64,000 bases of DNA from Dehalococcoidia bacterium (GCA_009692665.1 SHYT01000008.1:14764-78763); one strand, 5' to 3'; shown: positions 1 to 64,000, counted from the first letter of the stretch. Numbers and translations: made by a program. Notes: generated by a model from the sequence alone, not told the origin.

Positions 1-1271
1 TGATTCCTGAGTGGAATGACCTCGTCTATCGGGGTTTGTGGAAAGAAGCCCTCGATCGTCTCCTGAAGACGAACAATTTCCCTGAGTTTACCGGGCGTGT
101 CTGCCCGGCCCCATGCGAAGGCTCCTGCGTGCTCGGCATCAATGAGGCACCAGTGGCGATCAAGACCATTGAACAGGAAATCATTGAAAAAGGCTTTGCC
201 GAGGGTTGGATCAGGCCCAATCCCCCGGCTGTTCGGAGCGGTAAGAAGGTCGCCGTTGTGGGCAGCGGGCCCGCGGGTCTCGCCGCCGCTGACCAGCTCA
301 ACCGTGCCGGCCATCTCGTGACCGTGTTCGAGCGGGCCGATCGGCCTGGCGGTCTGTTGATGTACGGCATTCCTAATATGAAGCTGGAAAAAAGGGCGGT
401 CGTGGAGCGCCGCCTTCGCCTCATGGAAGAGGAGGGCATCACCTTCCAATGCAACACTGAGGTTGGAAAGAGTTATCCAGCAGACAGGCTCTTAAAGGAA
501 TTCGATGCCGTCGTGCTCAGCACTGGCGCGACCAAGCCCCGTGACTTGCCGATAGATGGTCGCGGGCTTAAGGGCGTCTCTTACGCGGTGGACTTCCTGA
601 CGGCAAACACCAAATCTCTCCTGAATGAACACACCAACGGGGACTACATCAATGCCGGTGGCAAAGACGTCATTGTGATAGGCGGCGGCGACACCGGGAC
701 CGACTGCGTTGGAACCGTCATGCGGCACAATTGCAGGAGCCTCATCCAACTCGAAATCCTTCCTCAACCTCCCAATGAACGTCCAAGCGATAACCCCTGG
801 CCTCAATGGCCCCGCATCTATCGAATGGACTACGGCCAGGAAGAGGCGGCTGCCCGCTTCGGCGCGGACCCTCGGCGATACTTGGTTACCGCCAAGCGAT
901 TCATTGGTGATGAGCGCAGCAACCTTAGCGGCATTGAAATCGTCCGTGTAGAGTGGGCCAAGGACGCATCGGGTCGCCTCAACCCCGTGCCTGTCGCGGG
1001 TTCTGAACAAGTCCTGCCTGCTCAGCTGGTTTTCTTGGCCATGGGATTCCTGGGACCGGAAGATGCCGTGGCTGGCCAGCTCGGCGTCGCCCGTGACGAA
1101 CGCTCGAACTACAAGGCCGTCCACGGACGCTTCGCCACCAACATCCCAGGTGTCTTCGCCGCTGGCGATTGCCGTCGCGGCCAGAGCCTCGTCGTCTGGG
1201 CGATTAACGAAGGCCGGGGTGCAGCCCGAGAATGCGACCGCTTCCTGAGCGGCACGACCTCTCTTCCATAA
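1..1271 (+). CDS. gltD: Glutamate synthase small subunit / GltD-family NADPH oxidoreductase (5' end outside window)
   Basis: Frame is open from base 3 ([17 protein letters not shown]...), so the start lies left of the window. Shows the [17 protein letters not shown] Fe-S cysteine motif, the [14 protein letters not shown] dinucleotide-binding motif and C-terminal [16 protein letters not shown]. Stop TAA at 1269-1271. Confidence 0.9.
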
Positions 1272-1289
1272 AAGAGGCTGGGCTTTGGT

Positions 1290-2238
1290 GTGGGCGACTT
1301 CAATCCTATATGGCGGGATGAGGACTACGCTAAGAAGAGCCGCTTTGCCATGCTTACCGCTCCGCCTCTCTTTGTCTATTCCGTTGATCTTGCTGCAGAC
1401 ATTATCAGCGGGGGTGTCGACTCCTCACGCCTGAGCAATACATTTCGCTGTTCTATGCATCGGTGGACATGGAGTTCCACAAGACTATTTGGGTGGGTGA
1501 CCGGCTGTATGCGCAAACCACGCCGATCGACGTCGTTCGGAAGGATACTCAGTCTCTTGGTCCCGTGTGCTTTGTTGCAGGCCGGACCCAGTACATCAAC
1601 CAGCGCCATGAGGTGGTGGCCACGACTATCACGCAGTTTGCGCGTTTTGTGAACCCTGGCAAGGGTGTGCAGTACAACCGAGAAAGCAAAACAGGGGTGC
1701 CGGGGAATGAGGCGCCGGACCCCTTGGTATGGGAGCGCAAGGCTCGTGGTGGTCAGACCAGGCACTGGGAAGATGTGCATAAGGGGGGGAGCAGCTCCCG
1801 GACGTTAAGAAGGGCACTTTTACTCTCACAGAGATGTTCAATTTTAGTCTGTGTGTGCTATCCCCCAGTCGTCCAACGCGCAAAGCAATAGAGGAGGCTG
1901 GCACCATAGACTTTGGGGGTGGAGGCCGTGCTGATCCTGGCTATGCCCAGAGGAGCCGGGCGCAGCAAGGGCAGTTTGACTACGGCCCGCAGCGGGTGTG
2001 CTGGGTCAGCCAAGTGGTAACGGATTGGATGGGCGATAACGCTACGCTCAAGAAACTGAAAGTGGCAGTCCGCCATCCCAATATTGTGGGGGACACCAAC
2101 ACGGTGAAGCGCAAAGTCCGGAACACCTATGTTGAGAATAGTGAACATCTGGCCGATATTGAGGTGGCGAACAAAAACCAGTCTGGTCTCGGAACTGCCA
2201 TCGGCATCGCTACCGTTGCTTTGCCAAACAAAGCCTAA
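1290..2238 (+). pseudogene. Decayed MaoC-like double hot-dog hydratase gene (5'-truncated, split over three frames)
   Basis: ORFs 1290-1652, 1463-1891 and 1834-2238 lie in three different frames. Read in order they match the intact paralog at 36926-38014 ([16 protein letters not shown]~GDMNPLFLDPTYGAKS; VDMEFHKTIWVGDRL~VETEWHKPVKVGDRL; HWEDVHKG~YWEDVKEG; VVTDWMGDNATLKKLKV~VLTDWIGDEGWLRKLRV). The frame opens right at the gltD stop, so about 50 N-terminal residues are missing. The second shift maps to a G7 run at 1783-1789. Confidence 0.75.
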
Positions 2239-2403
2239 GGTGGCATAGCTCTAGCGTCTTGGAGAGGGCACACGTGTTGTGCTCTCCCCTTTTCTGGTGG
2301 TTCGCTTGCCAGTTGCTTATTGGCCACCTTTGGAAGTATCGTCCGCTAAGCGCTTTTGTGCTAGACTGCGCCACATTGGTAATTTCCTATGGACAAGAAA
2401 TAG

Positions 2404-3687
2404 ATGAGCGAGCCGGAGACCCAGCTTCCAGCCCCCAAGGCTGCTGAGCCCTCCCTTGTCAAACGCATCGGAGGGTCAGTCGGCAAAGCCGCGGAGTCCC
2501 TCCGATATCGGAACTTCCGCCTTCTCACGCTGGGCTCTCTGTCTCTGGGATACGGACAGTGGTTCCAGTCCATTGGTCTTATGTGGCTTGTGCTGACCAT
2601 GTCCCACTCGCCGGTTCTCTCTGTGAGCGTGGCGGCTTTGCGGGGTGTTCTTGCCATCGCTGTTTCGCCCGCAGGCGGATGGATCTCAGACCGGTACAAC
2701 AGGAAAGCGGTCGTCGCCTGGAGTACGGCTCTGGCGAGTGGGCAGGCCCTTATTCTCTGTGCCTTGGTACTGACGGGCCACGCCAACTATTGGGTAATCT
2801 ACGGGTTCACGGCGTTGGAAGGAATTTCTCAGGGTATCTATGGGCCAGCCCGGCAAGCTCTCGTATTCAGCGTCGTTCCCCGCGAGAGTTTGCCAAACGC
2901 AGTGGCTTTGAACTCCATGTCACAGAATCTTGCTCGAGTCACCGGGCCGGTCATAGCCGGTATGGTCATCGGTTTCTGGGGCAACGGATGGGTCTTTGCT
3001 CTGCTGGCCCTATCCAGGATCATCGCTTCTCTGTGGACTATGCAGATCAGCGCGGTAGCGCAGCAGCAGGCCAGCAAGCACGAGTCGGCGTGGGCCAGCA
3101 CCACGGCCGGATTCCGCTATGCCATCAAGGACAAGACCGTCGGCAGCGTCATCATTCTCCAGCTCATACTCTCCTTGCTCATCCTGCCATACGTGCAGCT
3201 GCTTCCGTTCTTCGCGGACGAGGTCTATCACCAGGGCGCGCAAGGGTACGGCATTCTGACTACATTTGTCGGATGGGGCTCCCTTGTTGGCCTGAGCACG
3301 CTGGTCTTTATCGGACGCGTGAAGCGAAAAGGCCTGCTTGCGCTGGGTACCCTCCTTGCCTACGCCATCTTCGTCATGGCTTTCTCCCGCTCAACGGTAT
3401 TCAGTCTCTCGATTGCCATTCTCGTCTGTGCTGGCTTTTCTCTATCAATCTTTATGGCTATGGAACAAACGCTACTCCAGCTCCTCACGCCAGACGATAT
3501 TCGGGGAAGAGTCTTTGCACTTTCACAAATGGGACAAGGCTTCCAACCGGTCGGCACCTTCCCTATGGCGTACGCAGCCGAGCAGATCGGCCTCGCCAAC
3601 GGGGTGACCGCGTTCATGGCCATGGCGGTTGTTGCTACCTTGGCAGTCGCGGCCTTTTCCTCCAAGTTGCGGGCAACCCGTGTATGA
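2404..3687 (+). CDS. MFS transporter
   Basis: 427 aa, hydrophobic multi-helix profile throughout. MFS motif-A-like GGWISDRYNRK loop after the second helix. ATG start. Confidence 0.85.
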   Translation: MSEPETQLPAPKAAEPSLVKRIGGSVGKAAESLRYRNFRLLTLGSLSLGYGQWFQSIGLMWLVLTMSHSPVLSVSVAALRGVLAIAVSPAGGWISDRYNRKAVVAWSTALASGQALILCALVLTGHANYWVIYGFTALEGISQGIYGPARQALVFSVVPRESLPNAVALNSMSQNLARVTGPVIAGMVIGFWGNGWVFALLALSRIIASLWTMQISAVAQQQASKHESAWASTTAGFRYAIKDKTVGSVIILQLILSLLILPYVQLLPFFADEVYHQGAQGYGILTTFVGWGSLVGLSTLVFIGRVKRKGLLALGTLLAYAIFVMAFSRSTVFSLSIAILVCAGFSLSIFMAMEQTLLQLLTPDDIRGRVFALSQMGQGFQPVGTFPMAYAAEQIGLANGVTAFMAMAVVATLAVAAFSSKLRATRV

Positions 3688-3716
3688 ACCGTAGCAGGCT
3701 GGGGTAGAGGTCGTAT

Positions 3717-4907
3717 ATGGTCGCGCCACTGGACGGCATCAAGGTTATTGATCTATCGCGCCTTGCTCCCGGCCCCTTTTGCACTATGATTCTTGGCGAC
3801 CTTGGCGCCGAGGTTCTTCGGGTCGAAGAGCCCGGTGGCGGAGCTATGGCGGCCTCTCGCCCTCGACAGGATCCAATTGCGATACGACGAGCGGCGGCAT
3901 TCAGTGCCGTTAACCGCAATAAGCGGAGTATTACCCTGAACCTCAAGCACCCAGAGGCGCGCACGGTGTTATACCAACTCTGTCAAGATGCCGACGTCTT
4001 TGTGGAAGGATATCGGCCTGGCGTCGTGAAGCGCCTTGGTTGCGATTACGAGACGCTCCATGCTATCAACCAGCGCCTGATTTACTGCTCGCTATCCGGC
4101 TACGGCCAGACTGGGCCGTACCAGGGTCTCGCCGGCCACGATATCAACTACATTTCCTTCGCTGGGATGCTGGGCCTCATGGGTCCTGCAGATGGTCCCC
4201 CAGCCATCCCCCTCAATATCGTCGCCGATATGGCAGGCGGGGGTATGCACGCAGCCATAAGCATCCTGGCTGCCCTCCTAGCGCGCGGTAAGACGAGCGA
4301 GGGGCAGTATGTGGACGCGGCCATGCTGGACGGTGTGTTCTCCATGCTGCAAAGTGTTACCTCCGCGTTCCTGTCAACGGGGCGCGTGCCCACCAGGGGC
4401 AGCGAGTCGCTCAGTGGTAGCCTGCCGCACTACAACGTGTATGAGTGCGCTGACGGCAAGTACCTGTCTGTGGCCGCGTTGGAGCCTGACTTCTGGCAAA
4501 CCCTGTGTACTGCCATGGGCCGTGAGGACTTCATTCCACACCAGGGCGACGAGGCACAGCGCACAGAGCAGTTCTCTTTCTTCCGCCGCACGTTCAAGAC
4601 GCGCACCCGTGATGCATGGTTTGACCTGCTCTCTAGGGCCGGCGACAGTGCGACGGCCAAAGTATTAAGCATGGATGAGGTGGTTACTGACCCACAGGTT
4701 CGTGCCCGTGGCCTCGTGGCCGAGGTCGGCGTCGTCAATGGCGAGACCGTCCGCCATCCCGGCATAGCGTACAAGCTTTCAGCCACGCCGGGGAGCGTCC
4801 GGAGCCTGGGTGTCCCGCGGGGCGAGCATACCGATGAGGTGCTTAAAGAGATGGGCTACTCGTCAGAGCGTGTGCGGGTGATGAGAGATCAGGGTGTAGT
4901 GGAATAG
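3717..4907 (+). CDS. Family III (CaiB/BaiF) CoA-transferase fold protein, alpha-methylacyl-CoA racemase-like
   Basis: N-terminal IKVIDLSRLAPGPFCTMILGDLGAEVLRVE and NRNKRSITLNLK are typical of the family. AGHDINYISFAGMLG resembles the GHDINY His region of alpha-methylacyl-CoA racemases. Confidence 0.8.
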   Translation: MVAPLDGIKVIDLSRLAPGPFCTMILGDLGAEVLRVEEPGGGAMAASRPRQDPIAIRRAAAFSAVNRNKRSITLNLKHPEARTVLYQLCQDADVFVEGYRPGVVKRLGCDYETLHAINQRLIYCSLSGYGQTGPYQGLAGHDINYISFAGMLGLMGPADGPPAIPLNIVADMAGGGMHAAISILAALLARGKTSEGQYVDAAMLDGVFSMLQSVTSAFLSTGRVPTRGSESLSGSLPHYNVYECADGKYLSVAALEPDFWQTLCTAMGREDFIPHQGDEAQRTEQFSFFRRTFKTRTRDAWFDLLSRAGDSATAKVLSMDEVVTDPQVRARGLVAEVGVVNGETVRHPGIAYKLSATPGSVRSLGVPRGEHTDEVLKEMGYSSERVRVMRDQGVVE

Positions 4908-5151
4908 CCACGGACGGGACGGGAATCACGCGTAGCAAGACTCCCCAGCGTTGCCCAACAAACCTCTCGGCTTCAGTTATATGGGCCATGTACTTGGTAT
5001 AAGCTGAAAAGTGAGGCATTCCGTGAACAAACTCAGTGCAATACAATCCATACCAATACCGCACGGAAATAGGCTGGCATGATCTGATTATTCCCGCACA
5101 ATTCTGAGCTTTTGTGATACGTTGCATATACTAATCGCTGGAGAGGGAAGT

Positions 5152-6162
5152 ATGCAGAAGACGACGAAGGGAAAATCTCGACAGAATGCCAAAGCTGTGG
5201 CGCCTCAATCACGCCGCGCTACTCCCCGAATCCCCAGCGAGGCTGAAGCGCGTGGCTATCTGAAAGACCTCAGCAACTGGGGTAGATGGGGCAAGGAAGA
5301 TACATTAGGTACTCTGAATCTTATCTCTCCCAAGAAGCGGGTGGACGCCTCGCGGCTGGTTAAGGAGGGGACGACAGTCAGCCTGGCCAGGCAGATCAAG
5401 AAGGAGACGGCGCCTGACATCACAACCCCCTTCCAACACTTCATGACTGGCACAGGCGAGTCGTTTGCTAATAAAAAAACTCCGCCAGGGTCTATGCAGG
5501 GGGCAGGTGACTTCTATGGCATTGCGTACCACGGGTATTACTACACCCACTTGGACGCGCACAGCCACGTTTTCTCTGACGGCAAGCTGTACAACGGAAT
5601 GCCTGCGGAGATGGTGACATCGCGGGGCGGCGCTGGCGCAGGCAGCGTTGAGGCCGCTCACAGTGGCGTGGTCACCCGCGGCGTGCTGCTAGATGTTCCA
5701 AAGATACGCGGAATCAAGTGGCTGGAGCCAGGTCAGGGCGTTTTCCCGGAAGACCTGGAAGCCGCTGAGAAAGCGGCTGGCGTGCGCGTAAGCGAAGGGG
5801 ACGCACTGCTGGTCAGGGTTGGACACTGGAAGAGGCGCACGGAGCTTGGCCCCTGGCCGTTGACTCAGGGCTGGGCCGGGCTACACGGCGCTTGTCTGCC
5901 CTGGCTTCGGGAACGCGGCGTGGCTTTGATAGGGAGTGACAGCGCCAATGACGTAGTCCCCAGTGGCTACCCTGGCTTCTCTCGCCCAATCCATGAAACA
6001 GGAATCGCCAAGATGGGCTTATGGCTCTTGGATGACTGCGATTTTGAAGAGCTCGTGGCCACTTGCGAGCGGCTGCGCCGATGGGAATTCCTTTTCAGCC
6101 TGGCGCCCCTCAGGGTCGTGAACGGCACCGGTTCTCCCGTAAATCCCCTTGCAATTTTCTAG
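5152..6162 (+). CDS. Cyclase-family (kynurenine formamidase-like) metal-dependent hydrolase
   Basis: NWGRWGKEDTLGTLN and a His/Asp cluster YHGYYYTHLDAHSH match the HxGTHxDxPxH-type cyclase motif. ATG 5152 follows GGAGAGGGA. The longest ORF starts at TTG 5122. Confidence 0.75.
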   Translation: MQKTTKGKSRQNAKAVAPQSRRATPRIPSEAEARGYLKDLSNWGRWGKEDTLGTLNLISPKKRVDASRLVKEGTTVSLARQIKKETAPDITTPFQHFMTGTGESFANKKTPPGSMQGAGDFYGIAYHGYYYTHLDAHSHVFSDGKLYNGMPAEMVTSRGGAGAGSVEAAHSGVVTRGVLLDVPKIRGIKWLEPGQGVFPEDLEAAEKAAGVRVSEGDALLVRVGHWKRRTELGPWPLTQGWAGLHGACLPWLRERGVALIGSDSANDVVPSGYPGFSRPIHETGIAKMGLWLLDDCDFEELVATCERLRRWEFLFSLAPLRVVNGTGSPVNPLAIF

Positions 6163-6230
6163 TCCTCTGGATTTGGTCCCTGAACTAGAGATCGTGCAGC
6201 GCAAAATAACCGGGAAGGAGACTTAACGGT

Positions 6231-7439
6231 ATGAGCCAAAGTGACATCCTTTCCCACCTTCGCGTCCTGGATGTGAGCGACGGTGTTGCTGGGGCGCATT
6301 GCACCGCGTTACTGGCCAGCTTAGGCGCAGAAGTCATTAAGGTAGAATCCCCGCAGGGAGACCCCTCACGCCAAGTCGGGCCTTTCCCCAAAGATCTGCC
6401 ACACCCTGAGCGTAGCGCTCTGTTTCTTTATGAGAATGTCGGGAAATTTGGAATAACCTTGGATATGCATACCAAGGATGGTATCAGGGAATTTGCCCAA
6501 CTGGCGCAGCAATCTGATGTCATCGTAGAGAGTTTTGCGCCTGGCGCTCTCCAGCAGTTGGGGCTTGGATACGGGCTACTCGCACAGCACAATCCGCGGT
6601 TGGTGCTGTCATCTATCACGTGGTTTGGCCAGAGCGGCCCGTATCGGGACTGGGCAGGCGGGCCAATGGTCACCTTTGCCGCTGGTGGCCTTATGCGGCT
6701 CGCAGGCGAGCCAGGCCGGACACCGTTGCACCTGCCATCCTACGTACTGGAGCGCATTGTCGGTATCAGCGCTTTTACCGCTACGCTTGCCGCTGCGCAC
6801 GTCGCTGGGCTCACAGGCAAGGGACAAGAAGTCGATGTCTCGTTTGTTGAGACTGTGGCAAGCATCCACGAATTTACCGTTCCTGCTTATATCACCAAGG
6901 GGCAAATAGTCAACCGCGTCGGCAACTACGCCCTTTCCTGGTCAATCGTGCCCTGTAAAGACGGCTTTCTTGGCTTTAACGCCGTGTCCGCCAGCAATCG
7001 ATGGGACCGGCTATGTGAGCTGTTGGAAATGCCCGACCTGCGGACGGACCCTCGCTTTGCCGATAGCGGCGCGCGGAATCGCAACGCCGATGAGTTATTC
7101 GTCGTCCTTCTGGAATGGGCCAAGGACAAGCCTAAGGACGAGGTGTTCACCAGGGCGCAACGTTCAGGCCTTGCCATAGGAGTCGTGCAAGATGTGGATG
7201 AGGCTTTCGCCATGGAACAGTTGCGCGCCCGCGCGTTTTTTGTTCCTGTAACGCATCCAGAAGTAGGCACCCTTGAGTATCCAGGATTTCCTTTCCACGT
7301 AACGGATCCAACTACACCACACAACGCGGAACAGCACCAGGCCTCGGCACAGCCAATGGGCGGTCGGTTTGCCGAGCGACCCCTGAGAGCGCCTTTACTT
7401 GGTGAACATAATGCCCTTGTCTCCTCTCGATTGCGTTAA
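6231..7439 (+). CDS. Family III CoA-transferase (CaiB/BaiF)
   Basis: LRVLDVSDGVAGAHCTALLASLGAEVIKVESPQGDP N-terminus and overall length are typical of CoA_transf_3 proteins. Confidence 0.85.
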   Translation: MSQSDILSHLRVLDVSDGVAGAHCTALLASLGAEVIKVESPQGDPSRQVGPFPKDLPHPERSALFLYENVGKFGITLDMHTKDGIREFAQLAQQSDVIVESFAPGALQQLGLGYGLLAQHNPRLVLSSITWFGQSGPYRDWAGGPMVTFAAGGLMRLAGEPGRTPLHLPSYVLERIVGISAFTATLAAAHVAGLTGKGQEVDVSFVETVASIHEFTVPAYITKGQIVNRVGNYALSWSIVPCKDGFLGFNAVSASNRWDRLCELLEMPDLRTDPRFADSGARNRNADELFVVLLEWAKDKPKDEVFTRAQRSGLAIGVVQDVDEAFAMEQLRARAFFVPVTHPEVGTLEYPGFPFHVTDPTTPHNAEQHQASAQPMGGRFAERPLRAPLLGEHNALVSSRLR

Positions 7440-7514
7440 GCATCAGTCAATCAAGGGAAAACCAGGTAGGGACGGTTCGCACGAGCCAGCGCGCCAGGAT
7501 AAAGGAGATGTGTG

Positions 7515-8822
7515 ATGCCACAAGCGCTTGAGGGCATTCGCGTACTCGACTTGGGCATTGCCTGGGCGGGTGCCCATTGCACAAAAATACTGGCGGACAT
7601 GGGCGCCCAGGTGATTCGTATTGAATCCCCCACCGAGCCAAATCTGCGCGGCCCAGCACGCCCTGCACCTGGCTTTGGCATGTACCCTAAGAATGATCCT
7701 GGGCCGCGTCCTTGGAACCGCGCTGGTGGGTTCAATGAGCGCAACCGCAATAAGGTAGGCATCTGTCTTGACTTGGGAACTGAAGAAGGCCAGAAGATTT
7801 TCCATCGCCTTGTGGCCATTAGCGATGTGCTAGTGGAAAACTATAGCTCCCGTGTCGTGGCCAAGCTGGGCTTCGGCTACAAAGTGCTCCAGCCCGTCAA
7901 TCCCTCCCTCATTCTGCTGTCTATGCCCGGCATTGGTCGAGAAGGCCCCATGCGAGACAATGTTTCCTATGGCCCCACGCTTGAACAGATGTCTGGTGCT
8001 GCGTCCATTGAGGGCTACGTGGATGGTCCGCCTCAGCTCTCAGGCGCCCTCTACCCTGACCCGACAAGCGGCATCCTAGGCGCGGGGGCTATTTTGGCAG
8101 CGCTCGAACGCCGCCGCCGCACGGGGCAGGGTGCCTACATAGAGATGCCTCAGCTTGAGACAACTGTAGGGTTGATCGGCGAAGTGTTCTTGGACTACCA
8201 GATGAATGCTCGAAAGCCACGGCGGACTGGCAATACACGCGCCAGTGCGGCCCCCCATGACGCATTCCCCTGCCTTCCCTCTGCTGGGCCTGACGGCGCC
8301 GAACAAGAGGGCTGGGTCGCTATTTCCGTGTCCAGTGACCAGGTGTTCCAGCATCTGTGCGCGGTCATCGGTCGACCAGAACTGGCGGCCGATAGCCGGT
8401 TCTCCACGCCAGCTGCCCGCCATGAACGTGAAGAGGAATTGGCGGAGATCATTTCCGCTTGGACAAAGACACAGCCGCAACGCGCGGCAATGGAAACCCT
8501 CCAGGGAGCCGGAGTGCCTGCCGGCGCCTTACTCTCCGCGCCAGAACTGCTCAGCGATCCCCACCTGACCGAACGCCACTTCTTTGAGATCAGCCATCAC
8601 CCTGAAGCTGGTAGCTTCCCGGTCCCCGGGGTGCAATTTAAGCTCTCCGCCACGCCGGGCAGCGTGCGCACCCCTGCTCCTACGCTCGGGCAGCACAACG
8701 GGTGGGTTCTGAGCGAACTGCTAGGCTTTTCATCCGCGGAGATAGCTTCTCTGAATGCAAGGCGGATTGTTACCACGATTCCTACAGACGCGGTGACGGA
8801 GCCAGGAGCACCTAAGGGCTGA
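7515..8822 (+). CDS. Family III CoA-transferase (CaiB/BaiF)
   Basis: IRVLDLGIAWAGAHCTKILADMGAQVIRIESP and NERNRNKVGICLDL match the family. ATG 7515 is preceded by AAGGAG; GTG 7512 is an alternative start. Confidence 0.85.
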   Translation: MPQALEGIRVLDLGIAWAGAHCTKILADMGAQVIRIESPTEPNLRGPARPAPGFGMYPKNDPGPRPWNRAGGFNERNRNKVGICLDLGTEEGQKIFHRLVAISDVLVENYSSRVVAKLGFGYKVLQPVNPSLILLSMPGIGREGPMRDNVSYGPTLEQMSGAASIEGYVDGPPQLSGALYPDPTSGILGAGAILAALERRRRTGQGAYIEMPQLETTVGLIGEVFLDYQMNARKPRRTGNTRASAAPHDAFPCLPSAGPDGAEQEGWVAISVSSDQVFQHLCAVIGRPELAADSRFSTPAARHEREEELAEIISAWTKTQPQRAAMETLQGAGVPAGALLSAPELLSDPHLTERHFFEISHHPEAGSFPVPGVQFKLSATPGSVRTPAPTLGQHNGWVLSELLGFSSAEIASLNARRIVTTIPTDAVTEPGAPKG

Positions 8823-9047
8823 GGTCACTATGAATGGCGCGTGGATTTTTGCTCCCTCACGACCTTGTCGCAGGTAGCGCTTGGCCAGAGTGCGGAACAA
8901 AGGTGTCAGGGTTCACCTGCTCAAGAAGGGTTCCATCTGCCTCTTCGACGAAAAGGCGATATCGCGCATTTAAATAGGTAGCTGGCATTCTGTTCCAACG
9001 CGATATATGATTGGTTTCAATCGGGGAAGGAGGAAAGGCGAAAAATT

Positions 9048-10307
9048 ATGTTCTTCATGCATTTCACAGAGAAACCTTGGCAAGACGACAGAACTGAGCG
9101 TGTAGGCCAGAACGACTTCGACTTGGAACTGAGCAACGGTTTCTATGACCCAGTGTTGGGCAACAAGCTCTATAACCGCTACATTGACGAAGATATTTTC
9201 TGTGAAGAGATGGGCTTTGACGGCCTCATGCTCAACGAGCACCATAGCACGCCAGGCTGCATGCAAGGTGTCACCAACGTTGGGTTGTCCATCTTGGCCC
9301 GCGTTACCAAGAAAATCAAGTTGATTCCCCTTGGGAACATTCTCCCTGCTTGGGATGACCCCATGTGGCTCGCGGAACAGCTAGCCATGATCGACGTGAT
9401 TTCCGGCGGCCGCTTGGTCTCCGGCTGGGTGCGTGGTACTGGCCGGGAGCACGTGGTGCACAACACGCATCCCCCGTCCAACTGGGAGCGGTTCCAAGAG
9501 GCACACGACCTCATCATCAAGACCTGGACAACACCTGGGCCGTTCCGCTGGGAAGGGAAGCATTTCCAGTACCGGTATGTGAACCCCTGGGTCGTGCCCT
9601 ACCAGAAACCCCATCCGCCTATCTGGATTCCGGGCACAGCAAGCCGTGCCACCGTGGATTGGGCTGCCAAGAACGGGTTCCCGTACATCATCTTGGGGGC
9701 CGAGCTGGAAGCGACAAAGAGCACGTTTGCGTACTACCACACCGCGGCTGCGGAGTATGGGTTCAAGACGGGTACCCAGCACAATGGGGAGCTCATCAAG
9801 GTCCACTGTGAAGCCACAGAAGAGAAGGCTGACGAGGTCGGACGGAAATTCCTGGGCGGAGTCCGGAATCCTTTCCTGCTTGGTAATGAAGGGCGTGTGA
9901 AGTCGTGGGTGCAAGCCCTCCCAGGGCTGTCACCGAGGAAAGCGGCTGAGAGGATCGAAACGGGCATCGGTCCAGTTGGCCGCGGCGGTCCGGCCGGTGG
10001 CGCACAGTCAGCCTCATACGAAGAACAGTCCGCAAAATACTTGATCATCAGCGGCACACCCAAAACCGTTATTACCAGGGTGAAACATGTGATGGAGCAG
10101 ACGAGGCCTGGTACCCTGCTCCTTTGGGACGGCGAAGGGGCCATGAACCATGAGGACCACATGCGCAGCCTGAAACTCCTGGGGACGGAAGTCCTGCCTG
10201 CGCTGCGTGACTATGCAAAAGAACTGGGCATCGTTGGCCCGTTTGACACGAATCCGGTTGCCGGTATGACCCGCGGCTTGGTCCCAGAGGCGGTAACGGC
10301 TCGCTAG
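9048..10307 (+). CDS. Luciferase-like (LLM) flavin-dependent monooxygenase, subfamily A copy 1
   Basis: GFDGLMLNEHHSTPGCMQ and IDVISGGRLVSGWVRG match the LLM TIM-barrel pattern. Close paralog of 27807-29075. Confidence 0.85.
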   Translation: MFFMHFTEKPWQDDRTERVGQNDFDLELSNGFYDPVLGNKLYNRYIDEDIFCEEMGFDGLMLNEHHSTPGCMQGVTNVGLSILARVTKKIKLIPLGNILPAWDDPMWLAEQLAMIDVISGGRLVSGWVRGTGREHVVHNTHPPSNWERFQEAHDLIIKTWTTPGPFRWEGKHFQYRYVNPWVVPYQKPHPPIWIPGTASRATVDWAAKNGFPYIILGAELEATKSTFAYYHTAAAEYGFKTGTQHNGELIKVHCEATEEKADEVGRKFLGGVRNPFLLGNEGRVKSWVQALPGLSPRKAAERIETGIGPVGRGGPAGGAQSASYEEQSAKYLIISGTPKTVITRVKHVMEQTRPGTLLLWDGEGAMNHEDHMRSLKLLGTEVLPALRDYAKELGIVGPFDTNPVAGMTRGLVPEAVTAR

Positions 10308-10381
10308 CCTCCGCGGTTTTTGGCATGGGATATTCCAAAACGCGCTATGAGCTAGTGTCGTAGCACAAAAAGGGGTTCTAG

Positions 10382-12262
10382 ATGTTAAATCCCGTCCGGC
10401 GCCCTATACCCATTCTGCTTGTTGGCATTCTAGCGCTCGTTTTTGCCTTAGCCTGTTCAAAAGCAGCAGCCCCTGCAGCAACGCCTTCACCTGCGCCATC
10501 GACTACCCCATCGCCCACGGCTGCGCCCGCCCCGGCCACTGCGCCCGCGGCAATTACGGCGCCACTGGCCTCCGCAGGAGTGTTCGCGGTCGATCCGCGG
10601 TCAGACGAGCCGGGGTCTACCATGCCGCAAGAGGTCTTGAAGTACAACTACACCAAGCTGCCCATGTGGACAAAAGCGAAGTACGGCGGCGAACGCGTCG
10701 GAAACGGGGGAACGTATAGCATCCTCCAGCAAAACCCGTTCACGTCCTTTAGCAAGCGCAACATCTTTGCGGGCATGTTCATCATGATTGACGCCGGGAC
10801 GTGCAGCTCCATTGGGCGGACGGACTTCTCTGAGTGCAATGGCGTCCGTAACAACGCCCTTGTTGGCACGCTGGTGCCTGGTCTGGTGGAGAAGTGGGAG
10901 CGGCCAGACCCGCTGACGGTGGTTCTTACCCTACGGCAGGGGGTGCTCTGGCCCAACTTGCCACCCATGAACCTCCGCCCCAACCGGAATGTCACCGTGG
11001 AAGATATGAAGTGGTACTTTGAAACGCAGAAGAATGAAGGCGTCTACCGGGACACCTTCGCATTGGTGGACACCTTTGAGGTCGTCGACAGCCGGACGTT
11101 GCGTCTGCGTTTTGCCCAGCCTCACTCCACCTTCATTCAGATGCTGGCCAACTACGGCCTTGGCATCATCCCCAGGGAATGCTACGAGGATAAGGCGGGA
11201 TGCCTGGCCAAGCGTCTCATCTCCCCAGGTCCGTTCATCTATGATGAAGCGGGTTCCGAGCCTGGTAACAAAGTGATCTACAAGAAGAATCCCGAATTTT
11301 GGCTCAAAGGACTCCCCTACCTGGACCAACTGCGGACGATCCGGGTCACGGATTTGGCGGCACAGCGGGCGGCCTATATCACGGCGCAGTTCGATCAGTT
11401 CGCGGTATATTCGCCGCGAGAGCGCGATCAGCTTCTGAAGGAAACGCCGGCTTCGCAAGTCCAAACACAGTATTGCTCCTGCGGGTCTGCCCATTTTCAG
11501 ATGCGGATGGACCAAGCGCCGTTGAACGACGTGCGTGTCCGCCGTGCGCTGTCCATGGCCATGGACAGGCCCAAGGCGTGGTTAGCTGGCAACGACGGCT
11601 ACAACGCCATGGGTTCACCGATGGCGTTCGACTTTTTGGGCCTCAACCTCTTCGTCAGCCTGAAAACTGCGGGCCCATACAACCAGTACAACCCTGCGGA
11701 AGCAAAACGGCTCCTTGCTGAAGCTGGCTATCCAAGCGGTTTTGCGATCACTGTTAACATAGCAAATAGTGGAGCCAGCACCCAGTACGGAAGCGTCGAG
11801 ATGGTTACTTCGTTACAACAGGACTGGGCCAAGGTCGGTGTGACCTTGCAACTAAAACTCATTGACGCTCAGGCGGAAGCTGGTTTGAGGCGCGACAAGA
11901 AATGGGATGGCATGCTGTTCAGTCAGTGCTATGACTGTAACGCCACTGACCCGGACAGCTACTTCCTCGTCGGCTATTCCAAGAGTGTCCGGAATTTGCA
12001 GGGGATCAATGACCCCATCATCGACGATATGTACCTGAAAGCCCGTTCTGAGGTGGACCCCAAGAAGCGGGAGCAGATCTACTGGGACTTCAACAACCGC
12101 ATGTTTGACCAGATGTATGGTATGCACTTTGGCAATCCTAGCGGCTTTGAGTTTTTTGCCCCATGGCTCAGGAACGCCTCAAGCCATGTGTGGGCCTACG
12201 CTAGTATCACCAACTTTGCCAGTTGGGTCATGTGGATTGATCCCGACCTCATGAAGAAATAA
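10382..12262 (+). CDS. Lipoprotein, ABC-type family-5 solute-binding protein (SBP1)
   Basis: Signal peptide with lipobox (LVFALAC), then a Pro/Ala/Thr-rich tether, then an SBP_bac_5-like body. Close paralog of 42915-44807. Confidence 0.85.
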   Translation: MLNPVRRPIPILLVGILALVFALACSKAAAPAATPSPAPSTTPSPTAAPAPATAPAAITAPLASAGVFAVDPRSDEPGSTMPQEVLKYNYTKLPMWTKAKYGGERVGNGGTYSILQQNPFTSFSKRNIFAGMFIMIDAGTCSSIGRTDFSECNGVRNNALVGTLVPGLVEKWERPDPLTVVLTLRQGVLWPNLPPMNLRPNRNVTVEDMKWYFETQKNEGVYRDTFALVDTFEVVDSRTLRLRFAQPHSTFIQMLANYGLGIIPRECYEDKAGCLAKRLISPGPFIYDEAGSEPGNKVIYKKNPEFWLKGLPYLDQLRTIRVTDLAAQRAAYITAQFDQFAVYSPRERDQLLKETPASQVQTQYCSCGSAHFQMRMDQAPLNDVRVRRALSMAMDRPKAWLAGNDGYNAMGSPMAFDFLGLNLFVSLKTAGPYNQYNPAEAKRLLAEAGYPSGFAITVNIANSGASTQYGSVEMVTSLQQDWAKVGVTLQLKLIDAQAEAGLRRDKKWDGMLFSQCYDCNATDPDSYFLVGYSKSVRNLQGINDPIIDDMYLKARSEVDPKKREQIYWDFNNRMFDQMYGMHFGNPSGFEFFAPWLRNASSHVWAYASITNFASWVMWIDPDLMKK

Positions 12263-12307
12263 CCTGAAGCGCGCTAGGTGTGGCTGGCGAACTACGGGAA
12301 GCTGCCA

Positions 12308-12346
12308 AAAGGCCGGCACTGAAGGAATTCAGTGCCGGCCTTTAAT
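12308..12346 (+). terminator. Rho-independent terminator after SBP1
   Basis: Perfect 16-bp stem AAAGGCCGGCACTGAA / TTCAGTGCCGGCCTTT with a GGAA loop, followed by TTTAATT. Confidence 0.7.
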
Positions 12347-12537
12347 TGCTGGCGGTTGTTTACGCGGCGGGCGTCGTGCCAACCTTGTGGCTTTGGGCGT
12401 AATGTGCCTCTCTTCTCGACCAATAGACTGTGCGTGAGGCTTTCGCGCCATGAAAGCCCTAGGGTTTCGTGTACTCGCTTTCTATGTGCCAGCGTGGAAG
12501 CGAATATCTAGGGAAATGGATATAAATAAAATGGACG

Positions 12538-13299
12538 CTACTTGTTAGCAGCAGCCAGCCACGGCTTCACAGGCTCCAGATCAAACGGGTGGTCGAGCTG
12601 TACCAGAAAGAGCTGAACGCCTGCCTTAAGGTACTCATCCACTCTGGAGACGGCGCTGGGCGGAAGGTTGGTCGAATGCTCAATGTCAGCCGGGTTTCGG
12701 CCTACTTTTTGGCACCAATCATCAAGAAGCCCGCTCCTCCGAGCGTACTCTTCTGGCGTGCCGCCAAAGTTGCAAATGTCCGCATATTGCGCGACAAGCC
12801 GGAGAGTAACTTTTTCGCCGCCGCCGCCAATGAGAATGGGCAGCGGGCCTACCGGCGGGGGATTCAGTTTGGCAAGTCGGCTCTTAATGACCGGGAGAAC
12901 CTCTCGGAAGTATTTGAGGCGGCTGGCCGGCGTGCCGAATTCGAAGCCGAACTCCTGGTAATCACGCGCACTATTTCCGGCGCCAAGCCCTAAGTTAAAC
13001 CGGCCGCCGCTGAGATGGTCAATGGTGCGGGCCATGTCAGCGATAAGGCTTGGATTACGGTAGCCCACGGAGCTGACCATGGAGCCAATACGCGCGTGGC
13101 TTGTCTCACAAGCCATCGCCGCCATCAAGGACCAGCATTCAAAGTGGGAACCAGCCGGGTCACCGGAGAGGGGATAGAAATGGTCCCACGTTGTGATGCA
13201 GTCCACCCCAAGTTGATCAGCCCCCTTCCAGGCCGTGCGAAGCGCCTGGATGGTGGTGTGCTGCGGGCGTAAATGTACCCCAACTTTGAATCGAGCCAT
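12538..13299 (-). CDS. LLM-class oxidoreductase (probably F420-dependent)
   Basis: MARFKVGVHLRPQ..., WDHFYP, GYRNPSLIADMARTIDHLSGGRFNLGLGAG and ILIGGGGEKVTLRL resemble F420-dependent LLM families. ATG at 13299 chosen; the longest ORF starts at TTG 13398. Confidence 0.8.
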   Translation of the reverse strand: MARFKVGVHLRPQHTTIQALRTAWKGADQLGVDCITTWDHFYPLSGDPAGSHFECWSLMAAMACETSHARIGSMVSSVGYRNPSLIADMARTIDHLSGGRFNLGLGAGNSARDYQEFGFEFGTPASRLKYFREVLPVIKSRLAKLNPPPVGPLPILIGGGGEKVTLRLVAQYADICNFGGTPEEYARRSGLLDDWCQKVGRNPADIEHSTNLPPSAVSRVDEYLKAGVQLFLVQLDHPFDLEPVKPWLAAANK

Positions 13300-13440
13300 A
13301 CGTGGGCCATTGTAGCAGACCTTGTTGGCAATGAGACCGCTCGTGAAGCCGTCGCTCTGTGGCCCTAGAATCACGGTCTCGTTGTCATTGCTCTCCAAAT
13401 AGCTTTCCCGCTCAGGTGGTTTGGTGTCTATACCTGTTCT

Positions 13441-13660
13441 CCCCTTCCTTTTAGGGAAGGTGAGTTAGAGGGATTAGGTGGGCAGGGCGGCGATGGCCTG
13501 CCGCCAGCAGCAGCACGTTTTCCTCTGGCAAAAGCATGAGAGATTCTGAGTGGCAATGAGCCGTAGCGAAATCCGACTGCGCCCAGTAAGACGAAGCATG
13601 CCTGAAGCAGACGTCGCAGACCCCGAGTTAGGTCGAGGGGAGCCGAAGCCGAAGGAAATC
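13441..13660. repeat. Intergenic repeat cluster A (degenerate REP-like units)
   Basis: Contains the hairpin CCTTCC-TTTTAG-GGAAGG, GGATTAGGTGGG, the cores GAGAGATTCTGAG (13538-13550) and GTCGCAGACCCCGAG (13613-13627), and GAGCCGAAGCCGAAGGAAA. These are shared with clusters B and C. Confidence 0.6.
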
Positions 13661-13950
13661 TGCGGGCGGGGAAACACACGGTTTTTGAGGCAAAATAGGC
13701 CAAAATGCGAATTGTGAGGCAAGCCGATAAGAAGGGGATTTAGTCCCTACGTCTCAAGAACGAATTCTAGCATAGCAATGGCCATTAACACTGGAATGAG
13801 TCGCGAGAAATAATGATCTTGGGCTTGCACAGAAATTGGCCTGAAAATGGGATTTGTTGTGCAAAGCCTGATCGTCTTGACAAGTCGCTTCAGCAATCAC
13901 TAGGATGGCGCGAAACTCGAAGTACGGCAAAAATTGGGGAGGGATTGAAC

Positions 13951-15030
13951 ATGGTAGTTGGATGGGCCATCGAAGGTCTGGGTGGATGGGCCGATCATAC
14001 GGTCGCTCCCGCGCTTAAGCAGGCTAAGAATACGAAGCTGGTTGGCGTGGTCAGCAGAGATCTGGCCAAAGCTCAGAAGTTCGCGAAGTACCACGAGATT
14101 ACGAATGCATATGACAACTTGGGGGCCTTACTCAACAACAAGGATGTCAACGCTATCTACGTGGCTACCCCAAACAGCTTGCATGCAGATTCGGTCGTGG
14201 CGGCTGCGCAACGCGGCATTCACGTCATGTGCGCAGTGGCGATGGCCGTCACCGAGGAAGACTGCGTCAAGATGGTGGATGCCTGCAAGAAGTACAACGT
14301 GCGGCTAGGCGTGGACTTCCAGACCCGCTGGCATCCGGCGTTCCGCGCGCTGAAGCAGACTATTGCTGATGGCACAATTGGCCAGGTAGTGACTGCCCGC
14401 GTGCAGCTGTCCAGCGCAGGGGCTCAGTACCGCCCGCGCCAAGCCTGGCGTGTGCCCAACGATGGTGTTGACGGCGACAACATCATGCCAAGAACAGGTG
14501 GAGGCCCGGCGCATCCGGACGCGTGGCAGCGCAACCTGGCCATGCGTGGAGCGGGCGTACTCTCCGGGCGCGGCATGTTTGGCACGGACATGCTTCGCTT
14601 CCTCTTCGGCGACTTTACTGAGGTGAGCGCCATTTCGAACGTGGCGACCGCGCCGCGTAACCAGGAGACGTTTGTTGTGGCTAGCGTGGCGTTCAAGAAC
14701 GGCGTGGTGGCCAACTACGATTCTGCGGATAGCACGCCATTCCCGGACAACTCGGTCACTGTCTATGGCACCAAAGGCACCGCCATAGCTACTGGGCTCC
14801 AGACTTCTCACGCGGACGGCACGCTGGAAGTGAAGACGGACAAGGGCCGGCTGTTCCGTGAATTCTTTGGGTACAACATGTATCAGGATGAGTTTGAAGC
14901 GTTCAACGAGTGCATTGCCACCGGCAAGGACCCGGATCCGTCCGGCGTAGATGGCTGGCGTGAGCGGCAGATGACTCTGGCCATTCGTGAATCAGCGGTC
15001 AAGGGAACGGCGGTCAAAGTCAAGATCTAA
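13951..15030 (+). CDS. Gfo/Idh/MocA-family oxidoreductase (atypical: EKP motif absent)
   Basis: Family-like N-terminal Rossmann region and KLVGVVSRDLAKAQKFA. The position of the GxHVxCEKP motif reads GIHVMCAVAMA. ATG 13951 follows GGGGAGGG; the longest ORF starts at 13813. Confidence 0.7.
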   Translation: MVVGWAIEGLGGWADHTVAPALKQAKNTKLVGVVSRDLAKAQKFAKYHEITNAYDNLGALLNNKDVNAIYVATPNSLHADSVVAAAQRGIHVMCAVAMAVTEEDCVKMVDACKKYNVRLGVDFQTRWHPAFRALKQTIADGTIGQVVTARVQLSSAGAQYRPRQAWRVPNDGVDGDNIMPRTGGGPAHPDAWQRNLAMRGAGVLSGRGMFGTDMLRFLFGDFTEVSAISNVATAPRNQETFVVASVAFKNGVVANYDSADSTPFPDNSVTVYGTKGTAIATGLQTSHADGTLEVKTDKGRLFREFFGYNMYQDEFEAFNECIATGKDPDPSGVDGWRERQMTLAIRESAVKGTAVKVKI

Positions 15031-15098
15031 CCCGCAAGCTATGGTCTCGGCCGGCGCCTACCGAACAACCAAAGCCGAAGGGAAAGGGGGTGGTATCC

Positions 15099-15848
15099 AT
15101 GCCAACAGTGCTCTATGAAAAGAAGGGCCACGTCTCCTATGTGACACTCAACCGGCCAGAGGTCCTTAACGCCATTAACTCAGAGATGCGTGAGGAGCTC
15201 GAGCAGGTATGGTTCGATTTCGAGCAGGACCCGGACGCATGGGTTGCCATCATGACCGGCGCGGGCCGCGGCTTCTCCGCTGGTGGTGACCTGCGGGCTC
15301 GCGACCGCGGAGCGGCCCCCACGAGGCCTGCGCATAGCTACAGCCACAGGGACGTTATGAAGCCCATCATCTGCGGCATCAATGGCCCGGTCCGGGCGGC
15401 GGGTATGGACATGATGCTGCCGTGCGACATCCGTGTCGCCGCAGATGTCGCAACCTTTGGCATGACCATGACCAGCTGGGGTGTCATGGCCTCCACCGGA
15501 GCCTCGCAGCTCCCGCGCTCCATTAGGTGGGCGAATGCTATGGAGTTGCTTATGACCGCGGAGCCTATCAACGCCCAGGAGGCCTATCGCATTGGCCTGG
15601 TGAACAAGGTGGTGCCCCTGGAGAAACTGATGGAGACGTGCGACGAGTACGCGGCGAAGATTTTGCGGAACTCCCCGACCGCTATCCGCCTGACGAAGGA
15701 AGCCGCCGTGCGCGGCAGAGACGCTACCCTGGCGGAGAGCTTGCACATCGGTTCCATGCTGGGACGCTACTCTGGGACAACTGAGGACTCCAAGGAAGGG
15801 CCAAAGGCGTTTACAGAAAAGCGTAAGCCCAACTGGAAGAACCACTAA
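15099..15848 (+). CDS. Enoyl-CoA hydratase/isomerase (crotonase fold)
   Basis: VTLNRPEVLNAIN and IMTGAGRGFSAGGDL are crotonase signatures. ATG 15099 follows AAGGGGG. Confidence 0.85.
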   Translation: MPTVLYEKKGHVSYVTLNRPEVLNAINSEMREELEQVWFDFEQDPDAWVAIMTGAGRGFSAGGDLRARDRGAAPTRPAHSYSHRDVMKPIICGINGPVRAAGMDMMLPCDIRVAADVATFGMTMTSWGVMASTGASQLPRSIRWANAMELLMTAEPINAQEAYRIGLVNKVVPLEKLMETCDEYAAKILRNSPTAIRLTKEAAVRGRDATLAESLHIGSMLGRYSGTTEDSKEGPKAFTEKRKPNWKNH

Positions 15849-16028
15849 CAGCCTCATTGTGGTGTTTTGCACGCTGTATCTTGGACAGGCATGCAGAACA
15901 CACCCAAAGGCCAGGAACATTTGCAAAAGTTTCGATTTTTTGCTGACTAAAGCCAATCAAAACTGAAAAAATGGAAAAGGGGGGACGCGAGAGCCGTTCT
16001 CTCGGTTCTGGCTAGAGGCCGGCCAGCC

Positions 16029-17282
16029 TTAGGCCCGCGTCTTGGCTCGTGCTCGTGTCCCGGTTTCGGGCAGGGTAAATGCGACAATAGTCATCAGCAC
16101 AGGGAAGAAAATCAACGCAAGAAGTCCTGCCTTAAGCGATCCGGATAAGGTCGCAACGATACCGGTCAAGAGTGGACCACCTAGAATCCCCAACGTGACA
16201 ACCGTACGCATGACAGACTGGCCCATTGCTATATCAGAGGGACTCGTGTCGGGGAGTTCAAATGGGATGCTTTGGAGCGCAGGGAAAGGCGACCATGCGA
16301 CGAAGCCCACGACCACCGCCGTGGCAAGCAGTGCTTGCCAGGATAAGGGTGAAAGCAGAAGAAAATAAAGGAAAGGGAGCAGCACGCCGCTGGGGATAAT
16401 GGTCGGCTTCCGTAGCCCTATCTGGTCGGACAGGTATCCCATAGTCACAGTGGCTAATATTCCGCCTACCGATAGACCGCCTACGATAAGACCAGCCATC
16501 GAAAGGGAGAACCCGCGAGATTCCGTCAGGTAGCTGGGCAGAAACAAGATAAACGTTGTCCATGTAATTGCAGTGCTCCATTGAGCAAGTCCAAGGAGAA
16601 AGTACTCCTTTCGCTTGAAGACTTTTTTCAGTGAGCTCCAGCCGCCGCCTCTGGTCACAGCACTCAAATATCCGGAAGTAGGGTGCTCTTTTCCTGTAAG
16701 GGCCCAAAAGCAGGCCAACACCAGCACGGCCATCCCAGTGACAATGTAGACTTGCCGCCAGTTGCCTATGAGCCCCAGCAGCACAGGCACCAAGATGGTC
16801 CCCGCGCTTTGGCCGGTATTGGATAGCCCCATGCTGAAGCCCATAACGGTCGCGAACTCACGTCTTGGTATCCACTGTAGCCGTAGCAAGGTGAGGGGGA
16901 TTTGCAAGGAGGAATTCACCACCGTAAACAGCACTATCGCTATCGATAGCGATAAATAGCTCTGGACGAAGCCGGTCGCCAATAAAATGACGCCCACTAA
17001 GAAAAGAAAAGAACCGTATACCCACTTTGGGCTAAGTTTCACCAGCACCAGGGAAGAAGGAATAATCGTGAGCGCCACAGCCAGTTGACTGGCGCTGCCA
17101 AGCCAGCCTGCCTGAAGCAGCCCAAAGCCTAAATCTTTGCGCATTGCGGGGAGCAAGACGCCCAAAGGCAAGAGCAAAATCATCTGAGTATGGATCCATG
17201 TACTGCCAATAATAACCCAGCGGTACCCAGATGGTTTGCTGGATTCTGCAGAGGTAGACGTTTCAGAAATTTTGTTGAGCAT
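16029..17282 (-). CDS. MFS transporter
   Basis: 417 aa, about 12 hydrophobic segments, GYLSDQIGLRKP loop in the second half. ATG start. Confidence 0.8.
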   Translation of the reverse strand: MLNKISETSTSAESSKPSGYRWVIIGSTWIHTQMILLLPLGVLLPAMRKDLGFGLLQAGWLGSASQLAVALTIIPSSLVLVKLSPKWVYGSFLFLVGVILLATGFVQSYLSLSIAIVLFTVVNSSLQIPLTLLRLQWIPRREFATVMGFSMGLSNTGQSAGTILVPVLLGLIGNWRQVYIVTGMAVLVLACFWALTGKEHPTSGYLSAVTRGGGWSSLKKVFKRKEYFLLGLAQWSTAITWTTFILFLPSYLTESRGFSLSMAGLIVGGLSVGGILATVTMGYLSDQIGLRKPTIIPSGVLLPFLYFLLLSPLSWQALLATAVVVGFVAWSPFPALQSIPFELPDTSPSDIAMGQSVMRTVVTLGILGGPLLTGIVATLSGSLKAGLLALIFFPVLMTIVAFTLPETGTRARAKTRA

Positions 17283-17491
17283 AGTGAAGTCTCTGCCTTA
17301 CGCGTTTCGAGTGGAGTGATTCCAGCAAATCCGCCAAGACTGCCACATCATGCTTCGCAGCAAGGCCAGCGCTCCTGCCGAAGCCCATTGTACAGGCCTA
17401 GAGCACTACTGCAGACGGCCTTGGGTAGGTGATAGCCAGTTCATCAGCATCCAGGCACTGAGGCAACTTAGCGCTCAAGCTACGGGATAGT

Positions 17492-17511
17492 GAATGCAGT
17501 ACACTGCATTC
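17492..17511 (+). promoter_or_regulatory. 20-bp palindrome upstream of the hydratase RBS (candidate operator or 5'-UTR hairpin)
   Basis: GAATGCAGT-AC-ACTGCATTC has perfect 9-bp arms and ends 9 nt before the GGAGG of the 17532 gene. Confidence 0.3.
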
Positions 17512-17531
17512 CGCATTGTAGGAGGCAGAAC

Positions 17532-18374
17532 ATGACTGAAGTCAAACGGACACCGGATGGAAAGATTGTGCCGGCCCCAACTCCCGATGACGTTCTCTAC
17601 CGCACTAAGGACGGGGCTGCATGGATCGCGCTGAACCGGCCGGACGTCCTCAATGCTATCAGCAAGAATGTGCTGCGCCTGTTGTACAAGGCCCTTGAGC
17701 GTGCGGATGCCGACCCCGCTGTGAGAGTCGTCATTCTCACCGGGGAGGGACGGTCGTTTAGCGCCGGAGGGGATCTCAATTCCGCTCGTTACTATCCCGA
17801 TGCAGATCCAGCGCCAACCTCGCTCGAGGTCCAGATGAAGATATGGGGGCTTTCAAAGCCAGTCATTGCGATGGTTCGAGGCCATGCCTTGGGCCAGGCG
17901 TGCGAGCTGGCGGGTGTCTGTGATATGACCATTGCCTCCGAGGACGCGCAGTTCGGCGAAATACAGATTAGGAATGGCTCGCTGCCGCCTGTGCTCATCA
18001 CGCCATTTCTCGTGACGCTAAAGCATGCGAAGGAGATCCTGCTCTTGGGCGATGTCCTGAGCGCCACTGAGGCCGCGCGAGTGGGACTCGTGAACAAGGT
18101 GGTGCCTTCTGACAAGCTCCAGGCTGAGACTGAGGCACTGGCCCGCAAGTTTGCTGCCCTATCGCAGCATGCGGTGAAGATGAATAAGGCGCTCATCAAC
18201 CGGGTGTATGAGCTAGCCCACATCCAGAAAGCAATGGACTATCGGGATGACCCCGCGATAGCTGCGGCGCTGGAAGCGGGCAGGGCTGATGCTCTGACAC
18301 AGGAGCGCCGCAAGACCCTGCAAGAACAGGGATGGGATGCCTTCAAGGAATCACGGGACAAGGAATATAAATAG
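17532..18374 (+). CDS. Enoyl-CoA hydratase/isomerase (crotonase fold)
   Basis: IALNRPDVLNAIS and ILTGEGRSFSAGGDL match the fold. ATG 17532 follows AGGAGG; the longest ORF starts at 17490. Confidence 0.85.
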   Translation: MTEVKRTPDGKIVPAPTPDDVLYRTKDGAAWIALNRPDVLNAISKNVLRLLYKALERADADPAVRVVILTGEGRSFSAGGDLNSARYYPDADPAPTSLEVQMKIWGLSKPVIAMVRGHALGQACELAGVCDMTIASEDAQFGEIQIRNGSLPPVLITPFLVTLKHAKEILLLGDVLSATEAARVGLVNKVVPSDKLQAETEALARKFAALSQHAVKMNKALINRVYELAHIQKAMDYRDDPAIAAALEAGRADALTQERRKTLQEQGWDAFKESRDKEYK

Positions 18375-18419
18375 TATTCCAGTCTAGGCGCGACCACAGC
18401 CCTCATTGGGCCGCCATAA

Positions 18420-18458
18420 AAATGCATGGCAAAGGTCATAAACCTTTGCCATGCATTT
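18420..18458 (+). terminator. Rho-independent terminator
   Basis: Perfect 17-bp stem AAATGCATGGCAAAGGT / ACCTTTGCCATGCATTT with a CATAA loop, followed by a T-containing tail. Confidence 0.7.
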
Positions 18459-18530
18459 GGTTCAAGTGCCGCTCGGTCTTAGCCCCCGGTGGTAGCCCTT
18501 GATTGCTTTAATGCCAACCTCTACTTCAGG

Positions 18531-18808
18531 GAAGGTCGCAGGCGCAGACCCCCGAGCCGTGCCGAGGCGTAGAGTCAAAATGGAAAGGGCAGGAAAGTCC
18601 CTCTCCTCGTGGGAGAGGTCGCAGACTCTGAGCTTGCCGAAGAGGATTTAGGGTGAGGTTGGCTGGGCGGAGAGGATCTGCCGCTACAGCGACAGTTTTC
18701 AATACAGATTGGCATTCTGGCAAGAGCACGTACAATTCCGAGCCACAGCGTTACCCGACTGCTGCCGCCAGGCTCCGAGTAGGGTGGAATCCGCAGCCCT
18801 TCGTGTCT
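18531..18808. repeat. Intergenic repeat cluster B
   Basis: Cores GTCGCAGGCGCAGACCCCCGAGCC (18535-18558) and GTCGCAGACTCTGAGC (18618-18633), and the hairpin CCTCTCC-TCGTG-GGAGAGG. GTTACCCGACTGC (18750) and GGGTGGAATCCGCAGCCCTTCG (18782-18803) are matched in cluster C. Confidence 0.6.
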
Positions 18809-19481
18809 ACCACCGTTCGAATTTGATGCGCTCTGAGGGCACATGCATGCTCCGCAGGTCCTTATTGAGTCCGTCAACCATTTCTTGTGGCCCGCACAAA
18901 TAAAATACAGGGCGCTTTTTGTCAAACTCTTCTAGTTCCTTGCGCCCGATTCGGCCTTCGCCCGATTCCGTAACGCGGGGCACATAGTGAATGTGGCTGG
19001 CGTTGGCGGCAAGACGGCCCAACTCTTTTCGATACAGTAGCTCGTCAGCGCTATGCACGCTGTGTACAAGTGTGGTCTGAACACGTGGTTCAAACCGCGC
19101 AACGAATCGAACAATGCTCATGAGCGGCGTGAGACCAATGCCTCCCGCGATTAGTAGTAGGTCTTGTGCGGAACCGGGTTTGTAGTAAAAGTCGCCATAA
19201 CCGCCGTCTAAATACAGGGTATCGTCAACCGTTGCGGATTCATGGAGATAGTGGGTCACAGGATTTATTCCCACACGCTTCACTGCCAGCTCAATAAACT
19301 CGGTGTCAGCCGGTGTTGACGTCATTGAATAGCCGGCGACAATCTCCGGCTTTTGGGGGTCCAGATAACAGTCTAGCCATTGGCCGGGCAGGAACTGAAA
19401 TGTCTGTCCGGATAGCACCAGCTTAAACGAGCGTACGGTAGGGGTTTCTTGTGTTATTGCTGCGATTGTGACGCGGATCAT
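18807..19481 (-). CDS. FAD/NAD(P)-binding ferredoxin-reductase-type oxidoreductase
   Basis: FR-type FAD domain (GQWLDCYL, AGYSMTS) and NAD-binding LLLIAGGIGLTPLMSI. ATG 19481 follows GGAG; the longest ORF starts at GTG 19505. Confidence 0.75.
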   Translation of the reverse strand: MIRVTIAAITQETPTVRSFKLVLSGQTFQFLPGQWLDCYLDPQKPEIVAGYSMTSTPADTEFIELAVKRVGINPVTHYLHESATVDDTLYLDGGYGDFYYKPGSAQDLLLIAGGIGLTPLMSIVRFVARFEPRVQTTLVHSVHSADELLYRKELGRLAANASHIHYVPRVTESGEGRIGRKELEEFDKKRPVFYLCGPQEMVDGLNKDLRSMHVPSERIKFERW

Positions 19482-19752
19482 CAAGACTCCAAGTGGCGAA
19501 AGCACCCAGGTTGAGAAGATCAGTCGGCTGAATTATATGGCCCATAGCGTTCAAATGGGCCGGCTATCTTCCAGGAAACCGTGCCCCGTTCACCTGCACT
19601 GTAGTCACGCATGGTAGAATCGGGACATACTGTCAGGACGCAGTTCGGAGCGGCCATCCGCATCACATCTGGCGAGAGTAGTGGTAGCAACGAGCACCTC
19701 TGATACGACCTGTTACCACGGTTATCCTACATTGCAGAAGGAGGCATCCACA

Positions 19753-22146
19753 ATGGTTCAGCAGGCAAAAGAGAAAGCCAAGTATAAAGTCATCGGCACC
19801 AGGCCAATCCGCCATGATGGCGTGGACAAGGTAACAGGGCGTGCCCAGTATGGCGCAGACATCCGGCCTACTGGGCTCCTGTACGCCAAGATGCTCCGCA
19901 GCCCGCACGCGCACGCGCGCATCAAGAAGATAGACGTCAGCCGAGCCTTGGCCCACCCGGGAGTGCGCGCGGTGGTCACGTCCGCGGACCTGGCAGAGCA
20001 ACCGCCCCGCATCGCAGACTTGGGCGAGGGCTCATTTACGAACATGGGATTCCTGTGCATGAACGTCCTCGCGCGCGGAAAGGTCCTGTTCAAAGGCCAC
20101 GCGGTAGCCGCTGTGGCCGCCATCAACGCCCATGTTGCAGAAGAAGCCGTAGGGCTGATTGACGTGGAATACGAGGTGCTTCCTGTCGTTTTGGATGGGC
20201 TGGAGGCCATGAAGCCGGACGCGCCCTTGCTGCACGAGCGTCTCGCAAGCCTTTCCAACCCCAATGTCCGCCCCGGCGGCCTTATGGACGAGAGCGATAA
20301 GCGGAAAGGCAGCAACGTCGCCAACCACTTCGTCTTTGAGATTGGCGATATCGCTAAGGGTTTTGCGCAGGCGTCTATCGTTGTAGAGCGCTGGTACAAG
20401 GTCTCAGCGGCCCATCAGGGGTACATTGAGCCGCTCTCCGCAACGGCCAAATGGAATCCGGACAGCTCGCTCACCATCTGGTGCAGCAGCCAGGGCCACT
20501 TCACTATCCGGGAGCAGACTGCCAAGCTCCTCGGCCTGCCGGTATCCAAGGTCAAAGTAGTCCCAATGGAAATCGGCGGCGGGTTCGGTGCAAAAACCCA
20601 GGTCTTCCTGGAACCCGTTGTCGCCCTCCTCTCCAAAAAGTCTGGCCATCCGGTCAAGATGACTATCAACCGCACGGAGGTCTTTGAGGCCATCGGTCCT
20701 ACGTCCGGCGGCTACGTTCGTGCCAAGATGGGCGTCACCACGGAAGGCCGCATCATTGCCGCGGATGCCACCCTGGTCTACGAGGCTGGCGCGTTCCCAG
20801 GTTCTCCCGTCAGCGGCGGCGCGCAGTGCCTCCTCGGCCCGTACGACATCCCGAACGCGCGCGTTGAGGGATACGACGTCGTGGTAAACAAGCCCAAAGT
20901 CACCGCCTATCGCGCCCCCGGCGCGCCCAGCGGTGCCTTCGCGGCCGAGTCTCTAATAGATGAAATCGCACAGCAGCTCAAGATGGACCCCATAGACTTC
21001 CGGTTAATGAACTCCGCCAAAGAAGGTACGCGCAGGGTGAGCGGTCCCGTCTTCGGCAGCGTCGGCTTTGTAGAGGTGCTGAAGGCCGCCAAAGCGCACC
21101 CGCATTGGAAGGCCCCGCTTACTGGCAAGAACCGTGGGCGCGGTGTGGCTGCTGGGTTCTGGCACAACGGTGCCGGGCCCGCCAGCGCTACGGTCAGTGT
21201 CAACGCGGATGGCACGGTCAACCTCGTGGAAGGCTCGCCGGACATCGGAGGCAGCCGCGCTACCGCTGCTATGCAGGTGGCTGAGGTGCTGGGCTTGCGC
21301 GCGGAAGACGTTCGGCCCCAGGTGGCGGACACCGAGTCCATTGGCTTCACGTCTACCACCGGCGGCAGCGGCGCAACCTTCAAGACCGGCTGGGCCTCCC
21401 ATGACGCCGCCCAAGAGGTGAAGCAGCAAATGCTGGCCCGCGCCGCTACCATCTGGAATGTGAAACCTGACGATCTTAAGTACGAGGGAGGGGTGATCTC
21501 CCACAAGTCGGATCCCGCCCTCCGCATGCCCTTCCGTGACCTGGCGGCCAGGCTGAATGACACCGGCGGCCCCATTGCTGGCCGTGGCGCCGTGAACCCA
21601 CGTGGTGTAGGCGCGGCCCTCTCCGTCAACATCGCGGACGTTGAGGTTGACCCGGACACCGGCAAGACAACTGTCCTGCGCTATACCGCAATTCAGGACG
21701 TCGGTACCGCCATCCACCCAAGTTACGTGGAGGGCCAAATGCAAGGTGGCGCCGTCCAGGGCATCGGCTGGGCATTGACGGAAGAGTTCTATTTCAGCGA
21801 CAAGGGCCAGATGATGAACTCTTCGTTCTTGGACTACCGCATGCCTACCGCGCTGGACATCCCCATGATCGATACGGTCGTCGTCGAGGTGCCCAACCCA
21901 GGCCACCCATTCGGAGTGCGCGGCGTCGGCGAAGTCTGCATCGTGCCTCCGCTGGCGGCCATCGGCAACGCAATCCACCGCGCTACTGGCGTTCGCATGC
22001 ATACCCTGCCCATGAGCCCAAACAATCTTCAGCGGGCAATCGCTAAGAAAGGCGATGATGTCCACTGGACGGTTCCTACCAGCAACGGCGCGTCGCAGTC
22101 CATGAAAGCCGCCGTAGACGCCGAAGGTATCGAGCGCCATGAGTAA
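19753..22146 (+). CDS. Xanthine dehydrogenase/aldehyde oxidase-family molybdopterin-binding large subunit (L1)
   Basis: IGTRPIRHDGVDKVTGRAQYGAD N-terminus, AYRAPGAP, and the C-terminal RGVGEVCIVPPLAAIGNAI Glu loop. ATG 19753 follows GAAGGAGG. Confidence 0.9.
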   Translation: MVQQAKEKAKYKVIGTRPIRHDGVDKVTGRAQYGADIRPTGLLYAKMLRSPHAHARIKKIDVSRALAHPGVRAVVTSADLAEQPPRIADLGEGSFTNMGFLCMNVLARGKVLFKGHAVAAVAAINAHVAEEAVGLIDVEYEVLPVVLDGLEAMKPDAPLLHERLASLSNPNVRPGGLMDESDKRKGSNVANHFVFEIGDIAKGFAQASIVVERWYKVSAAHQGYIEPLSATAKWNPDSSLTIWCSSQGHFTIREQTAKLLGLPVSKVKVVPMEIGGGFGAKTQVFLEPVVALLSKKSGHPVKMTINRTEVFEAIGPTSGGYVRAKMGVTTEGRIIAADATLVYEAGAFPGSPVSGGAQCLLGPYDIPNARVEGYDVVVNKPKVTAYRAPGAPSGAFAAESLIDEIAQQLKMDPIDFRLMNSAKEGTRRVSGPVFGSVGFVEVLKAAKAHPHWKAPLTGKNRGRGVAAGFWHNGAGPASATVSVNADGTVNLVEGSPDIGGSRATAAMQVAEVLGLRAEDVRPQVADTESIGFTSTTGGSGATFKTGWASHDAAQEVKQQMLARAATIWNVKPDDLKYEGGVISHKSDPALRMPFRDLAARLNDTGGPIAGRGAVNPRGVGAALSVNIADVEVDPDTGKTTVLRYTAIQDVGTAIHPSYVEGQMQGGAVQGIGWALTEEFYFSDKGQMMNSSFLDYRMPTALDIPMIDTVVVEVPNPGHPFGVRGVGEVCIVPPLAAIGNAIHRATGVRMHTLPMSPNNLQRAIAKKGDDVHWTVPTSNGASQSMKAAVDAEGIERHE

Positions 22147-22171
22147 TTCCTAACCAAGGGCCGCAAGAAGA

Positions 22172-22200
22172 AGCTAGGGCGGGTACATCCCGCCCTAGCT
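22172..22200 (+). terminator. Terminator hairpin after L1
   Basis: Perfect 12-bp stem AGCTAGGGCGGG / CCCGCCCTAGCT with a TACAT loop, 26 nt after the stop. No strong T tract. Confidence 0.5.
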
Positions 22201-22362
22201 GTTATGAGGATGTCCGTCGAGCGCAGCGAAGGAGAAATCCTCCCGCCCTCGTATCCAATCCAACTACATGGCCGCTGAGGCTGCTCTCGCACTACCCAAG
22301 AGCCTTACACAAAAATGCTCGGTGCATGCACGAAAAGCCGCCGCCATCCACACGACCTTCTG

Positions 22363-22512
22363 TTGTCATTCTGAACCGCAGTGTTACCCGACTCGGTGTT
22401 ACACGACTGCTAACAGTAGGGCTCCGCGTAGGGTGAAGAATCCGCAGCCCTTCGCAGACTCCGAGCCGGGCCGAGGGGTCGCAGATCCTGAGCCAAAGCC
22501 GAAGGAGAGAAA
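22363..22512. repeat. Intergenic repeat cluster C
   Basis: GTTACCCGACT (22383), GGGTGAAGAATCCGCAGCCCTTCG (22431-22454), cores CGCAGACTCCGAGCC (22453-22467) and GTCGCAGATCCTGAGCC (22478-22494), then AAAGCCGAAGGAGAG. Co-linear with part of cluster B. Confidence 0.6.
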
Positions 22513-23263
22513 CGTCCCGACCTTTTTGTCCAAAACCACTACCTAAAGAAAGCGATCATCAACCCCTTGCTTCACACCTCTCGCGGCGAAATACTTGAAA
22601 GAGTGCGGAGTCGTGCTCTGGCTCGCTACGAAAACAATGTGCAATTGAAAACGTGCCAACCAGCAGCCAGTGGCACTGTGGCTAATCCGAAGTGCCGTTC
22701 TAAGTTGCACTGCAACTCCTCAGAAATACCTGACTGCCTGGCGTGACGCGGCCTTGCACGAAAATCTGCCCTGAGGATACTCGTGCGCAGGCACGCTCAG
22801 TCCCCCCTCCTGCGAGAGTGGGCGAGGGTGCTACGCAACACCCCGTGCCGATGCACTTGCACTCAAGCACCAAACAGTTTGAAAGCAAAGCCCCCGTGAG
22901 CAATGGAAAGGGGCAAGGAAGTAACGTTACATAATAAGTTAGCTAGTAAAGTACAGGAGGGGTCATGAAGGCTCACCACGCTGGGGACTGTGTTTCTACA
23001 AGGGGCAATCTTGATCCCAGAATCAGGGCAAGGTATCTTGTGACACCCTCAGTGCCTGGGCCATCGCGGGCCAGTTGCGACACAATGCACTCATTCCTGT
23101 AATCCTCAACGGCAATGCAGCGGAAGTCGTTAACGCTGCATCTCCCGCTCCAATGACAGTAGTGGCCATACTTGGCAGGCTTGACGTATAACAGTAAGAT
23201 TCATGCAACCTGCAAGTACCCACAGCGGCACAATACGGAAGTATCTAGCAAGAAGGGGACTCG

Positions 23264-25588
23264 ATGACAACTACCTCTGGTCGCACAAATACCCCTGCCA
23301 CCCAATACAAAGTCGTCGGCACAAGGCCAATTCGCCACGATGGAGCGGATAAAGTAACAGGGCGCGCTCGGTATGGCCTAGACTTCAACGTGGTAGGTCT
23401 GCTGCATGGGAAAATCCTTCGTAGCCCACACGTACATGCCAGGATCAAGTCCATTGACACCAGCGCAGCCGAAAAGTTGCCAGGGGTTAAGGCGGTAGTC
23501 ACAGCGCGTGATTTCCCCGCCAACCCGAAAGGCCAACCCATCGATTTTGCGGAAGCGGGCGCCGACGTCCGCGTACTAGCCGAAAATATCATGGCTGGCC
23601 GAGTGGTCTTGTACCAGGGCCATGCGGTTGCAGCAGTCGCCGCTACCAACGAGCATATTGCGGAAGAAGCCCTGGGTCTCATCAAGGTAGAGTACGAAGT
23701 ATTGCCTGCATTGCTGGACGTGCGGGAATCCATGAAACCGGATGCGCCTCTTATCCACGAAAAGCTGACTACATTTTTTACAAAGGACCGGCAGGGTAGA
23801 GGCGAGAACACCGGCGTCAAGAGCAACATCGCCACCCACTTGCAGTTTAAGCGCGGTGACCTCGCCACTGGCTTCAAAGAAGCCCACGTCGTCGTGGAAC
23901 GAGAGTTCACAACCTCCATGGTGCATCAGGGCTATATCGAGCCCTACGTCTCTACAGGTCAGTGGGGGAAAGACGGGCGTATCACTGTTTGGACGAGCAC
24001 ACAGAATCCGTTTGGCATACGGGCTTCCACTGCCGCAATCCTTGGAGTGCCTGAGTCCACAGTTAAGGTCGTCTCCATGGAAATTGGCGGCGGGTTCGGT
24101 GGCAAGCAACCCGCGTACCTGGATCCCGTGGCAGCCATGTTGTCCAAGAAGAGCGGTCGTCCGGTCAAGATCGTCATGACGCGCAAAGAAGTGTTTGATA
24201 GCACTGGCCCTGCCTCCGGCTCGTACCTGCGTTGCAAAATCGGCGCCACAAAGGACGGGCGGATCACTGCGGCCGAACTGTATTTGGCGTACGAGGCTGG
24301 TGCATTTCCAGGTTCACCAATCGCTGGCGGCGCAATGAGTAGCTTTGGCCCGTACAAAGTGGAAAACATGATGGTTGAAGGCTACGATGTGGTCGTCAAC
24401 AAGCCCAAAGTGCAGGCCTACCGTGCCCCCGGGCAACCACAGACAAACTTCGCTGTTGAGTCGGTAGTCGACGAGTTAGCTCAGAAGCTGGGTATAGATC
24501 CCCTGGAGTTTCGTATAAAGAACGCCACAGACGAGGGAGACCTGATGCCGAGTGGCATGGTGTTCCCTCCGATGGGTCTGAAGCAATTAGAAGAAGCAAT
24601 GAAGAACCACGATCACTATAAAACGCCATTGACTGGTCCCAATCGTGGTCGTGGGATTGCAGTGGGGTATCGTTTCAACGGTGGGGGAGTCTCCTCTGCG
24701 ACAATCAATGTAAACGACGATGGTACAGTCGCGCTGGTTACCGGATCAGTGGATATTGGAGGAACGCGAACATCTGTCGCGATGCAGGCGGCCGAAGTGC
24801 TTGGGCTTCGTGCAGAGGATGTCACCCCAACTGTGGTTGACACCGATTCGATTGGGTGGACCGGCACAACCGCCGGTAGCCGGGTTACTTTTGATACGGG
24901 CTTAGCCGCCATTACGACTGCGGAAGAAGTGAAGCGGCTTATGATCGCGCGGGCTGCCAAGATCTGGGAAGTACCGCCGGCGGAGGTTGCTTTTAAAGAC
25001 GGCGTCTTCACCTCCTTGAAGAATCCCAACGATAAGCTTACCTTCAAGCAATTGGCTGCTAGATTGCGAGCCACTGGCGGTCCTGTCACTGCTTCAGCAA
25101 TCAATGGCTCCACAGGCGTTGGTCCAATCTTCGCCGGCAATATCATAGACGTAGAGGTAGATCCCGAAACTGGGAAGGTTCAAATCTTGCGGTGCACAGC
25201 ATTCATGGACGCAGGCAAGGCCGTCCATCCCAGCTACGTAGAAGGCCAACTTCAAGGTGGTACTGCACAGGGAATTGGTTGGGCCTTAAACGAGGAGTAC
25301 TTCCTCACCAAGGAAGGTGGTATGGCCAATTCCACGTTCCTGGACTACCGCATGCCAACGGCGCTGGATTTGCCCCTGATAGATACGGTGCTTATTGAGG
25401 TGCCAAATCCACGGCATCCGTTTGGACTGCGTGGCGTCGGGGAGGTTCCCATTGTGCCGCCGCCAGCTGCTCTTGCAAATGCCATCGCACGGGCGACCGG
25501 AGCGCGGCTTACCAAGCTTCCCATGAAACCTGGCACTATTTGGGAAGCAGTAGAAGCACACAAGGCAGCCACCAAAACCAAGAAGTAG
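23264..25588 (+). CDS. Xanthine dehydrogenase/aldehyde oxidase-family molybdopterin-binding large subunit (L2, paralog of L1)
   Basis: VGTRPIRHDGADKVTGRARYG, AYRAPGQP and RGVGEVPIVPPPAALANAI are co-linear with L1 over the whole length. Confidence 0.9.
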   Translation: MTTTSGRTNTPATQYKVVGTRPIRHDGADKVTGRARYGLDFNVVGLLHGKILRSPHVHARIKSIDTSAAEKLPGVKAVVTARDFPANPKGQPIDFAEAGADVRVLAENIMAGRVVLYQGHAVAAVAATNEHIAEEALGLIKVEYEVLPALLDVRESMKPDAPLIHEKLTTFFTKDRQGRGENTGVKSNIATHLQFKRGDLATGFKEAHVVVEREFTTSMVHQGYIEPYVSTGQWGKDGRITVWTSTQNPFGIRASTAAILGVPESTVKVVSMEIGGGFGGKQPAYLDPVAAMLSKKSGRPVKIVMTRKEVFDSTGPASGSYLRCKIGATKDGRITAAELYLAYEAGAFPGSPIAGGAMSSFGPYKVENMMVEGYDVVVNKPKVQAYRAPGQPQTNFAVESVVDELAQKLGIDPLEFRIKNATDEGDLMPSGMVFPPMGLKQLEEAMKNHDHYKTPLTGPNRGRGIAVGYRFNGGGVSSATINVNDDGTVALVTGSVDIGGTRTSVAMQAAEVLGLRAEDVTPTVVDTDSIGWTGTTAGSRVTFDTGLAAITTAEEVKRLMIARAAKIWEVPPAEVAFKDGVFTSLKNPNDKLTFKQLAARLRATGGPVTASAINGSTGVGPIFAGNIIDVEVDPETGKVQILRCTAFMDAGKAVHPSYVEGQLQGGTAQGIGWALNEEYFLTKEGGMANSTFLDYRMPTALDLPLIDTVLIEVPNPRHPFGLRGVGEVPIVPPPAALANAIARATGARLTKLPMKPGTIWEAVEAHKAATKTKK

Positions 25589-25760
25589 CCTTAATTCCTT
25601 TAAGAGGGGTCTGCGTAGACCTATCTGGAGAGCATATATGGTAGAGTAGACCACCTTTGTAAAATGGCGCCAGGCTTACAGGACGGGCCAGCAATAGGGT
25701 TGCTGAACGACAATGGCTAGGAAGCAGCGCTTAAGTTCATACGTGAAGGAGGCGGGTTCT

Positions 25761-27698
25761 ATGCATCGACATGTGCGGCTGACCGGTTCACTACTTGTGG
25801 GACTAGCATTCGTTTTGCTACTAGGTGTTGCCTGTGCCAGCTCCACCAAGACACCTGCGCCAACCACCCCGTCGGCGACACCTTCCACCGCGCCGGCCCC
25901 GGCGCCAACTGCCACACCAACTCCAGCGCCTGGTAAGACGACCCCAGCACCCACGCCAGCAGCGCCGTCCGCGCAAGGGCAGGTACCGCCCAAGACGGGT
26001 GGCCCACTCGGCATCGAAGTCCCAATTCCGCTCCGTCAGGACACTGACGCTAGCTACGTCAACTCGTATCCTGGCGCCGCGCTGTTCTACAAGTATGATA
26101 GGAACAAGCTCCGGCTCTGGGAAAAAGCGACCTACGGCGGCGACAACAAGGGAGTTGGATCGTCGACCCCAAGCTTTTATGATCCTACAAGGTTCATCAT
26201 CTTGAGCCGGACCAACTTCTATGGCATGCTGCTCCTCCAAGACCTTGGGCTGTGCAGCTTGGTGGGACGGCAGGACTTTTCTACGTGCAGCGGCACACGC
26301 ACCTACAACACCACCACGGTGGTCGTTCCAGGCATCTTCCAGACGTGGGAGCATCCAGACGCATTGACCTGGGTGTTCCACATCCGTCAGGGCGTCCTTT
26401 GGCCGGCCATTGCACCAATGACTCGCTCTGACCGCCAGGTCACTGCTGAGGACGTCAAGTTCTTCTACGAGACCATGGCGCAGGGTGTGATGAAGACTAC
26501 GTTTGAGCGCGTGGCCAAGATTGAGGCCACGGACCGCTCCACGGTGAAGATCACGCTCAGTCAGCCGGAGGCAGAATTCCTGTATGCGCTCACCCACCAC
26601 AACTTTGGGATCTTCTCTAAGGAATGCTACGACGACAAGCAGAATTGCTGGGGTAAAAAGGTTATCTCGCCCGGGCCGTTTGTCATAACAGTCGATGAGC
26701 CCAGGGTAAAGTTCACTCTGGACAAGAACCCAGAATTCTGGCTCAAGGGCCTACCCTATGTGGACCGCAAGAGCATTGTGTACATTTCTGACCCCAACGC
26801 CCAAAAGTCCGCGTTTGTGACGGGCCAGTTGGACGACATTACGATCCAGACGCCGGGCGAGATCTCTCAGTTAGAGAAGCAGGTCCCTGGTGTTCAGGTC
26901 GACTTGGTCTATGGGCCGCCGGGCCAGGCCAGCTATGAGTTCCAAGCCAATAAGGCGCCCTTCAATGATATACGGGTGCGGCGGGCCATCTCCATGGCTC
27001 TCGATAGGCGCAACATCTGGGCAGGCGGATCCGAAGGCAATATGCTCCCCGGTATGCCTATGCCCTGGCACCTTATGGGCCGGGAGCTACCGATCAAGCT
27101 GGAGGAATCCGGCCCGTGGTATCAGTACGATCCCGTGAAGGCGAAGCAACTGTTGACCGAAGCGGGCTATGCTGATGGTATGAAGATCACTGTCAACGCC
27201 ACGGCCACCAGCGGACAGCTGTTTGATATGAATACCGTGGCAGCTGCACAGTTGAAGAAGAACCTCAATATTGAGCTGATGTATAAGGCGGTTGACTCCG
27301 TTGCTCTGACGAACCTATATAACTCAGCCAACTGGGACGGCTTCCACTACACCCAGTGCGGCGTCATTGGCTGCGCGGCGCAGGATGCCACAACGTACAT
27401 CCTTGCTTACTACTCCAAGAGCCCTATCAATACCCATGGCGTCATCGATCCCAAGTATGACGACATGTACCAAAGGTGGCGTGCCAGCACTACGATCAAG
27501 GTGTTCCAGGATATCCTCTGGGAAATGAACACCTATGAAATGGACCAGGTGTATAGAATCTGGGTCGGAGGACTTGGCTATTTCCAGGTGCTCCAGCCAT
27601 GGATGGAAAACGCGTCAACACATGTAACTACTTGGGGCGGTGTAACGAACGGGCCGGGCTGGGTGCAAATGATCAATCCTGCTAGGAAGCCCAAGTAG
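25761..27698 (+). CDS. Lipoprotein, ABC-type family-5 solute-binding protein (SBP2)
   Basis: ATG 25761 follows GAAGGAGG. Signal peptide with lipobox (LLGVAC), a long Pro/Thr/Ala tether and an SBP_bac_5-like body. More distant paralog of SBP1 and SBP3. Confidence 0.85.
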   Translation: MHRHVRLTGSLLVGLAFVLLLGVACASSTKTPAPTTPSATPSTAPAPAPTATPTPAPGKTTPAPTPAAPSAQGQVPPKTGGPLGIEVPIPLRQDTDASYVNSYPGAALFYKYDRNKLRLWEKATYGGDNKGVGSSTPSFYDPTRFIILSRTNFYGMLLLQDLGLCSLVGRQDFSTCSGTRTYNTTTVVVPGIFQTWEHPDALTWVFHIRQGVLWPAIAPMTRSDRQVTAEDVKFFYETMAQGVMKTTFERVAKIEATDRSTVKITLSQPEAEFLYALTHHNFGIFSKECYDDKQNCWGKKVISPGPFVITVDEPRVKFTLDKNPEFWLKGLPYVDRKSIVYISDPNAQKSAFVTGQLDDITIQTPGEISQLEKQVPGVQVDLVYGPPGQASYEFQANKAPFNDIRVRRAISMALDRRNIWAGGSEGNMLPGMPMPWHLMGRELPIKLEESGPWYQYDPVKAKQLLTEAGYADGMKITVNATATSGQLFDMNTVAAAQLKKNLNIELMYKAVDSVALTNLYNSANWDGFHYTQCGVIGCAAQDATTYILAYYSKSPINTHGVIDPKYDDMYQRWRASTTIKVFQDILWEMNTYEMDQVYRIWVGGLGYFQVLQPWMENASTHVTTWGGVTNGPGWVQMINPARKPK

Positions 27699-27726
27699 AG
27701 CCTTCTTGCAACCTTGACTTTAGGCT

Positions 27727-27769
27727 GATAGCATCGCCAGAGGAGTGTCAATGCTCTGGCGATGCTATC
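27727..27769 (+). promoter_or_regulatory. Intercistronic hairpin between SBP2 and LLM-A2
   Basis: Perfect 16-bp inverted repeat GATAGCATCGCCAGAG / CTCTGGCGATGCTATC with an 11-nt loop. No T tract. Confidence 0.5.
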
Positions 27770-27806
27770 GTGCTGCAAGAGTTGAAACGGAAAAAGGGGA
27801 AGTTCC

Positions 27807-29075
27807 ATGTTCATCATGCATTTCATGGAAGAAGCCTGGCAAGATGAGAAGTCTGGCTGGGTGGGCAGCAACACTAGCGACCTCCAGATCAGTAATAGCC
27901 TGTACGACCCCGTGCAGGCAAATAAGCTCTACCATCGGTACATAGACGAGAACCTCTTCTGTGAAGAGATGGGGTTTGATGGGCTCATGCTCAATGAGCA
28001 CCATAGCGCTCCTTTCTGTATGCAGGGCGTTACAAACGTCCAGCTCTCTATTCTGGCCCACGCCACTAAGAAGATTAAGCTAGTCCCGCTGGGAAACATC
28101 CTCCCGGCTTGGGATGACCCTATGTGGCTCGCCGAACAGCTAGCTATGATCGATGTGATTTCTGGCGGCCGCTTGGTCTCCGGCTGGGTGCGGGGTGGTG
28201 GCCGAGAACATGTGGTGCATAACACGCATCCGCCGTCCAACTGGGAGCGCTTCCAAGAGGCGCACGACCTCATCATCAAGGCCTGGACAACCCCAGGCCC
28301 CTTTCGCTGGGAGGGCAAGCATTACCAGTACCGCTATGTGAATCCTTGGGTTGTCCCTCTCCAGAAACCTCATCCTCCCATTTGGATTCCTGGGTCCGTG
28401 AGCCGCGCCACGGTCAATTGGGCGGCTAAGAACGGATACCCATACGTTATTCTTGGTGCAGAGCTGGAAGCGACAAAGAGCACATTTGCGTACTACCATC
28501 AGACGGCGGCGGAGTATGGGTTCAAAACGGGGACCCAGCACAACGGGGAACTCATCAAGGTTCACTGTGAGGAGACGGAAGAGAAGGCTGACGAGGCCGG
28601 ACGGAAGTTTCTGGGAGGGGTGAACAACCCTTTCCTCCTCGGAAACGAGGGAACTGTGCGCTCGAATATTACCGCGCTTCCTGGACTATCACCTAGGAGG
28701 GCCGAAGAAAGAATCGAAACTCGCGGCACTGCGCCGGTTGGTCGGGGTGGTGATGCCACTACTGGTAATTTGCGAGCCACATATGAAGAGCAATCCGCAA
28801 AATACCTGATCATCAGCGGCACACCCAAAACCGTTATTACCAGGGTGAAACACGTGATGGAGCAGACGAGGCCCGGAACACTCCTGCTCTGGGATGGTGA
28901 CGGGGCGATGACACACGAGGATCACATGCGCAGCCTGAAGCTCATGGGTAAGGAAGTGCTGCCTGCATTGCGTGACTATGCGAAAGAACTGGGCATTGTT
29001 GGCCCGTTTGATGTGGACCCGGTTGTTGGGATGACCCGCGGTTTGGTCTCAGGTATGGCAACTCCAACTCCATAA
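27807..29075 (+). CDS. Luciferase-like (LLM) flavin-dependent monooxygenase, subfamily A copy 2
   Basis: Co-linear with 9048-10307 and identical at most positions by eye. Same LNEHHS and IDVISGGRLVSGWVRG motifs. Confidence 0.85.
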   Translation: MFIMHFMEEAWQDEKSGWVGSNTSDLQISNSLYDPVQANKLYHRYIDENLFCEEMGFDGLMLNEHHSAPFCMQGVTNVQLSILAHATKKIKLVPLGNILPAWDDPMWLAEQLAMIDVISGGRLVSGWVRGGGREHVVHNTHPPSNWERFQEAHDLIIKAWTTPGPFRWEGKHYQYRYVNPWVVPLQKPHPPIWIPGSVSRATVNWAAKNGYPYVILGAELEATKSTFAYYHQTAAEYGFKTGTQHNGELIKVHCEETEEKADEAGRKFLGGVNNPFLLGNEGTVRSNITALPGLSPRRAEERIETRGTAPVGRGGDATTGNLRATYEEQSAKYLIISGTPKTVITRVKHVMEQTRPGTLLLWDGDGAMTHEDHMRSLKLMGKEVLPALRDYAKELGIVGPFDVDPVVGMTRGLVSGMATPTP

Positions 29076-29093
29076 ACCTCCGCTAGCAGCGAC

Positions 29094-29134
29094 AAAAGAA
29101 AGAGGCCCTATAAAACACAGGGCCTCTTTCTTTT
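29094..29134. terminator. Bidirectional terminator between convergent genes
   Basis: Perfect 16-bp stem AAAAGAAAGAGGCCCT / AGGGCCTCTTTCTTTT with a 9-nt loop. The A and T runs on either side suit both strands. Confidence 0.75.
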
Positions 29135-29147
29135 CGGAGTCTAAAGA

Positions 29148-29987
29148 TTAGAGGCCCTGAAAGCGCGGAGGGCGCTCCTCAAAGGCGGCTCGCATTCCCT
29201 CGCGGTGGTCTTGCGAGCGCATAAGCTCCCGCATGGCATCGTGTTCCCGAAGGATCTGCTGTTCCAGCGTGGACTCCAGCCCAGCGTAGACTTGCTGCTT
29301 CAAGGCGGCCACCGCAAGCGGAGCGCTCTTTACAAGTTCGTTCGCCATCTCCCGTGCGGCTGCCAATACCTTCTCCTTCGGTACCGCTTGATTGACCATG
29401 CCCATTTCATAAGCCTCGCGGCCAGTGACGAACCTGCCGGTCAGCATCAGATCCATAGCCCTTGGAAGCCCGATCATGCGCGTCAAAAGAAGTGAAGACC
29501 CGTGTTCAGCTGCTAGTCCCAGGCGAGGCCATCGTGTGCCCATACGGGCATCTTCAGCAGCTATCCGCAGATCGCAGGCAAGGGCGAGTCCAAACCCCGC
29601 ACCAACCGCAACACCATTTATAGCTCCGATGACTGGTTTTGGGATACTTCGAAAGAGGGCTGGATAGGAGTTGTCCAGCCACCGCGAGCTATCGGCGGCT
29701 TCGCCTCCTGCAGGCTCTTGTCTGCCTTCCTCTGCGGACCGTCGTAGCGAAGATGTATCGCCTCCTGAAGAGAATCCCCGCCCAGCGCCAGTGATAATAA
29801 TCACGCGAACGCTAGGATCTATCTTGACCGACTGGATGGCGGCATCGAAGCCCCGCCGGAGCGCCTGGCCGAGAGGGTTCAGCCTCTTCGGGTCGTTCAA
29901 GGTTATTGTGGCGATGGCATCACTAATATTGACAAGAACTGGCGCCTCGACAGAATCTGTGTGTTCTGTCATGGATTCCACCCCCAT
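29148..29987 (-). CDS. Enoyl-CoA hydratase/isomerase (crotonase fold)
   Basis: ITLNDPKRLNPL and IITGAGRGFSSGGD match the fold. Alternative ATG at 29972 (MTEHTD) follows a GGGGGTGGA run. Confidence 0.85.
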   Translation of the reverse strand: MGVESMTEHTDSVEAPVLVNISDAIATITLNDPKRLNPLGQALRRGFDAAIQSVKIDPSVRVIIITGAGRGFSSGGDTSSLRRSAEEGRQEPAGGEAADSSRWLDNSYPALFRSIPKPVIGAINGVAVGAGFGLALACDLRIAAEDARMGTRWPRLGLAAEHGSSLLLTRMIGLPRAMDLMLTGRFVTGREAYEMGMVNQAVPKEKVLAAAREMANELVKSAPLAVAALKQQVYAGLESTLEQQILREHDAMRELMRSQDHREGMRAAFEERPPRFQGL

Positions 29988-30050
29988 GTACCGAAATCTC
30001 TATAAACGGCCGTCCAGTAATACAACCTTGAAAAGTGCTCTAGTCGCCAA

Positions 30051-30605
30051 TTACAGCTTGACGTCTTTCAGGTGAATGATATGAGCAGAGCGGTGACCTG
30101 GCTGAAGCTCCAATATGCCCACTGTGCCCAATTGTGGCATCAAGTTGTGCGGCAATGTTGGGCTGCCCGGATTTATCATAAACACGCCATCTTTTTCCAC
30201 CATGAGTTCCACATGGGTGTCTCCGCACACAACAATCTCGACGCGCCGGCCAAAGTTAAACTGCATGAGCCCGTTGAGATTATTCCGCCACGGTGGCTCG
30301 TCTGGAGTGGGAAAACCGTGGGTCATCCCAATAGTAAACCCCATAAGTTCGAGAACGTGTGCCTCTTTAACCCGAGGGTCGTCAGGGACACCCGGCCGGT
30401 TTTTGTTCAGTGATGAATAGTGGTCACCATTGCCGCGGGCACCAAGCACAGGCGCGATGCGCCCAAGCCTATCCAGCACGTCGATAACGTGCATATCGCC
30501 GGCATGCAAGATGAGGTCTACGCCCTCGAAGACTTTAAACACCTGTAACGGAATGTCTGGTCCCGACTCAGGAATGTGTGTGTCGGAGATAAGGCCAATG
30601 CGCAT
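30051..30605 (-). CDS. Metallophosphoesterase (YfcE/MJ0936-like)
   Basis: MRIGLISDTHIP, LHAGDM and GNGD metal-binding motifs. ATG 30605 follows GGGGAGG; the longest ORF starts at TTG 30623. Confidence 0.8.
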   Translation of the reverse strand: MRIGLISDTHIPESGPDIPLQVFKVFEGVDLILHAGDMHVIDVLDRLGRIAPVLGARGNGDHYSSLNKNRPGVPDDPRVKEAHVLELMGFTIGMTHGFPTPDEPPWRNNLNGLMQFNFGRRVEIVVCGDTHVELMVEKDGVFMINPGSPTLPHNLMPQLGTVGILELQPGHRSAHIIHLKDVKL

Positions 30606-30640
30606 AAGACCTCCCCAAAACAATCATGACTGAAAAGCCC

Positions 30641-31138
30641 TCAGCTACCCTTAGGCCGTCCCTCGAACTTCCACACATTAGCTGGTTGTTGCGTACTGAG
30701 CCGCCAACGGGGCATCTGCTTGCCGTCCGCCGAGATTTTTTCCCAGTACAGTTCCACCTTGGAGTTAATGCCAGCCTGGTCATCGCCTTCGTCAATGACA
30801 CCCATGACACGGACGGGTAGTCCCGTCACACCACGCATATCATCTAGATCAATGACAGCAGAAAGGTACGGGGTAGCTTCCGCAAACGCACCCAAAATAG
30901 GTTGTGTAACGACGATGAACGAGTAAATAGCACCCTTACCACTGCTTTCCACCCAGCTCGTCTTTTCGAAGTTCCCGCAACTGGAGCATCCTATTGCTCC
31001 AGGCGGCCACCACCGGTGACCGCAAACATCACAGCTTCTGACCATGAGCTTGCCTTCCTTGGTGAAATCCCACCAAGGGGCGGCATCATAGTCTGGGTTA
31101 ATCGTGAACTTGGACCAGTTGATTTTGGGACTCCCCAT
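30641..31138 (-). CDS. DUF35-type zinc-ribbon/OB-fold protein
   Basis: CDVCGHRWWPP...CSSCG four-Cys ribbon followed by an OB-like C-terminus. ATG 31138 follows GGAGAGGG. Lies 11 nt downstream of the thiolase-like gene. Confidence 0.8.
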   Translation of the reverse strand: MGSPKINWSKFTINPDYDAAPWWDFTKEGKLMVRSCDVCGHRWWPPGAIGCSSCGNFEKTSWVESSGKGAIYSFIVVTQPILGAFAEATPYLSAVIDLDDMRGVTGLPVRVMGVIDEGDDQAGINSKVELYWEKISADGKQMPRWRLSTQQPANVWKFEGRPKGS

Positions 31139-31149
31139 TTTGCCCTCTC

Positions 31150-32391
31150 CTAGTTGGCTGTGGCGAACTGGCTGAGTACGAGAGAACTGCTTTGGGTTGG
31201 TGACCCCCAGGCGCTGCAAAACCCAACATCATGCTTCTTTACTTGGCGGCATCCAGCTTTGCGATCATACGTGTGGATGCCTTCCTCCCAGTTCGGACAC
31301 GCATCATCAGCCCGTCCGCGGAGTTGGCGGGTCATTTCAATAACCATTTGTATCCCGTGACTGTAGCCTTCGGACAGGTGCGACCCGGAAGTGTTCACAG
31401 GAAGGTCACCGTCGATGAGACCACGCCCTTCCTGATACCAAAAGCCAGCCTCACCCGGCTTCACAAAGCCATATCCTTCCATTTGGAGTAGGGGAGTGAT
31501 AGTAAACGCGTCGTAGAAAGACGCGACGTTGATATCGCTGCGCGTGACGCCGGACATCCCAAACGCGCGGTTGCGTCCCCAGTTGCTGCCATGCCAGTAA
31601 ATCGGTGTGTGCAGCCGGCCTGCGTTGTAGGAGGGGCTTTCCGACATAGTGCGGGCGGTGCCCCCCAATACGAACACTGGTGGGTGCCGCAGGTCATACG
31701 AATCTTCTCTTCGCATGAGCACCATGGCACAAGAGACGTCCCGTTCCAAGCAGCAGTCGTAAAGACGGAAGGGCTTGGAAACCCAGCGAGCATTGTAATA
31801 GTCTTCCAACGTCAGCGGCTGTTTATAGAAGACCGCCTTCGGGTTGAGATTGGCGTGGTAGCGGTGGGTTAGCGCGACGGCCGCAAGCTGGCGGGTGCTC
31901 ACGCCGTAGTCGTGCATGTACCGCATAGCAGCCATGCCAAAATTTTGCGCCGGGGTGGTCACCCCCACCATTGGGCCTTGGCCGTCAGAAGTGACTACGG
32001 TGTTTGGCTGAGGGCCGGAGAGCGCTTGCCCTCCCATGCGCCGTCCGGTGCGCCCGCGCATAGACCGAAAAATGACTATTGCGCGGCAATAGCCTCCGGC
32101 AAGGAGACCCGCTGCGTGGGCGACGAGCGCTTCGCTGCTGGAACCACCGCCCATGATATCCACGGCGTAGTTAAGCCGCATACCGAGAGACTGTGCCATA
32201 TCATTTGAGCTATGCGAGTCTCCGGTCTGATAGCTGGTCATACCATCAATGTCGCTGAGCCTGAGGCCTGCGTCAGCCACCGCCTTCTTGATAGCCTCCA
32301 ATCCGAGCGAAAGTGTCGTCCGCTTCGCGTCCCGATAGAACTCCGTTTGCCCTACGCCTACAATGGCGGCTTTCCCTGTTAGCGCTCCCAC
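31150..32391 (-). CDS. SCP-x/thiolase-like protein apparently lacking the nucleophilic Cys (aldolase/lyase-like?)
   Basis: AAIVGVGQTEF N-terminus and NTSGSHLSEG...QLRG C-terminus are SCPx-thiolase-like. IMGGGSSSEAL aligns to the [11 protein letters not shown] nucleophile segment (Cys->Gly) and EGYSHG to KGHPLG (His->Tyr). GTG 32391 follows GAGGAGG; the longest ORF starts at 32628. Confidence 0.75.
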   Translation of the reverse strand: MGALTGKAAIVGVGQTEFYRDAKRTTLSLGLEAIKKAVADAGLRLSDIDGMTSYQTGDSHSSNDMAQSLGMRLNYAVDIMGGGSSSEALVAHAAGLLAGGYCRAIVIFRSMRGRTGRRMGGQALSGPQPNTVVTSDGQGPMVGVTTPAQNFGMAAMRYMHDYGVSTRQLAAVALTHRYHANLNPKAVFYKQPLTLEDYYNARWVSKPFRLYDCCLERDVSCAMVLMRREDSYDLRHPPVFVLGGTARTMSESPSYNAGRLHTPIYWHGSNWGRNRAFGMSGVTRSDINVASFYDAFTITPLLQMEGYGFVKPGEAGFWYQEGRGLIDGDLPVNTSGSHLSEGYSHGIQMVIEMTRQLRGRADDACPNWEEGIHTYDRKAGCRQVKKHDVGFCSAWGSPTQSSSLVLSQFATAN

Positions 32392-32684
32392 CGATATCCT
32401 CCTCAGAACACACAACACACACAACTTGACATCTATCCGGCGTTCTGTGTGGCACACTTTAACTGAGAATCTACCGGTTGGCAACAAACCGTGTCCTCCA
32501 AGCCTGACTGCATTAGTTTCTTCCCATTGCCCATCAACTGGGCTATGGCTGTGGTTTTGGGCATCAAAAAGACGCTGGTTCAAATACATGGAGCACATGG
32601 TGCTATAGTGGGTGCGCTGCAGGAGCACCCTGGCAGAAGCGTATTTCTCGTGGGAAGCTCGCTAGGAGTCAGGAGGAGGCGATT

Positions 32685-33530
32685 ATGGGAAAACTTGATG
32701 GTAAGGTAGCCATTGTCACTGGGGCCAGCCGCGGCATCGGCAAAGCCATAGCTATCCGTTTCGGCGCAGAAGGGGCTAAGGTAGTGTGTACCGCCCGTAC
32801 TCTCCACGAGGGAGACCATCGCTTCCTTGAAGGGTCTCTAGAGACAACAGTTGCGGAGATCAAGAAAGCGGGCGGCCAAGCAACTGCAATCGCCTCCAAC
32901 GTCTCCGAGTGGAAAGAGTGCGAACAACTTGTAGAGCAGACCAAGCGGGCATTCGGCCCGGTGGATATCCTGGTCAACAACGCTGCTCTGAACTACTATG
33001 TTCCTGTGGTTGACTATGAACCAAACCGCTGGGCCCGGTCGTTTGCAGTTAACATCAACGGGCCTTTCTATCTGAGCAAACTAGTGCTGCCGGATATGAT
33101 CGCTCGACGGAAAGGATCAATCATCAATATCTCCTCGGGAGCTGCTCGTGGCCCAGGTCGTGGCCCATACCCCGAGGCCCCTATCAGAGGTGGAACCATG
33201 TACGGCGCCAGCAAGGCGGCTTTGGAGCGTTTTACGCAAGGTTTGGCCCAAGAAGTGTGGCAGCACGGTATCAGCGTTGCCGCCTTCTCTCCTTCTGAGT
33301 TAGTGCCTACGGAAGGCACAACGTTCCTGGGTCTAACGAAGAGCCTTGACGATGCGGGCGAGCGGCCAGACATCATGGCCCAGGCAGCTGTCTTGCTCGC
33401 TACCTTGCCTTACGACAAGATTTCAGGACGCGTTACTTACAGCCAAGCTATCCTCAAAGAATTCGGCTGGACTAAGGATGGACATGGCATAGGATTTGGG
33501 CGGCCGGGTAGCGGTTACAGCGAGATATAG
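32685..33530 (+). CDS. Short-chain dehydrogenase/reductase (SDR)
   Basis: KVAIVTGASRGIGKAIA cofactor motif, NNAA, and the YGASKAAL catalytic Tyr-x3-Lys. Confidence 0.9.
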   Translation: MGKLDGKVAIVTGASRGIGKAIAIRFGAEGAKVVCTARTLHEGDHRFLEGSLETTVAEIKKAGGQATAIASNVSEWKECEQLVEQTKRAFGPVDILVNNAALNYYVPVVDYEPNRWARSFAVNINGPFYLSKLVLPDMIARRKGSIINISSGAARGPGRGPYPEAPIRGGTMYGASKAALERFTQGLAQEVWQHGISVAAFSPSELVPTEGTTFLGLTKSLDDAGERPDIMAQAAVLLATLPYDKISGRVTYSQAILKEFGWTKDGHGIGFGRPGSGYSEI

Positions 33531-33583
33531 CGTGGCTCCGCACACGCCTAAAGGCGAGCGTACCCAGGTGCAATGAGAGTTAC

Positions 33584-33617
33584 GAAAGAGTCTGCGCCCC
33601 GAAGCGTAGACTCTTTC
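33584..33617 (+). terminator. Terminator-like hairpin after the SDR gene
   Basis: GAAAGAGTCTGCG / CGTAGACTCTTTC forms a 13-bp stem with one G-U pair. It is built from the CGCAGACTC core seen in the repeat clusters. Confidence 0.5.
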
Positions 33618-33676
33618 CATTACTTTAGGATCTAGGCCAGCCATTTATGCTATTGAGCCGTAGTAAGGAGATAAGA

Positions 33677-34441
33677 GTGCAATGGGATCCTCAGCGCTAC
33701 CATCAGTTTCAAGCGGAGCGGTCTGCACCCTTTGACGATTTGGTCAAATTGATCGTTGTCAGAGACGGCGCAGATGTAGTGGACCTTGGCTGCGGACCCG
33801 GTGAGCTGACAAGCCGGCTGGCGAATATGTTGCCAAATAGCAGTGTGCTGGGTGTTGATAGTTCAGCAAATATGCTTGCGAAAGCGAGACAGCTCGAAAC
33901 TCCCGCCTTGCGCTTTCGGCAGCAGACCATCGAATCACTGGAAGGGCAGTGGGATCTCGTGTTTTCCAATGCTGCGATACAGTGGTTAGACGACCATCGA
34001 TCGCTCATCCCAAGACTCTTGTCCATGGTTCGGCCAGGCGGTCAGATGGTCATTCAGTTACCATCGAACCACATGCATGCTACACAAACCTTGATGGCCG
34101 ATGTTGCCCGTGAAGAGCCATTCAGGACAGCTTTCAATGGCTGGGCGAGGGAGTTTTCGGTATTGTCTATTGAAGAATACGCTGAAATCTTGTACACATG
34201 CGGGGCTGCAAAGATAACAGTATTCGAGAAAGTGTACCCGCAGGTTGTCAAAGATGCTCAGGCGCTTCTTGATTGGTCCCGGGGCACGGCCCTGTTGCCT
34301 TACTTGGAACGGCTATCAGATGACCTCCGATCGTTATACCTTGATCTTTACTTGCGGCGACTCAAACAGCGGTGGCCAGGTAGTCCTGTTTTCTTTCCCT
34401 TTCGAAGGATCATCATGGCTGCAACTCGTCCGGTGGGCTGA
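33677..34441 (+). CDS. SAM-dependent methyltransferase, trans-aconitate 2-methyltransferase (Tam)-like
   Basis: WDPQRYHQFQAERSAPF N-terminus and the VVDLGCGPGELT SAM motif. GTG 33677 lies 6 nt after AAGGAG; ATG 33647 is the alternative start. Confidence 0.75.
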   Translation: MQWDPQRYHQFQAERSAPFDDLVKLIVVRDGADVVDLGCGPGELTSRLANMLPNSSVLGVDSSANMLAKARQLETPALRFRQQTIESLEGQWDLVFSNAAIQWLDDHRSLIPRLLSMVRPGGQMVIQLPSNHMHATQTLMADVAREEPFRTAFNGWAREFSVLSIEEYAEILYTCGAAKITVFEKVYPQVVKDAQALLDWSRGTALLPYLERLSDDLRSLYLDLYLRRLKQRWPGSPVFFPFRRIIMAATRPVG

Positions 34442-34712
34442 CTAAGCGTTCCAGCAATTTGGGCCAGAAAGCACCGTCCTGGAGCGAATGTGCACGCCTG
34501 CTTAGAATTACGAGCTAGGTGAAGCGTGCAACCTCCTAAGTTGAGCGTTAGATAACCGCGTTCGCTTCAATTTATCTGATGCCTAGCTGGGATTCTAAAA
34601 CTAGCGAGACGGTTCGGGAGGCAATCTTGACAATAATGAGGCCGTATTGCATCGTCGCCGCGGAGCGGTCTAAAGAGCGTACATCGGTGTCGGCGATGAG
34701 GAAGTAGATGCA

Positions 34713-36017
34713 GTGAGCAAGTTAAAATTCACTGTGACAGCCAAGGCGTCACCCTCCCCGCTCAGCGTTAATCCCTCCGAGCATGCCCCTTTTGACGCTG
34801 GCACAAGCCCCGCGAAGGGATGGCTCATCTTTGGCCTTCTTTCCTCACTGACTACATTTAGTAGTGTAGTCCAATTTACCTTTGGTGTTATGCTTCCGGA
34901 GATCCGCAAGGATATCCCAATGAGCATGACATTGGTTGGACTACTCGCAGCCATTTTTTCGCTTTTTAACGCTGTTCTGGCGGTTCCCATTAATTCCTGG
35001 TTTTCACGGTATAACCCTGTCAAGTTGGTTGCTATATCAGGGGTCTTTGCGGCAGTATTCCTATTTCTTCAGGGCTTCGCCTGGAATTTTGCTAGCCTCT
35101 TCGTAGCGCGGTTTGTATTTGTGCTATTTAACGCTTTGAAAGCACCCGCGCGTTCCCTCCTTTTGCAACAGTGGTTAGCCCGCAGGGACATTGGCCTGGC
35201 CAACGCTATTGGTCAGGTTATTCACGGAGGAACCCAGACTGTTGGCCTGGCCTTGGCCTCACTGGTAGCACTTCTGATAGGCGGATGGCGTCCTACATAT
35301 ATGGCCATGGCAGTTGTCATGGCTATACAGGTATTAGCCTGGAGCCTCGTGGCCCGCCAGCGCCGAACGGAGCACTACGACCGCCAGTTTTTTGCGCAGG
35401 AAAAGACTCCTATGAGAGCGGTACTTCGGTATCCGCGCATGTGGTTTATCGGCTTTGGTGTCCTTGCAGCTTGCCTCCCATGGTCCGCACTGCTGACATT
35501 TCTGCCGAGCTTTCTAGTAGAGTCACGCGGAATATCTTTGACTATGGCAGGCCCTGTAACTGCTTTGCTGTACGCGGGTTCCACCGTTGGCTGGGCCCTG
35601 GCTGGAGTTGTGGATCGCTGGTTGCCCAAGAGAAAACTGTTTGTGGTTTCCTCCTCAACCGTCCTTGTTATAGCGCCACTGTTGCTCCTAAACGTAACTA
35701 ATATTCCGCTTCTCATGGCCCTCGCCTTTTTGAATGGGCTTGGATGGGCTTTCTGGCCAATTGTCCAGACCCTGCCCTTTCACTTGCCAGGAGCCAAACC
35801 ACGGGAGATAGCAGTAATGGTAGCCCTACTCCAAGCATTCACCGGCATTGGATTTGGACTGGGTCCCTTGCTGGCAGGAATTCTCGCTGACATCGCAGGG
35901 TCGCTCTGGGGTGCACTCATGCTGTTGGCCGTATTTCCTGTGCTGACCGTAGTCTCAGGGCTCGCTATTCCTGATCGATCTGTAGCACCATCCTCACCAC
36001 CTAAGTTGGCTGCTTAG
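34713..36017 (+). CDS. MFS transporter
   Basis: 434 aa, about 12 hydrophobic helices. GTG start after GAGGAAG. Confidence 0.8.
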   Translation: MSKLKFTVTAKASPSPLSVNPSEHAPFDAGTSPAKGWLIFGLLSSLTTFSSVVQFTFGVMLPEIRKDIPMSMTLVGLLAAIFSLFNAVLAVPINSWFSRYNPVKLVAISGVFAAVFLFLQGFAWNFASLFVARFVFVLFNALKAPARSLLLQQWLARRDIGLANAIGQVIHGGTQTVGLALASLVALLIGGWRPTYMAMAVVMAIQVLAWSLVARQRRTEHYDRQFFAQEKTPMRAVLRYPRMWFIGFGVLAACLPWSALLTFLPSFLVESRGISLTMAGPVTALLYAGSTVGWALAGVVDRWLPKRKLFVVSSSTVLVIAPLLLLNVTNIPLLMALAFLNGLGWAFWPIVQTLPFHLPGAKPREIAVMVALLQAFTGIGFGLGPLLAGILADIAGSLWGALMLLAVFPVLTVVSGLAIPDRSVAPSSPPKLAA

Positions 36018-36120
36018 GTTTACTTAAAAGCTCGCTTGCGCAAGCCAACAGGGTGAATGAAGCGCAGCCCTAAACTCGTGGATGAACCCTGAGGTACACA
36101 TGAAGCTTTGCCCAAGACTG

Positions 36121-36828
36121 CTACGGGGCAATTTTCCCTAGGTGCCGCAATGAGCCGACGTGAAGCCCTTCTGCCGCTGTAAAGGCTCCAGCTCGGAGTG
36201 CCTCGATTAATTCCTTTTCGGTTCTGACTGGCTCATGAAACGCGGTAACACATTTGCCCAGGCCATGGCTGGAGTGTGCGTCGCTCCCACCGGTACCAAT
36301 GCGCCCCAGGAGTCGTGCCACTTCGTGGGCGAAGTGATTTTCCTGTTCAGTATTTGCGCCATTTGCTATCTCAACCTCATCTACCAACGCGAATGCTGGA
36401 TGACTGATGGCATCCTGGGGCGTGGCGGGTAAGGGGGAATAGTTTCGGTACAGAAGATTAGTGGTTGGCAGCGACTCATTGAAAAGATTGCGGAACGGAT
36501 GGGCCAGAATCATGAATCCACCCAACCGGTCAACCACTCGACGCAGCTCTCTGATATCAGAAATCCCGGGATGATACCGATCTAGTCCGAAGACCAGGAC
36601 ATGCCCTACAGTTGTTTCGACTTCTAGTGCCTGTAGTATTGCCAGTCCGCTCTCATCAGCTAGACGTTGAATCTCCCGCGGATCGGACCACCCGCCATGT
36701 TCCGTAAGGCAAACTCCGGATAGTCCAATTCGATGTGCCTCATGGGTGAGTACGTCAAGCTGTAAACTGCTGTCACTGCTGCCTCGAACACTGTGCACGT
36801 GCAGATCAAAGAAAAAGGGCATCGTCAC
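36121..36828 (-). CDS. PHP-domain metal-dependent phosphoesterase
   Basis: FFDLHVHSVRGSSD, CLTEHG and GGSDAHS histidine motifs are typical of the PHP family. Confidence 0.8.
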   Translation of the reverse strand: MTMPFFFDLHVHSVRGSSDSSLQLDVLTHEAHRIGLSGVCLTEHGGWSDPREIQRLADESGLAILQALEVETTVGHVLVFGLDRYHPGISDIRELRRVVDRLGGFMILAHPFRNLFNESLPTTNLLYRNYSPLPATPQDAISHPAFALVDEVEIANGANTEQENHFAHEVARLLGRIGTGGSDAHSSHGLGKCVTAFHEPVRTEKELIEALRAGAFTAAEGLHVGSLRHLGKIAP

Positions 36829-36925
36829 ATCCAGTGAAACTAGAATGGCTTATTATACGAAGAAATTGCGACGACGCCGTTACACATCGCTACTTTGCCG
36901 GGTGCTTTGATTGGAGTGTGAAGCT

Positions 36926-38014
36926 ATGGACTGGTTAAGTGAACCCTGCCGGCAAAACATACCGGGGCTTGACTACGATTTGGAAGCCATGCGAAAACAG
37001 TTCCTTGGACTGGAAACGAAGCCAGTTCAAGGACGGTATCCAGTCGAATACGATCCGATTCGTCGCCACTGCCATATGACCGGTGACATGAATCCTCTTT
37101 TTCTTGACCCAACCTATGGTGCTAAGAGTAAATATGGGGCTGTTATCGTCCCGCCGCCGCTAGTTGCATATTTCGGGGTTCCAGGTGTGTGGCCTCCTAG
37201 ATCGCTGGAAGAACCACGACTTCCGGCAATACCTATGCCGGGTAATCGGTCCATCGCAATGATGGTGGAGACTGAGTGGCATAAGCCCGTGAAAGTGGGT
37301 GACCGGCTCAGTAGCATGAGCCGCTACGCCGATCTCTACTTCCTTTCTATCCGACTGGACTGGTGCGCCGTTTGGGTAACCACACAGAATATCCTTTCTA
37401 ACCAGCACGGTGATGCCGTCGCCACTGTTATGCAGATGTCACTGCGCCATCGCGGCGTTGACCAAGTACCCGACGGCCAGAAGGGAGCCCCAAATGTGGC
37501 GCAGGCGCCGGTACCTCCAATGCCGCAGCCCATTGGACAAACTAGGCCCCTGGTCACCCCAAAGCCCCAAGCGGAGCAAATCTACTGGGAAGACGTTAAA
37601 GAAGGCGATTTTCTTCCCGTTCTCGAATATCCCATCACCGAGACGCGTATTGTTGAGCAGGTAAGTGGGTCCCAGGACTTTTATGCTGTCCACCATGATC
37701 GTGCATTTGCCAGGGCGGCAGGACACAGCGATATCTTTGTGAACAATGGGTTCATGCGGGGCTGCCTAGCTCGCGTACTCACCGACTGGATAGGAGATGA
37801 AGGCTGGCTGCGCAAGCTCCGAGTAGAAATGCGCCGCATGAATGGTCCTGGAGACCTATTGATTTGCACCGGAAAAGTAGTTCGCAAGTACGAAGACGGC
37901 GCCGAAAAAATCGTTGAATGCGAAGTCTGGGCTGAGAACGCGCGTGTAGGGGTTACCACTCCGTGCCGTGCGTGGGTGGCATTGCCAAGCCGTTCGGGCC
38001 AATCGCGCCATTAG
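36926..38014 (+). CDS. MaoC-like double hot-dog enoyl-CoA hydratase (N- and C-terminal hot-dog domains fused)
   Basis: The N-terminal half carries GDMNPLFLDP. The C-terminal half carries FYAVHHDRAFARAAGH (D-x-N-x-H-type hydratase motif region). ATG 36926; the longest ORF starts at TTG 36911. Confidence 0.8.
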   Translation: MDWLSEPCRQNIPGLDYDLEAMRKQFLGLETKPVQGRYPVEYDPIRRHCHMTGDMNPLFLDPTYGAKSKYGAVIVPPPLVAYFGVPGVWPPRSLEEPRLPAIPMPGNRSIAMMVETEWHKPVKVGDRLSSMSRYADLYFLSIRLDWCAVWVTTQNILSNQHGDAVATVMQMSLRHRGVDQVPDGQKGAPNVAQAPVPPMPQPIGQTRPLVTPKPQAEQIYWEDVKEGDFLPVLEYPITETRIVEQVSGSQDFYAVHHDRAFARAAGHSDIFVNNGFMRGCLARVLTDWIGDEGWLRKLRVEMRRMNGPGDLLICTGKVVRKYEDGAEKIVECEVWAENARVGVTTPCRAWVALPSRSGQSRH

Positions 38015-38194
38015 TGTGATTTGTAAGGTTTGCGCGTCTAAGAGTCGAGTAGGTACACTGCAAAGTCTTTCTCGAAGAAGCGCTCTGGAGCGATTTGCAA
38101 CGCGTTGTCTAGCGTATTTTCGGAGCCTGAACGGTTACCATGGCCAACTGTAGGCGGCTCGCTAACTGCCTTCATTAGAATCGCTATGTTGCAA

Positions 38195-38793
38195 TTATTG
38201 ATTGTTCGGCCTGCAGCGGATGCTCTCAATGAATGACGAAGCAATTGTTTGTTGCCGCACATTAAACGGCGCACGTGGACTCGGATTCTTCCAAATGGTG
38301 TACAGGCCCATAAAGATGGCATACATTTCCTCGGCTAATGTCCTTAGATCCAGATCTGGCCTAACAGTTCCTTCTCGAATGCCTTTTTCAATAATCCCTT
38401 GAATTCCCTTGATATGGCTGTCAACTGACTCCCAGGTGGCTGCCGCAATGGGGGAAAGATTGCTTGGCGCGGCGGCCGCGAGGACTGCAAGATAAAAGTG
38501 GCGCGTTGGAACGTTTGCGTAGGCCAGTCCGTCATGAAGTACGTAAAGCAGCCCATCAATGGCAGTCCCGTGACTCTCGGCGTATCGATGACATGCTGGA
38601 ACCGTCCACATCCTTCTTGGAACACTGCCTGGAGGATATCTATTTTGTTCTTAAAATGACGATACAGAGAACTTTGTGTTAAGCCTACCGCTCGCGCCAA
38701 ATCCCTCATCGTTAGGGCGTCGGCACCTTCAGTCGACAGGATGTGGCGAGCTGCGGCGAGGATCTCTTTCTTTCGGTCTAAAGATTTTGGCAT
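38195..38793 (-). pseudogene. TetR-family regulator split by a 1-nt frameshift
   Basis: ORF 38344-38793 encodes the HTH domain (ALTMRDLARAVGLTQSSLYRHFKNK) and then drifts into Pro/Arg-rich nonsense. ORF 38195-38611, in the -1 frame, encodes a plausible TetR C-terminal ligand domain. Together they total about 196 aa. Confidence 0.7.
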
Positions 38794-38978
38794 AACCCTC
38801 CGCCTGCCAACAATGTAAGGCTCAGCGCATAAAGAATGTAAGCTCGTCTACACTGCGGTCAAGCTACTTATTTCCCGATTTCAGAAAGTGCCAATAACGA
38901 GTAATAATTCACGTCTTAAGTTGTTCACAATAGTTTTTGCGTAGATGCAAATCTTGCTCGGGCAACTGAGCTAAATGC

Positions 38979-39022
38979 TTGACATCCGAGATCAATTGCG
39001 GTACCTTACGGCCCACCGTAAG
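38979..39022 (+). promoter_or_regulatory. Candidate promoter (TTGACA-17-TACCTT) with overlapping inverted repeat
   Basis: TTGACA at 38979-38984, a 17-nt spacer, TACCTT at 39002-39007. The IR CTTACGG-CCCA-CCGTAAG at 39005-39022 could be the TetR operator. Lies upstream of 39122. Confidence 0.3.
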
Positions 39023-39121
39023 CACTTGTGAACCACTGTTCGCCAGTGCTGGCTGTCGGCTTAGTCTCCATAATTTTGTGGACGATTCGGAAAGGTTTTG
39101 ATTTCATAGATAGGGGAGCCC

Positions 39122-40438
39122 ATGCAATCCTGGCGTGAAGAGTATGCCGGAAAGCTGGTTTCTGCTGACCAGGCAGTCGCGAAAATTGGGCCGAATCAGC
39201 GGATAGTGATCCCGATAACTGGAGAGCCGCCGGCTGTGCTCACTGCTTTGGCGAAGCACACAGCCGATTTTAAGAATGTCCAGTTGCTAATGGGTGTTCC
39301 TCGTCAGGAGTGGGAATTCTTTCGCTCTGGCGTGGGTGGGCACATTGCAGTGGGCTTCGAAAATTTCGTGGGTGCCGGTGGACGCGCGGTCGTTGAAGAG
39401 CGATTGGTCGATTACTATCCCACGCTTTTCTCGTTCCACTCCAAAATTAATGAGGAGCGCAAAGGTGAAGCTCCTCCCATAGATGTCACCACATTCGTTG
39501 TGTCCCCCCCTGATGACGAGGGGTATTGCTACTTTGGGACGAGCGTGTGGTACAAGCCGGTAATAGCGCGTTGCGCAAAGGTCATTATTGCCGAAGTACA
39601 GTCCAACGTGATTCCTACAAGAGGTGGGGGCCGTCTTCACGTCTCCGAGATCGATTGGTTCGTAGAGAACGAAGTGCCTTTCGTTTCTCGTGGAGTACCA
39701 GACGCCGATGATGTCAGCATAAAAATTGCGACATCTATTCACGGACTTATTCGCGATGGAGATACGCTTCAACTGGGTACGGGTAGAGCTGCATTAAGCA
39801 TGCCTCTCGATATCCTTCTTAAAGGGAAAAATGACCTGGGGTGGCATTCTGAGATAACTCCAGGGCCCATTGTGAAGCGGATCAAAGCAAAACAGATCAA
39901 TAGCTCGCGGAAAACCCTTAATCGCGGCATAGCGGTAACAACTCTTGTACAAAACCATGACAAAGAAGATCTTGAGTTTGTGAGGGACAACCCTGCATTC
40001 GAGGTTCGGGATTCAACCTATGTGAACAATGTGGTCACGATTGCTACTCACGACAACATGGTTGCCATGAACAGCGGTCTTGCCATCGACCTAACGGGGC
40101 AGATCGCGTCCGAGACCATCGGTGGCGCTATTTTCAATGGCATGGGCGGACAGCAAGAGTTTGTTTTCGGGGCGATGCTTTCCAAAGGGGGGCGATCGGT
40201 GCACGTGCTGCCTTCCACGGCAGGCGATGGGTTTATTTCACGTATCGTCCCCAGACTTCCTGAGGGTGAGTACGTCACCATTCCCCGGTCTTGGGCGGAC
40301 CATGTGGTCACCGAGTGGGGCGTTGCCAAACTGCTCGGCAAATCCCACCGTCAGCGCGCCGAGGCGTTGATCGAGGTTGCCCATCCAGCGTTTCGTGAAG
40401 AACTTAAGGCGGCGGCAAGGAAAATGCACTGGCCTTAA
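39122..40438 (+). CDS. Acetyl-CoA hydrolase/transferase-family CoA-transferase (4-hydroxybutyrate/succinyl-CoA:acetate type)
   Basis: 438 aa. N-terminal ...KLVSADQAVAKIGPNQRIVI, internal GTGRAAL, and SGLAIDLTGQIASE...GMGGQQEF, typical of the family. Confidence 0.8.
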   Translation: MQSWREEYAGKLVSADQAVAKIGPNQRIVIPITGEPPAVLTALAKHTADFKNVQLLMGVPRQEWEFFRSGVGGHIAVGFENFVGAGGRAVVEERLVDYYPTLFSFHSKINEERKGEAPPIDVTTFVVSPPDDEGYCYFGTSVWYKPVIARCAKVIIAEVQSNVIPTRGGGRLHVSEIDWFVENEVPFVSRGVPDADDVSIKIATSIHGLIRDGDTLQLGTGRAALSMPLDILLKGKNDLGWHSEITPGPIVKRIKAKQINSSRKTLNRGIAVTTLVQNHDKEDLEFVRDNPAFEVRDSTYVNNVVTIATHDNMVAMNSGLAIDLTGQIASETIGGAIFNGMGGQQEFVFGAMLSKGGRSVHVLPSTAGDGFISRIVPRLPEGEYVTIPRSWADHVVTEWGVAKLLGKSHRQRAEALIEVAHPAFREELKAAARKMHWP

Positions 40439-40507
40439 TGGTTCTCTAGATGGCTTCACGCGTGTCCAGAAGAGAGCGGCAAAAAGAAAAATATACGAGG
40501 AGCGGGA

Positions 40508-41530
40508 ATGAAGTTCGGCGCGTTTGGTCTATCAGGCAGCTACCAGCAGGTCATTCAGGAATCCCAGGAGGCAGAGCGCTTAGGGTTTGATGGTGTTTTC
40601 TTTGGGCAACACCACCAGACGACGGAGGCTGCTGCACGTCAGGCAGTGTTCCAGAACCGCATTGTTGGAAATTTGGTGCTCTGCACAGCAGTGGCCGCCC
40701 GAACGGAGCGGGTACACATTGGGACTGCTATTCACCTTCTTCCCCTAAGTCATCCCGTACAAGTAGCAGAGGATACCGCGGCCATTGATATTGTTTCAGG
40801 CGGCCGGTTTATCCTTGGCGTGGGCATTGGTTACCGGGAATACGACTTTGATACGTTTGGCATACCAATAGCCCAGCGTGTGTCTCGGTTTGAGGAAGGG
40901 CTGGAGATTGTGCGCCGCGCGTGGACGGAGGACTCATTCTCCTTCGTGGGCAAACGGTTCACCTTGCGAAACGTCTCGGTGCCAAAGCCAATTCAGAAGC
41001 CGCATCCTCCTCTTTGGGTAGGGCCATGGTCTATGGAAGGAGCCAAGCGCGCAGCCAGGCATGGGGCGGGCTTCATTTCTGACCCGATTCACGATACACC
41101 GTCCCTTCAGCGCATGATCACCCTGTACAAGGATCTCTCCAAGGCGCGTGGCATGAAGCCATACGTAGTCATCATGCGGGAAATGATGCTTGCTGAGAGT
41201 CAGGAAAAAGCCAAGGAACTATACATGAACTCCGTTCTGGGGACGTATCGCAACTACTGGACGCACCACGGCATCAATCCAGAGTTGGAGCCATGGGTCA
41301 AAGAAATTAAGTCACAGGAAGAAGTCACCTGGGAACGTTTGACGAAGAACGACCGTGTGTTGTACGGTTCCCCAAGCGACATTGTTAAGCAAATCAAGAA
41401 GCTCAACGACGACCTCGGAGGCATTGACTACTTAATGCCAGTGTTTATCCACCCGCCTCAGCAGGGGCATGAGAAGGCAATGGAAGCGATGAAGTTATTC
41501 GCTGAAAAGGTCATACCCAATTTCCGATAG
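40508..41530 (+). CDS. Luciferase-like (LLM) flavin-dependent oxidoreductase, subfamily B copy 1
   Basis: LGFDGVFFGQHH, IDIVSGGRFILGVGIGY and KPHPPLWVG. Paralog of 44998-46053. Confidence 0.85.
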   Translation: MKFGAFGLSGSYQQVIQESQEAERLGFDGVFFGQHHQTTEAAARQAVFQNRIVGNLVLCTAVAARTERVHIGTAIHLLPLSHPVQVAEDTAAIDIVSGGRFILGVGIGYREYDFDTFGIPIAQRVSRFEEGLEIVRRAWTEDSFSFVGKRFTLRNVSVPKPIQKPHPPLWVGPWSMEGAKRAARHGAGFISDPIHDTPSLQRMITLYKDLSKARGMKPYVVIMREMMLAESQEKAKELYMNSVLGTYRNYWTHHGINPELEPWVKEIKSQEEVTWERLTKNDRVLYGSPSDIVKQIKKLNDDLGGIDYLMPVFIHPPQQGHEKAMEAMKLFAEKVIPNFR

Positions 41531-41755
41531 GCACGGAAGAGATAAGAGAGTTGCTTCTAGCTGAAGCCAAGTTCTTCAAATTCAGATCCAAGTGGCTGGG
41601 CAGTCATCAATGTTGGTATGAAACAATTTGACATTCTTACTCAAGAAGGCATTGACCCCGCGCAACCTCTTCGGCTTCTAATGAGCCGATTCGTAGTAGA
41701 CTTGTTTCGGGAAAGCTAGCTCTGAGGCAACCAAAAATAAGAAGGGGGGGAGAAC

Positions 41756-42718
41756 ATGGTCGTCTACCACAGCCACTTTGCGAAGCCACTGGACTACCAA
41801 GATATCATCTACAAAAAGGAAGGCAAAATCGCCCGAATCATCTTCAACCGGCCGGAGAAGATGAACCCGTTGCGGCACATCCTCCGGGGCGAAACGATCC
41901 ACGCTCTCAAGGTAGCAGAGACCGACCCGGAAGTAAGTGTGATCATTATCAAGGGCAATGGGCGGTGCTTCAGCGCCGGCCACGACTTGGGCGGGGGCAA
42001 TGAGGGGTTAACCCTACCGGATGTGGGCGCCCGGTTTCCTGGCCCCGGCCAGTGGCAGCGGCATTTGGGTGCCGGATACTTCAGCGGCATCTGGGACAAC
42101 GAAAAGCCGGTCATCGCTCAGGCGCACGGCTACTGTCTAGCGGGTGCAACGGAGCTCGCATCTTTCTGCGACCTGTTCGTCGTGTCTGAAGACTGCCAGA
42201 TAGGCTACCCGCCGATGCGGGCCATGGCCGTGACGAACAACATGTGGTTCCCCTGGCACATGCACATGCGCAAGGCAAAGGAGATGTGCTTCACCGGAGA
42301 CTCCATCACGGGAACTGAAGCAGTGGAGATCGGATTGGCGAACTACGCGGTGCCTGCGGAAGAGTTGGACGCGTTCACCACCAAACTGGCGAACCGCATC
42401 GCCCTGGTCCCGAGTTCGCTGCTGGCGCTCAGCAAGCGGTCTATCAACAAGACCTACGAGATCATGGGGATGCGGGTAGCCCTCGAGGTCTCTAACGTCG
42501 TCGCCGCCCTGAATCCCTTGCGGCCGGACGCCGGCGAGTTCGCGAGGATATCCAAGGAATTTGGCCTTAAGGCTGCCTTGAACTGGCGCGACGAGAAGTT
42601 CGGCGATTACGGAACAAAGCTGGACGTCAAACAGGCCCGTGAAGCCCGCCTGAAGGACCGGAAGCCTTCCACTGTTCCGGTGAAGAACCTGAAGGGTGTG
42701 GGTGAAGAAGAAAACTAG
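41756..42718 (+). CDS. Enoyl-CoA hydratase/isomerase (crotonase fold), long form
   Basis: IIFNRPEKMNPL and IIKGNGRCFSAGHDLGGG match the fold. ATG follows GGGGGGGAG. Confidence 0.8.
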   Translation: MVVYHSHFAKPLDYQDIIYKKEGKIARIIFNRPEKMNPLRHILRGETIHALKVAETDPEVSVIIIKGNGRCFSAGHDLGGGNEGLTLPDVGARFPGPGQWQRHLGAGYFSGIWDNEKPVIAQAHGYCLAGATELASFCDLFVVSEDCQIGYPPMRAMAVTNNMWFPWHMHMRKAKEMCFTGDSITGTEAVEIGLANYAVPAEELDAFTTKLANRIALVPSSLLALSKRSINKTYEIMGMRVALEVSNVVAALNPLRPDAGEFARISKEFGLKAALNWRDEKFGDYGTKLDVKQAREARLKDRKPSTVPVKNLKGVGEEEN

Positions 42719-42726
42719 CAGACTGG

Positions 42727-42764
42727 GCAGGCTGCGGACGGAATTCCGTCCGTAGCCTGCTTTT
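42727..42764 (+). terminator. Rho-independent terminator
   Basis: GCAGGCTGCGGACGG-AATT-CCGTCCGTAGCCTGC forms a 15-bp stem with one G-U pair, followed by TTTT. Confidence 0.8.
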
Positions 42765-42914
42765 AGTGGGTAGGACGCACATATCCGGACAGCTTTTAGC
42801 GGAAACGCCGGAAAGCTTTGTAGGACATGCGCGGATAGACCGGACTTGGCGAGGAGTTGGCAGCATCAGTCCACAGAGCGTCGAAAACGCATGACGAGAG
42901 GAAAGGGAGAAATA

Positions 42915-44807
42915 ATGGTTTCACGCCTACGACGACCAGGAACTGCCCTGTTCTTAGGTGTCATCCTAATGTTGGTTTTAGCTCTAGCTTGCGCTGGAGG
43001 AAAGACGGCTGCTCCGGCAGCCCCAGCTCCAGCACCGTCTACAAGCCCGGTGGCCGCTTCAGCACCGGCAACGACTCCTGCCAAAACGGTGGGGGAGACT
43101 ACCGGTACAGTTCCAGTTCTGGCTGCGGAACTCAAGCTCGACCCGCGTTCGGATGAGCCTGGTTCCACCATGCCGCAGGAAGCCCTGAAATATCACCACA
43201 CCAAGATGCCACTATGGACGAAGGCCAAGTACGGCGGTGAGCGTGTTGGGACCGGGGGGACCTACAACATTCTGGGCCAGAACCCCTTCACCGTCTTTAG
43301 CAAGCGTAACAATTTCATGGGCATGTTCATCATGATCGACGCTGGGACGTGCAGCTCTATCGGGCGCACAGACTTTTCTGTCTGTAATGGCGTCCGCAAC
43401 AACAACCTTACAGGCGTCTTAGTGCCCGGTATCATTGAGAAATGGGACCGGCCAGATTCCCTAACTGTGGTATTTACCATCCGTCAAGGGGTTCTTTGGC
43501 CCAACCTGCCTCCTATGAACCTCCGTCCCAACCGCAATGTAACCGTGGAGGACGTGAAGTGGTACTTTGAGACGCAGAAGAAAGAGGGCGTCTACCGGGA
43601 CACCTTCACGCTGGTGGACACCTTTGAGGTCGTCGACCAGAGGACATTGCGGCTCAAGTTCTCACAGCCCCACGCTACATTCATCACCATGATGGCGAAC
43701 TACGGCCTGGGCATCATTCCCCGCGAGTGCTACGAGGACAAGGATGGATGCCTTAGTAAGCGGCTCATTTCCCCCGGCCCGTTTATCTTTGACGAAGCAA
43801 GCTACCAGCCGCGGAGTGTGGCGATTTACAAGAAGAACCCCGAGTTTTGGCTGAAGGGTCTGCCTTATCTTGATCAGCTCCGGACCATCGCTGTCTTGGA
43901 CACGAATGCAGCGCGGGCGGCGTACATCACGGGGCAGTTCGACCAGTTCCAGAACTTTTCGCCTCGAGAACGTGACGCGCTGTTGAAGCAGGTGCCAAAT
44001 TCCCAGATCCAGACGCAGTATTGCTCCTGTGGGTCGGCGCATTTCCTGTTGAGATTAGACAAGGCGCCGTACAACGACGTTCGCGTGCGCCGCGCGTTGT
44101 CCATGGGCATGGACCGGCCAAAAGCCTGGCTCGCGGCCAACGACGGCTATAACGCCATGGGTATGCCGATGGCGTTTGACTTCCTGGGGCTCGAGATGTT
44201 CGTCAGTCTGAAGACGGCAGGTCCCACCAACCAGTACAACCCGACGGAGGCAAAGCGGCTCCTTACTGAAGCCGGGTATGCCAACGGGCTTACCGTTCCT
44301 ATTATCATGGCCACTACCTGGCCCACTTCGTGGAGCAGTGCAGACCTAGTTACGTCCATCCAGGAAGACTGGAAGAAAATCGGCGTAACCCTGGACTTAA
44401 AGGTCGTCGACCCTCTACAAGATGCGGGCATGCGGCGCGACAAGAACTGGGACGGCGGGCTGTTCAGCCAGTGCTGGGACTGCAGCGCCACGGACCCGGA
44501 CAGCTACTTCTTGATGGCGTACTCCAAGAGCCCGCGTAACCTGATGGGCCTCAATGACCCGATCATTGACGACATTTACCTCAAGGCCCGCTCGGAGCTC
44601 GACCCCAAGAAGCGTGAGCAACTCTACTGGGACTTCACGAACCGCATGTATGACCAGCAGTATGGCATCCACTTTGGCAATCCAAGTGGCTTCGAGTTCT
44701 TTGCACCGTGGCTTAGAAACGCCGCGAGCCATGTGTATGCGTATGGTGGCGTCACTAACTTCAGTTCCTGGGTCATGTGGGTTGATCCTGACTTGATGAA
44801 GAAATAA
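42915..44807 (+). CDS. Lipoprotein, ABC-type family-5 solute-binding protein (SBP3)
   Basis: ATG 42915 follows AAGGGAG. Lipobox LALAC, Ala/Pro-rich tether, and a body co-linear with and highly similar to SBP1. Confidence 0.85.
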   Translation: MVSRLRRPGTALFLGVILMLVLALACAGGKTAAPAAPAPAPSTSPVAASAPATTPAKTVGETTGTVPVLAAELKLDPRSDEPGSTMPQEALKYHHTKMPLWTKAKYGGERVGTGGTYNILGQNPFTVFSKRNNFMGMFIMIDAGTCSSIGRTDFSVCNGVRNNNLTGVLVPGIIEKWDRPDSLTVVFTIRQGVLWPNLPPMNLRPNRNVTVEDVKWYFETQKKEGVYRDTFTLVDTFEVVDQRTLRLKFSQPHATFITMMANYGLGIIPRECYEDKDGCLSKRLISPGPFIFDEASYQPRSVAIYKKNPEFWLKGLPYLDQLRTIAVLDTNAARAAYITGQFDQFQNFSPRERDALLKQVPNSQIQTQYCSCGSAHFLLRLDKAPYNDVRVRRALSMGMDRPKAWLAANDGYNAMGMPMAFDFLGLEMFVSLKTAGPTNQYNPTEAKRLLTEAGYANGLTVPIIMATTWPTSWSSADLVTSIQEDWKKIGVTLDLKVVDPLQDAGMRRDKNWDGGLFSQCWDCSATDPDSYFLMAYSKSPRNLMGLNDPIIDDIYLKARSELDPKKREQLYWDFTNRMYDQQYGIHFGNPSGFEFFAPWLRNAASHVYAYGGVTNFSSWVMWVDPDLMKK

Positions 44808-44875
44808 CGGTGGCAACCAGGTAACTAAGTTCTAACAGAGGTTAGACTAGACTAGTCGGCAAGCATGAGCACCGA

Positions 44876-44921
44876 GACCCCAAGAACTGGACACGGTAGA
44901 GCATCACCAGTTCTGGGGGTC
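44876..44921 (+). promoter_or_regulatory. Intercistronic hairpin between SBP3 and LLM-B2
   Basis: GACCCCAAGAACTGG / CCAGTTCTGGGGGTC forms a 15-bp stem with one mismatch and a 16-nt loop. Confidence 0.45.
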
Positions 44922-44997
44922 GCTCGGGTCTCTTTGGTCTCAGAATGTCGGGTTCAGCAGACGACCCAACAAATTTGGAAGGGGAGATGAGCATACA

Positions 44998-46053
44998 ATG
45001 AAATTTGCACCTTTCGGCGTTGGCGGCGGCGCATTTGAGGCTGCGGCAGAGACTGCGCAATTGGTTGAGTCAATCGGATATGATGGTTTATTCTTTGGAT
45101 TCCATCACTCGCCGGACTTGCAAGCGGCGGTGGGGATTAAGAACGCGCCTCCACTTGGCGGCGGTGGCAGTGACCGGGGCGGTTCCCAGTGGCCGCGCAT
45201 CGCGGCCCTGGCTGCGCGGACCAAAACGCTCACGTTTGGCACAGGGATATTCCTCCTGCCTTTTGCGCATCCGCTCAACGTCGCGGAAGACGTCGCGACT
45301 ATTGACCACATTTCTAAAGGGCGCATCATTCTGGGCGTGGGACCCGGCTACAACAAAGCCGACTTTGATATGTTCGGCATGCCCGTCTCGAATCGGGTCT
45401 CTTTGTTTGAGGAAGGCTTAGAAGTAATCAGGCGGGCATGGACGGAAGACAAGTTTAATTTTGTCGGGAAGCGATATACCATTCGCAATGCCCGCGTTCT
45501 TCCCAAGCCGTATCAGAAGCCGCACCCACCAATTTGGGTGGGCCCGTGGAGCATGGAAGGGTTCAAGCGCGCTGCACGGCAGGGGGATGGAGTCATCACC
45601 GATCCGATGCAGGGCAAGGCGGCGCTCAAGGCATTTATCGCTGCGTACCGTGAACTGTGTCTCGCCAGAGGCAAGAAGCCGGTCGTGGCATTAATGCGCG
45701 AGATGTTGCTCGCATCTAGCAAAGAGGAAGCGCTGCAGCTCTACGGCAAGTCCATTATCGGAACCATGCAGTACTATGCCTGGGGCGGCGTCCTGAACAA
45801 AGAATATGAGCCATGGCTCAAGGACGTGAAGTCGTACGACCAGATCACGTTCCAGATGGTCAACGCCGACAATCGCCTTCTCTGGGGCTCTCCAGACGAC
45901 ATAATTGGCCAGATCCACCAGATGAATGAAGAGTTCGGTGGTATCGATTACCTCATTCCCGCATTCGTAGGCACCGGTGGCCCGGATGCCGCGAAGCACC
46001 AGCAACAAACATTGCGTCTTTTCGGCGAAAAGGTTATGCCCAAGTTCAAGTAG
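44998..46053 (+). CDS. Luciferase-like (LLM) flavin-dependent oxidoreustase, subfamily B copy 2
   Basis: IGYDGLFFGFHH, IDHISKGRIILGVGPGY and KPHPPIWVGPWSMEG. Carries a Gly-rich insertion (PPLGGGGSDRGGS) relative to copy 1. Confidence 0.85.
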   Translation: MKFAPFGVGGGAFEAAAETAQLVESIGYDGLFFGFHHSPDLQAAVGIKNAPPLGGGGSDRGGSQWPRIAALAARTKTLTFGTGIFLLPFAHPLNVAEDVATIDHISKGRIILGVGPGYNKADFDMFGMPVSNRVSLFEEGLEVIRRAWTEDKFNFVGKRYTIRNARVLPKPYQKPHPPIWVGPWSMEGFKRAARQGDGVITDPMQGKAALKAFIAAYRELCLARGKKPVVALMREMLLASSKEEALQLYGKSIIGTMQYYAWGGVLNKEYEPWLKDVKSYDQITFQMVNADNRLLWGSPDDIIGQIHQMNEEFGGIDYLIPAFVGTGGPDAAKHQQQTLRLFGEKVMPKFK

Positions 46054-46056
46054 AAA

Positions 46057-46098
46057 GGAAATGCCCGTCATGCCTCAAACGGCATGGCGGGCATTTCC
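46057..46098 (+). terminator. Terminator hairpin after LLM-B2
   Basis: GGAAATGCCCGTCATGCC / GGCATGGCGGGCATTTCC forms an 18-bp stem with one G-U pair and a 6-nt loop, directly after the stop. Confidence 0.6.
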
Positions 46099-46199
46099 AG
46101 CTAGAACTTGTAATGTGGGTTCAAGAGAACTGGGGGCAAAGGTCGCCCTGAGGCGTCGCCTGAGTACTCCCCCGTGCATTCCATTCAAGGAAGGGTACT

Positions 46200-47387
46200 A
46201 TGGATCTGACTTATCCGCCTGAAGCAGAGGCGTTCCGCCAAGAGGTGATAGCCTGGCTACAGGCCAACTTGCCGTCAGGATGGGGCACCCCTCAATTCAA
46301 GCTGCCTGGCGACCCTAAGCAGCGGCGCGCATGGCATGTTGACTGGCACAGGAAGATGCATGCGGCTGGCTACGTCGGCCTGACGTGGCCCAAAGAATAC
46401 GGCGGCCAAGGCGCCGATCCTGTGATGAGTATGATGCTCAATGAGGAATTGACTCGGTTCGAGGCTCCGCAAGGGGCCAACGCGCTTGGCACGCGTATCG
46501 TTGGGCCAACCATCATCCAGTTTGGCAATGAAGAGCAGAAACGGGCCCACCTGTCCAAGATTCTGAGTGGCGAGGAAATGTGGTGTTTAGGAATGTCTGA
46601 GCCCGGCGCAGGCTCAGACCTCGCCTCCCTGCAGACCCGTGCCGTTGAAGAAGGTGATTTCTTTGTCGTCAACGGCCAAAAAGTGTGGACGTCTTCTGCC
46701 CACCTGGCAAATTACATTTACCTGTTGGTGCGGACGGATCCCACCGCTGAAAAACATCGGGGCATCAGCGTCCTGCTTGTTGACATGAAGACCCCAGGCA
46801 TCGTCGTGCGGCCGCTCAAGCAAATTACTGGCGAATCCGAATTCAATGAGGTCTTCCTCCAGGACGTTCGTGTCCCGCGCAGCAATCTCCTGGGCGAAAA
46901 GAACCAGGGGTGGCGCGTGATTATGGGTCAGTTAGGGTATGAGCGCTCCGGTGGTTCGCGTGGCATGAACTGCCAGCGGGCTTTAGAGGATTTGGTGCGG
47001 TTGGCAAGGAACACATATCGCAATGGCAAGCCAGCCAGTGAGGACCCAATCATCCGCAGAAAACTTGCTCAGCTTGCCATCGAGGTCAATATCGTTCGAC
47101 TAACTGATTACAAGGAGATGACCATCCAACTACAGGGAGGGCGCCCTGGCCCTGAGACATCCTTCGGCAAGCTGTTTTGGAGTGAGCTGAACCAGCGGCT
47201 CTCATCGGTAGGGGTGCAAATCTTGGGCTTAGAGGGTACTCTTAGCAAGCAATCCTCTGACGTAGTCAAGAACGGCGAATATCTTTACGCTTTTCTCCGT
47301 GCATATGGGAACACTATTGAAATGGGCACTTCGGAGATTCAGCGGAACATTATCGGGGAACGAGTATTAGGGCTGCCCCGCGGTTAA
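46200..47387 (+). CDS. Acyl-CoA dehydrogenase (FadE-type; C-terminus IEMGTSEIQRNIIGERVLGLP)
   Basis: ACAD N, middle and C domains are recognisable (GLTWPKEYGGQG, MSEPGAGSDLASL, GTSEIQRNII). Confidence 0.85.
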   Translation: MDLTYPPEAEAFRQEVIAWLQANLPSGWGTPQFKLPGDPKQRRAWHVDWHRKMHAAGYVGLTWPKEYGGQGADPVMSMMLNEELTRFEAPQGANALGTRIVGPTIIQFGNEEQKRAHLSKILSGEEMWCLGMSEPGAGSDLASLQTRAVEEGDFFVVNGQKVWTSSAHLANYIYLLVRTDPTAEKHRGISVLLVDMKTPGIVVRPLKQITGESEFNEVFLQDVRVPRSNLLGEKNQGWRVIMGQLGYERSGGSRGMNCQRALEDLVRLARNTYRNGKPASEDPIIRRKLAQLAIEVNIVRLTDYKEMTIQLQGGRPGPETSFGKLFWSELNQRLSSVGVQILGLEGTLSKQSSDVVKNGEYLYAFLRAYGNTIEMGTSEIQRNIIGERVLGLPRG

Positions 47388-47418
47388 GGCGCACTCTTTC
47401 TCAGGAAGGCCGACTACC

Positions 47419-48576
47419 ATGTTTTTTGACCTAACGGACGAACAGAAAGCTATTAAGAAAGCGGCAAGGGACATGCTGGAGATCGAATGTCCCAGGTCCT
47501 ACGTCCGCGCCATGATGGACGATGCCCGTGGGTATCAGCCGGAGCTTTGGAAGAAGATGGCGGATCTGGGCTGGATGGGCCTGGCTCTACCGGAACGCTA
47601 CGGTGGAGCAGGGCTGGAGTTCTTGTCGCTCACTGGTCTCATCGAAGAAATGGGGCGATTCTTGTTGCCAGGGCCTTTTGTCTCCACGGTTGTTGGTGGT
47701 GGACTAACACTGGCGGCGGCGGGCAGCCCTGTACAACAGGAGAGCATTCTGCCCAAGCTCGTCAGAGGAGACCTGCTGATGACGCTGGCCGTAGGCACAG
47801 ATCACGGCCGGTTGGATGCGGGGGGGGTACAGAATTCTGCAGTCCGGCAGGGAGACGGGTTTGTCTTGAATGGCATCGTTCGTTTGGTGCCGGACGCACA
47901 GACAGCAGACATAATTCTTCTTGCAGCCCGCACCAGCCAACAACATGAGGAAGGATTGACATTATTCCTTGTGGATGCGAAGGCCCCTGGACTGTCAGTG
48001 CATCCGCAGTACACTACCGATGGGCGCAAAGTCGCCAACTTGGAATTCTCTAGCGTTCGAGTGCCTTCCACCGCAGTGGTTGGGCGGGTAGATGGTGCCT
48101 GGCCGATAATAGCGGCAGCCCAGCGCCGGCTCACTCTATCTTTATGCGCGGAGGCTGTTGGGGGCGCAGGTATGGCTATGGAAATAAGTGTGGAATATGC
48201 CAAAACCCGAGTGGCATTCGGACGTCCCATTGGCATGTTCCAGGCGATTAAGCACAAGTGCGCCAACATGTTAGTGCAGGTTGAATCAGGACGGTTTCTA
48301 CTGTATTATGCGGCGTGGTTGCTGCAAGAAGGTGCTTCGGAGGCACCAGAGGCGGTGGCTGTGGCGAAGGCTTGGTGTGGCGATTCGTACACCAAAGTTG
48401 CTTCAGATGGTATCCAGGTGCATGGGGGGATTGGCATGACATGGGAACATGACATGCACCTGTTTCTCAAGCGCGCAAAGGTAATCGAATTGTCGTCGGG
48501 GGATTCTGATTACCACGCTGAGCACATCGCTAAGGAGCTCGAGCGCCGTGCAACGGCAATATCGAGTGCGAGATAG
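47419..48576 (+). CDS. Acyl-CoA dehydrogenase-fold protein (divergent; lacks the YEGT catalytic-base motif)
   Basis: ACAD-like throughout (ALPERYGGAG, FQAIKHKCANM), but the C-terminus reads VIELSSGDSDYHAEHIA instead of I-Y-E-G-T-S-E-I. Starts 31 nt after the preceding ACAD. Confidence 0.8.
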   Translation: MFFDLTDEQKAIKKAARDMLEIECPRSYVRAMMDDARGYQPELWKKMADLGWMGLALPERYGGAGLEFLSLTGLIEEMGRFLLPGPFVSTVVGGGLTLAAAGSPVQQESILPKLVRGDLLMTLAVGTDHGRLDAGGVQNSAVRQGDGFVLNGIVRLVPDAQTADIILLAARTSQQHEEGLTLFLVDAKAPGLSVHPQYTTDGRKVANLEFSSVRVPSTAVVGRVDGAWPIIAAAQRRLTLSLCAEAVGGAGMAMEISVEYAKTRVAFGRPIGMFQAIKHKCANMLVQVESGRFLLYYAAWLLQEGASEAPEAVAVAKAWCGDSYTKVASDGIQVHGGIGMTWEHDMHLFLKRAKVIELSSGDSDYHAEHIAKELERRATAISSAR

Positions 48577-48721
48577 GCTCAAGAGTAATCGGCTGTGGTC
48601 ATATAGGGTGTCTGGCATAATGGCCAGAGGGTGCTTTTACCGGTAATGAGCTTCCTTTTCCAGTGGGGAAGCGGGAAACAAGCGGCAGCAAAGATAACTG
48701 AGATGTGTCCAGGAGGGTTGC

Positions 48722-49603
48722 GTGCAGGCATTTGAGTATGTAAGCGCAAAGTCGGTAGGGGAGGCGGTTGGCGTCCTGTCTCAGCATGGTGAAGGGGCTC
48801 GCCTTATGGCGGGTGGGACAGATGTATTGGTACAGCTCCGGGCAGGGCGGCGCCCTCAGGTCAAGGTGTTGGTCGATGTCAAAGGTATCGGCGAGCTCAA
48901 CGAGCTTTCCTACAATGACCGTCAGGGCCTTATCATCGGGGCTGCCGTGCCTTGCTATCGCATCTACGAAGATCCCACGGTCATTAAGAGGTATCCAGGC
49001 ATCGTGGACTCCGCCTCAATTATTGGAAGTGTTCAAATCCAGGGCCGCGCATCGTTGGGCGGCAATATCTGCAATGCTACGCCCAGTGCAGATGGCATTC
49101 CCCCGCTCATTGCGTTGGGCGCGGTGTGTATCATAGCTGGCCCAAACAATAGTCGGCGGGAACTGCCTTTGGAGCAATTGTTTGCTGGACCTGGCCGCAC
49201 GACACTGCAGAACGGAGAGATGCTTATCTCCGTCAGGGTGCCGCCGCCGCCAGCCAACTCTGGAGCGCAATATCTGCGCTTTACACCTCGCAACGAAATG
49301 GATATCGCTGTTGCTGGAGTTGGTGCAGCTATCACTTTGAATGCCGCAAAGAACACGTTCGTATCTGGGCGCGTGGTTCTGGCTGCCGTTGCGCCTATAC
49401 CGCTGTTGGTGCCTGCCGCGGGCCAGGCGTTGGCTGGCAAGCCGGTGAACGATGAGACCATTGGCAAAGCGGCGGAAGCTGCGGTAGCAGCAGCGGTTCC
49501 GATTACTGACATGCGTGGCACTATTGAATACCGCAAGCACCTGGTAGGGGTACTGACCCGCCGGGCTCTCCAAGGTGCAATTCAAAGGGCGAAGGGGGTA
49601 TAG
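48722..49603 (+). CDS. Molybdenum hydroxylase FAD-binding (medium, CoxM/XdhB-like) subunit
   Basis: FEYVSAKSVGEAVGVL...LMAGGTDVLVQLR and GGNICNATPSADG match the FAD_binding_5 pattern. GTG start after AGGAGGG. Confidence 0.85.
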   Translation: MQAFEYVSAKSVGEAVGVLSQHGEGARLMAGGTDVLVQLRAGRRPQVKVLVDVKGIGELNELSYNDRQGLIIGAAVPCYRIYEDPTVIKRYPGIVDSASIIGSVQIQGRASLGGNICNATPSADGIPPLIALGAVCIIAGPNNSRRELPLEQLFAGPGRTTLQNGEMLISVRVPPPPANSGAQYLRFTPRNEMDIAVAGVGAAITLNAAKNTFVSGRVVLAAVAPIPLLVPAAGQALAGKPVNDETIGKAAEAAVAAAVPITDMRGTIEYRKHLVGVLTRRALQGAIQRAKGV

Positions 49604-49607
49604 TCAC

Positions 49608-50093
49608 GTGGCTGATAAAGTTCGAGTGCAATCAACTATCAATGAGGAAACCGTTGATTTTCTGTGCGAGCCTCGCCAGAGCTTGCTGGAGACGCTCCGG
49701 GATGTCTTGGGCATGACCGGTACCAAGGAAGGCTGCAACGACGGTAACTGCGGTGCTTGCACCGTCATTATTGATGGCAGAATGGTAACCTCATGCTTGG
49801 TGCTGGGGGTTGAAGCAAGCGGCAAGAAGATTGAGACCATTGAAGGCGTGTCTCAGCCGGATCATTTGCACCCCATTCAGCAGGCGTTCTTGGAAGGCGC
49901 AGCTCTGCAATGCGGCATTTGCACACCTGGCTTTATCATGGCGTCAAAGGCGCTGTTGCAGGTTGAGCCAAAGCCGTCGGAAGAGCGTATTCGCCTGTGG
50001 CTGGCTGGTAACCTCTGCCGCTGCACGGGCTACGACAAAATTGTCCGCTCTGTACAGAGCGCCGCCACTAAAATGAGTGGAGAGCGTAGGTAG
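49608..50093 (+). CDS. Molybdenum hydroxylase [2Fe-2S] (small, CoxS/XdhC-like) subunit
   Basis: GCNDGNCGACTV and CGICTPGF...CRCTGY cysteine clusters. GTG 49608 follows AAGGGGG, 4 nt after the medium-subunit stop. Confidence 0.9.
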   Translation: MADKVRVQSTINEETVDFLCEPRQSLLETLRDVLGMTGTKEGCNDGNCGACTVIIDGRMVTSCLVLGVEASGKKIETIEGVSQPDHLHPIQQAFLEGAALQCGICTPGFIMASKALLQVEPKPSEERIRLWLAGNLCRCTGYDKIVRSVQSAATKMSGERR

Positions 50094-50171
50094 GTTCTAA
50101 CTTGTGTTGTGGCAAACCGGAAACGAACCACGGAACAAAGGTTCACGCTGAGCCTTAGCAAGAAGTGGGTC

Positions 50172-50459
50172 ATGGCAGATGTCTGGATTCCGCCCATCAT
50201 GCAGCAGTGGACAGGCGGAGCGAAGCGCGTCCAGGTGTCAGGTGCTAGTATTCGGCAGATTATTGACAATTTGGAGCGACTCTATCCAGGTATTGCCGAG
50301 CATTTATATGAGGTTGACGAGGACAGACTAATGCCCGGCCTCGCCGTGTTTGTGGACGGCGAGGCCGCTACTCTTGGTCTCATGGAATCCGTCAAAGAAA
50401 ATGGTGAAGTCCACTTTCTTCCCGCTATTGGTGGCGGGGCAACCGCCCACAAGCGCTAA
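50172..50459 (+). CDS. MoaD/ThiS-family ubiquitin-like sulfur-carrier protein with C-terminal extension past Gly-Gly
   Basis: MADVWIPPIMQQWTGGAKRVQVSG...GEVHFLPAIGGG follows the ThiS/MoaD beta-grasp pattern but continues ATAHKR before the stop. The start is uncertain; the longest ORF starts at 50109. Confidence 0.65.
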   Translation: MADVWIPPIMQQWTGGAKRVQVSGASIRQIIDNLERLYPGIAEHLYEVDEDRLMPGLAVFVDGEAATLGLMESVKENGEVHFLPAIGGGATAHKR

Positions 50460-50575
50460 CCAATGGAACGCCAAAATTCTTAGGATATCTATCTCATCCA
50501 CACCTTCCGCACGCTGGGCTTTCGGATCAGTTCCCAGAGGATGTTACCCTTTCAAACAGCCGCCAATATTGACCC

Positions 50576-50609
50576 TTGACATACTATCATCTATGTGCTA
50601 ACTTCACAT
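50576..50609 (+). promoter_or_regulatory. Candidate PadR promoter (TTGACA-17-TAACTT) with ATGT-N9-ACAT inverted repeat
   Basis: TTGACA at 50576-50581, TAACTT at 50599-50604. The IR ATGTG/CACAT at 50593-50597 and 50605-50609 overlaps the -10. The start codon lies only about 10 nt downstream. Confidence 0.4.
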
Positions 50610-50614
50610 ACGTG

Positions 50615-51106
50615 ATGAACGATAAACAACAGAAGGCACGAAGAGGCACTCGCTCCTCTACTCAAGGCTCCAGTTCGCCTATGGGCATGTTCACCTTGAA
50701 TGAGATGCCCAAGTCGTTTCTAGAAGCATGGCTGCTTCTGATGCTTAGGACCTGGGGCGGGCACGGATATGCGCTTGCGGAAAACATGACTCGGATGGGG
50801 TTCTTTGGCATAGACCACACTCGTATCTATCGCCAGCTTCGCGATTTGGAAAAGCGTGGGTTTCTGCTATCTAGTTGGGAGGCGGCTTCTTTTGGTCCAG
50901 CAAAACGCGTCTACAAAGTTACCGCCGCAGGTGAGCAGTTCCTGTCGGTGTGGGCTCACACGCTACAAGGCTACAGCAAGATGATGGAGGCGTTCACCTC
51001 CATGTACACCGGTGCGTTCAGCGCTCCACCTACCCGGGGCCGAACCCAGGAGGGGAGCGCGGACCAAAAGGGCAAAGAAAAGCAGGAGGATACTACACAT
51101 GGCTAA
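50615..51106 (+). CDS. PadR-family transcriptional regulator
   Basis: LLLMLRTWGGHGYALAENM...IYRQLRDLEKRGFLLSSWE...KRVYKVTAAGEQFL matches the winged-helix PadR pattern. ATG 50615, with GTG 50612 as an alternative. Confidence 0.8.
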   Translation: MNDKQQKARRGTRSSTQGSSSPMGMFTLNEMPKSFLEAWLLLMLRTWGGHGYALAENMTRMGFFGIDHTRIYRQLRDLEKRGFLLSSWEAASFGPAKRVYKVTAAGEQFLSVWAHTLQGYSKMMEAFTSMYTGAFSAPPTRGRTQEGSADQKGKEKQEDTTHG

Positions 51107-51112
51107 CGCTAA

Positions 51113-51424
51113 CTCGAACGGGCACCCATCTATGACTGGATTTTTGGCATAAGCCTCATATCTGCTGTCATCAGCACACAACTCCTACCACAGAGCATAC
51201 CCGTGTATCTTGTACAGTCAATTCGCTTTCTGAAGCCCGTCTTCATCGGCGATATCATCACGACGACCTGTGAGATCAAGGAAGTGCAGGCTGACCGTCC
51301 GGTCATGGTTATTGCCTGTCGGTGCAAGAATCAGCGGGGAGAAGAGGTTATGACTGGCGAAGCCTCCGTCCTTGTCGACTCGTATCCATTCGTCCCACGT
51401 TCCCGCGCTCCCAAACAGGTGTAA
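51113..51424 (+). pseudogene. N-terminally truncated MaoC hot-dog fragment
   Basis: The frame opens at a TAA 4 nt after the padR stop. It encodes ...GISLISAVISTQLLPQSIPVYLVQSIRFLKPVFIGDIITTTCEIKEV, the C-terminal two-thirds of a MaoC dehydratase. The D-x-N-P-x-H region is absent. Confidence 0.6.
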
Positions 51425-51660
51425 CAAGTGGGGGTAGCCGCCTAACCACCAAGCACAGCCCCGGTTAGAGTAGCAGCTATTTGGCCTTCCCACTGGAAAT
51501 ACAAGGACTCCTGCGGCTCATCTAGCCAGGAGTCTTTGTGTTTGTTAGGACTCTTGCAGTATTTCTCAAACGCCCATCTTTCGTACTTGTGCGACTCCAA
51601 CCTGGAACAAAGACGGGCGAAATCAGTACACTGTGTTTAGTTAGGACTAAGAGGACATGC

Positions 51661-52371
51661 ATGGTTGACGAACAAACGATCGTTGCGAACCTGAAGCGGG
51701 TTCGAGACAGGATGCAACTGGCGTGCGAAAAAGCTGGGCGTGACCCGGCTGGGGTTGCCCTCCTCCTGGCAACTAAGACAGTGCCTGCGGACGTGATTGC
51801 CGTGGCTGTGAAAGCGGGAGCAAACCTTCTTGCTGAGAACCAGGCCCAGGAGTTTGTGCAGAAGCGGCCTTTGCTGGCCGGCCTCCCCATTACCTGGCAC
51901 TTCATTGGCCACCTCCAGACGAACAAGGTTAGGAGCCTCGTACCGCATGTTGCGTGCATCCAGTCTGTGGACCGGCTATCACTTGTTGCGGAGTTGCACA
52001 AACAGATGAGTAACCGAGGCTTGATTCAGGACGTTCTCATTGAGGTGAACACCTCGGGCGCTGCGAGCAAGCAGGGGGTTGCACCAGCCGAAGCACTGGC
52101 CTTTGTGCGCGATGTCGCCCGCTACACGTCACTGCGCGTGCAGGGCTTAATGACTATTGGCCCGCTGACTGCGGATACGTCCACGGTCAGGGATAGCTTT
52201 CGCACGCTCCGAGAGCTTGGTAGTACCATCCAGCAGGAAGGGCTAGAAGGCGTGCAGATGAAAGAGCTTTCAATGGGCATGTCCGGCGACTTTGAACTTG
52301 CGATTGCAGAGGGCGCTACGATAGTTCGGGTTGGCACGGCGGTGTTTGGCCACCGTCCGCTACCTGCTTGA
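51661..52371 (+). CDS. yggS: YggS-family pyridoxal-phosphate homeostasis protein
   Basis: LLATKTVPADVI (PLP Lys), WHFIGHLQTNKV, VNTSGAASKQGV and LSMGMSGDFELAIAEGATIVRVGTAVFG. ATG 51661 follows AAGAGGA. Confidence 0.85.
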   Translation: MVDEQTIVANLKRVRDRMQLACEKAGRDPAGVALLLATKTVPADVIAVAVKAGANLLAENQAQEFVQKRPLLAGLPITWHFIGHLQTNKVRSLVPHVACIQSVDRLSLVAELHKQMSNRGLIQDVLIEVNTSGAASKQGVAPAEALAFVRDVARYTSLRVQGLMTIGPLTADTSTVRDSFRTLRELGSTIQQEGLEGVQMKELSMGMSGDFELAIAEGATIVRVGTAVFGHRPLPA

Positions 52372-52533
52372 TGGCCCGCCGCCGCGTTATCTGCATCCCC
52401 AGCCGTATTCCGTTCTGTTAACGCCCCTGATCCCGATCATTGGAGCGCAGGTATATCATAGGTGCCATTGGTGTGCGGCTACGCCTGCGTGGCTTCATGC
52501 TCGGCTACCGGGTCAAAAACATCGGAGGGATCT

Positions 52534-53871
52534 GTGGCTATAAGCGTGTCAACCCACAAGCCTGGAAAGATTTTCTACGGCTGGTGGGTCATTTGGGTAA
52601 TCGTTATTGGTGCATTCTTCTCCGCTGCTCTTTCACAGGTCTTCACCGGCGCCATGCTTCCAGCCATAGCCAGCGACACGGGGTGGAGCCGAGCTTCCAT
52701 CACCTATGCCGTCAGCTTGGGGAGCATCATGGCGGGCCTAGTTGCCCCATTTTTCGGTCGCTTGGCCGACATTCACGGCTCGCGGATGCTCTCTGTAGTT
52801 GGTCTGCTTGTTGCCGCCGCAGCGATGGTTGCAGTTGCGTACAGCGCGGCGTTTGGTATCGTCGTTTTCTACGGGGCCTATATTATTGGCCGCGCCATAT
52901 CCCAAAACTGTCTGAGCGGCGTAGTGCCAAGAACTGCCGTTGTCAACTGGTTCCGCCGCATGCGCGGCAGGGCCATGGGCTTCACCCAAATGGCGCTGCC
53001 GCTGGGCAGTGCCATCATGTTTCCCATTTTTCAGGTAGCTATGGGCAGAGGCCTTACCTGGAAGAGCGTGTTTCTGATATTGAGCTTGTGCATGCTGGCA
53101 ATTGTGCCGCTTGCTGTTCTTGTCTTGCGCCGTCGCCCGGAAGACATGGGCCTGCTGCCAGATGGCGACGACGCGCTGGCGGGTGCCCAGCCGTCCGCGA
53201 AGCCTGCGAAGCAACACCGGCAGGGTGATGTAGAGCACAACTACACCCTGAAGCAGGCCGCCCGCACGCGCTCGTTCTGGATGCTGAACGCTGCGCTCTC
53301 GCTGGGGGTCTGTGCCAATGGCGCGCTCAGCTTTCACCAGGTGGCCTACTTCATGGACAAGGGACTGGCGGCTGCAATGGCGGCGACGGCCCTGAGTGTG
53401 TACGCCCTGTCCGGTGCCCTTGCGAATGGCATCTGGGGGTTCCTGGTTGAGCGGATGTCCGAGCGTGTGATTGCGGCCTTCACCGTCCTGTGCGCCGGTC
53501 TTATTACATTCTTCCTGCTCATGGTTGATACGCCGGCAGAGGCTATCCTTTTTGCTGCCCTGTTCGGGTTGGCTGCACGGGGCGAATCGTCGCTTATTCT
53601 CATGATGCAGGCTGAGTACTATGGAAGGAACTCCTTTGGCGCCATCTCCGGTTTTTCCACCCCGTTTCAACAGATTGCGCTGGGGCTGGGGCCCACCGTT
53701 GCGGTGATCCCCTACCAGTTAACGGGGTCATATACGGTGCCTTTTGTTGCGTTTGGGTTCATGTACGTTGTTGCGGCGACGCTGATCTGGTTTGCTAAGA
53801 AACCTGGGCCACCACCAGCAGAGACTTCTCCTATCGGTGGGTTAGCAGGTATTGGCAGTGTGCCTGCGTAG
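52534..53871 (+). CDS. MFS transporter (oxalate/formate antiporter-like)
   Basis: About 12 hydrophobic helices and an MFS motif A FFGRLADIHGSRM. GTG 52534 lies 5 nt after GGAGG; the longest ORF starts at 52462. Confidence 0.8.
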   Translation: MAISVSTHKPGKIFYGWWVIWVIVIGAFFSAALSQVFTGAMLPAIASDTGWSRASITYAVSLGSIMAGLVAPFFGRLADIHGSRMLSVVGLLVAAAAMVAVAYSAAFGIVVFYGAYIIGRAISQNCLSGVVPRTAVVNWFRRMRGRAMGFTQMALPLGSAIMFPIFQVAMGRGLTWKSVFLILSLCMLAIVPLAVLVLRRRPEDMGLLPDGDDALAGAQPSAKPAKQHRQGDVEHNYTLKQAARTRSFWMLNAALSLGVCANGALSFHQVAYFMDKGLAAAMAATALSVYALSGALANGIWGFLVERMSERVIAAFTVLCAGLITFFLLMVDTPAEAILFAALFGLAARGESSLILMMQAEYYGRNSFGAISGFSTPFQQIALGLGPTVAVIPYQLTGSYTVPFVAFGFMYVVAATLIWFAKKPGPPPAETSPIGGLAGIGSVPA

Positions 53872-54103
53872 ACAGTATCCCTTCGAGCTTGCCCTGCCGT
53901 TCGACAGTGGATTGCTTGGGCGGCTTCATACCGTAAGCAGTATTTCGCCGCGAGTGGTGTGAAGCAAGGGGTAGGTGTCCCGACAAACTGCTGCGTCTGG
54001 CCATGGCCGTATGCACTCCTACGCGCTTGGGGCTACAGCTAGGACAGCCAGGAGAAGGAGAAAGCGTAGCTTTCTCCTCGTGCTTACGTTTTACTCGGGC
54101 CAT

Positions 54104-54301
54104 TTACTTGGCCGGGCGGCGGTGTGTTTTGGCGACCCGGCGGGTGGCTGCGCGCTTTTTGGGAGCGCGGTCTCGCTGGCCAATGGAGGCCTGGATGAAC
54201 TGCAAAACACTCTGCAAGGCCTGCAGCGTCACTGGTTTGACCAGGTGGAAGTCGAACCCCGCCTCCCGCGAGCGGCGCAGGTCTTCGGTTGGCCGAAGCA
54301 C
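54104..54301 (-). pseudogene. Remnant of a response-regulator receiver domain (C-terminal end only)
   Basis: REAGFDFHLVKPVTLQALQSVL matches the alpha4-beta5 (aGfd.hl.KPv) end of receiver domains. There is no phospho-acceptor Asp region and the frame is closed by a stop at 54425. Confidence 0.4.
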
Positions 54302-54447
54302 TGGGGTGGGTTTCTTACTCCTATATTTCCCCTTGAAGAGTGGCAGCGGACGTGCGGGCTTAACGCAAGTCGGCTCAACGCCTGAGAGAGTCGAGAACTT
54401 CCCGTAGCAACCGCGCGTATCAGTCTATTCGCGGCTGCTGTGTTGGT

Positions 54448-54524
54448 GAGACGATAACGTTGTTGAGACTATGCAATTTCTTTGTCGTGTGTGAGCGTTC
54501 ATCGGCAAGAGACGATAACGTTGT
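54448..54524 (+). repeat. Two perfect 16-nt direct repeats GAGACGATAACGTTGT
   Basis: Copies at 54448-54463 and 54509-54524, 61 nt start to start. They lie between the receiver remnant and the zinc-ribbon ORF. Confidence 0.7.
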
Positions 54525-54556
54525 CGGCCCACAAGAAGTAGTGTATGCTATTGCCC

Positions 54557-55006
54557 ATGAACAAGATCGACGCCTCGTCTTTGGGCAGGATGCTGGCTGC
54601 ACGGCGGCAGCGCCGTGGGAGCGTGTGCCCGGTCTGCGGCGCCGGCTTCAGCGCGTTTGGGCGCCAGAAGTATGACCGGCCTGCTTGCAGGAAGCGCGCT
54701 TTTCGGATGAAAGCGCAATTGCTTGCCGAAGGTACAGCGAAGCGGCGGTCAGGGGTTCAGCGGAAGGCGCGTGCCGGCAAGAAGGCTGCCGCCTCAATTC
54801 AGAAGGCACAACAGCCCCCATCAGCGAACGTTCCCCAGAGGCTGGTCTGGAGGCTCTGGGTTCGGGATCCACAGAACTGGCAATTCAGGTCCGATGGGAC
54901 AACGCACTTCATTAATCCGGAGACGCATTACGTGCAACCTGGACTGCGCTGTCCGCCTTCGGTGCTGAGAGTGCTTATCATGCGGGGAGTGGAGAAGCGA
55001 CGGTGA
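54557..55006 (+). CDS. Hypothetical protein with CxxC...C zinc-ribbon-like N-terminus and basic linker
   Basis: CPVCGAGFSAFGRQKYDRPACRKRAFR, then a Lys/Arg/Ala-rich stretch. No family recognised. ATG at 54545 or 54557. Confidence 0.35.
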   Translation: MNKIDASSLGRMLAARRQRRGSVCPVCGAGFSAFGRQKYDRPACRKRAFRMKAQLLAEGTAKRRSGVQRKARAGKKAAASIQKAQQPPSANVPQRLVWRLWVRDPQNWQFRSDGTTHFINPETHYVQPGLRCPPSVLRVLIMRGVEKRR

Positions 55007-55414
55007 AGTCTGCTTGGCACGTGCGGGGAACATACAGCGTATGACTGGGCTTTTGCTGTCAGGCCGCCTGCCGCAACTTTACCGCAAGGTCGGCTTTGAA
55101 AAGACGAAGCAGCGAGCCTTGTGGCGGAATTGCTAGAAGGCAAAGGTATCCAGATGCCGCCCCAACAGCAAGTCAGTACCACGTTCAAGAAGGCACCACG
55201 GGCAAAGGAACCAAAGGTGGAAACCTTAGCAATGCCGCTCGACGGGTAGCCGGACTTTTGCATCAGACCTCCGACATTTGCATCAAGACCGACTTATTCA
55301 GCAAAGCCCACGATACGCAAACATTCGTCATACTCAAGGCACTCCACAACGAAATCCTTCAGTGAATACAATGGGTAGTGCTATGGCTAATCGAACGTTA
55401 GGTTAGGGGGGAAC

Positions 55415-56290
55415 ATGCCGGAAGTACGACGCCCAGACGGGGCCGTGATCCATTACGAGGTGTTTGGCTTTGGCTATCCGGTCTTGCTGATTGCACCGGG
55501 CGGGCTCAACAGCGAGATTGGCTTTTGGGAGCGCAGCCGCATTAACCCGCTGAAGCGCCCGGAGTTTGCGGGTTTCAGGTTCATTGGCATGGACCAGCGG
55601 CACGCAGGGGAAAGCTGGAACGCGCCAATGGCCTACTCCTATGAGCTTACGACCGGCGACCAGCTCGCGATTCTTGACCAGCTTGGCGTTGAGAAGGCGC
55701 ACGTGTGGGGTGGGTGCATTGGCGTTGCCCACGTGACCAACTTGCTGAAGACGGCGCAGCACCGCTTTAGCGCCGCAGTGTGCCAGGACCCCGTGGGACT
55801 GGACCACACGAACTCCATCGACGTGTTTATGTCGATGTTTGCGCCCACGCTGAAGCTGGTGCGTGAGAAGGGCACGGAGGGCGTGGTGCAGGCCGCGCTG
55901 GGAAACCCAATGTTTGTTGACCAGAACAACGGCGGGCCATTTGCCAAGCACATCGCGGGTGACTCTGCGTTCCGGGAGAGAATGCAGAAGATGAGTGCGG
56001 ACGAGTACATCCGCATTATTGAGGCGTTTGCCGCTGGCATGTGGCCCAACAATCCGCCGTTCCTGGTGGGTAACGAGGAGTGGATCAAGACGTTTAAGAC
56101 CCCAATGCTTATCCTGCCTGGCAACGACCGGTTCCACCCAACAACGGTCGCCTACCGTCTGGCGGGCAACGCACTGAACGCACGCTGCCTGGAGGTGGAC
56201 TGCCGGAGCGAGGAGAACCTGCCGCGCACCATCAAGAAAGTGGCGGAGTTCCTGACGCTGCACACGCCCAAGGAAGCGGTGAAGGCTTAA
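55415..56290 (+). CDS. Alpha/beta-fold hydrolase with Cys at the nucleophile elbow
   Basis: YPVLLIAPGG and the elbow HVWGGCIGVAH (G-x-C-x-G; Cys codon at 55715-55717). ATG follows GGGGGGAAC. Confidence 0.75.
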   Translation: MPEVRRPDGAVIHYEVFGFGYPVLLIAPGGLNSEIGFWERSRINPLKRPEFAGFRFIGMDQRHAGESWNAPMAYSYELTTGDQLAILDQLGVEKAHVWGGCIGVAHVTNLLKTAQHRFSAAVCQDPVGLDHTNSIDVFMSMFAPTLKLVREKGTEGVVQAALGNPMFVDQNNGGPFAKHIAGDSAFRERMQKMSADEYIRIIEAFAAGMWPNNPPFLVGNEEWIKTFKTPMLILPGNDRFHPTTVAYRLAGNALNARCLEVDCRSEENLPRTIKKVAEFLTLHTPKEAVKA

Positions 56291-56338
56291 CGTTCGTGCG
56301 TCGTTGCGGCACCCTGATATGCTTTCACATCGGCGCAG

Positions 56339-57376
56339 TTAAGGGGTTGCAGCGAGTTCTTTGCGCAGGATTGGGGCGACGCGGGTGCCGAGCAGCTCAA
56401 TAGCTTGCATTAGCTTGGGATGAGGCAAAGAGGCGGCGTTCATTTGAAACGTGATGCGGGAAATGCCACCCAGCGCTGCACTATGTCGCAGGATTTTCGC
56501 CGCCACCACTTCAGCGGTGCCGATCAGCAGGGCGCCGTCCGGCCTTAGTTGAGCGTCGAACTGGGCGCGGGTGACTGGCGACCACCCACGCTCCTTCCCG
56601 ATAGATGTGAAGGCGCGGGCGTACCCCGGAAAGAAGTCTTCTGCGGCCTCCTGCGCCGTCGCGGCCACATAGCCCAGGGCGTGGACGCCGACCTTCAATT
56701 GATCGGGTGAGAACCCGGCCAGCTTGCCAGCCTCCCTGTAGAGATCGACAAGCGGCCGGAAGCGCCGCGTTTCGCCGCCGATGATGGCGACCATCAGTGG
56801 AAGGCCGAGCTCGCCGGCGCGCAGGAATGACTGTGGGCTCCCGCCAACACCCAGCCAAATGGGCAAGGAGTCCTGCAATGGCCTGGGGTAGACGCCTTGT
56901 CCGGTCAGCGCGGCCCGATGTTTGCTGGACCAGTGAACATGCTCGTTCTCGCGGATATTGAGCAGCAGATCAAGCTTATCCGCAAAGAGAGAGTCGTAGT
57001 CTTCCAGCTTAAAGCCAAACAGGGGGAATGAGTCGGTGAACGACCCGCGGCCCACCACCATCTCCGCCCGGCCCTGAGAAAGCAGGTCAAGGGTGGCGAA
57101 GTTCTGAAAGACCCGTACGGGATCGGCTGAACTCAGGACGGTTACGGCGCTGGTCAGACGGATGCGGTGGGTGCGCGCCGCCGCAGCTCCAAGAATAACC
57201 GTAGGAGCCGAATCGAGGAACTCCTTGCGATGGTGTTCACCGACGCCAAATACGTCCAGCCCGACCTGGTCTGCATATTCGATTTGTTCCACCAAGTTAC
57301 GCAGACGGTCGGACGGACTCACCGCCAAACCCTGGCCCTCGTAGGCCGCTGCGAAGCTATCAACACCAATTTGCAT
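56339..57376 (-). CDS. Luciferase-like (LLM) flavin-dependent oxidoreductase
   Basis: MQIGVDSF..., GLDVFGVGEHH and DLLSQGRAEMVVGRGSF. ATG 57376 follows GGGAGAAGG; the longest ORF starts at 57418. Confidence 0.85.
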   Translation of the reverse strand: MQIGVDSFAAAYEGQGLAVSPSDRLRNLVEQIEYADQVGLDVFGVGEHHRKEFLDSAPTVILGAAAARTHRIRLTSAVTVLSSADPVRVFQNFATLDLLSQGRAEMVVGRGSFTDSFPLFGFKLEDYDSLFADKLDLLLNIRENEHVHWSSKHRAALTGQGVYPRPLQDSLPIWLGVGGSPQSFLRAGELGLPLMVAIIGGETRRFRPLVDLYREAGKLAGFSPDQLKVGVHALGYVAATAQEAAEDFFPGYARAFTSIGKERGWSPVTRAQFDAQLRPDGALLIGTAEVVAAKILRHSAALGGISRITFQMNAASLPHPKLMQAIELLGTRVAPILRKELAATP

Positions 57377-57770
57377 GGGCCTTCTCCCTTGGAAAGATAT
57401 TGTTTGGGAAGTGGTCAACTTCTTGTGCCTGGCACCATTATTTGTGACACACGTACAAAAGAGAAGTACGCACGTTCATGTGCAGCAGGCACACTCGTTC
57501 CTGTCCCCACGTAATCCGCTCCTGCTTCCGCTTTGCTTGGAGACCCCTTCCTAAAACCTAAGAAATGGTAGCGAACGGGCCTTGCCGTTGCTAGTTGCTT
57601 TCTTTGGATCAGCTTGCCCCTGCGCGGGTACCGCATTCCTTTTAGGGAGCAGATCATAACGCTTCGGCATGGGGGTTGGGTGGGCCGGCCGGAACTGTGG
57701 CACCGCAGCCGTGGGTTACGCGGTACAATTGCACGCGTAATAAAGCGGCGCGGCAGAGATTGGGGGCGCA

Positions 57771-58916
57771 ATGCCTGACATCATGTTGACCGAAGAAGAG
57801 TTGATGCTCAAAAGCGCGATCCGCGACTTTGCGGAACGGGAAGTCGCGCCGAGGGCGATGGAGATTGACCAGGAAGAGAGGTTCTCGTTTGAGAATTTCC
57901 ACGCCATGGGGAAGCTGGGACTGTTTGGGATGACGCTGGACCCCAAGTACGGCGGCAGCGCGGGCGGCATCAAGCCGGTGGTTGTGGTGGCGGAGGAGCT
58001 GGCGAGGGTATGCGCGTCCACGTCGAACGCGTTTGTGGTGCAGACCGGGCTGGCGGGCTATCCCATGAATCAATTTGGCAATGAGAAGCAGAAAGCACGC
58101 TGGCTGCCGGGGCTGATATCGGGCGAGAAGGTGGGCGCGTACTGCCTGACGGAGCCGGGAAACGGCAGCGACGCGGCGGCGGCATCCACGATTGCCAAGA
58201 AGGTCAGCGGTGGGTACGTGCTGAACGGGAGCAAGACGTTCATCACGCACGGGACCATCGGCGACGTGCTCATTGTATTTGCCACCATGGACATGGCGCT
58301 AAAGCACCGGGGCTTTGTGGCGCTGGTGCTTGAGAAGGGCATGAAGGGGCTGACAACGCAGAAGATTACCGGCAAGATGGGCATCCGCTCGTCCGACACA
58401 GGCACGATGTTTTTTGACAACGTGGAAGTGCCGGAGGAGAACCGGCTGGGCGAGGAAGGCCAGGGCTTCCGGATTGCGATGCAGACGCTGGACAACAGCC
58501 GCGTGGGCATTGCGGCGCAGGCGCTGGGCATTGCGCAGGGGTCGCTGGACGAGGCGCTTAAGTACGCCAAGCAGCGGCGCGCGTTTGGGCAGGCCATTGC
58601 CGACTTCCAGGCCATCCAGTTCTACCTGGCGGACATGGCGATGCGCGTGGAGGCGTCCCGGCTGTTGACCTACCAGGCGGCGGCACTCAAGGACGCAGGC
58701 CAGCCGTACGTGAAGCAGGCGTCCATGGCGAAGGCATATGCATCCGAGGCGGCAGTGTTCTGCGCGGACCGGGCGGTGCAAATTTTCGGCGGGTACGGAT
58801 ACATTCGCGAGTCTAAGGTGGAGCGGTTTTACCGGGATGCGCGCATCACGCCGATTTATGAGGGGACAAGCGAGATCCAGCGGATTGTGATTGCGCGGCA
58901 CCTGTTGCAGGAGTAG
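57771..58916 (+). CDS. Acyl-CoA dehydrogenase (canonical short/medium-chain type)
   Basis: CLTEPGNGSDAAA and the C-terminal PIYEGTSEIQRIVIARHLL, which carries the catalytic Glu motif. Confidence 0.9.
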   Translation: MPDIMLTEEELMLKSAIRDFAEREVAPRAMEIDQEERFSFENFHAMGKLGLFGMTLDPKYGGSAGGIKPVVVVAEELARVCASTSNAFVVQTGLAGYPMNQFGNEKQKARWLPGLISGEKVGAYCLTEPGNGSDAAAASTIAKKVSGGYVLNGSKTFITHGTIGDVLIVFATMDMALKHRGFVALVLEKGMKGLTTQKITGKMGIRSSDTGTMFFDNVEVPEENRLGEEGQGFRIAMQTLDNSRVGIAAQALGIAQGSLDEALKYAKQRRAFGQAIADFQAIQFYLADMAMRVEASRLLTYQAAALKDAGQPYVKQASMAKAYASEAAVFCADRAVQIFGGYGYIRESKVERFYRDARITPIYEGTSEIQRIVIARHLLQE

Positions 58917-58924
58917 AGACGTCG

Positions 58925-59752
58925 ATGCTCGACAGTCTTAACCTTGACGGCAAAACCATTATCGTCACCGGCGGAGGCACCGGCCTGGGGCGCGAAATTG
59001 TGCGGGCGCTGGCAAGGGCTGGCGCTGACGTCGTGATCACCGCGCGGCGGCAGGGACCGATTGATGCGGCTGCAGATGAAGTGCGGGCGCTCGGCAGGCG
59101 GGCGCTGGCGGTTTCGGCTGACCTGACGGTATCGGCGCAGGTGAATGCCATGGTGCAGCGGGCGATTGGCGAGTTCGGGAAAGTCGACGTGCTGGTGAAC
59201 AACGCGGGCATCGTGCGCGAGGAATCGAAGCCGCTGTGGGACGTGACGGATGCGGAGTGGCGGGAGGTGCTGGACGGCAACCTGACCAGCGTCTTCTACT
59301 GCTCCCGCGCGGTCATCAAGCACATGGTAGACCGTGGCAAGGGGCGCATCGTCAACATGTCGTCGGGGTTTGGGCTGCGCGCCAAACGGGACAACTACCT
59401 GTACGGCACGAGTAAGGCAGGAATCATTCAGTTCACGCGCATTCTGGCGCTCACCTATGGCGGGCGTGGAGTCACAAGCGCGTGCATAGTGCCGGGGAAC
59501 ATGGTAACGGAAGCCGGGGAGGAGTTCCGCGGAAGAGCGGGCTTCACGGCGGAGACGGCGTCGCTAGCCAATCCGTACATTCCTATAGGACGGGCGGGCG
59601 CCGCGTCAGAAATTGGGCCGCTAGCGGTGTACCTGGCGTCGGACGCTTCCGAGTACCTGAACGGGGAGATTTTCACAGCGGACGGCGGGAGCCTGGCGGG
59701 CGGGTACGCCCCGACAGGGCACGCGCCGGTGATTCCGCTGCCCGAAAAATAG
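58925..59752 (+). CDS. Short-chain dehydrogenase/reductase (SDR)
   Basis: KTIIVTGGGTGLGREI, NNAG and YGTSKAG. Confidence 0.85.
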   Translation: MLDSLNLDGKTIIVTGGGTGLGREIVRALARAGADVVITARRQGPIDAAADEVRALGRRALAVSADLTVSAQVNAMVQRAIGEFGKVDVLVNNAGIVREESKPLWDVTDAEWREVLDGNLTSVFYCSRAVIKHMVDRGKGRIVNMSSGFGLRAKRDNYLYGTSKAGIIQFTRILALTYGGRGVTSACIVPGNMVTEAGEEFRGRAGFTAETASLANPYIPIGRAGAASEIGPLAVYLASDASEYLNGEIFTADGGSLAGGYAPTGHAPVIPLPEK

Positions 59753-59790
59753 TAGACAAACGGTCTGCATTGTTGTGTCCTGGAGGATGT

Positions 59791-60552
59791 ATGCCCATTC
59801 CGGCAGAATGGACTCTTAGGGGAAAAGTGGTGCTGCTGGCCGCCGGCAACCGAGGGTGGGACGCCACCCTGGCAGAAGGTCTGGCGCAGGCGGGCGCGGA
59901 GGTCGCGATTGTCGGCGCGTCTGACGCGCAGTTGAAGGCGGCGGTGGACGCAGCGGCCAAGCACGGGCATCGCGCGGAGGCGTTCGAGGCTGACCTGACG
60001 CAGCCGGACGAAGTGCGCGAGGCGGTGCTGTGGGCCGAGGGCTCGTTTGGGAAGATTGACGCGCTGGTGAACGACACGCAGGTGGAGTTCGCGAAGCCGA
60101 TGGTGGACATAACCCCTGAGGAGTTTGACCGGGTCATGGCGCAGAACGTGCGGAGTGTGTTCCTGTTGTGCCAGGAGGTGGGGCGGCACATGCTCAAGCG
60201 AGGCGGTGGGCAGATCGTGAACATCACGTCAGGGCTGGCGGAGCGCGGACTGGGCAACGGCGCGGCGTACTGCTCGACCATGGGAGCGCTCCAGCAGCTC
60301 ACGCAGGCGCTGGCGTTGGAGTGGGGCAAACAGAACATCCGCGTGAACGGCATCGGGCCGGGATGGTTCTCGCATGAGGACACATCGCTGGAGGAACAGC
60401 GCAAGGAACTGTACGTGCGGTACCTGCCGATGCGGCGGCTGGGGCATCCCCGGGAACTGGTGCCGCTGCTGGTCTACCTGTGCTCGGACGCGTGCGCCTA
60501 CACGACGGGGCAGACGCTGTATCTGGACGGTGGCGCACTGAGCCATGCGTAG
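59791..60552 (+). CDS. Short-chain dehydrogenase/reductase (SDR), atypical glycine motif
   Basis: ATG 59791 follows GGAGGA. KVVLLAAGNRGWDATLA replaces TGxxxGxG. YCSTMGAL and GQTLYLDGG match the SDR core. The longest ORF (59482) overlaps the upstream SDR. Confidence 0.75.
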   Translation: MPIPAEWTLRGKVVLLAAGNRGWDATLAEGLAQAGAEVAIVGASDAQLKAAVDAAAKHGHRAEAFEADLTQPDEVREAVLWAEGSFGKIDALVNDTQVEFAKPMVDITPEEFDRVMAQNVRSVFLLCQEVGRHMLKRGGGQIVNITSGLAERGLGNGAAYCSTMGALQQLTQALALEWGKQNIRVNGIGPGWFSHEDTSLEEQRKELYVRYLPMRRLGHPRELVPLLVYLCSDACAYTTGQTLYLDGGALSHA

Positions 60553-60576
60553 AGAGTTCAGTTTGAGGGATATCTT

Positions 60577-61005
60577 ATGAAGACAATTTCGTATAAGACT
60601 CGGACATTTTCATGGATTGTATTCATGATCGCAGGCATGGTCGTTGCTTTAAGTTGCAGCCAACCGAAGGCAGTTGTGTCCGCGGCTTCGGCACCAACTC
60701 CTCCGCCCTCGCGTCTAGCCATCGCCCAAGCCACAATCTTAGGCCGATGGCAAATGATAAATGGGACGCAATTTTATAGCTTTTACCGGGACGGCACGAT
60801 GGACCTGGTTTTCAATAACGCTTTCGGAACAGCCATAACCAATCCAGGTACTTATCAACTCATTGACGAGAGCCATATTCGCACCCAAACAAGGGATGCG
60901 TTTAACTTTGCTACGGCGGCCACTTACGAACTGAAGTTTGGCACAGGAACGGCAACGTTCGTGGATGCCCAAGGGCGCGCTGTCCAATATCAAAAGGCTC
61001 AATGA
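60577..61005 (+). CDS. Small hypothetical lipoprotein
   Basis: Signal peptide with lipobox VVALSC. Beta-rich Thr/Gly/Asn body. Visibly more AT-rich than the neighbouring genes. Confidence 0.55.
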   Translation: MKTISYKTRTFSWIVFMIAGMVVALSCSQPKAVVSAASAPTPPPSRLAIAQATILGRWQMINGTQFYSFYRDGTMDLVFNNAFGTAITNPGTYQLIDESHIRTQTRDAFNFATAATYELKFGTGTATFVDAQGRAVQYQKAQ

Positions 61006-61145
61006 GGCGAGTTAGGCCGCTAGGCTACTCACAGCATTGGGCGAGGGCACGACACGTCTTTCAAAAGCAGTTTGCGATGGATGCTGATACTATCGAGACG
61101 CCGACCCAAGAGTAGTCCTCGAGAGCCACCTTCTAAGGATGTGCC

Positions 61146-62570
61146 ATGCCTGAGATAAAGAGCGCCCACTTCAAAGAAGCCGCCCGGAAGGTTGTTGCTG
61201 ACCCGCACCAGCAGGCGTCGCTGCAGAAGCTGGAGCGGTTTCGGACAGAGCGCATCCACGCCATTGCGGAGACCGGGCAGGCGCAGTGGGAAGTCATGCA
61301 GGCGCAGGCGCGGGCCATCAAGTGGCACACGCTAGAGCACCTGGACACCTACCTCGACCAGCTTGCGACGAAGGTGGAGAGGGCAGGCGGGCACGTCTGC
61401 TTCGCTAAGACCGCGCAAGAGGCGAACGACTACGTGGTGAAGCTGGCGCTTGACCGCGGCGTGAAGAACGTCGTCAAGGGCAAGAGCATGGTGTCCGAGG
61501 AGATGGGCATCGCGGACGAACTGGAGCGCAACGGCATCCGCCGCGTGGAGACCGACCTGGGCGAGTACATCCAGCAGCTTGCCCACGAGCCGCCGTACCA
61601 CATCATCGCGCCCGCCGTGCACAAGTCGAAAGAAGAGGTCAGCGACCTCTTTGTCCGCGAGCTGGGCGTGCCGCGCGTGACGGACATTCCGGCGCTGGCG
61701 GGGCAAGCGCGGGAAATACTGCGCGGGGAGTTCCTGAAGGCAGACATGGGCATGACCGGAGCGAACTTCGCTGTCGCGGAGACCGGCACCATGGCCATCA
61801 CCACCAACGAGGGCAACGGCCGCATGTGCTCCACCGTGCCGCGTATCCACGTGGTGACCATGGGCATGGAGCGCGTCATTCCCACGTTCAAAGACCTGGA
61901 CATTTTTCTGAAGCTGCTCACCCGCTCGGCGACGGGACAGCGGATTACCAGCTACGTGTCCATGTTCTCGGGGCCGCGCCGAACGGACGAGGAGGACGGG
62001 CCGGATGAGTTCCACCTGGTGATTCTGGACAACGGCCGCTCCAAGCTTCTAGCTGACCCCGAGATGAGGGAATCGCTGCTGTGCATCCGTTGCGGAGCAT
62101 GCTTGAACGTTTGCCCCGTGTACAACAAAGTCGGCGGGCATACGTACGGGTGGGTGTACCCCGGGCCAATCGGCGCGGTGGTCAGCCCGGTTCTCGTGGG
62201 CATCCCGAAAGCGAAAGATTTGCCGTTTGCCTCCACGCTCTGCGGTGCGTGCCGGGAGGCGTGCCCGCTCCAAATCAACCTACCGCGCATGCTGCTGACG
62301 CTGCGCGCCAAGGTGACCCAGGGTTCGATGGAAGACCGTGCGCCGTCCACGACGGAGACGCTGGCGATTAGGGGCTGGCAGTCGGCGATGAAGTCGAGCC
62401 GGATGTATGGGTTGGCGAGCAAGGCGGCGAGGATTTTGCAGAAGCCGCTGGTGAGCCACGGGTACATCCACAACCTGCCGGGGCCGCTAGGCGCGTGGAC
62501 CAAGTCGCGCGATTTCCCGCCGGTGGCAGACAAGCCCTTCCGGGATCGGTGGAAAGATTTGCACCCTTAA
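61146..62570 (+). CDS. lutB: Lactate utilization protein B-type iron-sulfur protein (LutB/LldF)
   Basis: LUD-type N-terminal region and 4Fe-4S motifs CIRCGACLNVCP and CGACREACP. Confidence 0.85.
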   Translation: MPEIKSAHFKEAARKVVADPHQQASLQKLERFRTERIHAIAETGQAQWEVMQAQARAIKWHTLEHLDTYLDQLATKVERAGGHVCFAKTAQEANDYVVKLALDRGVKNVVKGKSMVSEEMGIADELERNGIRRVETDLGEYIQQLAHEPPYHIIAPAVHKSKEEVSDLFVRELGVPRVTDIPALAGQAREILRGEFLKADMGMTGANFAVAETGTMAITTNEGNGRMCSTVPRIHVVTMGMERVIPTFKDLDIFLKLLTRSATGQRITSYVSMFSGPRRTDEEDGPDEFHLVILDNGRSKLLADPEMRESLLCIRCGACLNVCPVYNKVGGHTYGWVYPGPIGAVVSPVLVGIPKAKDLPFASTLCGACREACPLQINLPRMLLTLRAKVTQGSMEDRAPSTTETLAIRGWQSAMKSSRMYGLASKAARILQKPLVSHGYIHNLPGPLGAWTKSRDFPPVADKPFRDRWKDLHP

Positions 62571-62586
62571 CACCCGTACCCCGTAG

Positions 62587-62607
62587 GGGCAGGTTTGAAA
62601 CCTGCCC
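62587..62607 (+). repeat. REP-like hairpin GGGCAGGTT-TGA-AACCTGCCC upstream of the Y1-transposase-like gene
   Basis: Perfect 9-bp stem with a 3-nt loop, 17 nt after the lutB stop and 23 nt before ATG 62630. Confidence 0.6.
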
Positions 62608-62629
62608 TAACCTGCGGTGAGGAAACGCC

Positions 62630-63145
62630 ATGCCATATGATCCAGACAGACATCATAGACAAACCATCCGGTTGCAAGAATATGATTACACGCAACCGGG
62701 GGCATCTTTCGTCACTGTATGTACGCATAATCGGGGCAATTTGTTTGGCGCGGTGAGCAAGGGCGAGATGCGGCCGAATGCGTTTGGGAAGGTGGTGGAG
62801 GATGTGTGGAAGCAATTGCCAGCCCATTCCCCAAACGTTGTTCTGGACGCATTCGTTGTCATGCCCAATGACACATCGCGACCAACAGATAAACTCCGCA
62901 TTAACGTGACACCGGGTTCCCTGGGCGCCATTGTGCGTTCATTCAAATCCGCGTCGACCAAACAGATCAATATCCTCCGCAACACACCGGGCGCTCCCGT
63001 CTGGCAACGCAACTACTATGAACACGTTGTGCGGACGGAGGAGGATTTGGAATCCACCCGCAACTACGTCCTGGGCAATCCTGCCAAATGGGACGAGGAC
63101 CCGGACAACCTGCTCGTCGGTGGTGCGCATGTCCGCGCGCGATGA
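62630..63145 (+). CDS. REP-associated/IS200-like Y1 transposase homolog (RAYT-like) with degenerate HUH motif
   Basis: RQTIRLQEYDYTQPGASFVTVCTHNRGNLFG, LGAIVRSFKSASTKQIN and PVWQRNYYEHVVR (catalytic Tyr region) match the family. The expected VMPNH-x-H site reads VMPNDTS. The last 17 nt overlap the lutC start. Confidence 0.75.
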   Translation: MPYDPDRHHRQTIRLQEYDYTQPGASFVTVCTHNRGNLFGAVSKGEMRPNAFGKVVEDVWKQLPAHSPNVVLDAFVVMPNDTSRPTDKLRINVTPGSLGAIVRSFKSASTKQINILRNTPGAPVWQRNYYEHVVRTEEDLESTRNYVLGNPAKWDEDPDNLLVGGAHVRAR

Positions 63146-63857
63146 GTTCCTGAAATCTGTCCGCGACGCCATTCAGGCTGGCTCTGGCGCACACCACGAG
63201 GTATCGTCGTCCTCCGTCACGTTCGGTGGGCCAACGGACATCCGCGCTCGCGCTGAGGATGCCCGCCGCATCGCCGATGCCAAACGTCCGCAAGCCATCG
63301 AGACATTGGTGAAGATGGCACAACTTCAGGCGTGGAACCTGATCCGCGTACCGTCTCGCGACGGCGCCGCGCAGGCCGTCGCCGCAATAGCAGTGGAGCT
63401 GGGCGCAAAGCTGGCGGTGCGCACGCAGCACCCGGTGTTCACAGGAATGCCGCTGGACAAGGCGCTGGCGGACAAGGGCGTGCGCGTGCAGGCAATGAAT
63501 ATGGCTGAGGCGCCACCCGCTATGCTTCGCAAGACCGCCGCTGCTGCGGACATGGGAGTGACCGGCGTGGACTGGGTGGTGGCTGAAACGGCTACCGCTG
63601 TGCTGATTTCAGAACGGGGCAAGGCGCGCACCGCATCGCTGCTGCCGCCTGCGCACATCGCCGTTGTCGAAGCCAATCAGGTGGTGCCCACGCTGGCGGA
63701 GGCCCTGGCATTGGTGCAGGGATATGTCGCCGAGAAGGGGTGGGCAGGGCACTACGTGAACCTCATCAGCGGGCCAAGCCGCACCGCGGACATTGAGCAG
63801 ACCATCGTCATTGGGGTGCACGGGCCTGGCAAGGTGTATCTGGTGCTCATTGGGTAA
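63129..63857 (+). CDS. lutC: Lactate utilization protein C (LUD domain)
   Basis: MSARDEFLKSVRDAI..., ADMGVTGVDWVVAETATAVL and ISGPSRTADIEQTIVIGVHGP. ATG 63129; the longest ORF (62931) runs in an alternate frame of the transposase-like gene. Confidence 0.8.
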   Translation: MSARDEFLKSVRDAIQAGSGAHHEVSSSSVTFGGPTDIRARAEDARRIADAKRPQAIETLVKMAQLQAWNLIRVPSRDGAAQAVAAIAVELGAKLAVRTQHPVFTGMPLDKALADKGVRVQAMNMAEAPPAMLRKTAAAADMGVTGVDWVVAETATAVLISERGKARTASLLPPAHIAVVEANQVVPTLAEALALVQGYVAEKGWAGHYVNLISGPSRTADIEQTIVIGVHGPGKVYLVLIG

Positions 63858-63878
63858 CAGAGCGTTTGGGAAAACCTT

Positions 63879-64000
63879 ATGAAGGCTATTGATGTTCACG
63901 TTCATCCACCACGGCAGCCCGGTCTTGCGCCGGACATCTCCTTCCAGCACGTGGGGCGATATTTCCGGCTAAAACAGCTGCCCACCAATGTGCAGGAGAT
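63879..64000 (+). CDS. Amidohydrolase-family protein (3' end outside window)
   Basis: MKAIDVHVHPP... is the metal-binding start typical of amidohydrolase-2 proteins. Only 40 codons are visible. Confidence 0.4.
   Translation, partial: MKAIDVHVHPPRQPGLAPDISFQHVGRYFRLKQLPTNVQE

Follow-up and report, generated by a model that had tools for sequence, protein, structure and literature searches.

The carrier gene and its neighbours

The stretch of DNA analysed here (the window, 1..64000) carries on its plus strand, at 50172..50459 with the stop codon included, a gene for a 95-aa ThiS/MoaD/CysO-like beta-grasp protein, hereafter the carrier, which is documented by its ORF, by a match to Pfam ThiS (PF02597), by 66 homologs, by an AF2 model and by Foldseek. 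The ORF is real, and its closest homologs, at up to E = 2e-29 and 63% identity, lie far above chance. We placed the start at the ATG at 50172 because the listed full-length homologs open at the equivalent position with M-[AP]-x-V-[WFY]-I-P; their N-termini rule out the upstream GTG at 50109, which was discarded. The gene begins 78 nt beyond the stop of a gene for the S subunit of a molybdenum hydroxylase (50093), and its product ends in ...HFLPAIGGGATAHKR, written out a second time as ...EVHFLPAIGGGATAHKR. Translation and alignment thus bore out the originally predicted ORF with its internal Gly-Gly and six-residue tail, and likewise its position directly after the S-subunit gene.

Gly88 and Gly89, encoded at 50433..50438 (+), are invariant in the 33-sequence family alignment, and the Pfam and PDB profile matches end there. 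Since these two residues are invariant, the functional Gly-Gly, which is presumed to be the site of adenylation and thiocarboxylation, is placed at 50433..50438, and the tail is ATAHKR. The HFLPA before the Gly-Gly is also invariant, and residue 87 is Gly, Ser or Ala. The tail consists of six codons (50439..50456, +) followed by the stop at 50457..50459; it is the same in three other assemblies, is unconserved in comparison with relatives and is predicted to be disordered, residues 88-95 having a pLDDT below 50 in the AF2 model.

A search with PF02597, which had been proposed as a check on the original prediction, matched residues 13-89 at 28.1 bits against a cutoff of 22.5, the profile match stopping at residue 89. 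The AF2 model, based on the 33-sequence alignment, is a beta-grasp (pLDDT 88.4, pTM 0.78), and all of the top Foldseek matches are sulfur carriers or Ubls. By its Pfam score and its AF2 model, the carrier is therefore a ThiS/MoaD-superfamily beta-grasp protein, as had been predicted; the Gly-Gly that characterizes the extreme C-terminus of this superfamily is here followed by ATAHKR.

The carrier resembles CysO more than it does bona fide MoaD. The best PDB profile matches were to CysO (4n6e_B, E = 9e-16; 3dwg_C, E = 1.5e-11), and CysO was also at the top of the Foldseek results (TM 0.84-0.89, 33-35% identity), with a Thermus MoaD-related protein, SAMP1 and MoaD coming after CysO in the profile and Foldseek rankings. 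The closest solved relatives are thus the CysO proteins of M. tuberculosis (Rv1335, PDB 3dwg/3dwm) and Amycolatopsis orientalis (4n6e), with which the carrier shares an N-terminal V-x-IP...TGG motif and a C-terminal hLPAhxGG. CysO is partnered by CysM and by the JAMM protease Mec+, whose genes adjoin its own. In contrast, the window carrier has six residues beyond the GG, its window holds neither a PLP enzyme nor a JAMM gene, no linked cysM and mec were found in the window or in the Pfam-annotated contexts of its relatives, and the conserved neighbour is a molybdenum hydroxylase. E. coli MoaD (1fm0) has in common with the carrier the beta-grasp, the C-terminal hydrophobic-P-x-h-x-GG and the setting of a molybdenum-cofactor enzyme, but the likeness is at the level of the fold only (15% identity, Foldseek E = 2e-4). 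Moreover, the carrier falls below the cutoff of the NCBIfam model TIGR01687 moaD_arch (28.9 against 49.5) and adjoins neither moaE nor a neighbourhood of Moco biosynthesis genes, so that neither mark of MoaD in the strict sense was found. The top NCBIfam match, to SAMP1, was likewise sub-threshold (32.6 bits against 60), as was that to Urm1_like (22.7 against 70), and a modifier of the SAMP1/Urm1 type would also be expected beside an E1 or JAMM gene, neither of which is linked; no other MoaD model in NCBIfam was listed for the carrier at E <= 0.01.

The S-subunit gene (49608..50093, +) encodes the [2Fe-2S] protein of a xanthine-oxidase-family molybdenum hydroxylase (Pfam Fer2_2 and Fer2) and is 65-73% identical to the S genes of operons with the order M-S-L-ThiS-like; the public gene call is 161 aa, and the mechanical ORF opens at a GTG at 49575. 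It is preceded by the gene for the FAD-binding M subunit of the same hydroxylase (48722..49603, +; Pfam FAD_binding_5 and CO_deh_flav_C), which is 53-58% identical to the M genes of such operons. Two paralogous genes for a molybdopterin-binding L subunit, both candidate partners of the M and S subunits, lie 25-30 kb upstream of the carrier. L paralog 1 (19681..22146, +; Pfam Ald_Xan_dh_C, MoCoBD_1 and MoCoBD_2) is 62% identical to the L gene standing before the carrier at another locus, L003, and has no equivalog, its best NCBIfam match being a sub-cutoff one to 4-hydroxybenzoyl-CoA reductase alpha. L paralog 2 (23264..25588, +), assigned by Pfam, is 56-58% identical to ThiS-linked L genes and is also sub-cutoff in NCBIfam. 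Neither L gene is followed by a ThiS-like gene, and a six-frame search of the window with the family HMM found a single copy of the carrier, with no second or decayed copy after the two L genes. The likeness of the M, S and L genes to those of the four-gene operons, together with L paralogs that lack a carrier, makes the arrangement in the window look like the fission of an ancestral M-S-L-carrier operon.

No NCBIfam equivalog covers the L clade as a whole, which scores best with 4-hydroxybenzoyl-CoA reductase alpha (~465 bits, the cutoff being 995; PDB 1rm6, E = 1.6e-91) and with XdhA. The CO-dehydrogenase motifs AYXCSFR and AYRGAGR are absent from the four L sequences inspected (both window paralogs and those of L003 and L014), which by this active-site criterion rules out CO dehydrogenase as their identity.

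Several other features of the window were recorded. The 1.1 kb between the L paralogs (22147..23263) contains no ORF of at least 100 aa, no Rfam match and no relic of a carrier. Downstream of the carrier, a 73-aa ORF at 51203..51424 (+), called as a gene by public pipelines, resembles MaoC/hotdog dehydratase models in their C-terminal part only, with scores under the cutoffs, and may be what is left of a truncated gene. The window also encodes at least seven luciferase-like monooxygenases, three family III CoA-transferases, five enoyl-CoA hydratases, three SBP_bac_5 binding proteins and several MFS transporters and acyl-CoA dehydrogenases, a gene content typical of SAR202-type Dehalococcoidia. 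An Rfam scan of the window at gathering thresholds returned no family and hence no Moco riboswitch, and promoter and terminator consensus matches around the carrier were not more numerous than in shuffled sequence.

Variation of the C-terminal tail

The tail had originally been put forward as the headline feature of the protein, with the proviso that its stop codon might be a sequencing artefact. The identical 95-aa protein is encoded in three other assemblies (ENA ERZ1305449, Logan SRR8561391 and SRR8561390) and is also deposited at NCBI from a Dehalococcoidia MAG. Because the product is identical in these assemblies, the position of the stop is reproducible and not a one-off error, and a sequencing artefact is ruled out as the origin of the tail.

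As a headline feature, on the other hand, the tail did not hold up. Among 176 representatives of the family at 90% identity, 109 (62%) end exactly at GG, and the same is true of the carrier at ~58 of 80 species-representative loci. The remaining 67 representatives (~38%) have tails of 1-37 aa, of which 37 begin with Ala; the tails have no other sequence in common. Even close relatives differ in this respect, as in the case of P0007 (tail GTVN) and P0016 (18 aa), whose N-termini match. On the evidence of the sequences compared, the tail is neither conserved nor distinguishing, and that of the window is one case of a common minority state. A few members of an exhaustive library at 50% identity run on in frame into unrelated genes downstream, which encode an alpha/beta hydrolase, a methyltransferase or a VTT membrane protein; none of the long representatives is a Rosetta-stone fusion of the carrier to MoaE, E1, JAMM or an L subunit. 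The variable tails and these read-through fusions indicate, as far as sequences can, that the stop codon after the GG is evolutionarily labile.

That most of the genes end exactly at GG is the pattern to be expected if the free Gly carboxylate is the working end of the protein. The tails and read-through fusions found in ~38% of the relatives would block adenylation unless they were processed, and ATAHKR is presumably removed before activation. The lability of the stop after the Gly-Gly may thus indirectly predict a processing peptidase. Extended carriers matured by JAMM proteases had been named as a precedent, and the literature supports this: the tails of QbsE (GG-CF) and CxnE (GG followed by 10 aa) are proposed to be removed by QbsD and CxnF, JAMM proteases of the same clusters (PMC5925218). 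Like the window carrier, QbsE and CxnE have residues after the Gly-Gly that need to be removed before adenylation, and their activating E1, MoeZ, may be encoded elsewhere (PMC5925218). They differ from it in that their secondary-metabolite cluster includes the JAMM gene, whereas a JAMM motif was found near only one of 97 carrier loci, and in that the tail of the carrier family is unconserved and missing from most relatives. The superfamily itself, and tails after the GG, are already known.

Two members of the family with unusual architectures were seen. In P0066 (103 aa), from an ENA contig of 546 bp, an unrelated N-terminus (PF12225) is joined to the C-terminal half of the carrier, probably through a chimeric gene call or as an artefact of the short contig. 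At L033 (OZ241860.1, a Dehalococcoidia MAG), two copies of the carrier stand in tandem at 10001..10531 and 11051..11581, with a period of 1050 bp. Each copy is 176 aa long and consists of an 89-aa beta-grasp ending in GG and an 87-aa extension that has no Pfam match and is partly conserved between the two copies. A PIN-domain ORF (10528..10935) lies behind the first copy, and the arrangement suggests that an insertion of the toxin-antitoxin type is being read in frame with the carrier. An entry of the exhaustive library, P0299, has the same length of 176 aa.

Linkage to molybdenum hydroxylase genes

When one genome was scanned for each GTDB species, at least 569 relatives of the carrier were found, the best 80 of which all come from Dehalococcoidia, SAR202 or Chloroflexota MAGs; at E <= 1e-10 the family comprises 677 clusters at 50% identity. 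At 75 of these 80 species-representative loci, a gene for the L subunit of a xanthine-oxidase-family hydroxylase lies immediately upstream on the same strand, four of the other five having only a divergent BKACE gene and one having neither L nor BKACE. The gap between the L gene and the carrier has a median of 56 nt and is 2-6 nt in 13 loci, and no fusion of the two was found in 97 loci. The 80 loci are mostly syntenic, sharing rhomboid, cytidylate kinase, CobN and BKACE genes, and are therefore not independent observations. The linkage nevertheless holds in eight non-syntenic contexts, the window included, some of them on Planctomycetota-type contigs: the order is M-S-carrier in the window and at L008, M-S-L-carrier at L012/L013 (Planctomycetaceae), L014 and L015/L016, Aldedh-M-S-L-carrier at L100, M-S-L-x-carrier on a contig of JGI 3300047160 and L-carrier at L099. 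No hydroxylase lies within 8 kb of the carrier in one relative, L097. The sole gene that is conserved beside the carrier across unrelated flanks is that of a hydroxylase subunit.

These findings show that the conserved feature of the carrier family is its gene linkage to molybdenum hydroxylases and not its tail, and that the family is bound, at the level of the genome, to an uncharacterised clade within the xanthine-oxidase family. The literature on links between ThiS/MoaD and xanthine-oxidase-family enzymes and on the molybdenum enzymes of SAR202, as far as our incomplete coverage of it extends, does not describe this linkage; that a family of CysO-like carriers is linked to such hydroxylases across phyla thus appears to be undescribed.

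Some flanking genes recur. Contigs from outside the Chloroflexota repeatedly have an Aldedh gene next to the M-S-L-carrier operon (L012, 10301..11779; L100, 2614..4071; JGI 3300047160), which hints at the pathway of this hydroxylase clade. In subsets of the SAR202-type loci, a gene for ATP sulfurylase (16 loci; for example L023, 2210..3487, minus strand) or for an MBL-rhodanese fusion (12 loci; for example L048, 1879..3270, minus strand) lies ~5 kb upstream of the L-carrier pair, with the remaining cases at syntenic loci. These neighbours could reflect a supply of sulfur or mere synteny.

We also looked for the partners that a sulfur carrier would need. Pfam annotation of 48 ORFs of the window, nearly all of at least 150 aa, revealed no ThiF/MoeB, JAB, MoaE, XdhC or cysteine synthase, six-frame motif scans revealed no E1 signature in the window or in 96 loci, and tblastn with MoaE, MoeB, MoaD and MoaC from E. 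coli and with Mtb MoaE2 gave no match in either set, which is in line with the claim that the window has no JAMM, E1 or MoaE gene. A search for MoaE homologs with the E. coli query gave only enterobacterial sequences among the 120 matches listed. The neighbourhood searches reach ~10 kb from the carrier in 97 loci and cover the whole 64-kb window. No CysM-type PLP enzyme, AMP-ligase or E1 adjoins the carrier in the window or in the contexts inspected, and XdhC_CoxI is not among the Pfam-annotated genes of the inspected contexts, which are a subset of the loci. The sole credible JAMM motif in the 97 loci is at L014, 5.3 kb upstream of the carrier on the opposite strand, where Pfam identifies a Prok-JAB gene (4298..4717, -) divergent from the CoA_transf_3 gene (4941..6212, +) that heads the M-S-L-carrier operon. 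The carrier of this locus ends in GG-A, and there is no cysM beside the Prok-JAB gene. The carrier may be either the only MoaD of its genome or a dedicated paralog.

Possible roles of the carrier

Part of the role that had been foreseen beside molybdenum hydroxylases, namely the linkage itself, is strongly supported by comparative genomics, and the function in cofactor sulfuration is our interpretation of it. The gene linkage and the precedent of the MoaD proteins linked to tungsten AORs suggest a supply of sulfur to the pterin cofactor of the linked enzyme, and we give about even chances to a scheme in which the carrier is activated in trans and supplies sulfur for the pterin cofactor of its hydroxylase. 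According to the model and to homology, the 95-aa product folds as a beta-grasp with a flexible C-terminus. ATAHKR would then be clipped by a peptidase encoded elsewhere, for instance of the JAMM/MPN+ type, exposing Gly89, which, following the chemistry of the family, would be adenylated by an E1 of the MoeB/MoeZ/ThiF type, also encoded elsewhere, and converted by a persulfide to a thiocarboxylate. The sulfur would finally go into the making of the pterin cofactor of the hydroxylase encoded alongside, in all probability into the molybdopterin dithiolene with the help of a MoaE-type partner. Activation at a distance has a parallel in the case of MoeZ, a single copy of which serves several carriers in trans, and the trimming of tails by JAMM proteases has also been described (PMC5925218).

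The nearest precedent for the carrier is the MoaD linked to tungsten AORs (Iyer, Burroughs and Aravind 2006; aorD/aorE in Aromatoleum aromaticum). Such MoaD genes strictly adjoin tungsten AOR genes and are proposed to make the pterin of that enzyme (PMC1779556), and the MoaD-like products of aorD/aorE are missing from the purified AOR (PMC6365974). The carrier is similarly placed strictly beside the gene of a pterin-cofactor oxidoreductase, as shown by 75 of the 80 loci and by the eight contexts. The enzymes differ, AOR being a tungsten bis-pterin enzyme and the one linked to the carrier a xanthine-oxidase-family molybdenum hydroxylase with M, S and L subunits, and AOR neighbourhoods often hold MoeB, MoaE and MoaA, none of which was found near the 97 carrier loci. 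A second parallel is provided by the accessory genes of the XdhC/PaoD/CoxF type, which, according to PMC2997495 and PMC3909100, stand at the end of structural operons and are presumed to act in cofactor maturation. The carrier, too, is an accessory gene that ends an operon of structural genes, but its fold and chemistry are unrelated to theirs, and none of them is present among the Pfam-annotated genes of the inspected contexts. Several observations count against supply of the pterin cofactor by a carrier activated in trans: no E1, MoaE, MoeB or MoaC was found near the 97 loci and a JAMM gene near only one (L014), the scores against MoaD models are below their cutoffs, ~38% of the relatives are tailed or fused, much of the linkage is shared synteny, and L097 lacks it.

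The thiocarboxylate might instead donate the terminal, cyanolysable Mo=S sulfido ligand, replacing or feeding the route through an XdhC chaperone and a cysteine desulfurase; this we regard as unlikely, for no ThiS-type protein is known to us to donate this ligand, and the carriers to which the family bears a resemblance have PLP or MPT-synthase partners. It would account for a linkage to enzyme genes rather than to Moco biosynthesis genes and for the lack of XdhC_CoxI among the Pfam-annotated genes of the inspected contexts. The place of the carrier at the 3' end of hydroxylase operons, which according to PMC2997495 is the usual one of XdhC/PaoD/CoxF-type maturation genes, would also fit. With a similarly low probability, the carrier could have no sulfur chemistry at all and be a structural or assembly subunit of the hydroxylase, its GG a relic, in the manner of TmoB, a beta-grasp subunit of the oxygenase toluene monooxygenase (PMC1779556). 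Spacing from the L or S genes that resembles co-transcription, an activating enzyme not found near the 97 loci, and the tolerance of tails and of fusions to unrelated downstream genes in ~38% of the members would all be consistent with such an adaptor. However, the invariant GG and HFLPA and the precise stops after the GG point to selection on a free C-terminal glycine, and the MoaD-like products linked to AOR are not part of the purified enzyme (PMC6365974).

The closeness to CysO, the best match in both sequence and structure, raises the question of whether the carrier serves cysteine or another thio-metabolite in general, for example thioacids made with family III CoA-transferases, and is near the hydroxylase by chance. 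CaiB-like transferases do work with such carriers in PDTC clusters (PMC1779556), the L014 operon is flanked by Prok-JAB and CoA_transf_3, and in 12-16 syntenic loci there are ATP sulfurylase and MBL-rhodanese genes at a distance of ~5 kb; we nonetheless consider a general carrier quite improbable, given that no CysM-type PLP enzyme, AMP-ligase or E1 adjoins it in the window or the inspected contexts and that only the hydroxylase subunit gene stays beside it across unrelated flanks. The possibility of tagging, which had been raised at the outset, found no specific support. SAMP1 is the top NCBIfam match (32.6 bits) and SAMP1 structures are among the fold matches, but this score is far under the 60-bit cutoff, no E1, JAMM or proteasome-type genes are linked, and the conserved neighbour is a metabolic enzyme, so that a SAMP/TtuB-like modifier conjugated to the lysines of target proteins is highly unlikely. 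It is just as hard to credit that the tailed allele is a decaying or non-functional copy that has lost its stop codon, or an assembly or consensus error shared between data sets. Most relatives do end at GG, and heterogeneous tails and read-through fusions attest to the lability of the stop codon, but four data sources give one and the same 95-aa product, none of the invariant residues is missing from the intact core, and tails in ~38% of the family are too frequent for all of them to be dead.

Besides the supply of pterin sulfur in trans, which we prefer, a bolder version may be put forward as a rather doubtful suggestion. The family would then be the maturation factor of a single clade of the xanthine-oxidase family, whose thiocarboxylate would give either the Mo=S ligand or an enzyme-specific dithiolene sulfur and displace the XdhC/cysteine-desulfurase route, and its frequent but unconserved tails would imply that these bacteria have a ubiquitin-like, sequence-independent peptidase cutting behind the Gly-Gly.

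The tail matters less in all this than the linkage. SAR202-type Dehalococcoidia abound in the deep ocean, and few of their enzyme families have expanded as much as the hydroxylases of the xanthine-oxidase family; the carrier, being small and easily expressed, offers a means of probing how these hydroxylases acquire their sulfur. Conserved beside them and present in at least 569 species-representative genomes, it would point to a step in cofactor maturation unlike that of the XdhC paradigm, or at the least to a dedicated pterin supply such as has been proposed for tungsten AORs.

Follow-up and report, generated by a model that had tools for sequence, protein, structure and literature searches.

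A probable inactivated REPtron remnant between the lutB and lutC genes of a Dehalococcoidia bacterium

The window analysed here is a stretch of 64,000 nucleotides from a Dehalococcoidia bacterium (GCA_009692665.1 SHYT01000008.1:14764-78763), and the locus of interest lies towards its 3' end, between two host genes for lactate utilisation. The upstream gene, lutB, encodes an iron-sulfur subunit that scores 476.7 bits against TIGR00273 (cut-off 444.8), and ends with a TAA codon at 62568-62570; the C-terminus of its product, FRDRWKDLHP, matches homologs in alignment. The downstream gene, lutC, starts with an ATG codon at 63129, and the N-terminus of its product, MSARDEFLKSVRDA, lines up from residue 1 with seven homologs. 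Because the C-terminus of LutB and the N-terminus of LutC align residue by residue with their homologs, both genes are complete, and the extra DNA thus sits cleanly between them. The gap measures 558 nt (62571-63128) rather than the 559 nt given in an earlier note on this DNA, and is occupied, as that note described, by a hairpin and an open reading frame (ORF) of 171 amino acids (aa). The reported overlap of 17 nt between the ORF and lutC, in different frames, is also confirmed, and the coordinates, the homologs and the alignments of the gene ends bear out the general description of the locus: a gene of the Y1/RAYT type, preceded by a hairpin, with complete lutB and lutC genes on either side. 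The features of the locus, numbered from the first letter of the window, are as follows:

61146-62570, plus strand: lutB (LutB/LldF iron-sulfur subunit), complete, the upstream host gene (TIGR00273; LUD_dom, Fer4_8 and LutB_C)
62571-62582, plus strand: presumed native lutB-lutC spacer to the left of the insertion, 12 nt (judged from the spacers of relatives)
62583-62611, no strand assigned: 5' flanking REP, a 29-nt unit with a GTAG foot (62583-62586), a stem-loop (62587-62607) and a decayed 3' foot, TAAC
62612-62629, plus strand: leader containing GAGGA (62619-62623), a Shine-Dalgarno-like sequence 6 nt upstream of the ATG (from the sequence)
62630-63145, plus strand: tnpA_REP/RAYT-like ORF, 171 aa, subclass 2.4 by similarity, without HuH (NF047646, homolog search, alignment A1)
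62861-62902, plus strand: deletion junction, M78-P79-N80 followed by D81-T-S-R-P-T-D-K-L-R-I91, in place of H-u-H-G-I-I-x-I and the REP-bearing loop (alignments)
63002-63025, plus strand: W motif WQRNYYEH (W125-H132), intact (alignment A1; aligns to IWQPRFWEH of 4ER8)
63065-63082, plus strand: Y motif Y146-V-L-G-N150-P151, with the catalytic Tyr and the Asn that is the third metal ligand, intact (alignment A1; 4ER8)
63110-63145, plus strand: ORF tail LLVGGAHVRAR and stop codon, past the family-conserved end at N160, where conservation in alignment A1 stops
63129-63857, plus strand: lutC (LUD domain), complete, the downstream host gene (LUD_dom, 117.6 bits)

The same lutB-ORF-lutC order, with an identical 171-aa product, is present in the ENA assembly ERZ1305449, on a 12.5-kb contig, and in the Logan assembly SRR8561391 (L001). 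Since the arrangement recurs in the NCBI MAG, ENA and Logan assemblies, it is no isolated assembly error. The 64-kb window gave no Rfam or tRNA matches when scanned, and a promoter and terminator scan found no terminator-like site between lutB and lutC. The sole promoter-like site of that scan (62868-62895) falls inside the ORF and is at chance level, while the Shine-Dalgarno-like sequence of lutC, GGTGGTG (63119-63125), falls within the tail of the ORF.

The product of the ORF matches the NCBIfam model NF047646 (REP_Tyr_transpos, REP-associated tyrosine transposase) with 52.1 bits and E = 6e-14, below the cut-off of 80. A Pfam search that included PF01797 (Y1_Tnp) gave no match at E <= 0.01, a miss that stems only partly from the deletion described below, as many intact homologs likewise have no precomputed PF01797 match. 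In a search of 5.8 billion protein clusters, 4556 homologs were recovered, many of them named REP element-mobilizing transposase RayT, the best of the non-self homologs being 53% identical to the window protein. An HMMER scan of 1.84 billion cluster representatives yielded 23,930 relatives at E <= 1e-3 (899 at E <= 1e-30), and in this set the window protein is the sole member of its own 50% cluster. No near ortholog and no intact sister gene above 53-57% identity came out of either search, and there is no second RAYT within the 64-kb window. The identical protein has already been deposited, under the name 'MAG: transposase [Dehalococcoidia bacterium]'.

The layout of the catalytic motifs is provided by the family profile, which matches Escherichia coli TnpA_REP (PDB 4ER8) with FVVMPNHVHGI over WVVLPEHMHCI, and VWQRNYYEH...EYIxxNP over IWQPRFWEH...DYIYINP. 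With the ORF alone, phmmer returned no match to PDB sequences at E <= 1, so that 4ER8 is reached only by the family profile. The earlier note had placed the catalytic Tyr within WQRNYYEH; this segment is instead the W motif, of which W125, Q126, R127, Y130 and E131 are invariant in alignment A1. The catalytic residue is Y146 in YVLGNP, which equals Y115 of 4ER8, and Y146, N150 and P151 are similarly invariant in A1, their counterpart in the E. coli protein being Y115-IYI-N119-P.

Comparison with known systems further defines what the ORF is, and what it is not. The E. coli TnpA_REP (YafM) REPtron (4ER8; Messing et al. 2012), a member of subclass 2.2 or RAYT group 2, has the fold and catalytic layout of the intact relatives of the window protein. 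Its likeness to the window element includes the hairpin foot tetranucleotide GTAG and the HuH strand, W motif and Y motif aligned by the profile. It differs in its DHLH and YIHYNP motifs, in its bulged REPs, and in having no in-gene REP; moreover, it is catalytically competent, whereas the window product lacks the His pair. For the IS200/IS605 TnpA proteins (class 1 Y1; for instance, IS608 and ISDra2), the likeness lies in the HUH/Y1 superfamily, the recognition of hairpins, the single-strand DNA chemistry, and the fold of the intact relatives. However, class 1 elements have a Y---Q motif, subterminal hairpins at both ends and often a tnpB gene, whereas the window element has Y---NP, one hairpin, and only lutB and lutC as neighbours, with no tnpB-like ORF next to it. 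Nor are there multi-copy, near-identical elements for the window gene. Thus, the label 'IS200-like' that the gene had been given holds at the level of the superfamily but not at the level of the class.

The family to which the ORF does belong has been described in a survey that divided the Y1 transposases into classes (Quentin, Siguier, Chandler & Fichant 2018, BMC Genomics 19:475, PMC6006769). Class 2 carries the signature Y---NP, and TnpA_Y1 subclass 2.4 corresponds to RAYT group 4 of Bertels et al. 2017 (PMC6006769). In this subclass, whose members have a median length of 194 aa, the HuH motif reads NH[IFV]H, the W motif WQ and the Y motif YIxNNP, and the REPs are 'long' and 'double foot', with the arrangement 5' GT[AG]G ... 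C[TC]AC 3' (PMC6006769). A 'remarkable and unique' trait of the subclass is the presence of in-frame REPs in the part of tnpA_REP that separates HuH from Y (PMC6006769). According to the same authors, Y1 transposases work as dimers, and sequences without the core motifs are probably non-functional proteins (PMC6006769).

A survey of 80 homolog loci from GTDB genomes agrees with this description. The NH[IVF]H, WQ and Y---NP motifs are present in the homologs, and 64 of the 80 loci have a perfect GC-rich palindrome inside the gene. The median distance of this palindrome from the preceding HuH is 14 codons, and 50 of the 64 palindromes carry a GT[AG]G foot. The usual in-gene form is GTAGGGGC-N5-6-N'5-6-GCCCCTAC, translated as VGAxxxxAPT or SPL, and the resulting peptides include VGAGLKPAPT, VGAQRRCAPT and VGATHASPL. 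A REP with the same core is found 5-91 nt upstream of the start codon at 16 loci, and just downstream of the gene at nine. The statement in the earlier note that homologs carry a GAGLKPAPT-like peptide inside the protein is therefore accurate, with VGAGLKPAPT occurring exactly in three homologs (P0016, P0064 and P0120). A full-text literature search with the hairpin-encoded peptides (GAGLKPAPT and others) found no papers; nevertheless, since the traits of the homologs match those in PMC6006769, the in-gene REP is already published and does not constitute a new lead.

The window ORF resembles subclass 2.4 (RAYT group 4) in its WQ, Y---NP and N-terminal motifs and in the GTAG-footed REP that lies 22 nt ahead of it. 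It is 45-58% identical to homologs with every subclass 2.4 trait, and its assignment to the subclass is made by such traits and by similarity, not by a reference subclass HMM. Members of the subclass have a conserved N-terminal extension, a hypervariable beta3-alphaC insertion with in-frame double-foot REPs, and the same REP flanking the gene. In contrast, the window element is without HuH and the remaining part of strand beta-3, without an internal REP, and without a 3' flanking REP, none being seen downstream of the ORF. Its upstream REP has the 3' foot TAAC and not CTAC, its product is 171 aa long against a median of 194, and its ORF extends into lutC.

One of these departures is the loss of HuH. 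The order in homologs is VMPN, H-u-H-G-I-I-x-I, a variable REP-bearing loop, and (N)VxPGSLGAIVRSFKS, whereas the window protein reads VMPN-DTSRPTDKL-RINVTPGSLGAIVRSFKS over the same region. The distance from VMPN to WQRN is only 48 aa, at least 11 aa shorter than in any of 119 homologs (minimum 59, median 71.5). Among the 120 best matches and the 80 genome loci, HuH is wholly absent only from the window protein; H-x-H is kept at all 80 loci (as T-H-A-H in L015) and in 118 of the other 119 best matches, the lone exception being P0087 with NPVH. The alignments indicate that the HuH half of the beta-strand was lost, together with the REP-bearing loop, by an in-frame deletion and not through decay by substitution. 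The earlier note had read this site as VMPNDTS, which is correct, and had called the HUH motif 'decayed'; the motif is indeed lacking, but the alignments point to deletion in place of the change by substitution that the term suggests. With the catalytic Tyr intact and both metal-binding His residues gone, HUH chemistry is excluded, and it is reasonable to call the element 'immobilised', as had been proposed.

Outside the deletion, the protein shows three deviations at the 56 columns that are at least 90% conserved, as compared with a median of one and a 95th percentile of six for the homologs. No palindrome is present inside the window ORF; that is, the in-frame REP between HuH and Y that is a trait of subclass 2.4 is absent. 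Short sequences at the junction that might represent remnants of the HuH codons or of the REP 3' arm (CACATC; TCGCGACC; 'RPT' where 'APT' is usual) were considered, and rejected as too short to tell from chance. At its other end, the ORF has no stop codon at the usual family end, and runs through 19 nt of presumed spacer and the first 17 nt of lutC. The native stop codon has apparently been lost, with the result that the ORF runs into lutC.

The hairpin upstream of the ORF, GGGCAGGTT-TGA-AACCTGCCC, lies exactly at 62587-62607, as first noted; a stem of 10 bp around a single-nucleotide loop is an alternative reading. Its translations contain the peptides VGAGLKPA, RAGFKPAPT and GQVSNLPLR that had been attributed to it. 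The complete REP unit (62583-62611) is GTAG-GGGCAGGTTTGAAACCTGCCC-TAAC, a REP of the GTAGGGGCAGGTTTSAAACCTGCCCCTAC-like type that matches the canonical double-foot REP GTAGGGGCAGGTTTGAAACCTGCCCCTAC at 27 of 29 positions, with TAAC as 3' foot where the family has CTAC. Homologs from Chloroflexota, Brocadiaceae and Bacteroidales MAGs (L018, L028 and L036, respectively) have the core of this unit, GGGCAGGTTTNAAACCTGCCC, as their in-gene REP, and the DNA from 62571 to 62629 folds with -14.3 kcal/mol (z = -3.6). The spacing of 22 nt between the REP and the ATG codon falls inside the range of 5-91 nt at the 16 homolog loci with same-core upstream REPs, and so the position of the window REP is usual. 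The hairpin outside the ORF is thus the ordinary 5' REP of a REPtron and not a displaced internal REP; the deletion of HuH also removed the internal REP, which explains why the only hairpin lies outside the ORF.

No second copy of the hairpin, at up to three mismatches, occurs in the 64-kb window, where the chance expectation is 0.00. In the roughly 5 kb on each side of the homolog genes, just 11 of 64 loci had a REP copy at a distance greater than 300 nt from the gene. Low REP density is therefore normal at subclass 2.4 loci, and a single copy per 64 kb says little either way. By analogy with REPs found 3' of other genes, the REP that follows the lutB stop codon may act as an mRNA structure.

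Comparison of lutB-lutC junctions identifies the element as an insertion. In the three nearest LutC relatives, which are Dehalococcoidia MAGs and are distant (LutC identity of 49-56%, the closest being 56%), lutB and lutC are separated by 48, 29 and -4 nt, with no gene between them. Because the junctions of the nearest relatives are empty, the window element is an insertion, as the earlier note had supposed. The last family-conserved codon, that for N160, occupies 63107-63109, and 19 nt separate it from the lutC ATG. Together with the 12 nt to the left of the REP this makes 31 nt, the size of a native spacer, so that the inserted block would extend from 62583 to about 63109, or about 527 bp. 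The third-position GC content (GC3) is 0.62 for the ORF, 0.85 for lutB and 0.75 for lutC, values that would fit a foreign origin of the ORF.

Structure models suggest what the deletion may have done to the protein. With an alignment of 24 sequences, AlphaFold modelled the window protein with a pLDDT of 58.3 and a pTM of 0.56, and strands beta-1, beta-3 and beta-4 were not resolved. For an intact homolog (P0002), the same alignment gave a pLDDT of 82.3 and a pTM of 0.78, with a well-formed sheet that includes the HuH strand (E81-88). The deletion is probably damaging to the fold, although a low pLDDT is by itself no proof of misfolding. A Foldseek search with the window protein's own model gave nothing significant (best E = 0.95), a null that is due to the low confidence of that model, and for which the intact homolog served as the control. 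The model of P0002 matched 4ER8_A best (E = 3e-7), with TnpA structures of ISDra2 and IS608 at ranks 2-30.

Decay of this sort is ordinary in the family, as the sequences of 268 homologs show. In the case of P0281 (L088), a deletion of the same size is found at the same place, creating the arrangement VMP-PQNKSDGLFGMG-VTPGSLG; this protein also lacks the N-terminal motif, and no REP is seen in its 917-bp contig. An ancestral deletion shared by P0281 and the window protein was considered and rejected. The two are not near neighbours (ranks 214 and 135 of 267), and since P0281 is no near relative of the window protein, the deletions are independent. In P0346, a deletion runs from the loop into helix alpha-C, and P0087, P0258, P0277 and P0348 carry single His substitutions in HuH. 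Three of the 268 sequences have deletions anchored in the loop, two of which remove HuH and are of equal size, a hint from the sequences that the internal hairpin may be a deletion hot-spot; with n = 3, this is a lead only. The DNA at the P0281 junction, ATGCCGCCCCAAAAC, resembles a REP 3' arm.

Taken together, the element in the window is most probably an inactivated remnant of a subclass 2.4 REPtron, consisting of a tnpA_REP (RAYT) gene and its 5' REP, that is catalytically dead and most likely rides on the lutB-lutC transcript. In intact members, the two HuH His residues on strand beta-3 hold Mg2+ together with the Asn, and the Tyr of the Y-x-x-x-N-P helix cuts single-stranded REP DNA; the genes also carry their own REP in frame, in the loop right after HuH. 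The spacer between lutB and lutC, originally of some 30 nt, would have received an insert of about 527 bp (62583 to about 63109), and an in-frame deletion anchored in the REP-bearing loop would then have taken the HuH half-strand and the internal REP. The resulting protein would be unable to bind metal, would probably have no normal fold, and would thus be catalytically dead. The remnant would now be carried on the lutB-lutC transcript, and translated from its own ribosome-binding site to a non-functional product. That the frame has been kept open may mean that the deletion is recent, or that premature stop codons would be polar on lutC.

Such an element is an ordinary one, an inactivated copy of a family that has already been described, and its importance is mostly one of annotation. 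A more fitting label for the 'transposase' entry would be a tnpA_REP (RAYT) remnant, HuH-deficient and probably inactive, together with its flanking REP. It also provides a clean example of two published points, namely the in-gene REP of subclass 2.4 REPtrons and the probable lack of function in members without the motifs. For the host, the question that arises is whether a gap of 558 nt between lutB and lutC disturbs the coupled expression of lactate-utilisation genes.

A rather different fate for the same element would be domestication, which the earlier note had raised, whereby a catalytically dead protein with affinity for the REP hairpin, in its DNA or RNA form, is retained to modulate expression of the lut operon or the stability of its mRNA. 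Several features suit this scenario. The protein is not degraded outside the deletion, as shown by the three deviations at 56 conserved columns, and the ORF, its Shine-Dalgarno sequence, and the W and Y motifs are all intact, as they would be in a retained non-catalytic protein. The cognate hairpin is positioned directly upstream, on what is probably the same transcript, and an unrelated lineage, that of P0281, has a deletion of equal size. However, P0281 is itself further decayed, and the window protein is a singleton in its 50% cluster (1.8 billion representatives), its best relative being 53-57% identical. The deletion removed half of the central strand, beyond the two His residues, and the model of the product loses the beta-sheet that would form the DNA-binding surface. 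In addition, the GC3 of the ORF has not shifted toward the host value. The failure of two very large protein searches to find an ortholog more than 53% identical, the collapse of the model and the foreign GC3 speak against the term 'domesticated', and we regard a retained hairpin-binding protein as unlikely.

A more general proposal is hinted at by P0281, with its deletion of equal size and its REP-arm-like junction DNA, in which REP-driven, in-frame loss of the segment from HuH to the internal REP is a recurrent route to host-retained, dead hairpin-binding proteins, here wired into the lutB-lutC transcript beside the cognate hairpin. We consider this proposal quite improbable. Hairpin-induced slippage, or self-cleavage at the in-gene REP, are candidate drivers of such a loss. 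Independently of any retention by the host, deletions anchored at the REP-bearing loop are a mildly useful lead, as a possible mechanism of self-inactivation.

It is very unlikely that the window protein is instead an active transposase or nuclease that operates through substitute ligands (for instance, D81, T82 and S83), or by pairing, as a heterodimer, with an intact RAYT from another locus of the genome. The catalytic Tyr and the Asn are intact, an acidic residue, D81, occupies the position of the first His, and the dimeric nature of Y1 transposases (PMC6006769) would accommodate a heterodimer. However, both His residues and the strand that follows them, GIIxI, are missing and have not been replaced, none of the 268 homologs has a conserved alternative motif, and the 64-kb window is without a second RAYT or REP.

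Least credible of all is an artefact of assembly or sequencing, in which a true gene with HuH and an internal palindrome was collapsed by the assembler: palindromes can upset assembly, and the three assemblies perhaps derive from the same or overlapping reads, but three pipelines (NCBI MAG, ENA ERZ1305449 and Logan SRR8561391) agree on the identical 171-aa product, a 29-nt palindrome is far below the read length, the junction is in frame with a sequence unlike that of a simple hairpin collapse, and hundreds of homologs have been assembled with their internal palindromes intact.

The deletion that removed the metal-binding His motif (HuH) and the REP-bearing loop from the window RAYT ORF is not without parallel, as a second case of such a deletion is found in a phylogenetically unrelated homolog, P0281:

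L088:265-855 (ENA ERZ27271325), RAYT homolog P0281

In P0281, the HuH and REP loop are deleted by a lesion equal in size to that of the window RAYT ORF, creating the following arrangement VMP-PQNKSDGLFGMG-VTPGSLG, and the DNA at the deletion junction (ATGCCGCCCCAAAAC) is similar to a REP 3' arm (CCGCCCCTAC). The conserved N-terminal MxYDPxxHH motif is also gone, and the gene directly follows an unannotated upstream ORF. A third example of a deletion anchored at the REP-bearing loop is provided by the 139-aa homolog P0346, where the HuH is retained and the deletion extends from the loop into helix alpha-C.

Among the 80 homolog loci (L005-L084), the variable REP core differs from locus to locus, and within each locus is the same for the in-gene REP and the REPs flanking that gene, as exemplified by L007, L008, L017, L028, L048 and L071. 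Flanking REPs with a core matching the in-gene REP are present upstream in 16 loci and downstream in 9, with 23 additional copies lying within ~10 kb in L071. An identical in-gene core, GGGCAGGTTTNAAACCTGCCC, is shared by MAGs assigned to Chloroflexota, Brocadiaceae and Bacteroidales.

Counting only stems of 9 bp or longer, the window contains 12 perfect hairpins, versus 1.8 +/- 1.3 in composition-matched shuffles, and none of the 12 shows kinship to the REP at 62587 that flanks the RAYT ORF. Perfect hairpins in the window include the following:

12308-12343 and 18420-18458, two long hairpins with stems of 16 bp and 17 bp
22172-22200, hairpin with a 12-bp stem, AGCTAGGGCGGG-TACAT-CCCGCCCTAGCT

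The last of these is a single-copy hairpin 26 nt downstream of the stop codon of an 821-aa ORF (19681-22146), with no T-run after it and a G-rich stem (TAGGGCGGG) that recalls GTAG-type REPs.

The lut region has two further peculiarities, the first lying just 5' of lutB:

60577-61005, 142-aa ORF

This ORF has a hydrophobic N-terminus and an unusually low GC content (0.50, GC3 0.50; neighbours 0.64-0.67), and its gene call on the ENA contig, a 12.5-kb assembly contig with the identical lutB-RAYT-lutC arrangement, has no Pfam family on record. On the ENA contig, which extends past the window end, the order is lutB-[RAYT]-lutC-amidohydrolase_2-CCG-domain protein (lutA-like), followed by an SDR gene. 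This gene order is unusual, in that the CCG gene follows lutC and amidohydrolase_2, whereas in relatives it lies 5' of lutB.
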